DNA of 64,000 nucleotides, from assembly GCA_951406725.2 (NCBI GenBank), contig OX597814.1, positions 134,540,001 to 134,604,000 of the forward strand. Direction: 5' to 3'. The position numbers and the translations under genes were made by a program. Source of the stretch: Octopus vulgaris (Eukaryota). Shown here piece after piece: positions 1-64,000 of the stretch. The notes beneath the pieces are model-generated. The model did not search any database, had not been told where the DNA came from, and saw only the letters and a program-made list of their open reading frames with translations. Numbering within the stretch: the first letter of the stretch is position 1; the number at the start of each line of letters is the position of its first letter.

Positions 1-890
1 AGGACTATGATGAATATGAGGAGGCTGAGGACTAATCTTTGATGAACCCCTACTTCTACCCGGAATTCTTCACTATACTCATTGCCAACTCTCACCTTAC
101 TGACAGCATCCCTGTGCAGGGTTTGTACAGCTCTTACCGACTACTCGTCTATCCCCAGTTTCCAGATAAGGGACTGGGGGACTCTGTCAAAGACTTTCTT
201 CAAGTCAACAAAAGCCAAGTACAGAGGTTTATCTTTGGCTGGATATTTCTCTTGCAGTTGCCTTACCAAAAATATAGCATCAATTGTGCTTCTGCCTGGC
301 ACAAAACCAAACTGCATCTCATCTAGGCTAATTCTCTCCCTAATGAGTTGGGCTATGACCTTCTCTGTAACTTTCATCACCTGATCCAATAATTGGATTC
401 CCCTGTATATATTTCTATCTAAAGCATCACCTTTACCTTTGTAGCAGTTGACTATCATGCTGCTACACCAGTCATTGGGTATGACTCCTTCATGAGCAAC
501 TCGATTTACGATGCAGGTGACAAGACCATAACCCACACCGCCCAATATTTTAAGCACCTCAGCGCTGATTCCTGATAGGCCAGAGGCTTTCCATATCTTC
601 ATATCCTTAATTGCTTTATCTACTAGGGTATTGTAGATTCAGGTAGTTGGCCCCCTCAATTGAGTCAACCTTCAGCAGACTTTCCTCCTCTCATTCATTC
701 TCCACATGCAGCCGTCTTTCATAATGGCATCTCCAAGCCTCTTTCTTTGCAGAATCATTAAACGCAAGGGCACCATCATCCATGCAGACACATTTCTCTC
801 CTATGACATCACGGTTTTCTCTCATACACTGTCTTGCAATCCGAAATACTTCGATTCTTCGGTCCTCACTTTGCTGAACATTGGGCTAAA
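1..890 (-). mobile_element. Decayed RTE-clade LINE fragment (RT domain and upstream linker), cut by the window edge
   Basis: ORF 141..602(-) has IPNDWCSSMIVNCYKGKGDALDRN, QFGFVPGRSTIDAIF and AFVDLKKVFDRVP, nearly identical to the element at 26-30 kb; indels and stops around it. Confidence 0.93.
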
Positions 891-1688
891 GGGCTAAATT
901 ATTAATTTGAAATTGATCATTTTAGGAATACTCTTGAACTGACCAGGAAAAAGAATTATCTCCAATGGAAAAACTTCTTCTTTTTCAGATTTTACAACTT
1001 GTATTTAAGCAAAGAGCTTGATCTGATTTGGATAATACTGTATAAGTATGTTTCTTTAAAATGTTAATCTCTCATCTATTCAGCAAGAGAAATACTTCTT
1101 TTTTTTACTGATAACTGAAAGTTAAAATTCTGCCATATTAGGTACATATTCTTCTAATTTTAGAAATAAGCAAAATAACACATTTTATGTGGTGGAATTT
1201 CAACTTTTTACTTTAAACCAGCTAGCACCAAACTTCACCATTCTACCATACAGTATACTATAATACAGAAGTCAATTGTTCAAGAAGACAGCTAGTTTGC
1301 TGAATTAACTCAAGCATATTATTGGTATTTATTTTAATCCTGGAGATATGAAAGGAAAAGTTGATGTGAGCAAGATTTCAAATGTGGCATGAAAGGAGAA
1401 TTACTGTGAAACACTTTTTCTGATTCGCTAATATTTTGGTTATATTCACCATTTTTTAGATCAAACTTTTATTATTGGTGTAATTTAAGGGTACATGGTT
1501 AACTTTTGTAAGGGAGTGGTATAGTTAATAGAATCAACCAGGTATTATGTAGAGTTATGAAAGAGAAGTCAATTCTAGCATGATTTGAACTCAGAAAGTG
1601 AAGGAAAGCATTTAATTTGACACACTCATTTCTCCCAATTCTATAATCTAAATTATAACATATTGTAAGTGATAAGGTTTATTTTCAG

Positions 1689-1868
1689 AAAATTTTGCAA
1701 TAGTAGACAGATTCAGTCGAATATGGACTTGGCCTTTGCCTGATCATGTGACCCAACAACTCAGTACAAATGTTAACATTGATATTGCTGACAAATATCA
1801 GAGCATAAAATTGTCACTTCCAAATTTAAAGATTGATTCAAATGTTTACAATTTGGTCAAAGTTCAAG
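1689..1868 (+). CDS. SPIDR: SPIDR-like gene, internal exon (NFAIVDRFSRIWTWPLPDH...NLVKVQ)
   Basis: ttttcag acceptor, caag|gtaagt donor, open frame; phase-1 join gives VKVQ-G-VIYSVD, resembling the vertebrate SPIDR C-terminal VQGTVVGVD as I recall it. Confidence 0.8.
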
Positions 1869-3157
1869 GTAAGTTTTTCTTGCATTGTATAGCTTGCATA
1901 TTTATAGATATTTGTTTATTCATTTAATACTTATGTATTTTAGGAAAATCAAAAAAGCTTTTAAACACTAAAACAAAACAGGGTTTTGACATATTTGAAA
2001 CAATTCAGTGAAAAAGAAAATAGACATGTACATGCTTATTTAACTGGTACATGTATGTGCGTTTGTGTAAGTTTCTATATATGGAAAATAGCTTTTCTTT
2101 TAACCCTTTCATTACCAACCCGGCTGAAACCGGCTCTGGCTCTGAGTACAAATGTCTTGTTTTCATAAGTTTTAAATTAAAATCTCCCTCCAAACCTTAG
2201 TCACAATTTATGTTCTTAACACTAGCTGAATGATAACTAAGTTATTTTACTAAATTCTTTGTTATATTTAAAGTAATTGAAAGAAACACAGAACATCTCA
2301 AAATAAATACAGTAACGAAAGGGTTAAACATATGTCTAAAACATGTTCTAGCTTTGTCTTTTCTCTTAATTTTTTTTCCCTATTTCTTTATGAGTTCCTT
2401 CCAGTTTGTTTCAAACAATGAGGTTGCAAGATCTAAACGGTGTAGAAATGTTGATTGCTCTAGGAACTTTATAGTTCCAAGCAATGTGTAAGGAACCAAT
2501 AAAGAAATATGAAAAAAGAAATTATATATCTAGAGTACTGAACACCTCAATCCTTCATGTGTAGCCACTGCTACAACTGGGACATGTAAAGACATGCTCA
2601 CAGAAAAGACACCCTTCCAAAAGAGATACTACAAAAGTGAGTAGCAAGCAGTAAAGTTTCCTGCTATTGTCTATCATCAATATGATCTTCTGTTGATGTT
2701 GATCCACTACTTTTCTTCTTCAGTCATGCACTGATCATGATGTAGATGGACATATATTGATACACATATATTTACTCATACAGGCTTATATACTCTATTT
2801 AGCATGAAACATAGTCATAAGAAGTAATAATATTTATTCATTATACATATATCATTTAACATCTACTTTTCCATCCTTGCATGGCTCACACAGAATTTGT
2901 TGAGGTAGATTTTCTATGGTTGGATACCATTCCTGTCATTAATGCTCACTTGTTTTCAAGCAAGGTAATATTGCTCCATAACCAGACATATTTTTCATGG
3001 AAAACAAGAAATAAACAACCTCATTTGTATGATGGTGATGCTTCTTTACAATCATCACGGGCTGTCAAAACAAGGATTCAGAAATACCCCCCCCCCCAAT
3101 ACATACATGCACATACACACACCACACCACACATACGTACATGCATGTATGCACACA

Positions 3158-3275
3158 CTTTGGTCAGCCCAGGGCTGTAGTAAACACTTGCCCAAAGTGC
3201 CAAGCAGTGTGACTGAATCTGAGATGATATGGTTGGGAAACAGGCTTCTTATCCATAGAGCCATACCTGCACCTA
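3158..3275 (-). mobile_element. tRNA-derived SINE (CORE-like), decayed
   Basis: Reverse complement has an A-box-like ggctctatgg and the core gcactttgggcaagtgt; similar to the copy at 3890-4047. Confidence 0.7.
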
Positions 3276-3469
3276 TACACACATATGCATGCACATGCAT
3301 GCTCTGATGTGGGATTCTTTTTCACTTTATAAAAATACAAGATATAGTGTGTTGAATTTATTTGTCGTAGAATACTTTAAAATTTTCTATCAGTGTATTA
3401 AAGATATGTATGCATTGCATTCTGTGTATAATTGCAAAGTGAAATGTAACACTGCTATTGCAACAACAG

Positions 3470-3569
3470 GTGTGATATACAGTGTGGACCAAGATAAAGC
3501 AGTTATTTGGCAAACCTGCCCAAAATGTGATAAAGAAGAATTGGCTCTCAAGAAAAATAATGAAGAAAG
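3470..3569 (+). CDS. SPIDR: SPIDR-like exon (GVIYSVDQDKAVIWQTCPKCDKEELALKKNNEE)
   Basis: aacag| acceptor, ag|gtgatt donor, phases fit both neighbours; WxxCxxC resembles SPIDR STAFSWPVCDMC (recalled, not aligned). Confidence 0.82.
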
Positions 3570-3629
3570 GTGATTGATTTTCTTTTCACTTATTATAATG
3601 TTATATCATTATGTGTCTGTGCACTGGTA

Positions 3630-3835
3630 GTGAGTGGCAAAATTGTTAGCACACTGGACAAAATGCTTAGCATTTCATTCCTCTTTATGTTCTGAGTTCA
3701 AATTCCATTGTGGTCAACTTTGCCTTTCATCCTTTTGGGGTTGATAAAATAAATAACAGTTGAGCTCTGGGGGCGATGCAATCAACTTGCCCGCTCTCTC
3801 AAAATCTCAGGCCTTGTACCTATAGTAGAAAGGAT
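3630..3835 (+). mobile_element. tRNA-derived SINE of a second family
   Basis: B-box gagttcaaattcc followed by the core gtcaactttgcctttcatccttttggggttgataaaataa, typical of widespread metazoan SINEs. Confidence 0.75.
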
Positions 3836-3889
3836 TCCCTCTCTCTCTTTCGGAGAGGTACTGAGCAGCTATACGCACACATACACACA

Positions 3890-4047
3890 CGGCAGTAACT
3901 CCCGCCTACCAAATTCAATCACAAAGCTTCGGTCGACTCGGGGCTATAGCAGAAGACACCTGCCCAAAGTGCCACGCAGTGGGACTGAACCCGAAACCAT
4001 GTAGCTAGGAAGCAAGCTCCCTAACCACACAGCCATGCCCGCGCCTA
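3890..4047 (-). mobile_element. tRNA-derived SINE (CORE-like)
   Basis: Reverse complement: ggcgcgggcatggctgtgtggtta (A-box), gggttcagtccc (B-box), gcactttgggcaggtgtcttc core. Confidence 0.85.
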
Positions 4048-4314
4048 CAAAAATGTATGCACATATACGCAGCGCTATGCGTGTGGCAAGTTTTCTACGG
4101 CCGGATGCCCTTCCTGACGCCAACCCCCACCTGTTGCCAAGCAAGGTAGTTTTTCCCTCTCTCTCTTTCGGAGAGTTATGTGTATAAAACCATAATGGTA
4201 TCTTTTTGGCCACTGATGATGGAAGTATATGCTTGATGTGCTTGTTGTTTGTAAATCTTTTATATCTTGTGTTCTCATTGTTCTAAGTTGTTCTCATGCT
4301 CATAGGGTTGGGCA

Positions 4315-4530
4315 AGGGAGTGCTGAAAGGTTCTTGGCTTTAAGGGTATCACAAAAGACCTGGTTGGAGGCCCAACCCCCCAAGTATTTTTACAGGGATT
4401 AGAAAAACTGAAGAACTGCTGCAATAAGTATGTCATTCTGAGAGGGGAATATGTTGAATAAAATCATAATTAATTTGATCCTCTTGTATTTTCTTTTACC
4501 CAAAGCCAGGAATTTTTCAGCACCCCCTCA
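4315..4530. mobile_element. Mariner-like MITE
   Basis: Imperfect TIRs agggagtgctgaaaggttcttggcttt / aaagccaggaatttttcagcaccccct, TA at the right end; second copy at 9228-9405. Confidence 0.75.
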
Positions 4531-5671
4531 TACATATAAGGTGATTGTCAACTCTATTTTTTAGTATAACCACTTTCTCATTGCAGACATTGTAACAAGT
4601 TTAATAGCTTTGTTGCCATGGGCTATCAGATGACTACTTAGCTGTGATTTTATTTAAAATTTTTTTGTGATAAATGTAGCACATAATTTCTTTAAGAACC
4701 CAGTAACCATTCTTGTGTATTCATCCAAATTGGGTTTTCTATTTTGTAATAGATAAGCACATATGTGGACATAAAGGACACCTGTGCTCAAGTGGGGATG
4801 TTGGAGCTGTATGCATTTAAGAATTCTATGTTGGTCTCACATATGTGATCTTTCATGACTAGCAAATCTGGCCTTTGAAGATGTAATACAGCCACAGGCA
4901 ATATGGGTGGGATTATCTCTGAATCCTCTGCCAGGCTTTTGAACTATTGCCATGCAAATACTTCAAATAGTCTGGTAGTTTGAGGGGCATTATGTTTCAC
5001 TATTTGATGGTTTAAAAAATTTTTTCTCAGACTGCAGGTTTTTCTTCTTAATTATAGACCGACATGCACTGAAAAGAAGTACAAGATATTCCCAACCCAT
5101 TTTTCCCAATATTGTAAACAAAAAATTATGAACATAGAAAGAAATTATACATTAATCCCTATTTTTGTAAGCAGTTGTATCCGTAAAAATTTTATTTGAA
5201 GAGAACAGAAATTGAAAGAAGAGAAAGCGATTAAGAGCAGAGAAAGAAAGTGAAAGATGTATGTATGTCTATATGAAATGGACACGTACGTGTGGGTGTG
5301 TGTGCATGCTTGTGCATGCGTATGTGAGAGAGAAAGAGAGAGAGAGAGTGAGTGAAGTGAAGGTGTGTGTCATGATGATTGATGTCTTTTAAGGTACACA
5401 CACATAGAAAATGTGACGTCATCATATAACATTTTTACCACGAGTTTCCCAATGTTGTTATATCCATTTTCTTCTCCTATATAACCTAAACTTCCGTGTA
5501 CCAGTCGAACCACCTGCTACCATACAACCTTGCAAAAGACTGTACCTACCCAGGTAACAACCAGGAGTGACTCTGGATTTAATTATCCCTTAGAAGTATT
5601 AAATCCCTCTAACTGATACCTATACTATATATATATATATATATGTGTATATATATATCTATATCTATCTA

Positions 5672-5920
5672 TATATGTGAGTGGATTTTGTACTCAGAAA
5701 CTGAAAGAAGACTGTCGTATGTATGTGTATATTTGTGTATGTGTGTCCCTCTGTCTTGTGTTTGTACCCCCACCATTGCTTGACAACTGATGTTGCTGTG
5801 TTTACATTCCTGTAACTTAGCGGTTTGGTAAAAGACACTGACAGAATGTGTACTAGGCTTACAAAGAATAAATCCAGTGGTTGATTTCTTCACCCCAGCA
5901 GTCCCATGACTGAAATAAGT
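5672..5920 (+). mobile_element. 3' part of a SINE
   Basis: Begins tgtgagtggattttgtactcagaaactgaaagaag, matching the 3' region of the SINE copies at 3890 and 8140; follows a (TA)n tract. Confidence 0.55.
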
Positions 5921-6367
5921 AAAACAATAAAAATATATATATTATATATATATACACACACACAGCACACACATGTATGGGTCTGAGTGTTTTAATATCT
6001 GTGCTGATATTTATAGATGATAGATGAAAACACTGCAAATACTCTTTGATGAAAGTCCTTTGTAATGAATTACAGATGCTCACTTGTCATTCTTAACATC
6101 ACAAATCCAACAAACCAATAATGAGCCCATTGGAAACCTGTTACTAAAGATATATTGTTCACAAATTGGGATTATATTTTAAATTCAAGTAACACTCTAA
6201 AATACAATGGCTGTAAAGTTAAGATGCTGGTCTACCAACTGCAAGTCATAAGTTGAGATCTTATCAAAGACACTGTATTGAGCTGTTGTGCTCCCCCAAC
6301 AAAGATCATAATTTTGGTTGCCAAAATCACAATGTTATTTCTTATTTCTTAATTAAGTGGTTATATA

Positions 6368-6555
6368 TCATCATCATCATTGTTTAATGTTCGCTTTCCA
6401 TGCTAGCATGGGTTAAACGATTTTGACTGAGGGCTGGCAAACCAGATGGCTGCACCAGGCTCCAATCTTGATCTGGCAGAGTTTCTACAGCTGGATGCCC
6501 TTCTTAATGCCAACCACTCCGAGAGTGTAGTGGGTGCTTTTTACGTGCCACCAGC
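6368..6555 (-). mobile_element. RTE LINE 3' terminal fragment
   Basis: (ATC)n tail followed by cgctttccatgctagcatgggtt...ggatgcccttc...gtgctttttacgtgccacc, the same end as at 10878 and 31128. Confidence 0.88.
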
Positions 6556-6701
6556 TTTTAAAAAATTAGTAAAAGAAAGACATGTAAATCAAGCACAACA
6601 TAAAATGAAACAATATAACTACAAATTGAAATGTTTTTTAGTTTGGGGTTTTTATTTATTAAATAAATAAATTGCAACTGACTTTTATGCTCTACTTGCA
6701 G

Positions 6702-6816
6702 CTGGCTCTTTTGTTTTGTTTGCAACTGCCAAGTGGATGATACTGTAACACACATAACAATGGAAGTAATAATTCGGTGTCTGGCTTTACCTGGAAACTA
6801 TCAAGTAACAGTCAAT
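6702..6816 (+). CDS. SPIDR: SPIDR-like exon (SWLFCFVCNCQVDDTVTHITMEVIIRCLALPGNYQVTVN)
   Basis: ctacttgcag acceptor, |gtaggt donor, phase 2 in and 0 out; supplies the second CxxC of the Zn ribbon. Confidence 0.82.
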
Positions 6817-7796
6817 GTAGGTGTTAGCTTTTCTCTATTCCATTTCATGGTACTAAACATTTCATCATCATCACCAGTACCACTACCACTACCACTGCCA
6901 CCACTATTATTTTTACACCCACTTTTCAAAACTTATTTTCTGTTACTGCTTTCTTAGATGGTTTAGGGATCATACCTCACTTATACTTACATTTTGTACA
7001 TGGTTTCTATGGCTGGATTCCCTTCCTGTCATCAACTACTTTGCAACTAGCACTACAATAAAATGCATCCAATATACTTTACAGAGTATATTAGGTGCAG
7101 TTTATTGTAGCACTTGCAATAGAAAGGTCGTCTAATCCCAATTATAACTCAAGAGTCCTCTATGCATTACATTGTCTCTGTTCATTCCTTTGTTCAAGAG
7201 AACCAGAGAGATTGCCACATGTTCCTGGAAAGGTGTAAAGAGAGTCTGCTTTTCTCTTCATTGTATCCTATTGATCATTATTTATAGTGATAAAACATGA
7301 ATGTAAATATGATTTCTTTAATTTCAAACATAGTGCTTCAAATCAGGTATGTACAAGATCCTGAACCCAAATAGACTATTTCCTTAATGTTATAGTTACT
7401 TAGCTGTAGATCATCCCTGATTGAACAGATTTATGATCAAAGATATTGCACTTAGGACTATCCTATCTTTTACAGTATGCTTATCTAAATTATCTAAATT
7501 GTCCTTTCACTTCCTAACACAGTTAAGTATTATTTGAGGGAAGTTTGGCTACTATTTATAGCAAGTTGAGCATTTTTTTTTTACAGATACAATGCATGAA
7601 GCACTTTATAATCCAATGTGTTTCTTTAAGATGGTAGGGTATGATTTGAGGTAGACATGACTGCAATTTCTCATGGTTTTGTTTCCATCTAACTGTTTCT
7701 CAAATTTTTTTCCCTCATAAAATGAAATCTCTTTTGAATGTAACTCCAGCAGTTGGTAAAGTTTAAAATTTCTATTATTTTACCTATTACTTTTAG

Positions 7797-7847
7797 CTCC
7801 AACAAAAAACAATTGAAGGTTTATTACCAGGAAATAATTCTGATGAT
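7797..7847 (+). CDS. SPIDR: SPIDR-like exon (LQQKTIEGLLPGNNSDD)
   Basis: cttttag acceptor, |gtaagt donor, 51 nt phase 0-0; resembles SPIDR LLQRSISSLL. Confidence 0.82.
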
Positions 7848-8139
7848 GTAAGTAATACATACCACTTATTTACCATTAATAATGATTCTATTGTTTTGTA
7901 ATAGGGATGTTATCAAATTAAAGTAATTATATACAGTTGGCACAAAGTGAAAGCTAACTGTTAAATAAGTTAACGAGCAATTAAACCTATATAACTGGTA
8001 GTCTTGCCAAATAATTTACCCTTAACCTATTGCACCAGTTTTTATATTTGTTTGTCAAGCTTCAGTAATTAATTTGTATAAATCAAGAAATTTTGTTCCT
8101 GCATTCTGCAAATTCTACTCTCAACAGATATGGTGAAAG

Positions 8140-8280
8140 GTATACCCATGTGGTTAAGATATCTGCGTTACAATTAAAAGGTGCTGGTTTTGATCCCATT
8201 GCATTGCAACATGGATAAGGGTCATCTACTATAGTCTTGAGTTGACCAAAGCCTTACGAGTGTAAATTGGATTGACAAAG
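8140..8280 (+). mobile_element. Decayed tRNA-derived SINE
   Basis: gtggttaag...gatccca...tctactatagtcttgagttgaccaaagcctt is colinear with the 3890-4047 copy. Confidence 0.6.
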
Positions 8281-8581
8281 AGTGTGCACATACTAACTGA
8301 TGGACTGTAACTATTATCAAGTGGTATATTTAATCCATCAATCAAGCCCTCAGATATCTTTAGTATAGTTTTCTTTGTTGTAAGCATTCAAACCAGTTCA
8401 GTTTTTCCTCCATTTCTCCACCAGTTTCAGAGGCTTTGCAAAAAGGTCATTAGATCAAAAGGGTGCAGTATTGGCATTAGAGCACACTTAAATTATTATT
8501 CTAAAAACTAGAGGCAATCCCATTTTCATCATATGAATTGTGTTTATTTGAATTATTTTGTTTATTTATTTTTATCTTTAG

Positions 8582-8707
8582 GGTTATGATGTCTCTACAG
8601 TCCTTGGTCAGCAACTTGGTCCTCTGACATGTCTTCTGAAAAAGCACAATAATTTACCGAGAAAGCAAATTTCAGAATTTTATCTGGAAGAGATTCAGCT
8701 CATCTAA
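8582..8707 (+). CDS. SPIDR: SPIDR-like last coding exon (GYDVSTVLGQQLGPLTCLL...FYLEEIQLI*)
   Basis: atctttag acceptor, TAA at 8705-8707; resembles the SPIDR C-terminus GSYEVKSVLGKEVGLLNC...LEEIELL; AATAAA at 8718-8723. Confidence 0.85.
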   Translation, partial: GYDVSTVLGQQLGPLTCLLKKHNNLPRKQISEFYLEEIQLI

Positions 8708-9227
8708 GAACAATTAAAATAAAAAATTATCAACATTCAACAGTTACATACAACATTTTGTATTTATCATTCATAATTAGCCATGTATCATTGAATTGCT
8801 TCAATAATTTGACATTTAAATACTATGTATTTTTAAACTAAACAATTGACAAATATATCACTTTGCAATGTTTTAAATTTGTTGTTTAATATTACAAACA
8901 TTATGCTCACATCATTTTCACCATGTTTTTCATTCATATTCAAGAAAAATTAATTTTCCTTGGGATCATCCCTCATTCTTGTGGCATTATCATTCACATT
9001 AGGTCACAAGAGAAAATATATTTTTTTACATCTTATTTTTATTTCATTTTGCATTTTACTTTGAGATAAGTAATAAAATGAATTTATTTGCTTTTAAATA
9101 AACAATATAAAATATTAGCAAAATTTGAGCAAAATTTTTAAACACTAATTTTCCAAAATATGTGCTATAAATATACAATAAACAATACAATAACAAGAAA
9201 TTGATTAATATTAGTTTTGATTGCAAA

Positions 9228-9491
9228 AGGGTTGGTTGGAGGCCCAACCCTTCAAGTTCTTTTACAGGGCATAGAAAAACTGAAGGACTGCTGCAATAAA
9301 TTTGAAAATCTGAGAGAGGAATATATTGAATAAAACTATAACAATGAGCTGATCCTCTTGTATTTTCTTTTACTCAAAGCCAAGGAACTTCTCAGTACCC
9401 CTTCATGTGTGTGTATCTGCACACACACACATGAAGAGGTATTGAAAAGTTCCTGGCTTTGAGTAAAAGAAAATACAAGAGGATCAGTTCA
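9228..9491. mobile_element. Mariner-like MITE copy plus an inverted second end
   Basis: 9228-9405 matches 4360-4530; 9431-9491 is the reverse complement of the same end. Confidence 0.75.
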
Positions 9492-9720
9492 AGGGAAAAG
9501 GAAAAAACTTTTTTTCCTTTTCTCCTGTCTATATTCCTCCGATAAACTCTAAATCATTCCGATGATATTTCTTACATGGAAGGAGATAATGCAAATTTAC
9601 TTCGAAATAACAAACTGAAACAGCTGTAAATGTTTTTTTAACTACAATTAAACTATGACCTTTTAATACCAATGATCAACTTCTAATTGTTAATTGTCAT
9701 TCCATTTCTTTTCTTATCTA

Positions 9721-9771
<51 letters not shown>

Positions 9772-10595
9772 CATATTTTGTTTGCCAGAGGCCGGATGGT
9801 AAACGGGCTTTTACAGTCGGCTTTTCGATGCCCCCATTGGCGGCGTTACACTTATCTGGCTTTTAAATAGCGTTTATAAATAATACCGGCACCCATAGCC
9901 CTTGGTAACAAATTCTGAAATAGCCTTTAAGATATCTACGATTAACCACTGCAAGGGGAATTACTCCTGTAAGACAAACGGGGCTTGGTTTTTTCACAGC
10001 GGGGGGTTTCCTTGACAAGGCAGGTTTAGATGAGAACACACACACACATAAAACATGATGTATATTTTTTTTCTGCCACCCAACGGTCATCACGGCAGTA
10101 GCCACTGACAGCCGAACGATCAAACGCACACACGTACACAAAAAATGTTTTCTACCCCTACGCCAACACACACGTATATAGAACAGTATACACACACACA
10201 CGTCTCTAAGTAGATTTTTTCTCGCCCCTTATAAAACATCCAATATTCCTTAAATAGTCAGAACTTTATTCTCGGTCACAAAGAACATCTACGCCCCCTC
10301 ACCCACATGTTTGACCGATGCCTGACCCGTTGAATTCTTCAGCCACCGGTTCTCAACATACACTGATAAACAGTTTCGCCATGGGCTCTTAGGAGCATAG
10401 TTCGATTTGTTTTTGCTCCGCCTCTGTTCTGTTTTTGTTTTTCCAACGGATTTCCTATTTTCTTCCTGAAGAGAAAGACACAATATGGTCCCATTATTCC
10501 ATCGGATTTTGGTAATTTGTGCCTTTCGAAACACGTGTAGAATGAAATAAAACGATTTCTGTTCAATCTGCGTTCAGCTCCATTTCTTCAATTCA

Positions 10596-10877
<282 letters not shown>

Positions 10878-11314
10878 CATCATCATTTAGCATCCGCTTT
10901 CCATGCTAGCATGGGTTGGACGGTTCAACTGGGGTCTGTGAAGCCAGAAGGCTGCATCAGGTCCAGTCTGATCTGGCAGTGTTTCTACTGCTGGATGCCC
11001 TTCCTAAAGCCAACCACTCCGTGAGTGTAGTGGGTGCTTTTTTACAGTGCCACCCGCACAGGTGCCAGACAGAGCTGGCAAACGGCTGCGGATGGACGGT
11101 GCTTTTTATGTGCCACCGGCACGGGGCCCAGGCGAGGCTGGCAACGGTCACGAACGGATGGAGCTTTTACGTGCCACTGGCACGGGGGCCAGACGAGGCT
11201 GGCAACGGCCACGAACGGATGGTGCTATGTGCCACCGGCACGGGGGCCAGGCGAGGCTGGCAACGGCCACGAATGGATGGTGCTTTTTATGTGCCACCGG
11301 CACAGAGGCCAGTC
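10878..11314 (-). mobile_element. RTE LINE 3' UTR with ~5 tandem ~61-bp hairpin repeats, ending at the gap
   Basis: Near-identical to 31128-31390; unit gtgccaccggcacgggggccaggcgaggctggcaacggccacgaacggatggtgctttttat. Confidence 0.9.
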
Positions 11315-11414
11315 NNNNNNNNNNNNNNNNNNNNNNNNNNNNNNNNNNNNNNNNNNNNNNNNNNNNNNNNNNNNNNNNNNNNNNNNNNNNNNNNNNNNNN
11401 NNNNNNNNNNNNNN
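11315..11414. other. Assembly gap (100 N)
   Basis: Run of n. Confidence 1.
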
Positions 11415-14400
11415 GCTACTTTCAAGCCTTCGCCATAACTTGATTTATCTTTCCTATCTCTCTCTCTACGAAATTTAACCTTAGGCTACCTCAAGCCGTA
11501 ATCCCATCTTTCCCCATCTTTCCGCCATCGGCGGTCTTTCCTCCTCTTCTTCTTCTTATGCTAAAACTTGAAAATCGCCATTACCATTACGATTCTACAA
11601 TTTAAATTCCCAATTCAACTTACTTTCTTCTTCAATTTCAACTCCCGGTCGATGCCCGCAGCAAGTTCTTAAAAATTTACTATTTTTATTTTTCCATACA
11701 TAGCGCGACATACATTCATTCGTTGTTACTACGTTTATTCATACATTGATAACTTGATTCGTCTTACCCATCTCTCTCACTACGAAAATTTAACCTTTTA
11801 GGCTACTTTCAAGCCTTCGCCATAACTTGATTTATCTTTCCTATCTCTCTCTACGAAATTTAACCTTAGGCTACCTCAAGCCGTAATCCCATCTTTCCCC
11901 ATCTTTCCGCCATCGGCGGTCTTTCCTCCTCTTCTTCTTCTTATGCTAAAACTTGAAAATCGCCATTACCATTACGATTCTACAATTTAAATTCCCAATT
12001 CAACTTACTTTCTTCTTCAATTTCAACTCCCGGTCGATGCCCGCAGCAAGTTCTTAAAAATTTATCTTACTATTTTTATTTTTCCATACATAGCGCGACA
12101 TACATTCATTCGTTGTTACTACGTTTATTCATACATTGATAACTTGATTCGTCTTACCCATCTCTCTCACTACGAAAATTTAACCTTTTAGGCTACTTTC
12201 AAGCCTTCGCCATAACTTGATTTATCTTTCCTATCTCTCTCCCTACGAAATTTAACCTTAGGCTACCTCAAGCCGTAATCCCATCTTTCCCCATCTTTCC
12301 GCCATCGGCGGTCTTTCCTCCTCTTCTTCTTCTTATGCTAAAACTTGAAAATCGCCATTACCATTACGATTCTACAATTTAAATTCCCAATTCAACTTAC
12401 TTTCTTCTTCAATTTCAACTCCCGGTCGATGCCCGCAGCAAGTTCTTAAAAATTTATCTTAATATTTTATTTTTCCATACATAGCACGACATACATTTAT
12501 TCGTTGTTACTACGTTTATTCATACATTGATAACTTGATTCGTCTTACCCATCTCTCTCACTACGAAAATTTAACCTTTTAGGCTACTTTCAAGCCTTCG
12601 CCATAACTTGATTTATCTTTCCTATCTCTCTCTCTACGAAATTTAACCTTAGGCTATCTCAAGCCGTAATCCCATCTTTCCCCATCTTTCCGCCATCGGC
12701 GGTCTATCCTCCTCTTCTTCTTCTTATGCTAAAACTTGAAAATCGCCATTACCATTACGATTCTACAATTTAAATTCCCAATTCAACTTACTTTCTTCTT
12801 CAATTTCAACTCCCGGTCGATGCCCGCAGCAAGTTCTTAAAAATTTACTATTTTTATTTTTCCATACATAGCGCGACATACATTCATTCGTTGTTACTAC
12901 GTTTATTCATACATTGATAACTTGATTCGTCTTACCCATCTCTCTCACTACGAAAATTTTACCTTTTAGGCTACTTTCAAGCCTTCGCCATAACTTGATT
13001 TATCTTTCCTATCTCTCTCTCTACGAAATTTAACCTTAGGCTACCTCAAGCCGTAATCCCATCTTTCCCCATCTTTCCGCCATCGGCGGTCTTTCCTCCT
13101 CTTCTTCTTCTTATGCTAAAACTTGAAAATCGCCATTACCATTACGATTCTACAATTTAAATTCCCAATTCAACTTACTTTCTTCTTCAATTTCAACTCC
13201 CGATCGATGCCCGCAGCAAGTTCTTAAAAATTTATCTTACTATTTTATTTTTCCATACATAGCGCGACATACATTCATTCGTTGTTACTACGTTTATTCA
13301 TACATTGATAACTTGATTCGTCTTACCCATCTCTCTCACTACGAAAATTTAACCTTTTAGGCTACTTTCAAGCCTTCGCCATAACTTGATTTATCTTTCC
13401 TATCTCTCTCTCTACGAAATTTAACCTTAGGCTACCTCAAGCCGTAATCCCATCTTTCCCCATCTTTCCGCCATCGGCGGTCTTTCCTCCTCTTCTTCTT
13501 CTTATGCTAAAACTTGAAAATCGCCATTACCATTACGATTCTACAATTTAAATTCCCAATTCAACTTACTTTCTTCTTCAATTTCAACTCCCGGTCGATG
13601 CCCGCAGCAAGTTCTTAAAAATTTATCTTACTATTTTTATTTTTCCATACATAGCGCGACATACATTCATTCGTTGTTACTACGTTTATTCATACATTGA
13701 TAACTTGATTCGTCTTACCCATCTCTCTCACTACGAAAATTTAACCTTTTAGGCTACTTTCAAGCCTTCGCCATAACTTGATTTATCTTTCCTATCTCTC
13801 TCTCTACGAAATTTAACCTTAGGCTACCTCAAGCCGTAATCCCATCTTTCCCCATCTTTCCGCCATCGGCGGTCTTTCCTCCTCTTCTTCTTCTTATGCT
13901 AAAACTTGAAAATCGCCATTACCATTACGATTCTACAATTTAAATTCCCAATTCAACTTACTTTCTTCTTCAATTTCAACTCCCGGTCGATGCCCGCAGC
14001 AAGTTCTTAAAAATTTATCTTACTATTTTATTTTTCCATACATAGCGCGACATACATTCATTCGTTGTTACTACGTTTATTCATACATTGATAACTTGAT
14101 TCGTCTTACCCATCTCTCTCACTACGAAAATTTTACCTTTTAGGCTACTTTCAAGCCTTCGCCATAACTTGATTTATCTTTCCTATCTCTCTCTCTACGA
14201 AATTTAACCTTAGGCTACCTCAAGCCGTAATCCCATCTTTCCCCATCTTTCCGCCATCGGCGGTCTTTCCTCCTCTTCTTCTTCTTATGCTAAAACTTGA
14301 AAATCGCCATTACCATTACGATTCTACAATTTAAATTCCCAATTCAACTTACTTTCTTCTTCAATTTCAACTCCCGGTCGATGCCCGCAGCAAGTTCTTA

Positions 14401-17400
14401 AAAATTTATCTTAATATTTTATTTTTCCATACATAGCACGACATACATTTATTCGTTGTTACTACGTTTATTCATACATTGATAACTTGATTCGTCTTAC
14501 CCATCTCTCTCACTACGAAAATTTAACCTTTTAGGCTACTTTCAAGCCTTCGCCATAACTTGATTTATCTTTCCTATCTCTCTCTCTACGAAATTTAACC
14601 TTAGGCTACCTCAAGCCGTAATCCCATCTTTCCCCATCTTTCCGCCATCGGCGGTCTATCCTCCTCTTCTTCTTCTTATGCTAAAACTTGAAAATCGCCA
14701 TTACCATTACGATTCTACAATTTAAATTCCCAATTCAACTTACTTTCTTCTTCAATTTCAACTCCCGGTCGATGCCCGCAGCAAGTTCTTAAAAATTTAC
14801 TATTTTTATTTTTCCATACATAGCGCGACATACATTCATTCGTTGTTACTACGTTTATTCATACATTGATAACTTGATTCGTCTTACCCATCTCTCTCAC
14901 TACGAAAATTTAACCTTTTAGGCTACTTTCAAGCCTTCGCCATTAACTTGATTTATCTTTCCTATCTCTCTCTCTACGAAATTTAACCTTAGGCTACCTC
15001 AAGCCGTAATCCCATCTTTCCCCATCTTTCCGCCATCGGCGGTCTTTCCTCCTCTTCTTCTTCTTATGCTAAAACTTGAAAATCGCCATTACCATTACGA
15101 TTCTACAATTTAAATTCCCAATTCAACTTACTTTCTTCTTCAATTTCAACTCCCGATCGATGCCCGCAGCAAGTTCTTAAAAATTTATCTTACTATTTTA
15201 TTTTTCCATACATAGCGCGACATACATTCATTCGTTGTTACTACGTTTATTCATACATTGATAACTTGATTCGTCTTACCCATCTCTCTCACTACGAAAA
15301 TTTAACCTTTTAGGCTACTTTCAAGCCTTCGCCATAACTTGATTTATCTTTCCTATCTCTCTCTCTACGAAATTTAACCTTAGGCTACCTCAAGCCGTAA
15401 TCCCATCTTTCCCCATCTTTCCGCCATCGGCGGTCTTTCCTCCTCTTCTTCTTCTTATGCTAAAACTTGAAAATCGCCATTACCATTACGATTCTACAAT
15501 TTAAATTCCCAATTCAACTTACTTTCTTCTTCAATTTCAACTCCCGGTCGATGCCCGCAGCAAGTTCTTAAAAATTTACTATTTTTATTTTTCCATACAT
15601 AGCGCGACATACATTCATTCGTTGTTACTACGTTTATTCATACATTGATATCTTGATTCGTCTTACCCATCTCTCTCACTACGAAAATTTAACCTTTTAG
15701 GCTACTTTCAAGCCTTCGCCATAACTTGATTTATCTTTCCTATCTCTCTCCCTACGAAATTTAACCTTAGGCTACCTCAAGCCGTAATCCCATCTTTCCC
15801 CATCTTTCCGCCATCGGCGGTCTTTCCTCCTCTTCTTCTTCTTATGCTAAAACTTGAAAATCGCCATTACCATTACGATTCTACAATTTAAATTCCCAAT
15901 TCAACTTACTTTCTTCTTCAATTTCAACTCCCGGTCGATGCCCGCAGCAAGTTCTTAAAAATTTATCTTACTATTTTATTTTTCCATACATAGCGCGACA
16001 TACATTCATTCGTTGTTACTACGTTTATTCATACATTGATAACTTGATTCGTCTTACCCATCACTCTCACTACGAAAATTTAACCTTTTCGGCTACTTTC
16101 AAGCCTTCGCCATAACTTGATTTATCTTTCCTATCTCTCTCTCTACGAAATTTAACCTTAGGCTACCTCAAGCCGTAATCCCATCTTTCCCCATCTTTCC
16201 GCCATCGGCGGTCTTTCCTCCTCTTCTTCTTCTTATGCTAAAACTTGAAAATCGCCATTACCATTACGATTCTACAATTTAAATTCCCAATTCAACTTAC
16301 TTTCTTCTTCAATTTCAACTCCCGGTCGATGCCCGCAGCCAAGTTCTTAAAAATTTATCTTACTATTTTTATTTTTCCATACATAGCGCGACATACATTC
16401 ATTCGTTGTTACTACGTTTATTCATACATTGATAACTTGATTCGTCTTACCCATCTCTCTCACTACGAAAATTTAACCTTTTAGGCTACTTTCAAGCCTT
16501 CGCCATAACTTGATTTATCTTTCCTATCTCTCTCTCTACGAAATTTAACCTTAGGCTACCTCAAGCCGTAATCCCATCTTTCCCCATCTTTCCGCCATCG
16601 GCGGTCTTTCCTCCTCTTCTTCTTCTTATGCTAAAACTTGAAAATCGCCATTACCATTACGATTCTACAATTTAAATTCCCAATTCAACTTACTTTCTTC
16701 TTCAATTTTAACTCCCGGTCGATGCCCGCAGCCAAGTTCTTAAAAATTTATCTTACTATTTTTATTTTTCCATACATAGCGCGACATACATTCATTCGTT
16801 GTTACTACGTTTATTCATACATTGATAACTTGATTCGTCTTACCCATCTCTCTCACTACGAAAATTTAACCTTTTAGGCTACTTTCAAGCCTTCGCCATA
16901 ACTTGATTTATCTTTCCTATCTCTCTCTCTACGAAATTTAACCTTAGGCTACCTCAAGCCGTAATCCCATCTTTCCCCATCTTTCCGCCATCGGCGGTCT
17001 TTCCTCCTCTTCTTCTTCTTATGCTAAAACTTGAAAATCGCCATTACCATTACGATTCTACAATTTAAATTCCCAATTCAACTTACTTTCTTCTTCAATT
17101 TCAACTCCCGGTCGATGCCCGCAGCAAGTTCTTAAAAATTTATCTTACTATTTTTATTTTTCCATACATAGCGCGACATACATTCATTCGTTGTTACTAC
17201 GTTTATTCATACATTGATAACTTGATTCGTCTTACCCATCTCTCTCACTACGAAAATTTAACCTTTTAGGCTACTTTCAAGCCTTCGCCATAACTTGATT
17301 TATCTTTCCTATCTCTCTCTCTACGAAATTTAACCTTAGGCTACCTCAAGCCGTAATCCCATCTTTCCCCATCTTTCCGCCATCGGCGGTCTTTCCTCCT

Positions 17401-20400
17401 CTTCTTCTTCTTATGCTAAAACTTGAAAATCGCCATTACCATTACGATTCTACAATTTAAATTCCCAATTCAACTTACTTTCTTCTTCAATTTCAACTCC
17501 CGGTCGATGCCCGCAGCAAGTTCTTAAAAATTTACTATTTTTATTTTTCCATACATAGCGCGACATACATTCATTCGTTGTTACTACGTTTATTCATACA
17601 TTGATAACTTGATTCGTCTTACCCATCTCTCTCACTACGAAAATTTAACCTTTTAGGCTACTTTCAAGCCTTCGCCATAACTTGATTTATCTTTCCTATC
17701 TCTCTCTCTATGAAATTTAACCTTAGGCTACCTCAAGCCGTAATCCCATCTTTCCCCATCTTTCCGCCATCGGCGGTCTTTCCTCCTCTTCTTCTTCTTA
17801 TGCTAAAACTTGAAAATCGCCATTACCATTACGATTCTACAATTTAAATTCCCAATTCAACTTACTTTCTTCTTCAATTTCAACTCCCGGTCGATGCCCG
17901 CAGCCAAGTTCTTAAAAATTTATCTTACTATTTTTATTTTTCCATACATAGCGCGACATACATTCATTCGTTGTTACTACGTTTATTCATACATTGATAA
18001 CTTGATTCGTCTTACCCATCTCTCTCACTACGAAAATTTAACCTTTTAGGCTACTTTCAAGCCTTCGCCATAACTTGATTTATCTTTCCTATCTCTCTCT
18101 CTACGAAATTTAACCTTAGGCTACCTCAAGCCGTAATCCCATCTTTGTCCATCTTTCCGCCATCGGCGGTCTTTCCTCCTCTTCTTCTTCTTATGCTAAA
18201 ACTTGAAAATCGCCATTACCATTACGATTCTACAATTTAAATTCCCAATTCAACTTACTTTCTTCTTCAATTTCAACTCCCGGTCGATGCCCGCAGCAAG
18301 TTCTTAAAAATTTATCTTACTATTTTTATTTTTCCATACATAGCGCGACATACATTCATTCGTTGTTACTACGTTTATTCATACATTGATAACTTGATTC
18401 GTCTTACCCATCTCTCTCACTACGAAAATTTAACCTTTTAGGCTACTTTCAAGCCTTCGCCATAACTTGATTTATCTTTCCTATCACTCTCTCTACGAAA
18501 TTTAACCTTAGGCTACCTCAAGCCGTAATCCCATCCTTCCCCATCTTTCCGCCATCGGCGGTCTTTCCTCCTCTTCTTCTTCTTATGCTAAAACTTGAAA
18601 ATCGCCATTACCATTACGATTCTACAATTTAAATTCCCAATTCAACTTACTTTCTTCTTCAATTTCAACTCCCGGTCGATGCCCGCAGCAAGTTCTTAAA
18701 AATTTATCTTACTATTTTATTTTTCCATACATAGCGCGACATACATTCATTCGTTGTTACTACGTTTATTCATACATTGATAACTTGATTCGTCTTACCC
18801 ATCTCTCTCACTACGAAAATTTAACCTTTTAGGCTACTTTCAAGCCTTCGCCATAACTTGATTTATCTTTCCTATCTCTCTCTCTACGAAATTTAACCTT
18901 AGGCTACCTCAAGCCGTAATCCCATCCTTCCCCATCTTTCCGCCATCGGCGGTCTTTCCTCCTCTTCTTCTTCTTATGCTAAAACTTGAAAATCGCCATT
19001 ACCATTACGATTCTACAATTTAAATTCCCAATTCAACTTACTTTCTTCTTCAATTTCAACTCCCGGTCGATGCCCGCAGCAAGTTCTTAAAAATTTATCT
19101 TACTATTTTATTTTTCCATACATAGCGCGACATACATTCATTCGTTGTTACTACGTTTATTCATACATTGATAACTTGATTCGTCTTACCCATCTCTCTC
19201 ACTACGAAAATTTAACCTTTTAGGCTACTTTCAAGCCTTCGCCATAACTTGATTTATCTTTCCTATCTCTCTCTCTACGAAATTTAACCTTAGGCTACCT
19301 CAAGCCGTAATCCCATCTTTCCCCATCTTTCCGCCATCGGCGGTCTTTCCTCCTCTTCTTCTTCTTATGCTAAAACTTGAAAATCGCCATTACCATTACG
19401 ATTCTACAATTTAAATTCCCAATTCAACTTACTTTCTTCTTCAATTTCAACTCCCGGTCGATGCCCGCAGCAAGTTCTTAAAAATTTATCTTACTATTTT
19501 ATTTTTCCATACATAGCGCGACATACATTCATTCGTTGTTACTACGTTTATTCATACATTGATAACTTGATTCGTCTTACCCATCTCTCTCACTACGAAA
19601 ATTTAACCTTTTAGGCTACTTTCAAGCCTTCGCCATAACTTGATTTATCTTTCCTATCTCTCTCTCTACGAAATTTAACCTTAGGCTACCTCAAGCCGTA
19701 ATCCCATCTTTCCCCATCTTTCCGCCATCGGCGGTCTTTCCTCCTCTTCTTCTTATGCTAAAACTTGAAAATCGCCATTACCATTACGATTCTACAATTT
19801 AAATTCCCAATTCAACTTACTTTCTTCTTCAATTTCAACTCCCGGTCGATGCCCGCAGCAAGTTCTTAAAAATTTACTATTTTTATTTTTCCATACATAG
19901 CGCGACATACATTCATTCGTTGTTACTACGTTTATTCATACATTGATAACTTGATTCGTCTTACCCATCTCTCTCACTACGAAAATTTAACCTTTTAGGC
20001 TACTTTCAAGCCTTCGCCATAACTTGATTTATCTTTCCTATCTCTCTCTCTATGAAATTTAACCTTAGGCTACCTCAAGCCGTAATCCCATCTTTCCCCA
20101 TCTTTCCGCCATCGGCGGTCTTTCCTCCTCTTCTTCTTCTTATGCTAAAACTTGAAAATCGCCATTACCATTACGATTCTACAATTTAAATTCCCAATTC
20201 AACTTACTTTCTTCTTCAATTTCAACTCCCGGTCGATGCCCGCAGCAAGTTCTTAAAAATTTATCTTACTATTTTTATTTTTCCATACATAGCGCGACAT
20301 ACATTCATTCGTTGTTACTACGTTTATTCATACATTGATAACTTGATTCGTCTTACCCATCTCTCTCACTACGAAAATTTAACCTTTTAGGCTACTTTCA

Positions 20401-23400
20401 AGCCTTCGCCATAACTTGATTTATCTTTCCTATCTCTCTCTCTACGAAATTTAACCTTAGGCTACCTCAAGCCGTAATCCCATCTTTGTCCATCTTTCCG
20501 CCATCGGCGGTCTTTCCTCCTCTTCTTCTTCTTATGCTAAAACTTGAAAATCGCCATTACCATTACGATTCTACAATTTAAATTCCCAATTCAACTTACT
20601 TTCTTCTTCAATTTCAACTCCCGGTCGATGCCCGCAGCAAGTTCTTAAAAATTTATCTTACTATTTTTATTTTTCCATACATAGCGCGACATACATTCAT
20701 TCGTTGTTACTACGTTTATTCATACATTGATAACTTGATTCGTCTTACCCATCTCTCTCACTACGAAAATTTAACCTTTTAGGCTACTTTCAAGCCTTCG
20801 CCATAACTTGATTTATCTTTCCTATCACTCTCTCTACGAAATTTAACCTTAGGCTACCTCAAGCCGTAATCCCATCCTTTCCCCATCTTTCCGCCATCGG
20901 CGGTCTTTCCTCCTCTTCTTCTTCTTATGCTAAAACTTGAAAATCGCTATTACCAATACGATTCTACAATTTAAATTCCCAATTCAACTTACTTTCTTCT
21001 TCAATTTCAACTCCCGGTCGATGCCCGCAGCAAGTTCTTAAAAATTTATCTTACTATTTTATTTTTCCATACATAGCGCGACATACATTCATTCGTTGTT
21101 ACTACGTTTATTCATACATTGATAACTTGATTCGTCTTACCCATCTCTCTCAATACGAAAATTTAACCTTTTAGGCTACTTTCAAGCCTTCGCCATAACT
21201 TGATTTATCTTTCCTATCTCTCTCTCTACGAAATTTAACCTTAGGCTACCTCAAGCCGTAATCCCATCTTTCCCCATCTTTCCGCCATCGGCGGTCTATC
21301 CTCCTCTTCTTCTTCTTATGCTAAAACTTGAAAATCGCCATTACCATTACGATTCTACAATTTAAATTCCCAATTCAACTTACTTTCTTCTTCAATTTCA
21401 ACTCCCGGTCGATGCCCGCAGCAAGTTCTTAAAAATTTATCTTACTATTTTATTTTTCCATACATAGCGCGACATACATTCATTCGTTGTTACTACGTTT
21501 ATTCATACATTGATAACTTGATTCGTCTTACCCATCTCTCTCACTACGAAAATTTAACCTTTTAGGCTACTTTCAAGCCTTCGCCATAACTTGATTTATC
21601 TTTCCTATCTCTCTCTCTACGAAATTTAACCTTAGGCTACCTCAAGCCGTAATCCCATCTTTCCCCATCTTTCCGCCATCGGCGGTCTTTCCTCCTCTTC
21701 TTCTTCTTATGCTAAAACTTGAAAATCGCCATTACCATTACGATTCTACAATTTAAATTCCCAATTCAACTTACTTTCTTCTTCAATTTCAACTCCCGGT
21801 CGATGCCCGCAGCAAGTTCTTAAAAATTTATCTTAATATTTTATTTTTCCATACATAGCACGACATACATTTATTCGTTGTTACTACGTTTATTCATACA
21901 TTGATAACTTGATTCGTCTTACCCATCTCTCTCACTACGAAAATTTAACCTTTTAGGCTACTTTCAAGCCTTCGCCATAACTTGATTTATCTTTCCTATC
22001 TCTCTCTCTACGAAATTTAACCTTAGGCTACCTCAAGCCGTAATCCCATCTTTCCCCATCTTTCCGCCATCGGCGGTCTTTCCTCCTCTTCTTCTTCTTA
22101 TGCTAAAACTTGAAAATCGCCATTACCATTACGATTCTACAATTTAAATTCCCAATTCAACATACTTTCTTCTTCAATTTCAACTCCCGGTCGATGCCCG
22201 CAGCAAGTTCTTAAAAATTTACTATTTTTATTTTTCCATACATAGCGCGACATACATTCATTCGTTGTTACTACGTTTATTCATACATTGATATCTTGAT
22301 TCGTCTTACCCATCTCTCTCACTACGAAAATTTAACCTTTTAGGCTACTTTCAAGCCTTCGCCATAACTTGATTTATCTTTCCTATCTCTCTCCCTACGA
22401 AATTTAACCTTAGGCTACCTCAAGCCGTAATCCCATCTTTCCCCATCTTTCCGCCATCGGCGGTCTTTCCTCCTCTTCTTCTTCTTATGCTAAAACTTGA
22501 AAATCGCCATTACCATTACGATTCTACAATTTAAATTCCCAATTCAACTTACTTTCTTCTTCAATTTCAACTCCCGGTCGATGCCCGCAGCAAGTTCTTA
22601 AAAATTTATCTTACTATTTTATTTTTCCATACATAGCGCGACATACATTCATTCGTTGTTACTACGTTTATTCATACATTGATAACTTGATTCGTCTTAC
22701 CCATCTCTCTCACTACGAAAATTTAACCTTTTCGGCTACTTTCAAGCCTTCGCCATAACTTGATTTATCTTTCCTATCTTTCTCTCTACGAAATTTAACC
22801 TTAGGCTACCTCAAGCCGTAATCCCATCTTTCCCCATCTTTCCGCCATCGGCGGTCTTTCCTCCTCTTCTTCTTCTTATGCTAAAACTTGAAAATCGCCA
22901 TTACCATTACGATTCTACAATTTAAATTCCCAATTCAACTTACTTTCTTCTTCAATTTCAACTCCCGGTCGATGCCCGCAGCAAGTTCTTAAAAATTTAC
23001 TATTTTTATTTTTCCATACATAGCGCGACATACATTCATTCGTTGTTACTACGTTTATTCATACATTGATAACTTGATTCGTCTTACCCATCTCTCTCAC
23101 TACGAAAATTTAACCTTTTAGGCTACTTTCAAGCCTTCGCCATAACTTGATTTATCTTTCCTATCTCTCTCTCTACGAAATTTAACCTTAGGCTACCTCA
23201 AGCCGTAATCCCATCTTTCCCCATCTTTCCGCCACCGGCGGTCTTTCCTCCTCTTCTTCTTCTTATGCTAAAACTTGAAAATCGCCATTACCATTACGAT
23301 TCTACAATTTAAATTCCCAATTCAACTTACTTTCTTCTTCAATTTTAACTCCCGGTCGATGCCCGCAACCAGTTCTTAAAAATTTATCTTACTATTTTTA

Positions 23401-26001
23401 TTTTTCCATACATAGCGCGACATACATTCATTCGTTGTTACTACGTTTATTCATACATTGATAACTTGATTCGTCTTACCCATCTCTCTCACTACGAAAA
23501 TTTAACCTTTTAGGCTACTTTCAAGCCTTCGCCATAACTTGATTTATCTTTCCTATCTCTCTCTCTACGAAATTTAACCTTAGGCTACCTCAATCCGTAA
23601 TCCCATCTTTTCCCATCTTTCCGCCATTGGCGGTCTTTTTCTTTTTTTTTTTTTTTTCCTCCTCTTCTTCTTCTTATGCTAAAACTTGAAAATCGCCATT
23701 ACCATTACGATTCTACAATTTAAATTCCCAATTCAACTTACTTTCTTCTTCAATTTCAACTCCCGGTCGATGCCCGCAGCAAGTTCTTAAAAATTTATCT
23801 TACTATTTTTATTTTTCCATACATAGCGCGACATACATTCATTCGTTGTTACTACGTTTATTCATACATTGATAACTTGATTCGTCTTACCCATCTCTCT
23901 CACTACGAAAATTTAACCTTTTAGGCTACTTTCAAGCCTTCGCCATAACTTGATTTATCTTTCCTATCTCTCTCTCTATGAAATTTAACCTTAGGCTACC
24001 TCAAGCCGTAATCCCATCTTTCCCCATCTTTCCGCCATCGGCGGTCTTTCCTCCTCTTCTTCTTCTTATGCTAAAACTTGAAAATCGCCATTACCATTAC
24101 GATTCTACAATTTAAATTCCCAATTCAACTTACTTTCTTCTTCAATTTCAACTCCCGGTCGATGCCCGCAGCAAGTTCTTAAAAATTTATCTTACTATTT
24201 TTATTTTTCCATACATAGCGCGACATACATTCATTCGTTGTTACTACGTTTATTCATACATTGATAACTTGATTCGTCTTACCCATCTCTCTCACTACGA
24301 AAATTTAACCTTTTAGGCTACTTTCAAGCCTTCGCCATAACTTGATTTATCTTTCCTATCTCTCTCTCTACGAAATTTAACCTTAGGCTACCTCAAGCCG
24401 TAATCCCATCTTTGTCCATCTTTCCGCCATCGGCGGTCTTTCCTCCTCTTCTTCTTCTTATGCTAAAACTTGAAAATCGCCATTACCATTACGATTCTAC
24501 AATTTAAATTCCCAATTCAACTTACTTTCTTCTTCAATTTTAACTCCCGGTCGATGCCCGCAACCAGTTCTTAAAAATTTATCTTACTATTTTTATTTTT
24601 CCATACATAGCGCGACATACATTCATTCGTTGTTACTACGTTTATTCATACATTGATAACTTGATTCGTCTTACCCATCTCTCTCACTACGAAAATTTAA
24701 CCTTTTAGGCTACTTTCAAGCCTTCGCCATAACTTGATTTATCTTTCCTATCACTCTCTCTACGAAATTTAACCTTAGGCTACCTCAAGCCGTAATCCCA
24801 TCCTTCCCCATCTTTCCGCCATCGGCGGTCTTTCCTCCTCTTCTTCTTCTTATGCTAAAACTTGAAAATCGCCATTACCATTACGATTCTACAATTTAAA
24901 TTCCCAATTCAACTTACTTTCTTCTTCAATTTCAACTCCCGGTCGATGCCCGCAGCAAGTTCTTAAAAATTTATCTTACTATTTTATTTTTCCATACATA
25001 GCGCGACATACATTCATTCGTTGTTACTACGTTTATTCATACATTGATAACATGATTCGTCTTACCCATCTCTCTCACTACGAAAATTTAACCTTTTAGG
25101 CTACTTTCAAGCCTTCGCCATAACTTGATTTATCTTTCCTATCTCTCTCTCTACGAAATTTAACCTTAGGCTACCTCAAGCCGTAATCCCATCTTTCCCC
25201 ATCTTTCCGCCATCGGCGGTCTTTCCTCCTCTTCTTCTTCTTATGCTAAAACTTGAAAATCGCCATTACCATTACGATTCTACAATTTAAATTCCCAATT
25301 CAACTTACTTTCTTCTTCAATTTCAACTCCCGGTCGATGCCCGCAGCCAGTTCTTAAAAATTTATCTTACTATTTTTATTTTTCCATACATAGCGCGACA
25401 TACATTCATTCGTTGTTACTACGTTTATTCATACATTGATAACTTGATTCGTCTTACCCATCTCTCTCACTACGAAAATTTAACCTTTTAGGCTACTTTC
25501 AAGCCTTCGCCATAACTTGATTTATCTTTCCTATCTCTCTCTCTACGAAATTTAACCTTAGGCTACCTCAAGCCGTAATCCCATCTTTCCCCATCTTTCC
25601 GCCATCGGCGGTCTATCCTCCTCTTCTTCTTCTTATGCTAAAACTTGAAAATCGCCATTACCATTACGATTCTACAATTTAAATTCCCAATTCAACTTAC
25701 TTTCTTCTTCAATTTCAACTCCCGGTCGATGCCCGCAGCAAGTTCTTAAAAATTTATCTTATTTTTATTTTTCCATACATAGCGCGACATACATTCATTC
25801 GTTGTTACTACGTTTATTCATACATTGATAACTTGATTCGTCTTACCCATCTCTCTCACTACGAAAATTTAACCTTTTAGGCTACTTTCAAGCCTTCGCC
25901 ATAACTTGATTTATCTTTCCTATCTCTCTCTCTACGAAATTTAACCTTAGGCTACCTCAAGCCGTAATCCCATCTTTCCCCATGTTTCCGCCATCGGCGG
26001 T
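11415..26001. repeat. Tandem array of ~390-bp monomers (about 37 full copies plus one partial)
   Basis: ggctactttcaagcc recurs about every 385-410 bp (11801, 12191 ... 25491, 25880); copies differ by only a few substitutions/indels; pyrimidine-rich + strand, many CpG. Confidence 0.99.
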
Positions 26002-26014
26002 GCGCCCGCCCCCA

Positions 26015-26270
26015 CCCCCACCACCAATACCGATGAACACTGTTCTCACCCCCACCACCAATACCGATGAACACTGTTCTCATCCCCACCACCAATACCG
26101 GTGAACACTGTTCTCACCCCCACCACCAATACCGGTGAACACTGTTCTCACCGCCACCACCAATACCGGTGAACACTGTTCTCACCCCCACCACCAATAC
26201 CAGTATACCCTGTTCTCACCATCTACACCGGATACGCCCTACTCATCTATACCGGATACGCCCTACTCCC
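26015..26270 (+). repeat. 33-bp minisatellite (~6 copies) plus a 24-bp dimer in the LINE 5' UTR
   Basis: ccccaccaccaataccggtgaacactgttctca repeated; then atctacaccggatacgccctactc twice. Confidence 0.95.
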
Positions 26271-26654
26271 TCCTCCTCCCCCACTCCCCCTTCTCCTCAT
26301 ATGCTTTCACTGTGAAAAGACAAGCTGCTAGCGCCATAGCTCATCAACTGCCCACCGATCTTACGCTTCCTCCTGACACTGCCTCAATCCGACCATCCCC
26401 TTTTAGTACCCTCCCGCCTCGTAATATCCTACGTTTTTATTTCTTACGAACCTACACCAACCCTTCCTGCCATCGTTCCTCCTTACCCCAACCTTCCCCA
26501 CTGGTTGCTCCCCTATATTACCCGCACCCTCTACTATCTCTCCCTCTCTTTCACTGGTGAAACCTTTCTCAACTGGACCCCCCTCCCCAACTCAACTCTA
26601 GAATATCTGTATTTCTTTCCTCTACCTAATTACGTTACTCAGTGACGATAACGA

Positions 26655-29600
26655 ATGTCCACTGCTAACACCAGCTCCTGCCCACGGCGTGGTCAGGTTG
26701 GAAGAGAGATCAAAAGAAAAATACCACGAAAACTATCACCACCACAACAACCCTCCTCTTCTCAGGCGCCGAATCCCCCCGTCCCCCCCACATCTCCTTC
26801 CCAGTTTTCAGAGTTGGCACTATCAATGTTGGTACATTGACAGGCAAGTCTAGTGAGATTGTAGAGATGCTAGAGAGAAGACAGGTTGATGTATGCTGCA
26901 TACAAGAGGTAAGATGGAGAGATGCTTCGGCTAGGGTCCTCACGGGCAAGGCACTTAGGTACAAACTCTACTGGCAAGGTAACGCGGAAGGTGTAGGGGG
27001 TGTAGGCATTCTCCTTGCGGAGGAATGGGTGGATAAGGTCATAGAGGTTGTCAGGGTTTGTGATAGAGTGCTTAAGCTCAGGTTGGTCCTACAGAGTGGC
27101 ACAGCTATGATTATCTCAGCCTATGCCCCACAAGCGGGACTACCAAATGATCAGAAGGACAACTTTTATGATACCCTTCTGCAGGCTACTTCAAAGACTA
27201 GTAACAAGGACCTCATCTTTGTAGGTGGAGATTTTAATGGGCATGTTGGGCGGGAATCGGGTATCTTCACTGGGGTACATGGTGGCTATGGTATTGGCAC
27301 CAGAAATGATGAGGGAACTAGACTGCTGGAATTCTGTGATGCATGTAACCTTTCAATCTGCAACACTAACTTCAAGAAGCCAGTCTGCCACCTTATAACT
27401 TATCAGTCAGGAGACTCCGCTAGCCAAATAGACTTCATCCTCACCAGACAACGGGATGCAGGGTTGCTCTTGAATACAAAGACCCTCCCGGGTGAAGAAT
27501 GTATCCCTCAGCATAGACTAATCATCAGTGACTTTAAGCTTGAGGCCAGAAGGACTCCAAGAAACAAACCAATCCAGAAAAGAAGGATTTGGAGGCTAAA
27601 GAACCCTTCGCATGGTCAGAAATTTAGGGACATACTCATCAAGAAATTTGATGAGAGGGAGGAGGAGCTTCAGACGTCAGACATAGAAGGTAGCTGGGAA
27701 TTCCTACGGGACAGCTTGCTGAGTGCCACAGACCAAGTCTGTGGATGGTGCAAAGTCCCTTCCAGACCTAGAATTACGTGGTGGTGGAATAGTGCAGTAG
27801 ATAAAGCCATCTGTGAAAAGAGACGGGCCTGGAAAGCCTGGAAGGATGGGGGCAGCAGGGAACTGTACCAGATAGCCAAAAGGGAGGCTGGGCGGCAGGT
27901 ATACATTGCCAAAGATGTAGCAGAAAAGAAGAAGTTTGCCAATGTCCAGCGTCGCGAGGATCAAAGAGCTGAAGTATTTCGGATTGCCAGACAGTGTGTC
28001 AGAGAAAATAGCGATGTTATAGGAGAGAAATGTGTCCGCATGGATGATGGGGCACTTGCTTTTACTACTAGTGAAAAGAAAGAGGCTTGGAGAAGCCATT
28101 ATGAAAGACTGCTGAATGAGGAGAATGAATGGGAGGAGGAGAGCCTGCCAAATGTTGACCCAGTAGAGGGACCAGCTACCCGAATAGACAGCTCCCTTGT
28201 AGATAAGGCAATTAAGGATATGAAACCAGGCAAAGCCCCTGGCCTATCAGGAATCACTGCTGAGATGCTTAAAACAGCTGGCTATGTGGGCTATGCCATA
28301 GTCACCCGCATTGTAAACCAGGTAGTTCACAATGGAGTCATACCCAATGACTGGTGCAGCAGCACCATAGTCAACTGCTACAAGGGTAAGGGTGATGCTC
28401 TAGATAGAAATAACTACAGAGGTATCAAACTGTTGGACCAGGTGATGAAGGTCTCAGAGAAGGTCATAACCAATCTCATTAGGGAGAGAATTTGTTTAGA
28501 TGAAATGCAGTTCGGTTTTGTACCAGGTAGAAGCACCACTGATGCTATATTCCTGGTCCGACAACTGCAGGAGAAGTACCTAGCTAAAGATAAACCCCTC
28601 TACATAGCTTTTGTAGACTTGGAGAAAGCCTTTGACAGGGTTCCCCGTTCCCTTATCTGGTGGTCGATGCGGAAACTGGAGATTGAAGAATGGCTAATAA
28701 GGGCTGTACAGGCTCTATACAGAGAGGCTGTCAGCAAGGTTAGGATTGGCAACGAATATAGTGAAGAATTCCGGGTAGAAGTAGGTGTGCACCAGGGCTC
28801 AGCCCTCAGTCCCCTTTTATTCATCATAGTCCTTCAGGCAATAACAGAGGAATTCAAAACGGGATGCCCCGGGGAGCTCCTCTATGCCGATGACCTAGCT
28901 CTCATAGCAGAATCACTACCGGAACTAGAAGAGAAATTTCGGGTGTGGAAGCAAGGGTTGGAATCAAAGGGCCTTAGAATAAATGTAGCAAAGACCAAAG
29001 TATTAGTAAGCAGCAAGAGGTACTCAGCACACACCCCTCGGGTAGGTGGCCCTGCTCAACCTGTAGGAAAGGTACAGGTAGAAACTCCATAAGATGCACC
29101 CAATGTAAGTTATGGACACATAAGAGGTGCAGCAACATTAAAGGGAAATTAACAGATAAGATAGCTTTCATGTGCGGCAGATGCACAGGGACAATAGACA
29201 CAACAGACACTCAGAAAACAGATTCCATCACACTCCAGGGAGAGAAACTAGAAGTAGTTGATAGTTTCCGCTACCTGGGTGACCAAGTTAGTAGCGGAGG
29301 TGGATGCACAGAGAGTATCACCACTAGAATACGAATAGCCTGGGCAAAGTTCAGAAAGCTCCTACCCCTACTGGCAACAAAAGGTCTCTCCCTCAGAGCA
29401 AAAGGTAGATTGTATGATGCATGTGTGCGAACTGCCATGCTTCACGGTAATGAAACATGGGCTGTGACTGCAGAAGACATGCGTAGACTTGAAAGAAATG
29501 AAGCTAGCATGATCCGCTGGATGTGTAGTGTCAGTGTGCACGCAAGACAGAGTGTAAGCATCCTGAGAGAAATGCTGGATATAAGAAGCATCAGATGTGG

Positions 29601-29955
29601 TGTGCAAGAGCGACGCTTGCGATGGTATGGTCATGTGCTGCGGATGGATGAAGAGAGATGTGTGAAGAAGTGCCACTCCCAAACAGTTGAAGGTATCAGG
29701 GGGAGAGGTAGACCCAGGAAGACATGGGATGAGGTAGTCAAGCATGACCTCAGAGCATTGGGCCTCACTGAGGCAATGGCGAAGGACCGAGATCTCTGGA
29801 GATATGCTGTGACTACAAAGACCCGGGCTGCTTTCTGCAGCAATTCCACATACCCCCTACCCATTCTAAGTACCCCGGATCCCCAAAGTACCCTGGATCC
29901 CCAAAGTACCCCGATCCCCAAAGTACCCCGGACCTCGTTGCCCCCGTGCCGCTGA
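26655..29955 (+). CDS. RTE EN-RT polyprotein, interrupted by two apparent frameshifts (~26780, ~29035)
   Basis: ORFs 26655..26840, 26837..29092 and 29170..29955 join by single-base shifts; the second shift restores TPSGRWPC, as in the sister copy (TPSRRWPC, ~32420). Confidence 0.85.
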
Positions 29956-30203
29956 CACGTTAAAAGCTCGAACCGATCGTGACCGATGCCGGACCCTCCG
30001 GCCCCTGTGCAGGTGGCACGTAAAAGCACCCAATCCACTCACGGAGTGGTTGGCGTTAGGAAGGGCATCCAGCCGTAGAAACTCTGCCAGATTCAGACTG
30101 GAGCCTGGAGCGGCCCCTGGCTTCCCAGACCCGGTCGAACCATCCAACCCGTGCTAGCGCGGAAAGCGGACGTTAAACGATGATGATGATGATGATGATG
30201 ATG

Positions 30204-32619
<2,416 letters not shown>

Positions 32620-32644
32620 ATATATATATATATATATATATATA

Positions 32645-33035
32645 CTAGCAGTATCGCCCGGCGTTGCTCGGGTTTGTTTCGACCCGCTGGAATTGGAATT
32701 TTTGAAAAGTAAAAATTTTGCATTATGTAGCTTGTTATTCTCTTCAAGTGAACATTTTTCTGGTTGAAATACACCGAAAAGTGGCGACACAGCAGTGAAA
32801 AAATCATAAAAAATAGGGATTTTCATAGAAAAAAGCACCTTTTTGATATAAATAATTTTTGGTGTTAACATGGTCCGATTTGAATTTTATCTTCTACGGA
32901 AGGAAGAGCAACCCTTCTTCTATCATACTCTCAATTTTGGTCAACTTGTGCCGCAGGGTCTTGGAGGAGATAGTGTTAGTTGAAGGTTACCAAACCTGGC
33001 GCACACAGACAACTTCAGCTTTATATAGAGAGAGA
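32645..33035 (-). mobile_element. Non-autonomous Helitron
   Basis: Minus strand starts A|TC at 33035 and ends with hairpin cccgagcaacgccggg, a short spacer and CTAG|T at 32645; no TSD. Confidence 0.82.
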
Positions 33036-33037
33036 TA

Positions 33038-33041
33038 ACAC

Positions 33042-33073
<32 letters not shown>

Positions 33074-33219
33074 GGATGTATCTATGTATATATGTACATC
33101 TGTCCACTTCTTGCCATATTTTTATCCTTCACTTCCTACACACACACACACATACTCACACACACACACACATGCAGACACACACACACACACATGCACA
33201 CACACACACACACACACAC
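33038..33219. repeat. (CA)n-rich microsatellites
   Basis: Seen directly. Confidence 0.95.
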
Positions 33220-34399
33220 CTTCTTAGGTTACAATTTATTTATTTCAACAATTGACAACTGAAGTACGCTCGCTAATTAACACTACCAAAACTTAGCGAC
33301 AGAAAGTAAATTAAAAACCAATTTTAATTTATAAAATATAGAATGGAATGTACTTCGAAAAATCATAGGTAAATTCCAATTGAAGAAATTGTGTGAGGAG
33401 TAAATTGTTATGTATTTATTTGTTTCTGTTTCCTGTGTATTTTTTTGAGTAGTGGTTGAAGGTACACTTGCAAAGAGAAAGGAGAAAGTGTGGTAATAGA
33501 AGGAGTGAAGCAGTTGAAATTAGAGAGGCAAATCGTTACACTTGTAAAGAGAAAGTAGGAGAAAGTGTGGTAATAGAAGGAGTGAAGCAGTTGAAATTAG
33601 AGAGGCAAATCGTAAAATATTTAGTTTTCTCGAATTTTTGCTTAATTGGGGGTCAAATTGAAAAAACTTTATATGCCATGACCCAATCAAATCTACTTTG
33701 AAAAATCATAGGTAAATTCCAATTGAAGAAATTCTATATTGTATAATTGTATCAAAAACAAACTATGTCAGAGGCAGAGAAAATCTGCCTTCTATCATAA
33801 GAGATTAAGAACAATCTTACTTAGAAATGGATGCGTGCGTTCCGTCATATAATAAATTAATAAATAAAATAAAACATATGCATATATACATACATATATG
33901 TACGTACCTACCTCTACATGTATATATACATGCATATATGGGTACAGGACACCAAAAAAACATCAAACACAATGAGAAACGAAAACATAAACACAAAACC
34001 AAGGAAATGGACATTTTTCTTAAACAATGAAAAAATAGAGTACAGGACATACAATACAAGGAAAATTCCCCTTCTTCAGTCGACACACACACACACGTGT
34101 ATATGTTACCATCTATGTATTATACTGAATGTATACAGACCATTATGGAAGCATGTGGCTTAGTGGTTATGAGTGTTGGATTTAGTTCTAGATAAATTTC
34201 ACTATAGGTAATATGAATATATTTTAGATCACATTTTATTCACACATTAAGATAAAAATGATGGTGAGTACATATAAATAGATAAAGAATATGAATACAT
34301 TTTAACTCACATTTTATTCACATATCTACATAAAAATGATGGCAAGTACATAAAAATAAAGTTATGAAAAAAGTTTGATATATTTGAAGAAAATTCCTA

Positions 34400-35310
34400 T
34401 ATGACAAATTACCTGCAATATTTCTTAAAAATTGCAGAGCGTTTTCAGATTGATAATTTTCACCTAGCATCTTTAGTCGTGCATCAATTATTTGATAGGA
34501 CTTTTTTTTTTGTTGTTGAGTCCCTACATCGAATGTGCACAATTTTCATCTGGGTTAAGCCTTCTTCAGTCTTAAGAGCATTGCAAAGTTTCCACAAATT
34601 TGTATATGTGAATGTTATTGATGACTGCAAAGCATTGTGAAACCCTTCTATCAAATTATTTGCTCTTGGCAAGTCATTTAAAATGCATTCACGTATATTC
34701 CAGGGTTGGATAGGAAACTGTGGGGTTTCTCTTCGTTAATGAAGACTACGTCCCCTTACAGTCCCCATGTATGAATTCTCAAAATAAGTGATAAACTCAG
34801 AAGAGATGCTTTCATCATCAGACAAATCTTCAAATCCATTGATAATGTCTTCAATTGGTATAAATGCTAAAGTGCAAAAACAATTTTAAGCTGAAAACTT
34901 TCATCCTTGTTGTATCTCCTACTTTCACCAAGTGCACATATCTTCGGCCAAATAGACTGTCTAAGATGAAAAGCACACCCAACTACTTCTAAATATGGAA
35001 ATGCTGAAACAAATGAATTTTGGAGAAATTTTTCAAAGTCCATGAGACAGGTTGCAGGTCGACAATTTGCCCTTAAATCCCACACAGCAGACAAAAAACC
35101 ATGATATGAGCCTTCTTTTTTGTCAGCAAGTAAGGCAAATAGCCTGGGCACACATGACCCTCCAATGATGAAATGTAATGTGAAAAGCTGACACCACAAA
35201 CTAGGGAACACCTTAAAAGTTCTATCACAGGCCCAATTTTCAGAGCTTTCTAGATCATCCAAGCCTTTTTCTGAGGAAAAAACTAAAATTCTGTCTGAGT
35301 TGTCAATGCC
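34400..35310 (-). pseudogene. MULE/Mutator-like transposase relic
   Basis: WACDRTFKVFPSLWCQLFTLH, LADKKEGSY, MDFEK, GCAFHLRQSIW and PRANNLIEGFHNAL correspond to MULE motifs DGTF, DFE, GCxFH and RTNNxxEGxH; stops and frameshifts present. Confidence 0.88.
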
Positions 35311-36049
35311 GCTGTTAATTAATTAATTAGTACTATTGACATAATTTTAAGAACTATTATGATTACTTCAAAACATGATGGTACTCTCACTCCCTCTTTG
35401 TCTAAAACTATTGGCATATCCCGTTATTGTAAGTTTTTTATTTTACTTTTTTATTACTTATCTACTATGTTACCTCCATAGAAAAATTAACCCACCAATT
35501 ACTATTTTAAGTTTAGTCATTTACTCAAGGTCCCGAAGTGACACATAAGCAAAATGGTATGATTTAAATATATTAAGCCTTTCATCTTCCTCTCAAGGCT
35601 CTTCTTCCTTTCTTTTCTTTTCTTTTTCTGTATGTATTTTTCTTCACTCTGATGAAGCTCCATGTTCCAGATCGGATGTATTACCAAATATGATGAATAT
35701 TATTTTCAGAATTTTCAATGGCAATACTAGAGATGCCCAAAGCTTCTATCATTCATCAAACATCAAGGTGCCAGAAAAACTCTTGTGTTTGTGAATGAGA
35801 AGTTCACTGTGGATGCTGAAGTGAATCACAGAAATTCTTCTGACATCTCCACTGTTTTTGAGACTAAGAAACCTGCCTCTGTGATAGATGCTTGATGGTG
35901 GGTATTTGTTTAGTTGTACATTTATGAACAGTTTCCAGGAGATTGATATGCCAAACAAGATAGGAGTTCCAGACTGGTGATGCAAACTCTAAGTGTGGAC
36001 ATACCATATACAGCTTTAAATAGATAGTTGATGAACAGCTTACTGAATG

Positions 36050-36606
36050 ATGGAAGTGTCATGGATCCACACGTCATTGAGTTTGGCTTGAAGATCGGCA
36101 CAAAGGAGTATCTGGAGTTCTTGGAGAACTCTCTGTTACCTTGGATGGAGCAGAAGTTTGGGCTTGACAATGTGATCCTTAGCCAGGGTTCTGCACCATG
36201 TCTTGGGTCAAAAGTAACACAGGCCTTCCTTGGTGAGAAGGTGCCATTTTTTGTGAGGGCCAACATCTCGCCCAGTAATAGCCCAGATCTCAACCTTCTC
36301 AATTACTTTTTATGTGGCATACTTCAAGCAAGGACCAATGCTTCACCATACTTGAGTGTCAACAGTTTGAAGACCTGTATTGTGCATGCAACATAGAATC
36401 AAAAAGGCTGAGGTTGCGGCAGCTGCAAAAAATTTCGTTCTCATATGGAGGCTGTAATTGTCCAAAAGGGTGGCCATATTGAGTGATAAATGCTTTGTTG
36501 CAATAAGTTTTACATTAAAATTATATCTGTGTACTACCATTATTTTAGGATTTATAAACTGTTTTATGCACCATAAAAACTGTCTCAATTTATCTGCAAG
36601 ACCCTG
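36050..36606 (+). mobile_element. Tc1/mariner (maT/DD37D-like) transposon 3' relic
   Basis: QGSAPC and SNSPDLNLLNYFLCGIL (QDxAPxH, SPDLNPLDY); ends ...gcaagaccctg|TA, a CAGGG-type TIR. Confidence 0.82.
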
Positions 36607-36609
36607 TAT

Positions 36610-37030
36610 ATGATCTGTTCTTTTTATCTCAAGGTACAACTTGATGTCATCTGCACATTTCAACACAAAGATTCTTTAAGTTGTCATCTAAGTCATTAAT
36701 ATATATACAACAAACAAGGATTGATCCCCGTGGTACACCAGATGTCATCTTATAGGGTGGAGAATGATGTCCTAGAACCATGGCTACCTCTTTTCGACTA
36801 AGAATAAAGGACTTTGACCAGTTATAGAGATCATCTTTCATACACATTGCAGAAAGTTTTACCATGAGTCATTTGTGTGTTATTGAAGGCTTTGGGAAAG
36901 TCAGGATAGATAACATCCACCCATGAACCACCATCAGTGATTTGGGTGGTGTCTTCAAGAAACTTGAAGAATTGTCTACAACAGCTGGAATTAGGGATAA
37001 ATCCAAAATGTGATGGTTGAACAAGACTGA
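36610..37030 (-). mobile_element. CR1/Jockey-like RT relic
   Basis: TSGVPRGSIL...YINDL and CADDIKLY in shifted frames. Confidence 0.75.
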
Positions 37031-37129
37031 GAGCTCCTGAAGTTTCAGAGTGTTACTCTGACACAGGACTTCATCAGATTGTGATGCAGCTAATAAGACT
37101 GACTGGATGGTAGTTGACAGGTGATGTGT

Positions 37130-38609
37130 GAGAAGTGTATAAGTCATGTACAGGGACACTATCAGTAAGGTAAGGATTAGCAATGAGTATAGTGAGGAAT
37201 TTAGTGTACAAGTAGGTCCTCACCCACCTCTTGTCCATCATAATCCTCCAGGCAATAACAGAGGAAGTTAAGTCGGGCTGCCCCTGGGAGCTCTTCTATG
37301 CTGATGATCTTGTTCTTACAGCTGAATCATTACCAGAAGTACAGAAAAAAATTTCAAGTCTGGAAACAAGGTCTGGAATCAAAGGGCCTTAGAGTTAATT
37401 TAGCAAAGGAAAGCAGACAAATCACAAATCTTTTTATGTAGATAGTCCTGCTTGATATGTAGAAAAGGTGTAGGTAGAAACTCCATGAGGTACAGATAGT
37501 GCAAGCCATGGGCACGAGGTGCAGCAATATCAGAAGGTTAACAGGAAAAATAGTCTTTGTGTGTGGCAGATGCACAGGTACAATAAACACTAGAAATATG
37601 CAGAAAATAAACTCCATTAAGTGCCTGGCAGAGATACCTCGAAGTAGTTGAAAGCTTTCATTTTCTAGGTGACCAAGTAAACAGTAGAGGTGGATGCTCT
37701 GAGAGTGTAGTTGTTAGAATAAGTATAGGCTGAGCAGAGTCCAGAGAGTTTCTACCTTTGTTGGCAACAAAAGGCTCTCCCTCAGAGTGAAAGGCAGATT
37801 GTATGATGCCTGTATGCAGACAGCCATACTACATGGCAGTGAAACATGAGCTGTGACTGCAGAGGCTTGAAAGAAATGAAGCTAGTATGCTTCACTGGTT
37901 GTGCAATGTTAGTGTTCATGTATGACTGAGTGTAAGAGTCTTGAGAGAAAAATTGGGCATAAGACACATCAGATGTGGTGTGCAAGAGAGTCAATTACAC
38001 TGGTGTGATCATGTGATGCATATGGATGAGGACAGCTGCATAAAGAAGTGCCAGCCTCTAACTGTGGAGGGAACCTGGGGAAGAGGTACACCCAGGAAGA
38101 TATAGGAATGGGATGAGGTGATGAAGCATGACCTTCAAATGTTGGGTCTCATGGAAGTGATGACAAGTGATTGTGACCTTCGTTGATTTGCTGTGCTTGA
38201 GAACACTCTTTAAGCTAAGTGAAATTGTAGTTGTGACATGTAACAGCATTTATACAGTGACACATAAAAGCATTAGTGCCTGTGATATGTAAGAGCACCT
38301 GTGAGGGTGACATGTAAAAGCACCTGTGCCAGTGACACGTAAAAGCACCTGTGCCAGTGACACGTAAAAGCAACCATGCCGGTGACGCATAGAAGCATAT
38401 GTGCTGGTGACGCATAGAAGCATATGTGCTGGTGACGCATAAAAGGCGCCCACGATAATCTTGGAGTGGTTGGCGTTAGGAAGGTCATCCAGTTATAGAA
38501 ACCAAGCCAAAAATCAGACTGGAACCTAGTGCATCTCTCCAGCTTACCAGTTCCAGTCAAAGCGTCTAACCCATGCCAGTATAGGAAACAGACGTTAGAT
38601 GATGATGAT
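37130..38609 (+). mobile_element. Old 5'-truncated RTE LINE
   Basis: Colinear with 28700-30205 (GCPWELFYADD); 3' UTR with tandem ~27-bp gtgccagtgacacgtaaaagcac units; (GAT)n tail. Confidence 0.92.
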
Positions 38610-38699
38610 TTTATTATAATATAAGAGAATAATATTTTCTTCAACTAGAATATCGAAGGGTCAATGTCAACTAAAGGTGTCAAAAATCTGTAACTAAAA

Positions 38700-39295
38700 T
38701 CAGGTCGGTTTGGAATACCTTTATGTATGGTTCCCGACTTTGTTTCTTCATAACTTTCAGGAAAAATGGATATTTTTCTTCATGAAATTTATTATACACC
38801 TTTCTGGCGGTGTAAGTTTCGATTATGACGGAAATTGTTATGAAGAATTTTACGGATGGCAGGGAGATGAGGAGTTGCAGAAAATTCACATGAGTCAAAT
38901 TTGTTTCCTCATAACTTGTAGAAAAATAGGTATTTTTAAATGAAATTTTTCATAAATATCCTTTAGATGGAGTCGAATACAAATGTATCGAAGTTTTATG
39001 AGAAAAAAAGAAAAGGGAAAAATTGGTAGGTGCACACACAGTCATACTGACATCGGTATAAAATGGAAATTGACATTTAAAAAAAATTATGTAATGTGTG
39101 TCTATGTTTGCGCGATGCGAACACCAATTATTTAAAATTTAAAAAAAAAAAAACATCAAATACCGATATAGTCACAATCTAGATCACTCGAAAGATATTT
39201 GTAGAAATTTTCATTAAAAAATAGGGATTTTCCCGAAAGTTATGAAGAAGAGTTCCATAGGGGGTGCGCATACATGTGTAGGTATGCCCTTGATT
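38700..39295. mobile_element. MITE/foldback-like relic with sub-repeats
   Basis: cataacttt..gaaaa..gg...tttt..atgaaattt motif in direct (38749, 38910) and inverted (~39205-39245) orientation; the same motif occurs at 42.8-43.8 kb. Confidence 0.55.
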
Positions 39296-42200
39296 TAATA
39301 GACATCTATAAACATAGACGTTTACCTAGAGAAAATAAAAACATGAAAATAGTTCCATGTAAATATCATCGATTTATATTGAAATTGATTCCCATGTAAC
39401 ATAGCATAGTAAACCTTATATCTTCTGTTCCTCTATAAATCAAATATTTAATTTCATTTTTCATTTCAATATAGAGCTAAGACATATGACACATTTTCGA
39501 GATTCTACATAATTTTCTCTAAAATGGCAGTCTCAGCCGTAACTGTTGCGTAGCACTGACCTTTGATGATTCGTTGCTAACATTTTAATTATAATCTGCA
39601 CTATGCGTAACTTAGCTTGAAGTAATTGTCTTTTTTCTGATTACACTATTTTGTTCATGTAGATTTATTATATTAGATATTGACGAAAAACTACTGCCAA
39701 CACAATCACAGGTTATATAATTTAGAGGACGTTATTTCGGAGTATATTCTATAACATTCATTAAAAAAATATTATGAGAATGAGTTTTTCGATTTTTATT
39801 TTCTGCATTTGAACTTTTAAATAGTAAAATATATAAACATTCAGCTGTCATCATAAAGTATTGATATTGTTAACTATATCTGATCTACTTTTTTAAATGA
39901 CTTACCATATATAACAGAAAACAATATATCACGAAAATATCGATTTTTTTTTATTCCGTCGATTTATTGTTTCACATTCCCGTTGGTAGTTATTAATAGT
40001 TTTTATAAATTATACAATAAAATTATACGTCGTTATAAAAAATGTAATGCTTTGATTTATTTAGTTGTGTTCTGAAATATACACCCACCTCATAATTGCC
40101 ATTTTGTATATCAAGTTACAAAGAGAACTAATTTTAATAATTAACTTTTGGATGATTGAAGAAAATACAATTTATTATTATAATCTTTGCACTGGCGGTA
40201 GAAAATTATCAGTTTTAATTGCTGTCATACCCAATTAATTATACACACATTTCTAGATTACGCAGAACACTGGTTTCAAGTAATTCTTTTTTTTTAAGAC
40301 GAATGTACCATAAAGACGTAGAAAATATTAAACCAGAAAGTAACTTAATAAATAAGAATTGGGTTAAAAGGAAATAACAACAAGTAACTTCAATTAATAA
40401 TTTTATTACAGAGGCACAAAGGATTTAAATTTAATGGGAAGGTAAGGGTGAATGACCTTTCGAAAATGTCAATTACCATCATCAATATGAATATATAAAG
40501 TTCTGATGACACAATCACATTTTTTTAATATTACGCTATAATAAACGAATTATATTGTACTAGTTCGACACCCGTGACTTTGCTGATGGTAGATAGTAAA
40601 ATTTTTAGTTAAAATTTTGTTGTGTCTAGGCAATATTAACACACGCACTGGTTTAATTCCACCACTCCCTTATTATTAAATTGCTTAAATATCTATCTAA
40701 CTAGTCGATTGTTTAATTTTAGTTTAAAGTTTGTCCGTTTAAAAGTTACACACATAATATATGTGTGTGTGCATATATATATATATACACACACACACAT
40801 TATTAACTTCAATAGACTTAAACGAAATAGCAACACCATGAATCGAAACTGGGATGGAAGCGATTGTTTGTGAAGTATAACTGCGTCACACTTGTAACCC
40901 ACGACCTTTAGAAATGTATTTCTATATGTCCTTATAAGGAAATAGCTGTTTGGCATAGTGTGACTATTTCTGTCATGCGCATTTTGCCCGACCGTACATC
41001 ACCCGTTTAAATATAATCTTCCGCCAGTAATATTTTATATTTACAAAGTATATTGTTTAATACTAAAATTCAAGAAATACTTATATTACATTTATATTAT
41101 ATTTTGAATTATTTTATACTATACTATATAATAGAATCTGAATAAAATTGTTTTTTTAAAAGGAACTATATTATGCGCATGATCTCAGCGATCAGTCTCG
41201 TATTAATATCAAATTCTTATTGTGACGCATAGTTTGGAGAAATCGCTCATACTGAATGGACGTTCGGGAAATTTTATCATAAATTTGGTTTGCTATTTTC
41301 ACTGTCTGGTAAGACAAAAATGTATTCTGATTTATTAACTATAATAAAATACTTCGTTCTTAAAATTAACTTTGTTTTTCTTGCTTTTTTAAAGCTTTAC
41401 TCACTTCTTCATAGTTTTTATTTCTTATCTAGCGGATTATGCTGATGTAGTGTGTGCCATCTTGAAAACGGAAGAAATTTGATTATGCTCTCAACTGAAA
41501 TGCAAACTACTTGTGGGTTTCTTTCTTCTGGGTAAGCGAACTCAAGTAGTTGACCCTATAAGTAACCACTTAATATTTAGTGTTGTTTACGTATAAGAAT
41601 TAAATAAAATTTTGAAGTTTCTGCTCTTAAGTTCTTAAAATAAAAATAACTTTCTTGGTTCCTTGCTGTTAAATTTTCTTTTCACAGTTCAACGCTGAAA
41701 TAGAAATTCTTGCCAGTTTGCTGTTTTGGTTTTGCCATCACGTAGGGAATAATATATACATATAAAGCAAAAAGGACGCTAAGGTTGGCTTTTCATTGCC
41801 TCATTATTACAATTAAAAAGAATTATGAGATAACGTTAAATTTATATTTGCAATAATTTATTCACTTGTAATAAAAAAACAAAAAAAAACAACCCCGCAT
41901 TACTTTTTAATGCTTAGGATTAGCAAAGTAGACCACCAAAATGATTATTTGCCACACTTTTATAACCTTTCTTTTCAGTTAATCACTGGACTAAATTCCT
42001 AATTATATACATCGTTTTGCCTGACCCAGATTCCTGCATACAGATATCTTACTGGATTTAAAAGGTTGGCTTTTCATTGCCTTTTCAGAAATTGACATTT
42101 AAAAACAAGATAATCCCCTTTGGTAAATTAATTTTTCTACAGTTGATTGTTGCTAACTTGGTTAAGTCTATCCCAGCTACACAACTTTTAGTGCTGGTTT

Positions 42201-42667
42201 CGTTATTTTGTCTAGTTGAGGCATGTAGAATCATGCTGTTTCGTTTGTCGGGAACAGCAGAGAAGTTGAATACGTTTAAAATTATAATAAATTCGTTTTT
42301 ATTTAAAATTGTTCAACTCTATTAATTGGTGTATACGTTTTTGTGTAAACATTGTTTCAGCTAGTAGCAATTTTCAAGTTGCTATCGCTTTGTAGTAAGA
42401 AGCCTTTGTGTTCCTAAAGGATCCTAAAGTCCGATATGGAGGTAATTATAAGATATTTTGTTTCTGAATCCCCATCAATAGCTTTTTTTTTTCATGGCAT
42501 TCATTCGTAAGTTTATTGTAAAATGTGAAGTAAATATAACCAGAAAAATTACCAAAAAAATTCGGTCCCCCTTTTTTTATTATTTGATCTTGAAAACAAG
42601 GCACTACTGTACATCGCGTGTATCATTTTACTAGAAACTTTCTTGATTCCATATCTGTGAGTTTAAA

Positions 42668-43500
42668 ATGACTCTGAAATGAAAACCTAAAAAAAAAAAA
42701 AAATTACTGGAATGGAAGTAAAAACTGGGGGAAACGAATATGAAAAAATGAGCGCAAAGCAACGGGAGGGTGGGACTTCAGAAAATTAACAAGATCCGAG
42801 CTTTTCCCTCATAACTTTTAGGAAAATGGGCTTTTTTAATGAAATTTGTTAGGGAAAACTTTTCAGAGAGGGTGGGGAGAGGACTTCGGAAAATTAACAA
42901 GATTCGAGTTTTTCCCTCACAACTGTATGTTTGTATATATGTTTATATGTATGTATCTATAGATAGACAGTAATAACGAGTGAATGAGAACGACGAAGGG
43001 TTAAAAAAGCGTATAATTGAAAATGAAACAAAATCGAAGGCAAAACACTAAAAATTATTGAAATGGGGTAGAAATAGTACTACGCTAGGGTATCCGTAGA
43101 AAGTTGAATGTGATTTCGGAATATAACAAGGTAAAACCAAGATTATTTTATAATAGTAATGGTATTTATGTAAAATTTTAATTGTAAAAACACCAATTTC
43201 CTAAAAGTTACAAGGGATAAATTCGGATTTTGTGAATTTTCCGAAGTCCTCTTCCTACTCTCTTGGAAAAGATTTTCCACACAAATTCCTTTATAATCGT
43301 CATGTATTCAGTTTGAAAGGTATTTCTATAAAATTTCATTGAAAATCCCCATGTTCCTAAGAGTTACGTGGTAAAAACTCGGATCTTGTAAATTTTCCGA
43401 AGTCCTCTTCCCACCATCACATTTTTTCATATTCGTTTCCTAATCATTGTTTTACACCCATTCCAGTATTTTTTGGGGGGATTTTCATTTCCAGGTCAAG
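42668..43500. mobile_element. Foldback-like element with ~260-300-bp imperfect inverted arms
   Basis: gaaacgaatatgaaaaaatg...gacttcagaaaattaacaagatccgag (42731-42800) vs ctcggatcttgtaaattttccgaagtc...cattttttcatattcgtttc (43378-43439); arms have internal sub-repeats; another partial arm at 43700-43815. Confidence 0.75.
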
Positions 43501-43959
43501 ATGTAAATGGTTAACCTGTCATACAGCTTAAACTAAAAAAAAGAAATGTAAGTTGGGGGTTATCTTTAAAATTAAATTTTGACATACAGTGTAAGGTAGT
43601 TCTGTCAAAAAACTAACACCGTTTTTATTTGGTCAATATAAAGATTTTCATTCGTGAACAGAAAAAAATAAAACCAGCCTGCTAGGTGTTAACATGTAGA
43701 AAACGAATATGAAAAAAATTTGCGCTAACGACCCTTGGGGTTTGGGTGGGGAGGACTTTCGGAAAATTCACAAGATGATTTTTCCGTCATAACTTTCGGT
43801 TAAAGGGATGTTTTCTACATACTTGTTAACACCCAGTTGGCTGGTTTATTTATTTTTTTTTTGTTCACGGGTGTAGATGTTTATATTGACCCATTTGGTG
43901 TGCTGGTGGAATCGCAGCTTTTGCAGAAAATATGGCAATTTGCCTTTAAAACAAGCTTT

Positions 43960-44220
43960 TAACAATTGAGACCCGAGAGAATGACGAGGTTGATAGGCTC
44001 CGGCTGGGGGAATTGAAATGCCAAAAAGGCATTCTTTCGATATAGATATTTTGTCATTCCTTCCCAGCTGTTTTAATTTTACCAAACACACCATCAAAAC
44101 AGCTAGGAAGGAATGACAGATAAAGTATCTATATCGAAAGAATAGGACCTTCTGGTTTTCCCCACTTCAGGTTCTATCTATCTATCTGCTCAGTCGAAGT
44201 CGACTCTCGGTTACTTGTTG
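43960..44220. repeat. Long palindrome (probable MITE)
   Basis: Arms 44031-44074 and 44096-44143 are nearly perfectly complementary, with weaker pairing further out. Confidence 0.8.
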
Positions 44221-46944
44221 GATCAGTGTCCTCCAGTCAGTCCCATCCTGGGCCGCTTCTGGGTATTCACACACATTTCAGGAGATAAGTGTACAATAGT
44301 TAAATGTTGATACTCGCGGTGATATACAGTAATGACTGTGAAAGCTATTAGCATGTTTCTGAGACTATTTTTCAGGCATGTATTTTCTTTGAATCTATTT
44401 TAAAGTTTAGCGTGATAACTAATTTTAGTTCCTATGGCAGATTGCCGAGGTTTGTCTCGTTTCTGGCTTACATGAAATTTCAGTACTTGTTGCTTGACTG
44501 AAGTGGGAGTAAATCTTTGTAAACATCTTTTTGAATATCACGAAAGCACTAATACGAGGCTCTCAAAAAGAACTTTCTGAATTTTTAAATTTGAAGCGCA
44601 AACTCTACTGATGACTACCTATCACCTAGATTCGCCTGTAAAATATAACGCGTGAAAACCAAATTGTGATATGATCTTGGAATGGTTTCACTTAAACTTT
44701 TTTCCATTCAGTCACGTTAATGAATATTTGGCAATTTTTAATAACATATTCACGTATAACAAGCCTAGTATACAATTTACACCCAATTGATTAAGCTAAA
44801 TTTTTAATTCTTCAACTTGAATCGTACTTGCGCTTTTTATGGCATGTTGATGACACGATTAAGGGTGAAGCCATAACATTACTTCATTCCGACTTCCTCA
44901 GTTTTCTCTTGGCAAGGATATTGGGGTGGTTTGCCATTGCTTTCCCCTTTTTAATTACTGATAAAAATTTTCGGGAAATTTGTGACGACTGTTAAGCACT
45001 GATTACGGGTTAACCAATACATCCGAAAGAAAAACTGTCCTATTTACGTTCCCATTTAATATTGCTCAGAACTTATTTTTGGTAATTCTAAAAATTTTGC
45101 TTAAGTGATTGTTTTCCACAGATTGAACTTTTCCTCATTCTAAGTAATGAGACTTCTCGTAAATAAAGTAAGTTGGGATAATACACATAGAAATTTTAAG
45201 GATTTTTTTTTTTCTAAAACTTTAAAAAAATACTTAAAACAACTTTTTTTTGTAACTAACACTCTCATCTACATGAAAGCAAGCAACAATGAGTGTAGTT
45301 GTGTATTCAAATCTTGATTCTTCTGTTTCCAATTGTCTTACGTGAGTTTTAATCTTGGAAATTTTTGTTTGAACTGTCATGTTCAAATGTCGGGCAGCAC
45401 TATTCTCTCCCAGGACCCTATGAAAGTGTATTCTCCAAGGCGAAAAGTGGGTGTTATTACAAATGATATCTAATTGTTCAACTCCAACGCAAGAAGGCTC
45501 ATCCTCATCGCAAATAATGGATGTAAATCTGTATTGTAATATCGATGTCACCTCCCAAAATGAAGGGGAGGTAAATGTGATAAACTTCGGTGATTTCTGC
45601 CACTTCAATTTTTCTATCAAACTATGATGGGTATGTCAGTGTGAACCAATGTCGGGGCATCTGATTTGACATTCGTTCGGCAATCAATGAGGTATATCAA
45701 AACATTGCTACCATGCTGTTAGTATAGCTTACAGGTGTGTTAAATCTAATGTTAAGGTAAAGTAAAATGTGAAACGGGCAGTAATAACAAAGTCGGAAGA
45801 AAAATGGAAGTCAATATTTAAATTTATATGTATAGGATAAAATTAGATGTTAAATTTCGATTACTGATTTTAAAATTCTTGTATCTTCGTACTGACAGGG
45901 TGAGAAATTGCTAGTTCTGTATTGCATTTTTTTTAGCTAACCATATCTGATCGAACGGGCACCTGACATCATTGTCTTAAAAATGGGCAGTTCCCTTTTG
46001 TCGTTATTTCTGATTTTGTTTTTGTTTCACTTCAGCATTTTTCTTCTCTTTTCTAAGATAAGATTTAATCCAAAGGAACATTTGTGGTATTATCTTGAAG
46101 TGTAGCAATAAAAAAAGTGATGAACAGCAAATAAAAGAAGGCAATTTTACTTAGTAATTTACAACCTTACATCACTTTCAAATTTTTGTTTGTGATGAGG
46201 ATATGAAAGCCTAATTATATTGATTTATTTGAATAATTATCTGACATTCATTTGTAATGACACACTGATGTCTTGATGAGGTAAACACTTTCAGTGGGTT
46301 TTGAGAACCTAATCCTGATTTAAAATCTATTTTGTATTTTCATTTTTTTTGCAAATGAAGCTTTCTACCACAATGAACATAAATCACACTTGAAACCTTG
46401 AGATACAAGGTTTTAAAATTAAGACTTAATGACTTGTGCATACACAGTGATGTTACATAATTCTGTTCTGGATTTGCAACTGTTTGGGAAGGGTGTTCAT
46501 GCATGGGTTGGATAACTTTTTCCTAACTCAATACCTCTTCAGGTAGAAGGCTTACTGAATATTGACTCGACTATGAAAAATATGCTGTTCTCTGGACCAG
46601 TAACGGTAAGTATTAGTGTTTGACCTGTGGCACCTAAAAGATTACATATTAGAATTGAGTGTAGCAAAGTAGTTTCACATCCTTGTGATGTCTTGGATGA
46701 GCATGATTGACTTGTGATGAATGGTTGTATTGAGTTGGATGTGATTGATTATATGAGGATTTAGCTAGTAGGTCAGATCTTTATATTGTGGCTATTATAC
46801 TTAATCATTGGGCTGCCTTAATATTAGGACACTGCCTTCATTGTTTTATTCATTATACAGACACCATTGCTTTGATAATTCAATGCAAGGAAATATGCAT
46901 CCACTTGGGTGTAATAAGATATTACTAGAGAAATTTTTACAGCA

Positions 46945-47062
46945 CACTAATACACACAAACTGATTGCTCCAAGTGTCATGTAAGAATTGGGTAGGAGTG
47001 AAATTGAACCTGGAACTATGTAATTTTGAAGAGGACTCACACCACAGTTACACCTGCACCCA
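46945..47062 (-). mobile_element. Decayed tRNA-derived SINE
   Basis: Reverse complement gggtgcaggtgtaactgtggt...ccaggttcaatttcac...gacacttggagcaa resembles the SINE head at 4047. Confidence 0.55.
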
Positions 47063-48899
47063 CGTTTTATTTGTAATTATCACTCAAATGATATGACACT
47101 AATACCAATGGGGTGGGGTAACTATCTGCTCAAGTTTTTCTTTCAGCTTTTTCTTTTTTTTTTTTATAATTTCAAAAATGTCATCTTTATTGAAGGACCA
47201 AACCCTAAAGAGCAAATTATGCTCTTCAGTGATCTTCACATTTCATCAAGTGACACATCAAAAGCTTACATAAGGTAAAAACTGGAATTGAACTTCTTTT
47301 TTGCTGAAACACGTGAAATTAGACTTGTTGGTAAATCTCACATTTACACATTTTAGAAACTCCAGGAATTGCAATTTAGAGATGAGCAGGATATTTATTA
47401 TAGGGCAAGTTTGCTTTAGGTTTGAAGATGCTACCATTAGTAACCTAAGTTTTTATATTTGTTTACCTTATATTGTATTTTCACATCACTTGAGCCTATA
47501 TATTTCTCCAATTTATGTCAGGTGCATTGATCCAGAAATCTGTAGCTAAGCACTGAAAAGCCAAAACATTTAAAATATTGGAATTATTTTTAGGATTTAG
47601 TGTAATTACATTGTTTATACTATTACTTAATACACTGCAAAGGATATATTACGAAACTAATTTGACAAACTGAAGCTCTTAGATAATCGCAATTTTGAAT
47701 TGGCACATTAATAATTTGGAATATACCAATTTCTCATATGAAATTTTTTAAAACACTAAGTGTTAAGATTCTTAGCTCATCTAATGCAATTCACATGTGA
47801 AAAAAGAAAATGGTTTGCTATAAACCTTACTCTACATTTAAACATTGCAAGCAATTTAGTTGGAGCAGAGTTGAAGTTTCTGACATTAGTCTTTACTCAG
47901 ATTGATACGACATTAAAATTGTTCCTAAATATTTATTGGTTTAATAGTCATCCATACTATGATAATCTGAACAGGTTTTCAAGTATACCTCTAAATACAT
48001 TTGATGCAAAATCTGTAGCTATGCACTTTACATATTCAAGTCCACACTTTGGTAGCTGGATTTTCAGAGGAATCTTCCCGACCATTCCTGTATTATGTCA
48101 ATAGTCTTGAGTCCCTTTATTTCATGAATTAAAAACAGATTTAGTTATTTTAGGTAACTAATACAAAAACAATTAGGCTGAAGCTGAAATTAGATTAAAC
48201 CTGTTGAATTTTTTATGTACATCTTTGAATTTGATATAAGTAAAGAAAATTGACTTTTTAAGTGAGGATGTCTCTCAGCTGGAACTCTAAATTTTATAGT
48301 TTAAATATTTACAATGATACTGCATTTTCTTTCCCTTAAAAAAAAAAATACAGTTCAGTATATTCTAGATGTTATTGCATAATATGATTTCATTGCATTT
48401 GAGGTTTGGATTCTTTGGCTAAGAGAAATGGTTTCCCTGGATCAACCCCAAAATTTGACAAAGGTAGGACTCTTGCCTTTTTAATTGGCATTGTCTTGCA
48501 TAATTATATTCTTATTGTTCCTTAAATTCACTACAAAAGAAAATGATCTTTTGAATTGATAATGGTTTGATGTTCATCTTAAATTGGATGCTATTTGATA
48601 GATGGAAGTAACATTTGTAATGATTGACATGTAAGTGCTGAACAAAAAAAAATTCTTGTGTGTTATATGCACACCCAGTAAGTTTTAAACAGGAAAGATA
48701 AATAGCTATAAAATGTAAATGGTTTTGCATTTCAATATAATTTTATTACAGTTGAGTCTTTATGTTGAACATTCTATATCTAAATTATATATAGCATGGT
48801 GTTTTCTACTCTTGGCTACCTTTTTTTCCTCCTCCTTTTTGATCATGTTTCTACATTCTTGATTTTCTGCAACTACTACAATGCGATATGTAGAATATA

Positions 48900-49397
48900 T
48901 TGGGTTGTCCAGAAAGTTCGTGCCGATTTATAGTAGCTTACATTTTGACTTATTTTAGAACATGGTTGAGTCCATAAAATAGGATTTGACTACACCTCCA
49001 TTTAGAGCACAGTTTAAGCTATCTTTTTGTGGTTATGTTCCTATAACCCTTTAAAATGGATAAGAAAGTTCATTTTTGACACTTGATGCTTCGGGAACCA
49101 GACAAAAATTGCTGCAGCACATCTGGGATGTGTTACCCCACCCTCCATATTCACCAGATATTGCTCCTTCGGATTTCCACTTATTCAGGTCTCTGCAGAG
49201 TAGATAAAATGGTAAAAATTTCAATTTCTTGGATGACGTAAAAAGATACCTTGATGAATTCTTTGCCATGAAACCACCTCAGTTCTGGAAAGAGGGTATT
49301 TTCAAGTTAATGGAAAGCTGGAGACGTATTGTGCAACAAAATGGTTCATATTTGGTTGATTAAAAATGTAATGGCACGAACTTTCCGGACAACCCAA
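48900..49397 (+). mobile_element. Internally deleted mariner element
   Basis: TA|ttgggttgtccagaaagttcgtgcc...ggcacgaactttccggacaacccaa|TA (25-bp TIR, one mismatch); encodes WDVLPHPPYSPDIAPSDFHLFRSLQ...QNGSYLVD* with an internal stop. Confidence 0.95.
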
Positions 49398-52300
49398 TAT
49401 AGTATCTGTGATACAGTGATTATGTGCAAAGAAGTTCACTACACAGTGAATATACATGGTAAATAGAGCTTACAGAAACTGAATTTTTAATTCGACCAGA
49501 ATGCAATATATCTTTTCAAGTCCTGAAACTTAGATATAGCATAATGGTATCTGTGATACAGAACATATTCTAATGATTACTACAGCTGTTAATATATGCA
49601 ATAGAAATTTGATCTATTATTTCACAGTAAATTAAACCTAAGGAACTAGCAAGTTAAAATAATGCTCTGGTAATGGTACAGCAAAGAAAGTCTGTAGGGG
49701 ATACTGGATACTAGTTTCAGAAGTTGACCAGAATGCAATCAATATGCATAGTTTGCATGTCATACAAACAAGGTACAAATATATCAAGGCTTTCTTTTTA
49801 TTCCCATTTTGAGTCGGTTAAAATCTGTGGAATATTTTGATAATGTATTTTTAGATACTGAATGGTGTGATGAAATAATTTGGTTTCTTCATACTAACTT
49901 GGAGAAAACTGGATAAAATTTTATTTCAGGTGAGCAAATAAACTTCATGGTAAATTGGTGAAAATCAAGTCAAGATGTTAGAAGATACATTGGAGCAAAT
50001 CATTTCAGAATTTGAATTGGAAACAAAATATTATTTTAGTCGAGCATTGAGAAATTTGGATGAATTTTGCTCAGGTACATTGTCTAATCTCAATTACTCA
50101 TACTGCTCTGCTGCACACCCCACATCAGTGTGATTAATAAGGATCTAGCAGGCTTCAACCACCATCTCAGTTGTGTTTCTACTTGACGAGTTAACTGATC
50201 CCATTGTTTTTAACTGACATCACACTGAACACGTTATAGCTTCCCCCACTCAATGCTTTTCATAAAAACATCAACAAAAAGTGTTCAGAACAAACATCAA
50301 TTGCAGTCTGGATTAGATGAGAAGGTAATGATGAACAGTGTTCTTCCTAAAATATTAAAAAAAAAAAAAAAAAAAATATCCTGATAGTAGTTTGTATCAG
50401 ATGAAGAGCTGCCCCATAATTCTTATAGTTTCAAACTAACTTATCCAATTTCTGCAATACATTTTGTAAAAGCCATGTCCATTTTAAAATATTTAAGATC
50501 TTTAATGGTTACTTGAGAATGTTCGAATGCTTGCTTAATGAGTTTTCAAAATCTGCAAGTTATAGATTTTCAAAATGGAATGGTTACTAAATTTAAAAAA
50601 AAAAAAGTATTGAATTTTCACCAGTTTAAGTAATGTATGCTGTTTACTAAAACATTTTGTGTGAAGTTCTTTACTGATGCATCATGCCAGTAATCATTTA
50701 AAAAAACAAACAAAAGATGTTCTAAAATAGAGGAGCAGCACGAGAGAAAAATCTGAAGTAAACTAGTGAAGAGGTCGCACACAAAGAAGCCAGAAATATT
50801 ACTTTCCTTGATATTGCATCGTATTAATTCATCAGTCTGAGTATATTCAGGACATTCAATATGTTCTGATATTTCTGTTACTATAAAAATATGTTAAACA
50901 ATTTCATGAGAAGTTGAAATACCAGTTAACAAGACAGTTAAAAGACAGGAAAAAATTCTACACTGTGTGAAAACTTATTACCATTTAGTATATTTGGGAT
51001 TAAATTCAAAGTTTGCTTTTATTTGTACTTTGGCAGTGGAGATGGACATTGAATTGAAGTAAAGAGCCTGTCTACCTATCAGATAAGATGTTAATTCATT
51101 TGTTGTTAATCTCTCTGCATTGAGTAAGTCATTCTTTATACAAATATGGTGTTATCAGCACAAAGACAATTTTATGCCAACTAATGGCGAATGCATTTGT
51201 TTCTCCAGACCTTTGGGTAGGTATAATGGAAAATGTTTTGGGACAATGAATGAAGTTGAAATTGACAAGCAGGGAAATTCAGCTTTTATAGAACACTTTT
51301 GCTTTCTCTTTTCATAATATGGAGATGTATATGTGAATGAAAATTGTTCTCATAAAATAATTTGGTGATATTTGTTATTGCTGAATGGTTACAAAGTTTA
51401 TTTTGCATCCATTCTGCATTCTATGCCAGTGTGTGCTTGTTTAAAATTTTGCAAGCGAAATGGCTGCTTGGTGCTATGAAAGAAAGAACACATTATACTT
51501 GATAAAGTATGTTAGAGCAAACATTTCAGCATGTTATAGTCCTTTGATCTGTCAGCTCCTATCAAACGATACAACTCGTGGCCAGGTTGGATGTTTCTAA
51601 GTAACTGTGATTTCTGTGTACATGATGGGCATGTTTGTATTAGTTTATCATTCATTGGCAGATACAATGAGAAGGCCAGTTTCACGTCTCAGGTAAGCAG
51701 GCTTCATCTTCCAGATGAAACATTTTACTTAAGAATGGTTTGCAACAGTAATAGAATTCACCTTAGTTTTGTGTAAGAACCAAATGTTCAGTTTTGTAAA
51801 ACTAGCATTGTGGGTCTATAGTGGCTGCAGGGACAGTTACCTATAGACCAGTAGTAAAGAAGCATTTAGGGATTTAGTTGCTATTTTTAGTGTATTTCTC
51901 AAAGATATTCACAGGTTGGGGTATGGTCTAAATAATGCTTTCCTCACATAGTTTTGCAGTACAGTTAACATCAGTGTGAAGAGGATAGTATAATACCTGA
52001 AATACGACTAGGTAGATGGCAAATATGGACTGTTGAATAATGAAAATAAATACAGTAGGACTTCACAATATAGCATGTAGATTTTTATAAATATGTTTGT
52101 TTCATAATACGTAGTGATAACAGCATTTTCAGACAGAAACTAGATGGAGGCAATAAAGCATTCAAGGAAAATTAATATTGTAGCAGTATAGGAATAGATA
52201 TGAAATGTTTTTATCATGCTGAAACTTTACAAAGTTCTATATGTATTAATATAGAATAGTAGTGAAGTTGAATTGATATTACAAATCAGTTGTTGGTAAT

Positions 52301-53639
52301 TTGTAGAGCTGAAAGTTGCCTGTTTATTCTGTTTTTGTTTTTCTTTTGAGTGCTTTACTTGCAGTGAAAAAAGCTAAAGCGAATATAGTACATTAGGTAA
52401 CAGGCACACAATGTTTAGGTAAACAAGACAAGTTTGGATTCGGAGAGACTGAAGCAATGGAATTTTCACCGGTAGGAACGTATGTTTGCGTATTCATTCA
52501 ATTTCAAAGCCACATTAATATGTATCAATAGAAGTAAATGTTACATAAAAGCAAAAGGCTTCCTTTTTATTAAGCAAAAATGGTATTGTTTAGCAGTTTT
52601 ACTGTTAGCATGTTTCTCAGTTTCCATCTTAGGCAGATAAAACAATGACCTAAAGATCCTACATAGTTACATTCAGATAAGAGAACTTTTTGTCATTTGT
52701 GTTTCGAAAAATGCTGTTTGTTTCTTACAAGATATTTAGGTGATGAAATTGGAAAGCGTCTTGATGTGTATGTAAGATTGAAGATAACAGCAATGAAATT
52801 CAACTGGTAGGTCATTGTTCATGCATATTTCACTAAAAATATTTCATCCGGTCTGTGTGTGGTGAAACTGTGAGTGTAAGAATTAAGTTGTTTCACTGTA
52901 AAAGAAATGACGTTGTTCTGTGCATGCACGTGTTTGTATATTTGTCATTGGCAGATGTGATGACATGAAGAGGTTATCACAAGATAACATCACCAAGATA
53001 AGACGTGTTACATCATGCGATTTACAAGGTAGGGAATTGTTTCAGCACATGATGGTAAAGAAAATAGCATTTTAACACTTCTGTGTAGGAGTAAAGTATG
53101 GATGTAAGAATTGTTTCTTGTTTATATGTTTCTGTCGTTGGCAGATGGGATGACAACAAGAGGACTGGATAGACAACAGCACAAAGATAAGCATTATTCA
53201 ATTCTGTTTAGTGTGATTGAATTGGTTTAGTGGTTTTTATGTAGATATTTGGAGGAGGATTGTGCTAAATGTAAAGTTTAAACTTGATTATTTGGTAAGC
53301 ATGGAAAATGCTGGAGATAAGTAATTGCATAGAGAGTTGATGATATTTTGTGTTGGTTGCAAACATTTCTCTTCATAGGTTTTGGAATTGTTGAAAAATG
53401 CTTTGTAAATGCTTTCAATTAAGAGTGATTGGAGAAATTTAGGGCCAAACCATTTGTTTTTTTTATGCATGTTATTCTTCGACAGGTACAAAAGCCCTCA
53501 ATGAAAAGTGTGACTTCCAATTTGAGAAAAGTTTGTTTGTAGTTTCTATCACTTTGTGTTTCATCTGTGTATTGTAAGTATGAAAAACGCTGCATGTTGT
53601 AAGAGGGTCAAGAATTTCAGTGATCTCTGAATTAGTGGT

Positions 53640-56600
53640 ACGTTTGTTTGCTTTTTATGATGCTTTATTTTAACACATATATTTTAGTATCAATTTATGA
53701 TCGAAAAAACTATTATAATTTACTGTTGCGTGCTAGTGTTTACTCATCTCATTACAATTTGATTGCCAGTTAACTATATTATTACTTTACAAAATTGTGT
53801 TCCTTTTCAGCATAGTGAAATTATTATTGAGTTGTTTGTTGGTTATTTATTGAGCACAGTTTTACCTGCGTCTTTTTGTTGTTTTTCTGTTTGCTTCCCT
53901 TGCAGTGAAAAAAAGCTTAACCTAGCAAAGTACAGTAAGTAAGGAGTTTAGTTCTTTGATATAAAATGACCTGTATTGTTGTTTGCAACATGCTTTCGAT
54001 ATTTGACACACAATCTGTAGGTAAAAGAAACAGAAAGTTGGACTTGAAGAGACAAGAAATAAAAGTCTGGTTGGTACGACCACATTTTTGCCTATTCATT
54101 TGTTATATACATAGTAAGAATGTTTGTCTTTATTTTCTTAACACCTTTTGCTTTATTTTCTTAACACATATATTTCAGTATCAATTTATGATCGTAAAAT
54201 GTATTGTAAATGACTGTTGTGTGCTAGTGTTTATTCATCTCTTTACTATTTGATTGCTAGTTAACTATATTATTACTTTATAAAATTGTGTTCCCTTTCA
54301 GCATTGTGAAATTATTATTGAGTTGTTTGTTGGATATTTGTTGAGCACAGTTTTGTTTGTGTGTTTCTCTTGTTGTTTTTTTATTTGGTTTCCTTGCAGT
54401 GCAAAAGCTTAAGCTAGCAAAGTTACAGTAAGTAAGCAGTTTAGTTCTTTGATATAAAATGTCCTGTATTGTGTGCAACATGCTTTCTATATTTGACACA
54501 GAATCTGTAGGTCAAAGAAACAGATAGTTGGACTTGAAAAGACAGAAGGAATGAAATTCTGGCTGGTACAACAGCATTTTTGCCTATTCATTTGCTATAT
54601 ACATAGCAAGAATGTTCGTCTTAATTTTCTTAAAACCTTTGGCTTTATTTTCTTAACACATATATTTTAGTATCAATTTATGATCGTAAAATTTATTCTA
54701 AATGACTGTTGCGTGCTAGTGTTTACTCATCTCATTATTATTTGATTGCTAGTTAACTATGTTATTACCTTATAAAATTGTGTTCCCTTTCACCATTGTG
54801 AAATTATTATTGAGTTGTTTGTTGGTTATTTATTCAGCACAGTTTTACCTGTGTCTTTTTGTTGTTGTTTTTCTGTTTGCTTTCCTTGCAGTGAAAAAAG
54901 CTGAAGCTAGCAAAGTACTGTAAGTAAGCAGTTTAGTTCTTTGATATAAAATGACCTGTATTGTTGTTTGGAACATGCTTTCGATATTTGACACACAATC
55001 TGTAGGTAAATGAAACAGAAAGTTGGACTTGAAGAGACAAAAGAAATGAAATTTTGGTTGGTACGACCCCATTTTTGCCTATTCATTTGTTATATACATA
55101 GTAAGAATGTTCGTTTTTATTTTCTTAACACATATATTTTAGTATCAATTTGTGATTGTAAAGATATTGTACTTTACTGTTGCGTGCTAGTGTTTACTCA
55201 TCTCTTAACTATTTCATTGCTAGTTGACTATATTATTACTTTATAAAATTGTGTTCCCTTTCAGCATTGTGGAATTATTATTGAGTTGTTTGTTGGTAAT
55301 ATGTTGAGCACAGTTTTGCTTCTGTGTTTCTGTTGTTGTTTTTCTGTTTGCCTTCCTTGCAGTGAAAAAAAGCGTAAGCTAGCAAAGTACAGTAAGTAAG
55401 CAGTTTACTTCTTTGATATTAAATGACCTGAATTGTTGTTTGCAACATGTTTTCGATATTTGACACCCAATCTGTAGGTAAAAAAACAGAAAGTTGGACT
55501 TAAAGAGACAGAAGTGAAATTCTGGTTGGTACGACCGCATTTTTGCCTATTCATTTGTTATATACATAGTAAGAATGTTCGTCTTTATTTTCTTAATACC
55601 TTTTGCTTTATTTTCTTAACACATATATTTTAGTATCAATTTATGATTGTAAAGATATTGTACTTTACTGTTGTGTACTAGTGTTTACTAATCTCATTAC
55701 TATTTGATTGCTATTTAACTATATTATTACTTTACATAACTCTGTTCCTTTTCAGCATTGTGAAATTATTATTGAGTTGTTTGTTGGTTATTTATTGAGC
55801 ACAGTTTTGCCTGTGTCTTTTTGTTGTTGTTTTTTCTGTTTCCTTTCCTTGCAGTCAAAAAAAGCTTAAGCTAGCAAAGTACAGTAAGTAAGCAGTTTAG
55901 TTCTTTGATATAAAATGACCTGTATTGTTGTTTGCAACATGCTTTCGATATTTGACACACCATCTGTAGGTAAAAGAAACAGATAGTTGGACTTGAAAGG
56001 ACAGAAGCAACAAAATTCTGGCTTGTACAACCGCATTTTTGCCTATTCATTTGCTATATATATAGTAAGAATGTTCGTCTTTATTTTCTTAAAACCTTTT
56101 GCTTTATTTTCTTAACACATATATTTTAGTATCAATTTATGATCGTAAAATGTATGGTAAATGACTGTTGCGTGCTAGTGTTTATTCATCTCTTTACTAT
56201 TTGATTGCTAGTTAACTTTATTATTACTTTATAAAATTGTGTTCCCTTTCAGCATTGTGAAATTATTACTGAGTTGTTTGTTGGTTATTTGTTGAGCACA
56301 GTTTTGTATGTATGTTTCTCTTGTTGTTTTTTTTATTTGGTTTCCTTGCAGTGCAAAAAGCTTAAGCTAGCAAAGTACAGTAAGGAAGCAGTTTAGTTAT
56401 TTGATATAAAATGTCCTGTATTGTTGTTTGCAACATGCTTTCTATATTTGACACAGAATCTGTAGTTCAAAGAAACAGATAGTTGGACTTGAAAAGACAG
56501 AAGGAATGAATTTCTGGCTAGTACAACAGCATTTTTGCCTATTTATTATTGAGTTGTTTGTTGGTTATTTATTGAGCACAGTTTTGCCTGTGTCTTTTTG

Positions 56601-59600
56601 TTGTTTTTCTGTTTGCTTTCCTTGCAGTGAAAAAAAGCTTAAGCTAGCAACGTACAGTAAGTAAGCAGTTTAGTTCTTTGATATAAAATGACCTGTATTG
56701 TCGTTTGCAACATGCTTTCGATATTTGACACACAATCTGTAGGTAAAAGAAACAGAAAGTTGGACTTGAAGAGACAGAAGAAATGAAATTCTTGTTGGTA
56801 CGACCGCATTTTTGCCTATTCATTTGTTATATACATAGGAAGAATGTTCGTCTTTGTTTTCTTAACACCTTTTGCTTTATTTTCTTAACACATATATTTT
56901 AGTATCAACTTATGATTGTAAAGATATTGGACTTTACTGTTGCGTACTAGTGTTTACTAATCTCATTACTATTTGATTGCTATTTAACTATATTATTACT
57001 TTATAAAATTGTGTTCCCTTTCAGCATTGTGAAATTATTATTGAGTTGTTTGTTGGTAATATGTTGAGCACAATTTTGCTTCTGTGTTTCTGTTGTTGTT
57101 TTTCTGTTTGCTTTCCTTGCAGTGAAAAAAAGCTTAAGCTAGCAAAGTACAGTAAGTAAGCAGTTTAGTTCTTTGATATAAAATGACCTGTATTGTTGTT
57201 TGCAACATGCTTTCGATATTTGACACACCATCTGTTGGTAAAAGAAACAGAAAGTCGGACTTGAAGACACAGCAGAACTGAAATTCTGGTTGGTACGGTC
57301 GCATTTTTGCCTATTCATTTGTTATAGCATAGGAAGAATGTTTGTCTTTGTTTTCTTAACACCTTTCGCTTTATTTTCTTAACACATATATTTTAGTATA
57401 AATTTATGATTGTAAAATATTGTACTGTACTGTTGTGTACTAGTGTTTACTAATCTCATTACTATTTGATTGCTATTTAACTTTTTTTTTACTTTATATA
57501 ACTCTGTTCCCTTTCAGCATTGTGAAATTATTATTGAGTTGTTTGTTCCTTATTTGTTGAGCACAGTTTTGTTTGTGTGTTTCTGTTGTTGTTTTTCAAT
57601 TTGGTTTCCTTGCAGTGAAAAAAGCTTACGCTAGCAAAGTACTGTAAGTAAACAGTTTAGTTCTTTGATATAAAATGACCTGTATTGTTGTTTGCAACAT
57701 GCTTTCTATATTTGACACACCATCTGTAGGTAAAAGAAACAGATAGTTGGACTTGAAAGGACAGAAGCAATAAAATTCTGGCTTGTACAACCGCATTTTT
57801 GCCTATTCATTTGCTATATACATAGCAAGAATGTTCGTCTTAATTTTCTTAAAACCTTTGGCTTTATTTTCTTAACTCATATATTTTAGTATCAATTTAT
57901 GATCGTAAAATTTATTCTAAATGACTGTTGCGTGCTAGTGTTTACACATCTCATTATTATTTGATTGCTAGTTAACTATGTTATTACCTTATAAAATTGT
58001 GTTCCCTTTCACCATTGTGAAATTATTATTGAATTGTTTGTTGGTTATTTATTCAGCACAGTTTTACCTGTGTCTTTTTGTTGTTGTTTTTCTGTTTGCT
58101 TTCCTTGCAGTGAAAAAAAGCTGAAGCTAGCAAAGTACAGTAAGTAAGCAGTTTAGTTCTTTGATATAAAATGACCTGTATTGTTGTTTGGAACATGCTT
58201 TCGATATTTGACACACATTCTGTAGGTAAATGAAACAGAAAGTTGGACTTGAAGAGACAGAAGAAATGAAATTTTGGTTGGTACGACCCCATTTTTGCCT
58301 ATTCATTTGTTATATACATAGTAAGAATGTTCGTTTTTATTTTCTTAACACCTTTTGCTTTATTTTCTTAACACATATATTTTAGTATCAATTTGTGATT
58401 GTAAAGATATTGTACTTTACTGTTGCGTGCTAGTGTTTACTCATCTCTTTACTATTTCATTGCTAGTTGACTATATTATTACTTTCTAAAATTGTGTTCC
58501 CTTTCAGCATTGTGGAATTATTATTGAGTTGTTTGTTGGTAATATGTTGGGCACAGTTTGCTTCTGTGTTTCTGTTGTTGTTTTTCTGTTTGCCTTCCTT
58601 GCACTGAAAAAAAGCGTAAGCTAGCAAAGTACAGTAAGTAAGCAGTTTACTTCTTTGATATTAAATGACCTGAATTGTTGTTTGCAACATGTTTTCGATA
58701 TTTGACACCCAATCTGTAGGTAAAAAAAACAGAAAGTTGGACTTGAAGAGACAGAAGTGAAATTGTGGTTGGTACGACCGCATTTTTGCCTATTCATTTG
58801 TTATATACATAGTAAGAATGTTCGTCTTTATTTTCTTAACACCTTTTGCTTTATTTTCTTAACACATATATTTCAGTATCAATTTATGATTGTAAAGATA
58901 ATTGTACTTTACTGTTGCGTACTAGTGTTTACTCATATCATTACTATTTCATTGCTAGGTGACTATATTATTACTTTATAAAATTGTGTTCCCTCTCAGC
59001 ATTGTGAAATTATTATTGGGTTGTTTGTTGGTAATATGTTGAGCACAGTTTTGCTTCTGTGTTTCTGTTGTTGTTTTTCTGTTTGCTTTCCTTGCAGTGC
59101 AAAAAGCTTAAGCTAGCAAAGTACAGTAAGTAAGCAGTTTAGTTCTTTGATATAAAATGACCTATATTGTTGTTTGCAACATGCTTTCGATATTTAACAC
59201 ACAATCTGTAGGTAAAAGAAACAGAAAGTTGGACTTGAAGAGACAGAAGAAATGAAATTCTTGTTGGTACGACCGCATTTTTGCCTATTCATTTGTTATA
59301 TACATAGGAAGAACGTTCGTCTTTGTTTTCTTAACACGTTTCGCTTATTTTCTTAACATATATATTTTGGTATCAATTTATGAATGTAAAGATATTGTAC
59401 TTTACTGTTGTTTACTAGTGTTTACTAATCTCATTACTATTTGATTGCTATTTAACTATATTATTACTTTATATAACTCTGTTCCTTTTCAGCATTGTGA
59501 AATTATTATTGAGTTGTTTGTTGGTTATTTATTGAGCACAGTTTTGCCTGTGTCTTGTTGTTGTTGTTTTTTCTGTTTCCTTTCCTTGCAGTGAAAAAAG

Positions 59601-62600
59601 CTTAAGCTAGCAAAGTACTGTAAGTAAACAGTTTAGTTCTTTGATATAAAATGACCTGTTTTGTTGTTTGCAACATGCTTTCTATATTTGACACACCATC
59701 TGTAGGTAAAAGAAACAGATAGTTGGACATGAAAGGACAGAAGCAATAAAATTCTGACTTGTACAACTGCATTTTTGCCTATTCATTTGCTATATACATA
59801 GCAAGAATGTTCGTCTTAATTTTCTTAAAACCTTTGGCTTTATTTTCTTAACACATATATTTTAGTATCAATTTATGATCGTAAAATTTATTCTAAATGA
59901 CTGTTGCGTGCTAGTGTTTACTCATCTCATTATTATTTGATTGGTAGTTAACTATGTTATTACCTTATAAAATTGTGTTCCCTTTCACCATTGTGAAATT
60001 ATTATTGAGTTGTTTGTTGGTTATTTATTCAGCACAGTTTTACCTGTGTCTTTTTGTTGTTGTTTTTCTGTTTGCTTTCCTTGCAGTGAAAAAAAAGCTT
60101 AAGCTAGCAAAGTACAGTAAGTAAGCAGTTTAGTTCTTTGATATAAAATGACCTGTATTGTTGTTTGGAACATGCTTTCGATATTTGACACACAATCTGT
60201 AGGTAAATGAAACAGAAAGTTGGACTTGAAGAGACAGAAGAAAAGAAATTTTGGTTGGTACGACCCCATTTTTGCCTATTCATTTGTTATATACATAGTA
60301 AGAATGTTCGTTTTTATTTTCTTAACACCTTTTGCTTTAATTTCTTAACACATATATTTTAGTATCAATTTGTGATTGTAAAGATATTGTACTTTACTGT
60401 TGCGTGCTAGTGTTTACTCATCTGTTAACTATTTCATTGCTAGTTGACTATATTATTACTTTATAAAATTGTGTTCCCTTTCAGCATTGTGGAATTATTA
60501 TTGAGTTGTTTGTTGGTAATATGTTGAGCACAGTTTTGCTTCTGTGTTTCTGTTGTTGTTTTTCTGTTTGCCTTCCTTGCAGTGAAAAAAAAGCGTAAGC
60601 TAGCAAAGTACAGTAAGTAAGCAGTTTACTTCTTTGATATTAAATGACCTGAATTGTTGTTTGCAACATGTTTTCGATATTTGACACCCAATCTGTAGGT
60701 AAAAAAAACAGAAAGTTGGACTTAAAGAGACAGAAGTGAAATTCTGGTTGGTACGACCGCATTTTTGCCTATTCATTTGTTATATACATAGTAAGAATGT
60801 TCGTCTTTATTTTCTTAACACCTTTTGCTTTATTTTCTTAACACATATATTTTAGTATCAATTTATGATTGTAAAGATATTGTACTTTACTAATCTCATT
60901 ACTATTTGATTGCTATTTAACTATATTATTACTTTATATAACTCTGTTCCTTTTCAGCATTGTGAAATTATTATTGAGTTGTTTGTTGGTTATTTATTGA
61001 GCACAGTTTTGCCTGTGTCTTTTTGTTGTTTTTTCTGTTTCCTTTCCTTGCAGTCAAAAAAAGCTTAAGCTAGCAAAGTACAGTAAGTAAGCAGTTTAGT
61101 TCTTTGATATAAAATGACCTGTATTGTTGTTTGGAACATGCTTTCGATATTTGACACACAATCTGTAGGTAAATGAAACAGGATGTTGGACTTGAAGAGA
61201 CAGAAGAAATGAAATTTTGGTTGGTACGACCCCATTTTTGCCTATTCATTTGTTATATACATAGTAAGAATGTTCGTTTTTATTTTCTTAACACCTTTTG
61301 CTTTATTTTCTTAACACATATATTTTAGTATAAATTTGTGATTGTAAATATATTGTACTTTACTGTTGCGTGCTAGTGTTTATTCATCTCTTTACTATTT
61401 GATTGCTAGTTAACTATATTATTACTTTATAAAATTGTGTTCCCTTTCAGCATTGTGAAATTATTACTAAGTTGTTTGTTGGTTATTTGTTGAGCACAGT
61501 TTTGTATGTATGTTTCTCTTGTTGTTTTTTTTATTTGGTTTCCTTGTAGTGCAAAAAGCTTAAGCTAGCAAAGTACAGTAAGTAAGCAGTTTATTTATTT
61601 GATATAAAATGTCCTGTATTCTTTGCAACATGCTTTCTATATTTGACACAGAATCTGTAGGTCAAAGAAACAGATAGTTGGACTTGAAAAGACAGAAGGA
61701 ATGAATTTCTGGCTGGTACAACAGCATTTTTGCCTATTTATTATTGAGTTGTTTGTTGGTTATTTATTGAGCACAGTTTTGCCTGTGTCTTTTTGTTGTT
61801 TTTTCTGTTTCCTTTCCTTGCAGTCAAAAAAAGCTTAAGCTAGCAAAGTACAGTAAGTAAGCAGTTTAGTTCTTTGATATAAAATGACCTGTATTGTTGT
61901 TTGGAACATGCTTTCGATATTTGACACACAATCTGTAGGTAAATGAAACAGGATGTTGGACTTGAAGAGACAGAAGAAATGAAATTTTGGTTGGTACGAC
62001 CCCATTTTTGCCTATTCATTTGTTATATACATAGTAAGAATGTTCGTTTTTATTTTCTTAACACCTTTTGCTTTATTTTCTTAACACATATATTTTAGTA
62101 TAAATTTGTGATTGTAAATATATTGTACTTTACTGTTGCGTGCTAGTGTTTATTCATCTCTTTACTATTTGATTGCTAGTTAACTATATTATTACTTTAT
62201 AAAATTGTGTTCCCTTTCAGCATTGTGAAATTATTACTAAGTTGTTTGTTGGTTATTTGTTGAGCACAGTTTTGTATGTATGTTTCTCTTGTTGTTTTTT
62301 TTATTTGGTTTCCTTGTAGTGCAAAAAGCTTAAGCTAGCAAAGTACAGTAAGTAAGCAGTTTATTTATTTGATATAAAATGTCCTGTATTCTTTGCAACA
62401 TGCTTTCTATATTTGACACAGAATCTGTAGGTCAAAGAAACAGATAGTTGGACTTGAAAAGACAGAAGGAATGAATTTCTGGCTGGTACAACAGCATTTT
62501 TGCCTATTTATTATTGAGTTGTTTGTTGGTTATTTATTGAGCACAGTTTTGCCTGTGTCTTTTTGTTGTTTTTTCTGTTTCCTTTCCTTGCAGTCAAAAA

Positions 62601-64000
62601 AAGCTTAAGCTAGCAAAGTACAGTAAGTAAGCAGTTTAGTTCTTTGATATAAAATGACCTGTATTGTTGTTTGGAACATGCTTTCGATATTTGACACACA
62701 ATCTGTAGGTAAATGAAACAGGATGTTGGACTTGAAGAGACAGAAGAAATGAAATTTTGGTTGGTACGACCCCATTTTTGCCTATTCATTTGTTATATAC
62801 ATAGTAAGAATGTTCGTTTTTATTTTCTTAACACCTTTTGCTTTATTTTCTTAACACATATATTTTAGTATAAATTTGTGATTGTAAATATATTGTACTT
62901 TACTGTTGCGTGCTAGTGTTTATTCATCTCTTTACTATTTGATTGCTAGTTAACTATATTATTACTTTATAAAATTGTGTTCCCTTTCAGCATTGTGAAA
63001 TTATTACTAAGTTGTTTGTTGGTTATTTGTTGAGCACAGTTTTGTATGTATGTTTCTCTTGTTGTTTTTTATTTGGTTTCCTTGTAGTGCAAAAAGCTTA
63101 AGCTAGCAAAGTACAGTAAGTAAGCAGTTTATTTATTTGATATAAAATGTCCTGTATTCTTTGCAACATGCTTTCTATATTTGACACAGAATCTGTAGGT
63201 CAAAGAAACAGATAGTTGGACTTGAAAAGACAGAAGGAATGAATTTCTGGCTGGTACAACAGCATTTTTGCCTATTTATTATTGAGTTGTTTGTTGGTTA
63301 TTTATTGAGCACAGTTTTGCCTGTGTCTTTTTGTTGTTTTTCTGTTTGCTTTACTTGCAGTGAAAAAAAGCTTAAGCTAGCAACGTACAGTAAGTAAGCA
63401 GTTTAGTTCTTTGATATAAAATGACCTGTATTGTTGTTTGCAACATGCTTTCGATATTTGACACACAATCTGTAGGTAAAAGAAACAGAACGTTGAACTT
63501 GAAGAGACAGATGAAATGAAATTCTTGTTGGTACGACCGCATTTTTGCCTATTCATTTGTTATATACATAGGAAGAATGTTCGTCTTTGTTTTCTTAACA
63601 CCTTTTGCTTTATTTTCTTAACACATATATTTTAGTATCAATTTATGATTGTAAAGATATTGTACTTTACTGTTGTGTACTAGTGTTTACTAATCTCATT
63701 ACTATTTGATTGCTATTTAACTATATTATTACTTTATAAAATTGTGTTCCCTTTCAGCATTGTGAAATTATTATTGAGTTGTTTGTTGGTAATATGTTGA
63801 GCACAGTTTTGCTTCTGTGTTTCTGTTGTTGTTTTTCTGTTTGCTTTCCTTGCAGTGAAAAAAAGCTTAAGCTAGCAAAGTACAGTAAGTAAGCAGTTTA
63901 GTTCTTTGATATGAAATGAACTGTATTGTTGTTTGCAACATGCTTTCGATATTTGACACAATCTGTAGGTAAAAGAAACAGAAAGTTGGACTTGAAGAGA
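53640..64000 (+). repeat. ~494-bp tandem array (23 copies in window, four shortened to ~275 bp) carrying splice-site cassettes
   Basis: ccttgcag|tgaaaaaaagcttaagctagcaaagtaca|gtaagt and variants at 53906, 54400, 54892, 55363, 55855, 56352, 56628 ... 63361, 63856. Confidence 0.97.

Follow-up and report, generated by a model that had tools for sequence, protein, structure and literature searches.

The locus studied here raises the question of whether a long tandem array joined to the 5' end of a LINE is part of that element or a satellite of the host genome in which the element had landed. Array and LINE lie in a window of 64,000 nucleotides (the whole stretch of octopus DNA that was analysed), and the original prediction, made from this window, held that the monomer belonged to the element. 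Here, we analyzed the window in detail and searched the host genome assembly (2.8 Gb in 227 contigs) for the monomer and the element.

Structure of the array and the element in the window

The features of the locus are shown in Table 1. A repeat scan of the array (11415-26001) gave a period of 391 bp, 37.3 copies and 98% matches. It should be noted that the 37 units are a minimum and that the array length is only a lower bound, because the element truly begins further upstream, in sequence missing at the 100-N gap. The final monomer stops after the hairpin CCGCCATCGGCGG (25988-26000) plus one T, and the array then passes directly into the UTR, so the predicted joining of array and LINE at 26001 is real. 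Two predicted properties of the monomer were also recovered, namely its CpG richness (observed/expected ratio of 1.67 in the array vs 0.42 in the remaining window; 43 CpG per kb with a GC content of only 37%) and the pyrimidine-rich strand that it shares with the 5' UTR (66% pyrimidines on the + strand in the array and 67% in the UTR, which is about 650 bp long).

Table 1 Features of the array and the adjoining element (window coordinates)
Feature	Position	Strand	Basis or detail
Assembly gap, 100 N, concealing the true 5' end of the element	11315..11414	.	Sequence
Monomer array, the expanded 5' module of the element, with many variant types and block duplications	11415..26001	+	Tandem repeat and variant analysis
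Reference monomer (position 1 = 25220)	25220..25611	+	CGCCAT at 42, 289 and 381; genomic 5' ends enriched at 43-158
Hairpin motif closing every monomer; fixed monomer-to-UTR junction after 26001	25988..26001	+	Sequence
Unique, tether-like 5' UTR with a 34-bp x6.1 repeat (26013-26220) and 24-bp x2 repeats	26002..26654	+	Sequence
Single ORF region	26655..29955	+	Open frames 26669-29092 and 28978-29955
Predicted AP endonuclease domain	about 26819-27478	+	Pfam PF03372/PF14529
Predicted RT domain	about 28406-29014	+	Pfam PF00078
Predicted PHD-like finger	about 29053-29184	+	Domain search
3' end retained by internally deleted derivatives (69 resume at 29804), terminating in (GAT)9 at 30179-30205	29804..30205	+	Sequence and genome comparison
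(TA)n microsatellite at the 3' junction, the usual flank of the family	30204..31129	.	Sequence

The body of the element, with a single ORF predicted to encode an AP endonuclease and an RT and with a (GAT)n tail, appears to fit an RTE-type LINE. No ORF1 was found. The (GAT)n tail was present in all 16 full-length copies, in which the 3' end has this short tandem repeat instead of poly(A), and open frames of 1,053-1,117 aa were found in 11 of the 16. A PHD finger is frequent among homologs of the window ORF. The LINE had been called near-intact, which agrees with a frame broken by one private 1-bp loss near 29033 and with only 2 private substitutions in 3.5 kb relative to the 15 other full-length copies. 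The ATG at 26655 is out of frame in the window copy owing to an extra base near 26782, which is common to 12 of these 15 copies.

Linkage of the monomer to the element across the genome

Exact monomer-to-UTR junction motifs were identified at 163 and 29 genome sites (192 in total), whereas reversed controls gave 0. The junction was invariant in base and orientation at these 192 sites, and the monomers never resumed 3' of the element. When the 30 best UTR loci were examined, monomer DNA lay directly 5' in all of them. Loci picked by the junction are linked by construction, and sets selected by the monomer were therefore preferred. All 24 loci from a monomer-monomer pattern search ran into the UTR. 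The 247-bp variant was surveyed completely (93 matches), and 12 of its 12 arrays did the same. Of 15 loci represented in the first 100 matches out of 1,465 for a monomer motif, 14 were linked to the UTR; the lone exception was a single 20-mer inside other sequence. Arrays free of the transposon, as expected of a host satellite, were not seen in any of these monomer-first sets. Altogether 154 arrays were examined, of which 149 led to the UTR, 2 to a variant UTR and 1 to the ORF, and 2 were inverted 5' pieces; most of them had been chosen by the junction, hence 149/154 alone is circular. The motif matches covered came to 927/1,465, 827/1,040 and 157/163, and later searches added part of the remainder. 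In addition, monomer-to-monomer joints were found in contigs of 3 runs, one from each of 3 studies, and the ORF-deletion joint of the derivatives described below was also present in contigs of other runs.

Our results confirm that the 391-bp monomer does not represent a host satellite but forms the 5' module of a young LINE family of RTE type, in agreement with the original prediction: arrays elsewhere are linked to the RTE, other full-length copies have the monomer, and genome-wide mapping placed the array end at the same UTR base at all exact sites. The prediction had left open whether the array was a promoter array or a satellite born from the 5' end. Each proposal is partly borne out, the monomer being a variable-number 5' module in most copies and reaching satellite size in a minority.

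Array sizes, ends and derivatives

The median number of monomers per copy was 1.9 (n=149, open-ended arrays being entered at their visible length). At least one unit was present in 120 copies, at least 5 in 34, at least 10 in 22 and at least 30 in 6, and the arrays ranged from less than one unit (some copies retain <60 bp of monomer) to more than 120. The largest array contains at least 120 units over 39 kb (on C2), followed by one of 25.7 kb on C14, and an array of 13.6 kb precedes a gap-free full-length copy on C28. Thus, the window array is not unique, with at least two longer and one equally long. Across the genome, all monomer variants had a conserved core in common, and their periods spanned 247-393 bp; the inner units of the 247-bp variant have no hairpin.

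Most copies begin inside a monomer, and 106 of 141 resolved 5' ends adjoin (TA)n, which also adjoins the 3' end in 69 of 102 copies. The position 26001 had been taken as the 5' insertion junction of the element, and the absence of (TA)n and of a TSD was remarked there. It is instead an internal monomer/UTR boundary, at which neither is expected, and given the frequency of (TA)n at the ends of other copies, the (TA)n of the window copy should lie within the gap, where the array has its outer end. A search for TSDs flanking the array and the element together gave 2 of 102 copies vs 0.67 by chance (5 candidates with a looser test), the flanks being mostly (TA)n.

With regard to the element body, the ORF follows in 53 of the 149 copies, and in 88 the sequence skips to the final 200-500 bp (69 of these share one breakpoint); 8 were unclassified. 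The 88 are therefore internally deleted derivatives that have no ORF and keep the monomers, the UTR and the 3' end. Derivatives missing part of the UTR still have monomers. Divergence from the window sequence was 3.0% for monomers vs 0.58% for the ORF (41 copies), and the carriers were of very recent origin, with 11 private substitutions over 9,064 sites at 21 loci.

Possible promoter role of the monomer

Because a LINE copy holds only what its RNA held, transcription should start within or upstream of the monomers. The ORF-less derivatives that keep monomers, the CpG ratio of the array, the fast turnover of monomers and the non-uniform 5' ends fit a stackable internal promoter. We consider it likely, with a probability of roughly 0.65, that the monomer is such a promoter and that its tandem copies multiply at the locus once the element has inserted, the window array having reached at least 37 units; the promoter role itself is inferred. 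Transcription would start inside a monomer, mostly in its first half, and each new copy would lose part of the outermost unit and keep whole downstream units, as in mouse L1; we regard these two steps, taken jointly, as quite probable.

The distribution of 5' ends was examined along the monomer. Ends were enriched at positions 43-158, a 120-bp interval containing 75 of 141 ends vs 59 expected (p=0.0013), and the enrichment was also seen with A/T weighting. This zone includes a GC-rich stretch in which TA microhomology is rare, and lies partly in AT-rich sequence able to pair with (TA)n. The enrichment is broad (53% of ends in about one third of the unit) and weaker than a fixed start would give. 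No gathering of the 141 resolved ends at CGCCAT or CCATCTT motifs could be observed. At the truncation cluster, a complete YY1 site GCCATCTT was not found, and the partial motifs (CGCCAT three times, CCATCTT) lie mostly outside the enriched zone; the three CGCCAT in the monomer compare with 0.13 expected for a motif that was chosen after viewing the sequence. A sigma-70 scan found nothing, the model being irrelevant to an animal. Contig depth was higher for the monomer than for the ORF in 3 presumed-RNA runs, and this was left unused, as the runs could be of DNA and expression cannot be gauged from contig depth.

Several other explanations of the monomer were considered. That a LINE had hit a host satellite, or that the junction was misassembled, is hardly credible: the window array does begin at an assembly gap and 6 arrays adjoin gaps, but 192 exact junctions share one base and one orientation with no monomers 3', and complete examples without gaps exist, such as the 37 units before the full-length copy on C28. 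We rejected misassembly or chance insertion as the source of the junction on account of these recurrences and gap-free copies. Retrozymes have a similar unit size and tandem layout, which could point to an origin of the monomer as a retrozyme-like unit, multiplied from circular RNA and carrying a self-cleaving ribozyme. This origin is very improbable, since no Rfam ribozyme match was obtained at E values up to 10 over 25100-26800, folding of the monomer gave z = -0.9 on either strand, and the arrays are tied to a single LINE UTR; neither Rfam in this range nor folding revealed a hammerhead ribozyme in the monomer units. It is also unlikely, though less so, that the monomer is part of the element but no promoter. 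In this reading it would be a repeat captured at the 5' end, carried along as a passenger and giving rise to satellites, and the UTR or the flank would drive transcription. The broad distribution of 5' ends, the copies with very little monomer and the CpG richness of the UTR (38 per kb) would agree with such a passenger. However, for a copy to carry monomers its RNA must begin upstream of them, 120 of 149 copies retain at least one whole unit, the conserved core persists in all variants, and derivatives with a partial UTR deletion keep their monomers, all of which speak against a mere passenger.

Origin of the giant arrays

The giant arrays would probably arise locally, through many rounds of gene conversion or unequal exchange among the tandem units. 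In the window array, 16 variants were each found in two or more monomers but in none of 17 close monomers from elsewhere, and the repeated variants lie in adjacent blocks (11 vs 4.6 expected, p=0.012). Such block-wise repeats of locus-private variants favour growth in place, and because errors of one RT pass are not re-copied, they indicate duplication at the DNA level, either in the window locus or in an unseen parent. One variant type of the window array was found in the unit next to the UTR and again in a unit further inside, and other arrays appeared as runs of one locus-specific type ahead of a common last unit. When compared by eye, no two loci had a long variant order in common.

In 21 long arrays, single variants were rarer than private changes in the bodies (0.057% vs 0.121%, p=0.024), which suggests that the arrays are younger than their insertions. 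On the other hand, 13 kb of the window array contained 14 single variants and 10 repeated ones vs the 2 private substitutions in its 3.5-kb body, and the array is thus more diverse than its insertion age predicts; this could be accounted for by faster mutation in arrays, by a less accurate consensus or by a long array having been inherited. CpG decay was rejected as the source of these variants, as it explains only 3 of 36.

A different origin, to which we give a low probability, is that giant arrays are made at retrotransposition, when the RT re-primes on monomer RNA or copies a 15-40 kb RNA from a long-array parent. Several arrays of 23-77 units are near-uniform (0.05-0.17% divergence), as one burst at insertion would also make them, and their modal unit equals that of other loci. 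The youth of the carriers and the diversity of the window array relative to its body, as inheritance of a long array would give, point in the same direction. Moreover, arrays are longer in the deleted derivatives, whose body takes less copying (median 854 vs 615 bp, p=0.007), although this difference is confounded by monomer type. However, block-repeated private variants need mutation followed by duplication of DNA, and both the lack of a long shared variant order and the rarity of single variants in arrays argue against synthesis at insertion. The more specific proposal that the RT of the element re-primes on the monomer and copies it reiteratively, in a telomerase-like manner, so that a single insertion lays down an array of 10-40 kb, is somewhat less likely still. 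If it were true, the family would act as a genome-wide generator of new satellite arrays and promoter stacks, which later DNA exchange would only reshuffle.

Comparison with known retrotransposons

In mouse L1Md, the available parts of the relevant reports describe monomers that are joined to the ORF by a unique tether (PMC5381506), with promoter activity shown by CAGE and reporters (PMC6454616, PMC9022269). In the portion of PMC6454616 that was available, arrays have a mean of 2.7-3.1 units and reach 50 units (11.3 kb), which is ascribed to unequal crossing-over; truncations of T and G monomers gather near a YY1 site; high-copy 5' monomers are called a special feature of mouse L1, and the extension of the arrays is left open. 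The octopus family resembles this system in having a variable number of CpG-rich 5' monomers and a fixed unique tether, copies with a truncated outermost unit, few units in a typical copy (median 1.9 vs the mouse mean of 2.7-3.1), fast turnover of monomer types, rare giant arrays and 5' inversions. Its 5' end is thus organised like the mouse monomer and tether, and the monomer would likewise be a promoter. The element itself is no member of L1. It is a single-ORF RTE-type LINE with a (GAT)n tail and not the two-ORF structure of the L1 clade, has units of 247-393 bp and a heavier tail of array sizes (22 of 149 copies with at least 10 units, maximum at least 120 in 39 kb), its 5' ends are not gathered at YY1-like motifs, and most of its carriers are ORF-less derivatives.

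In the Dictyostelium element TRE5-A, the A-modules occur in tandem. According to the part of the report that was available, TRE5-A has a modular 5' end with a 200-bp promoter module, and its internally deleted derivative TRE5-A.2 is mobilised in trans (PMC3159450). The octopus family likewise combines a modular 5' end with internally deleted derivatives, whereas TRE5-A has two ORFs and targets tRNA genes.

Among RTE-clade LINEs, AdLINE3 is described, in the available part of its report, as having a single ORF with APE and RT and 3' short tandem repeats in place of poly(A) (PMC5850137). A single ORF of about 1,050-1,100 aa with predicted APE and RT domains, followed by 3' short tandem repeats, makes the octopus element similar to AdLINE3 and RTE-2_OV, as far as the accessible parts of the two reports describe them (PMC5850137, PMC9115989). 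These parts do not mention a 5' monomer array for AdLINE3 (PMC5850137) or RTE-2_OV (PMC9115989, in which the word 'tandem' occurs 0 times). Identity with octopus RTE-2_OV was rejected in a comparison by primers, since four RTE-2_OV primers differ from the element at 6-8 of 20 bases. Titles and the beginnings of abstracts did not reveal any RTE element described with a 5' monomer array, subscription journals and Repbase being outside this search.

Our data provide a second, independent case of 5' monomer arrays. The family concerned is of RTE type with a single ORF and comprises about 190 young copies, and a monomer stack is able to swell to satellite size in a retrotransposon group other than L1. 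With many monomer types and arrays of less than 1 to more than 120 units, array extension becomes testable through alleles and new insertions. The family also offers satellite-sized arrays born at LINE 5' ends. Repeat annotation would separate such loci into 'satellite' plus 'LINE', and giant LINE-leader arrays coincide with assembly gaps in 6 cases.

Sequences flanking the element in the window

As predicted, no monomer follows the 3' tail of the LINE, none being present past (GAT)9 and (TA)n. The sequence at 31128-32619 (- strand), which had been considered a sister copy, is a 5'-truncated element with only 78-82% identity, that is, a different family. A search for haplotype duplication across the gap found no unique flank common to both sides. 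Finally, RTE 3' pieces to the left of the gap and to the right of the element were 96% alike, the second best of 205 other matches.

Inverted, paired and chimeric arrays

The outer monomers were inverted at loci L074 (contig C27, 15.915 Mb), L151 (C17, 58.386 Mb) and L021 (C19, 2.583 Mb), which resembles the 5' inversions produced by twin priming. Same-orientation pairs of family members, separated by a few kb, were found at L153-L154 (C19, 47.68-47.69 Mb), L136 and L003 (C11, 55.02 Mb), and L013 and L135 (C11, 53.94-53.95 Mb), possibly reflecting tandem insertion or duplicated haplotypes. Some of these pairs adjoined assembly gaps. Monomer types otherwise seen in separate subfamilies were mixed in a chimeric array on C2 (L216-L215-L179-L178-L107, 127.45-127.49 Mb) and also in one on C15 (L144, 0.97 Mb), which suggests inter-locus exchange or template switching.

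Variant UTRs and related sequence

At L099, L089 and L203, only the first ~35 bp 3' of the monomer-to-UTR junction were in common with the usual UTR; the tether (the unique 5' UTR before the ORF) has been swapped for another behind the same monomer. An exact monomer 20-mer was also embedded in a different pyrimidine-rich sequence at L199:2440-2850 (C1, 56.0076 Mb), perhaps a related element's 5' region.

Other features of the window

The PHD-like finger of the window element is a lineage trait, because many homologs likewise have PF00628 among their listed domains. The two flanking RTE 3' ends shared 96% identity over 181 bp (typical identity, 86%), which may reflect either a pair of alleles or a local duplication, brought together across the gap. 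The second large tandem array extended to the end of the window.

Additional features, in window coordinates
Feature	Position	Details
3' end of a different RTE family, left of gap	10876-11314	after (TA)n
PHD-like zinc finger	29053-29184	downstream of RT core; Pfam E 8e-5
3' end of a different RTE family, right of element	31128-31446	after (TA)n
Degenerate frames	34867-35322, 36028-36396	on visual inspection alone, resemble remnants of a DNA-transposon transposase
Second large tandem array	53670-63557	periods ~492-496 and 277-278 bp; 85-89% matches

Follow-up and report, generated by a model that had tools for sequence, protein, structure and literature searches.

Octopus vulgaris contig C1 carries a tandem repeat whose units look like short exons separated by intron-like gaps, which raises the question of whether these units are spliced copy by copy, as a stock of interchangeable micro-exons, or whether their splice signals have another explanation. 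We analysed a window of 64,000 nucleotides in which the repeat begins, and followed the repeat beyond it. Positions are those of the window, and positions marked ext continue the same count, being the position on C1, the contig that carries the window, minus 134,540,000.

A 34-kb array at a single locus

The repeat forms a long head-to-tail array that overruns the end of the window (64000) by about 24 kb:

53662..64000, then on to C1 ~134,627,966, plus strand: tandem array of ~494-bp units and ~277-bp deletion units with higher-order repeats (sequence alignment)

The array ends at ext ~87,966 and contains 77 units in ~34 kb, 23 of which start inside the window. It is composed of 60 full units of ~494 bp, a single terminal unit and 16 units that deletion has shortened to ~277 bp, and a detached copy at ext 89,508 brings the aligned total to 78. 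The mean pairwise identity of the units is 91% (range 82-100%), and a block of six units is seen about five times. Head-to-tail units, array length and higher-order structure are those of a satellite or macrosatellite. A DNA search of the genome (2.8 Gb, 227 contigs), which sets a lower bound, placed all unit matches on C1 within ~40 kb; such confinement to one locus is also a property of the local repeats of Firre-type lncRNAs. The surroundings hold RTE-like LINEs and long (AT)n runs.

Splice-like signals within the unit

A sequence-only reading of the window had parsed each unit into four short exons, A to D. Its coordinates for unit 4 were exact when we re-read the sequence:

55363..55391, plus strand: exon-like piece A (29 nt, cag...gtaagtaagc; GTAAGTAAGC), strong acceptor and moderate double donor
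55478..55528, plus strand: exon-like piece B, weak sites; kin of 52419-52471 in the flank and, less closely, of the 75-nt piece starting at 52732
55634..55648, plus strand: piece C, sites below all 21 reference acceptors; missing from the 277-bp units
55756..55786, plus strand: piece D, weak sites

The commonest lengths of the pieces are 29 (A), 55 (B), 15 (C) and 31 nt (D), and the intron-like gaps between them measure 67-107 nt. The parse applies to the full units and not, as had been stated, to every unit, since the deletion units (4 of 23 in the window, 16 of 77 in the array) have neither piece C nor the acceptor of D. A complete set of eight splice dinucleotides is present in 13 of the 23 window units and in 46 of 78 copies overall, and the four A and B sites are intact in 74 of 78. 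The A acceptor is YAG in 22 of 23 window copies (CAG 19, TAG 3, CAC 1), as reported, while the acceptor and the donor of D are broken in 7 copies each, counting those in which the site is present. As a sequence layout, an exon repeated in tandem together with its flanking intron is what is seen in genes of the SmPoMuc type.

Splice sites were scored with a generic matrix and compared with the best-candidate sites, close to the match ends, of 21 myosin exons from this genome, for which 21 of 30 loci served. Ranked by the share of reference sites outscored, the A acceptor came first (81%), followed by the A donor and the D acceptor (24% each), the B donor (19%), the B acceptor (5%) and the C acceptor (0%), and the donors of C and D were not among the ten best GTs of the unit. 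The earlier ranking, with A strong and B to D weaker, matches these scores for the A acceptor, the A donor being only moderate, and piece C is probably not an exon. The minus strand of the unit carries an acceptor about as strong as that of A (7.6 vs 7.8 bits), and the number of acceptor-donor pairs in a single unit was no better than in shuffled sequences (1 vs 0.7, P 0.48), so that the four-exon parse of one unit does not go beyond chance. Support for an exon-intron parse comes from the older copies in the flanks and not from the single unit.

Descent from an older exon/intron-like module

The 494-bp unit consists of the last ~160 bp plus the first ~330 bp of an older exon/intron-like module, and thus corresponds to a module junction. 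This module, ~1.5-1.8 kb in size, has been duplicated repeatedly and survives on both flanks of the array:

52270..53820, plus strand: module copy I, 5' of the array; 71-93% identity between module copies
52732..52806, plus strand: 75-nt exon-like piece, open in one frame here and in two 3' copies; no protein relative found

Copies II-V are partial and lie 3' of the array at ext 87.7-92.8 kb, where they are interrupted by a 1.1-kb TTAA-flanked insertion. In the DNA search of the genome nothing comparable to the module was found elsewhere and the 5' flank had one 40-bp match, both results being lower bounds; an intact paralogous gene elsewhere in the genome was also sought by DNA search and not found. 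Judged from the sequence, the array is a young local expansion of a piece of the module.

The modules hold further exon-like pieces, many of them akin to one another. On the plus strand of the older copies we counted 6, 6 and 7 acceptor-donor pairs against expectations of 1.9 (P 0.03), 2.6 (P 0.08) and 1.3 (P <0.01), and on the minus strand of the same copies 0, 2 and 1; for comparison, a real gene at 1000-9000 yielded 16 vs 8.8. The pair test is not clean, since it was positive on the minus strand too, at 44200-50900 (11 vs 4.7) and at 50900-52270 (3 vs 0.6). With a threshold of 2.5 bits, 29 of 34 strong sites were shared between module copies as compared with 401 of 621 weak AG/GT, pairs being counted in both directions; the corresponding values at 1.5 bits were 37/49 and 393/606, and at 0 bits there was no difference. 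The retention of strong sites, 0.85, is close to that of an ancestral site decaying neutrally at 80% identity, which indicates ancestry and not selection. The most likely ancestor of the satellite is a genuine stretch of exons and introns, which went through several rounds of duplication of exons together with introns. The splice-like sites of the modules, which lie on the plus strand and are shared by ancestry, thus support both the exon-intron origin and the strand that had been claimed for the array.

Substitutions at the splice dinucleotides

By parsimony, the 16 splice positions have undergone 9 changes against 18.8 expected (P 0.02), or 9 against 18.1 with CpG columns excluded (P 0.03). 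The deficit was seen at the positions of A and B (3 vs 9.0, P 0.04), with 6 vs 9.1 at those of C and D (P 0.25). When distinct alleles were counted, the values were 8 vs 11.8 (P 0.11), and for alleles confined to the 55 held-out copies outside the window 2 vs 5.0 (P 0.10). The tested sites were picked after the copies had been seen, and a similar-scoring donor left out by the sequence-only reading had 6 changes and is intact in 29 of 61 copies. Columns of exons and introns changed at equal rates (1.00 vs 1.00). The check that had been suggested, whether AG and GT mutate less than the rest of the monomer, therefore gave a split answer: the rate is about half that of the background, but the sites are post hoc and the held-out copies reach only P 0.10. 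The lower rate fits some selection and is no more than a hint of it; most of the pattern is accounted for by the youth of the array, as the same reading had cautioned.

Coding capacity and small RNAs

Piece A is 28, 29 or 30 nt long in 27, 47 and 4 of the 78 copies, and a repeat of A plus B would stay in frame in 3 of 78, which bears out the claim that the frame is not kept. With N/S ratios of 0.7-3.6 over the six frames, the claim that the array is non-coding is likewise supported. If the second donor is used, A is an open 33-nt exon in 45 of 78 copies, with an N/S of 1.3. The repeated exon thus shows neither the frame nor the coding constraint of the SmPoMuc type; nor are the exons mostly multiples of three, as in MEGs, and in place of a secreted protein with a signal peptide we found no continuous frame and no protein relative. 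Two short frames (59 and 47 aa, intronic residues included) had no relatives in the protein collection, which is a weak test, and the Atlas search gave no match. Pfam gave no match near the array in scans of 146 frames (hand-picked from 261, plus two exon pieces) and of 75 (73 from 129). LRR exons follow a rule of 75 nt and phase 2; the 75-nt piece, considered as an exon of this type, had no Pfam support.

The proposal of a small-RNA precursor gained no support from a search of Rfam, which returned no match in the array at E<=5 and none at gathering score in the 3' flank, or from folding, where the lowest z was -1.94 for any 90-nt window and no lower than -0.8 for the putative introns. In the flanks, RTGATGA is present 13 times on the plus strand and 0 times on the minus strand. 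The C/D box pairs had no terminal stem, and the unit scanned contained no such pair. The intron-borne C/D, H/ACA or hairpin element per unit of a tandem snoRNA or miRNA host was accordingly not found.

Sequencing runs covering the locus

Parts of the region 45900-55800 occur in 20 sequencing runs, of which 0 are on record as RNA and 17 are guessed to be RNA. We examined four of the guessed RNA runs over 50760-54150, three of them from one organism (three studies) and one from a second organism. Their contig totals were 45-140 million letters, against a genome of 2.8 Gb and totals of 1,503-3,828 million in three other runs; values so far below genome size argue against whole-genome DNA. GT-AG ends were found at 0 of the 14 joints listed for the four runs, in assembled contigs only, from which rare forms are dropped. 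Contigs of 130-296 nt run unspliced across the A acceptor, the A donor, the B acceptor and the B donor, and longer records, of 1440 and 2245 nt, run along the 3' module copies. Among the pieces listed, no contig spans the whole array with its flanks, and the contigs carry no strand.

In our reading the joints reflect forms present in the genome, namely the 277-bp junction, the boundary between successive units, the module copies on the 3' side and an insertion of 62 letters. The 277-bp junction was seen directly in three runs and the fourth shares the same landing point, while the insertion, at 52402, matches an A-B gap that is absent from the assembled copy I. The presence of the deletion junction in the run from the second organism suggests that the array predates the split of the two organisms, if the labels are right. 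The idea of interchangeable micro-exons finds no support in these contigs of guessed RNA runs, in which none of the 14 joints listed is GT-AG and the A and B sites are crossed unspliced. Combinatorial use of micro-exons is unsupported, and could still occur given that contigs drop rare forms. Two runs had deeper cover on the module copies 3' of the array (~220-400 vs 5-22 in X5; 26-60 vs 0-7 in X13), in contigs that cannot rank parts, and X5 had no cover at 51367-52242, which contigs cannot establish as absence.

Flanking features and the putative host gene

Several candidate features precede the array:

39000..46000, strand unassigned: CpG-rich zone (o/e 0.7-1.2) ahead of a CpG-poor stretch, candidate promoter region; includes palindromic transposon-like DNA
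46543..46605, plus strand: putatively spliced 5' exon candidate of 63 nt with a donor of 6.8 bits
49930..50074, plus strand: putatively spliced 5' exon candidate; holds an ATG frame of 33 codons for which no protein relative was found
51037..51082, plus strand: exon-like piece with an acceptor and, at its end, AG/ATAAG (a donor whose +1 base is A); the pieces at 52637, 52955 and 53145 are laid out alike
51662..51692, plus strand: candidate exon with the strong donor CAG/GTAAGC (8.8 bits) and an acceptor of the same family

AG/ATAAG, found at 51083, 52677, 52998 and 53187, ends four long-diverged types of flank piece, 39-46 nt past the acceptor, and a related piece has /GTAAG. Across five piece types the 7-mer was identical at 62 of 70 positions compared with 124 of 324 in the interior, in an alignment that is anchored and post hoc. 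The stretch could be a defunct donor that was copied along, a pseudo-donor that binds U1, or a GATA DNA motif. Donors made by editing were also considered, and no complementary arm was found within the locus. RGTAAG has a density of 4.9/kb on the plus strand and 0 on the minus strand, and UGUU one of 27.7/kb vs 8.4-8.8.

The upstream coding neighbour is a DUF4503 (SPIDR-like) gene, which is ruled out as the host as its last exon ends near 8,700. Downstream, a RING gene starts at ext ~161 kb (~97 kb past the window) and is an unlikely host, having its own CpG-rich start. Identity with Zmast/Zfest was rejected in a comparison by location alone, these being Z-linked on O. vulgaris chr16 whereas the locus lies on the 226-Mb C1. 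The host gene would lie on the plus strand, be non-coding, though perhaps once coding, and begin within the CpG-rich zone (39-46 kb), with the 3' end of its transcript near ext 95 kb, ~31 kb beyond the end of the window. In octopus, expressed genes are marked by gene-body methylation (PMC9476566). The argument from CpG to gene extent is weak, since the transposon-rich DNA downstream is also commonly CpG-depleted.

Probable inheritance of the signals and alternative explanations

The explanation that we favour, with a probability of about one half, is a young expansion of the older module inside a non-coding gene on the plus strand, of which the RNA is mostly unspliced and the splice signals are inherited passengers. 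Direct observation covers the array, its confinement to one locus, its derivation from a module junction and the lack of a frame. Unequal crossing-over would have expanded the junction piece, as the higher-order repeats and the shared deletion units suggest, and weak sites on gaps of 67-107 nt would mostly be ignored, leaving a U-rich RNA. Any role of this RNA would, by analogy, be that of a nuclear-retained, splice-site-dense transcript with multiple binding of U1 and hnRNP-type proteins, and not the production of isoforms. In mammals, U1 motifs hold lncRNAs on chromatin (10.1101/310433), which makes nuclear retention plausible here.

Three points count against mere passengers, namely the half-rate change at the splice sites, the preservation of the A and B sites in 74 of 78 copies and a common deletion that spares A and B. 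They lend some weight to the view that a non-coding RNA does use A, and possibly B, as cassette exons, each copy being spliced individually in some tissue or at a low level, under weak selection; we consider this reading unlikely. It would explain the strong A acceptor, a GTAAGT donor of A that is intact in 78 of 78 copies, gaps of intron-like size, the absence of any large shared deletion that takes out A or B, and a half-rate at the A and B dinucleotides that has the same direction in the held-out copies. It is opposed by the lack of a spliced joint among those listed for the four runs, by the post hoc choice of sites when an omitted donor of equal score survives intact in no more than 29 of 61 copies, by the P of 0.11 of the allele-count test and by the weak sites of B to D. 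A speculative and rather doubtful proposal is a lineage-specific splice-decoy lncRNA, in which ~80 intact but unused acceptor/double-donor cassettes and the older AG/AUAAG pieces would tether U1 and 3'-site factors, forming a nuclear, copy-number-tunable splicing-factor sponge whose sites are selected for binding and not for splicing.

At the other extreme, the motifs could be chance occurrences in a T-rich unit of a plain satellite, and the covering runs DNA or noise. A single unit that is no better than shuffles, an equal acceptor on the minus strand and the fact that no covering run is on record as RNA all agree with this, but the unit derives from a module with shared splice-like sites on the plus strand and the contig totals of the four runs are small for a 2.8-Gb genome, so we regard it as quite improbable. 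We give still less credence to a repeat-protein gene in the style of SmPoMuc or MEGs, in which A with its second donor would be a symmetric 33-nt exon encoding an 11-residue basic repeat and the 75-nt pieces would be coding. An open A in 45 of 78 copies, a 75-nt piece open in three copies and the 33-codon ATG frame upstream speak for it; against it, the frame is broken in 33 of 78 copies, the N/S is 1.3, no spliced joint was found among those listed and no relative in the protein collection, Pfam or Atlas, although such short queries make this a weak objection. An ex-coding ancestry of the locus is possible. Tandem exon-intron hosts of small RNAs are known, such as SNORD115/116 and C19MC, and the strand bias of RTGATGA would fit a host of snoRNAs, miRNAs, mirtrons or a piRNA cluster; with no Rfam match, no fold of low z and only stemless C/D pairs, this is highly improbable.

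Relation to known repeat systems

Our search of the openly accessible literature listed no article about this locus. Exons repeated in tandem together with their introns are already known, but are usually coding and spliced. The present case traces an exon-intron stretch of a gene to a 34-kb satellite through several dated steps at one locus, and a young array with intact splice signals illustrates that splicing need not follow from them. If the sites were selected yet unused, the array would be a natural splicing-factor decoy of variable copy number, in an animal known for heavy RNA-level regulation.

In SmPoMuc of Schistosoma mansoni, an exon and its flanking introns also form tandem repeats (~1 kb, up to ~20 copies), but the 27-bp exon is coding and spliced (PMC2576457), whereas the octopus array has 77 units at one locus, a lost frame and no splicing seen. 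Schistosoma MEGs share the many very short exon-like pieces and differ in having exons that are mostly multiples of three, secreted products and introns of 0.1-5 kb (PMC10526429), none of which is true of the octopus array. The RRD repeats of Firre, with a candidate role in nuclear retention, are likewise confined to one lncRNA locus and arose with exon-intron structure, but are dispersed and form spliced exons (7 of 13 human exons; PMC4820808), while the octopus copies are head-to-tail, far more numerous and of putative splicing. PNCTR (PMC6224606) and the U1-retained lncRNAs (10.1101/310433) resemble the array as repeat-rich RNAs with many copies of a splicing-factor motif; binding and retention are demonstrated there and would be expected by analogy here. 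Drosophila hsr-omega has a unique 5' part followed by a tandem array of 5-15 kb within a long non-coding RNA from one locus, and differs in that nothing in the part of the source available describes its 280-bp unit as derived from exons and introns (PMC9865238). It may be the closest model of how the octopus array works, the likeness being one of layout, with nuclear location and hnRNP binding putative in the octopus.

Exon-like ends and an allele of the older module

The sequence AG|ATAAG recurs as the end of exon-like pieces in the flanks of the tandem array of ~494-bp units (the young array), at 51081, 52675, 52996 and 53185 in the window and in the copies in L007, a piece of the extension downstream of the window. 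There were 13 such ends in 7.8 kb of flanking sequence, compared with 0.12-0.17 per kb in controls, and none in the young array itself. At position 52402, in the older module copy located 5' of the array (copy I, 52270-53820), two sequencing runs guessed to be RNA contained 62 additional letters, indicating that the assembled copy I carries a deletion allele of the gap between pieces A and B.

Transposon-type elements, satellite and hairpin

L007 also contains a 1.1-kb insertion at about 6286-7378 (90,286-91,378 counted from the window start), which has TTAA sites on either side and short terminal inverted repeats and is piggyBac-like. Its junctions were also found in contigs from the two organisms, A and B, represented by the runs. 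Within the candidate host gene is the remnant of a mariner-like element (48896-49401), whose terminal inverted repeats measure 29 bp. An almost intact LINE on the plus strand (26669-29955) has frames for an endonuclease, a reverse transcriptase and a PHD-like domain; after it comes an (AT)n run of 926 bp. A LINE and an assembly gap adjoin a second satellite (11415-26001; unit 391 bp, about 37 copies, 98% matches) with a pronounced strand skew.

A near-perfect hairpin of about 110 nt (44031-44143) matched several miRNA families weakly, with every score far under the gathering score, and is a candidate for either a novel miRNA or a MITE.

Neighbouring coding genes

The final exons of a multi-exon coding gene are located at about 1690-8710 on the plus strand. 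One of its frames matched the SPIDR-type Pfam family DUF4503 (E 4e-4, under the curated cut-off). Further downstream, a RING-finger gene with a CpG-rich start of its own has its first coding exon at 7231-7371 of extension piece L014, plus strand.
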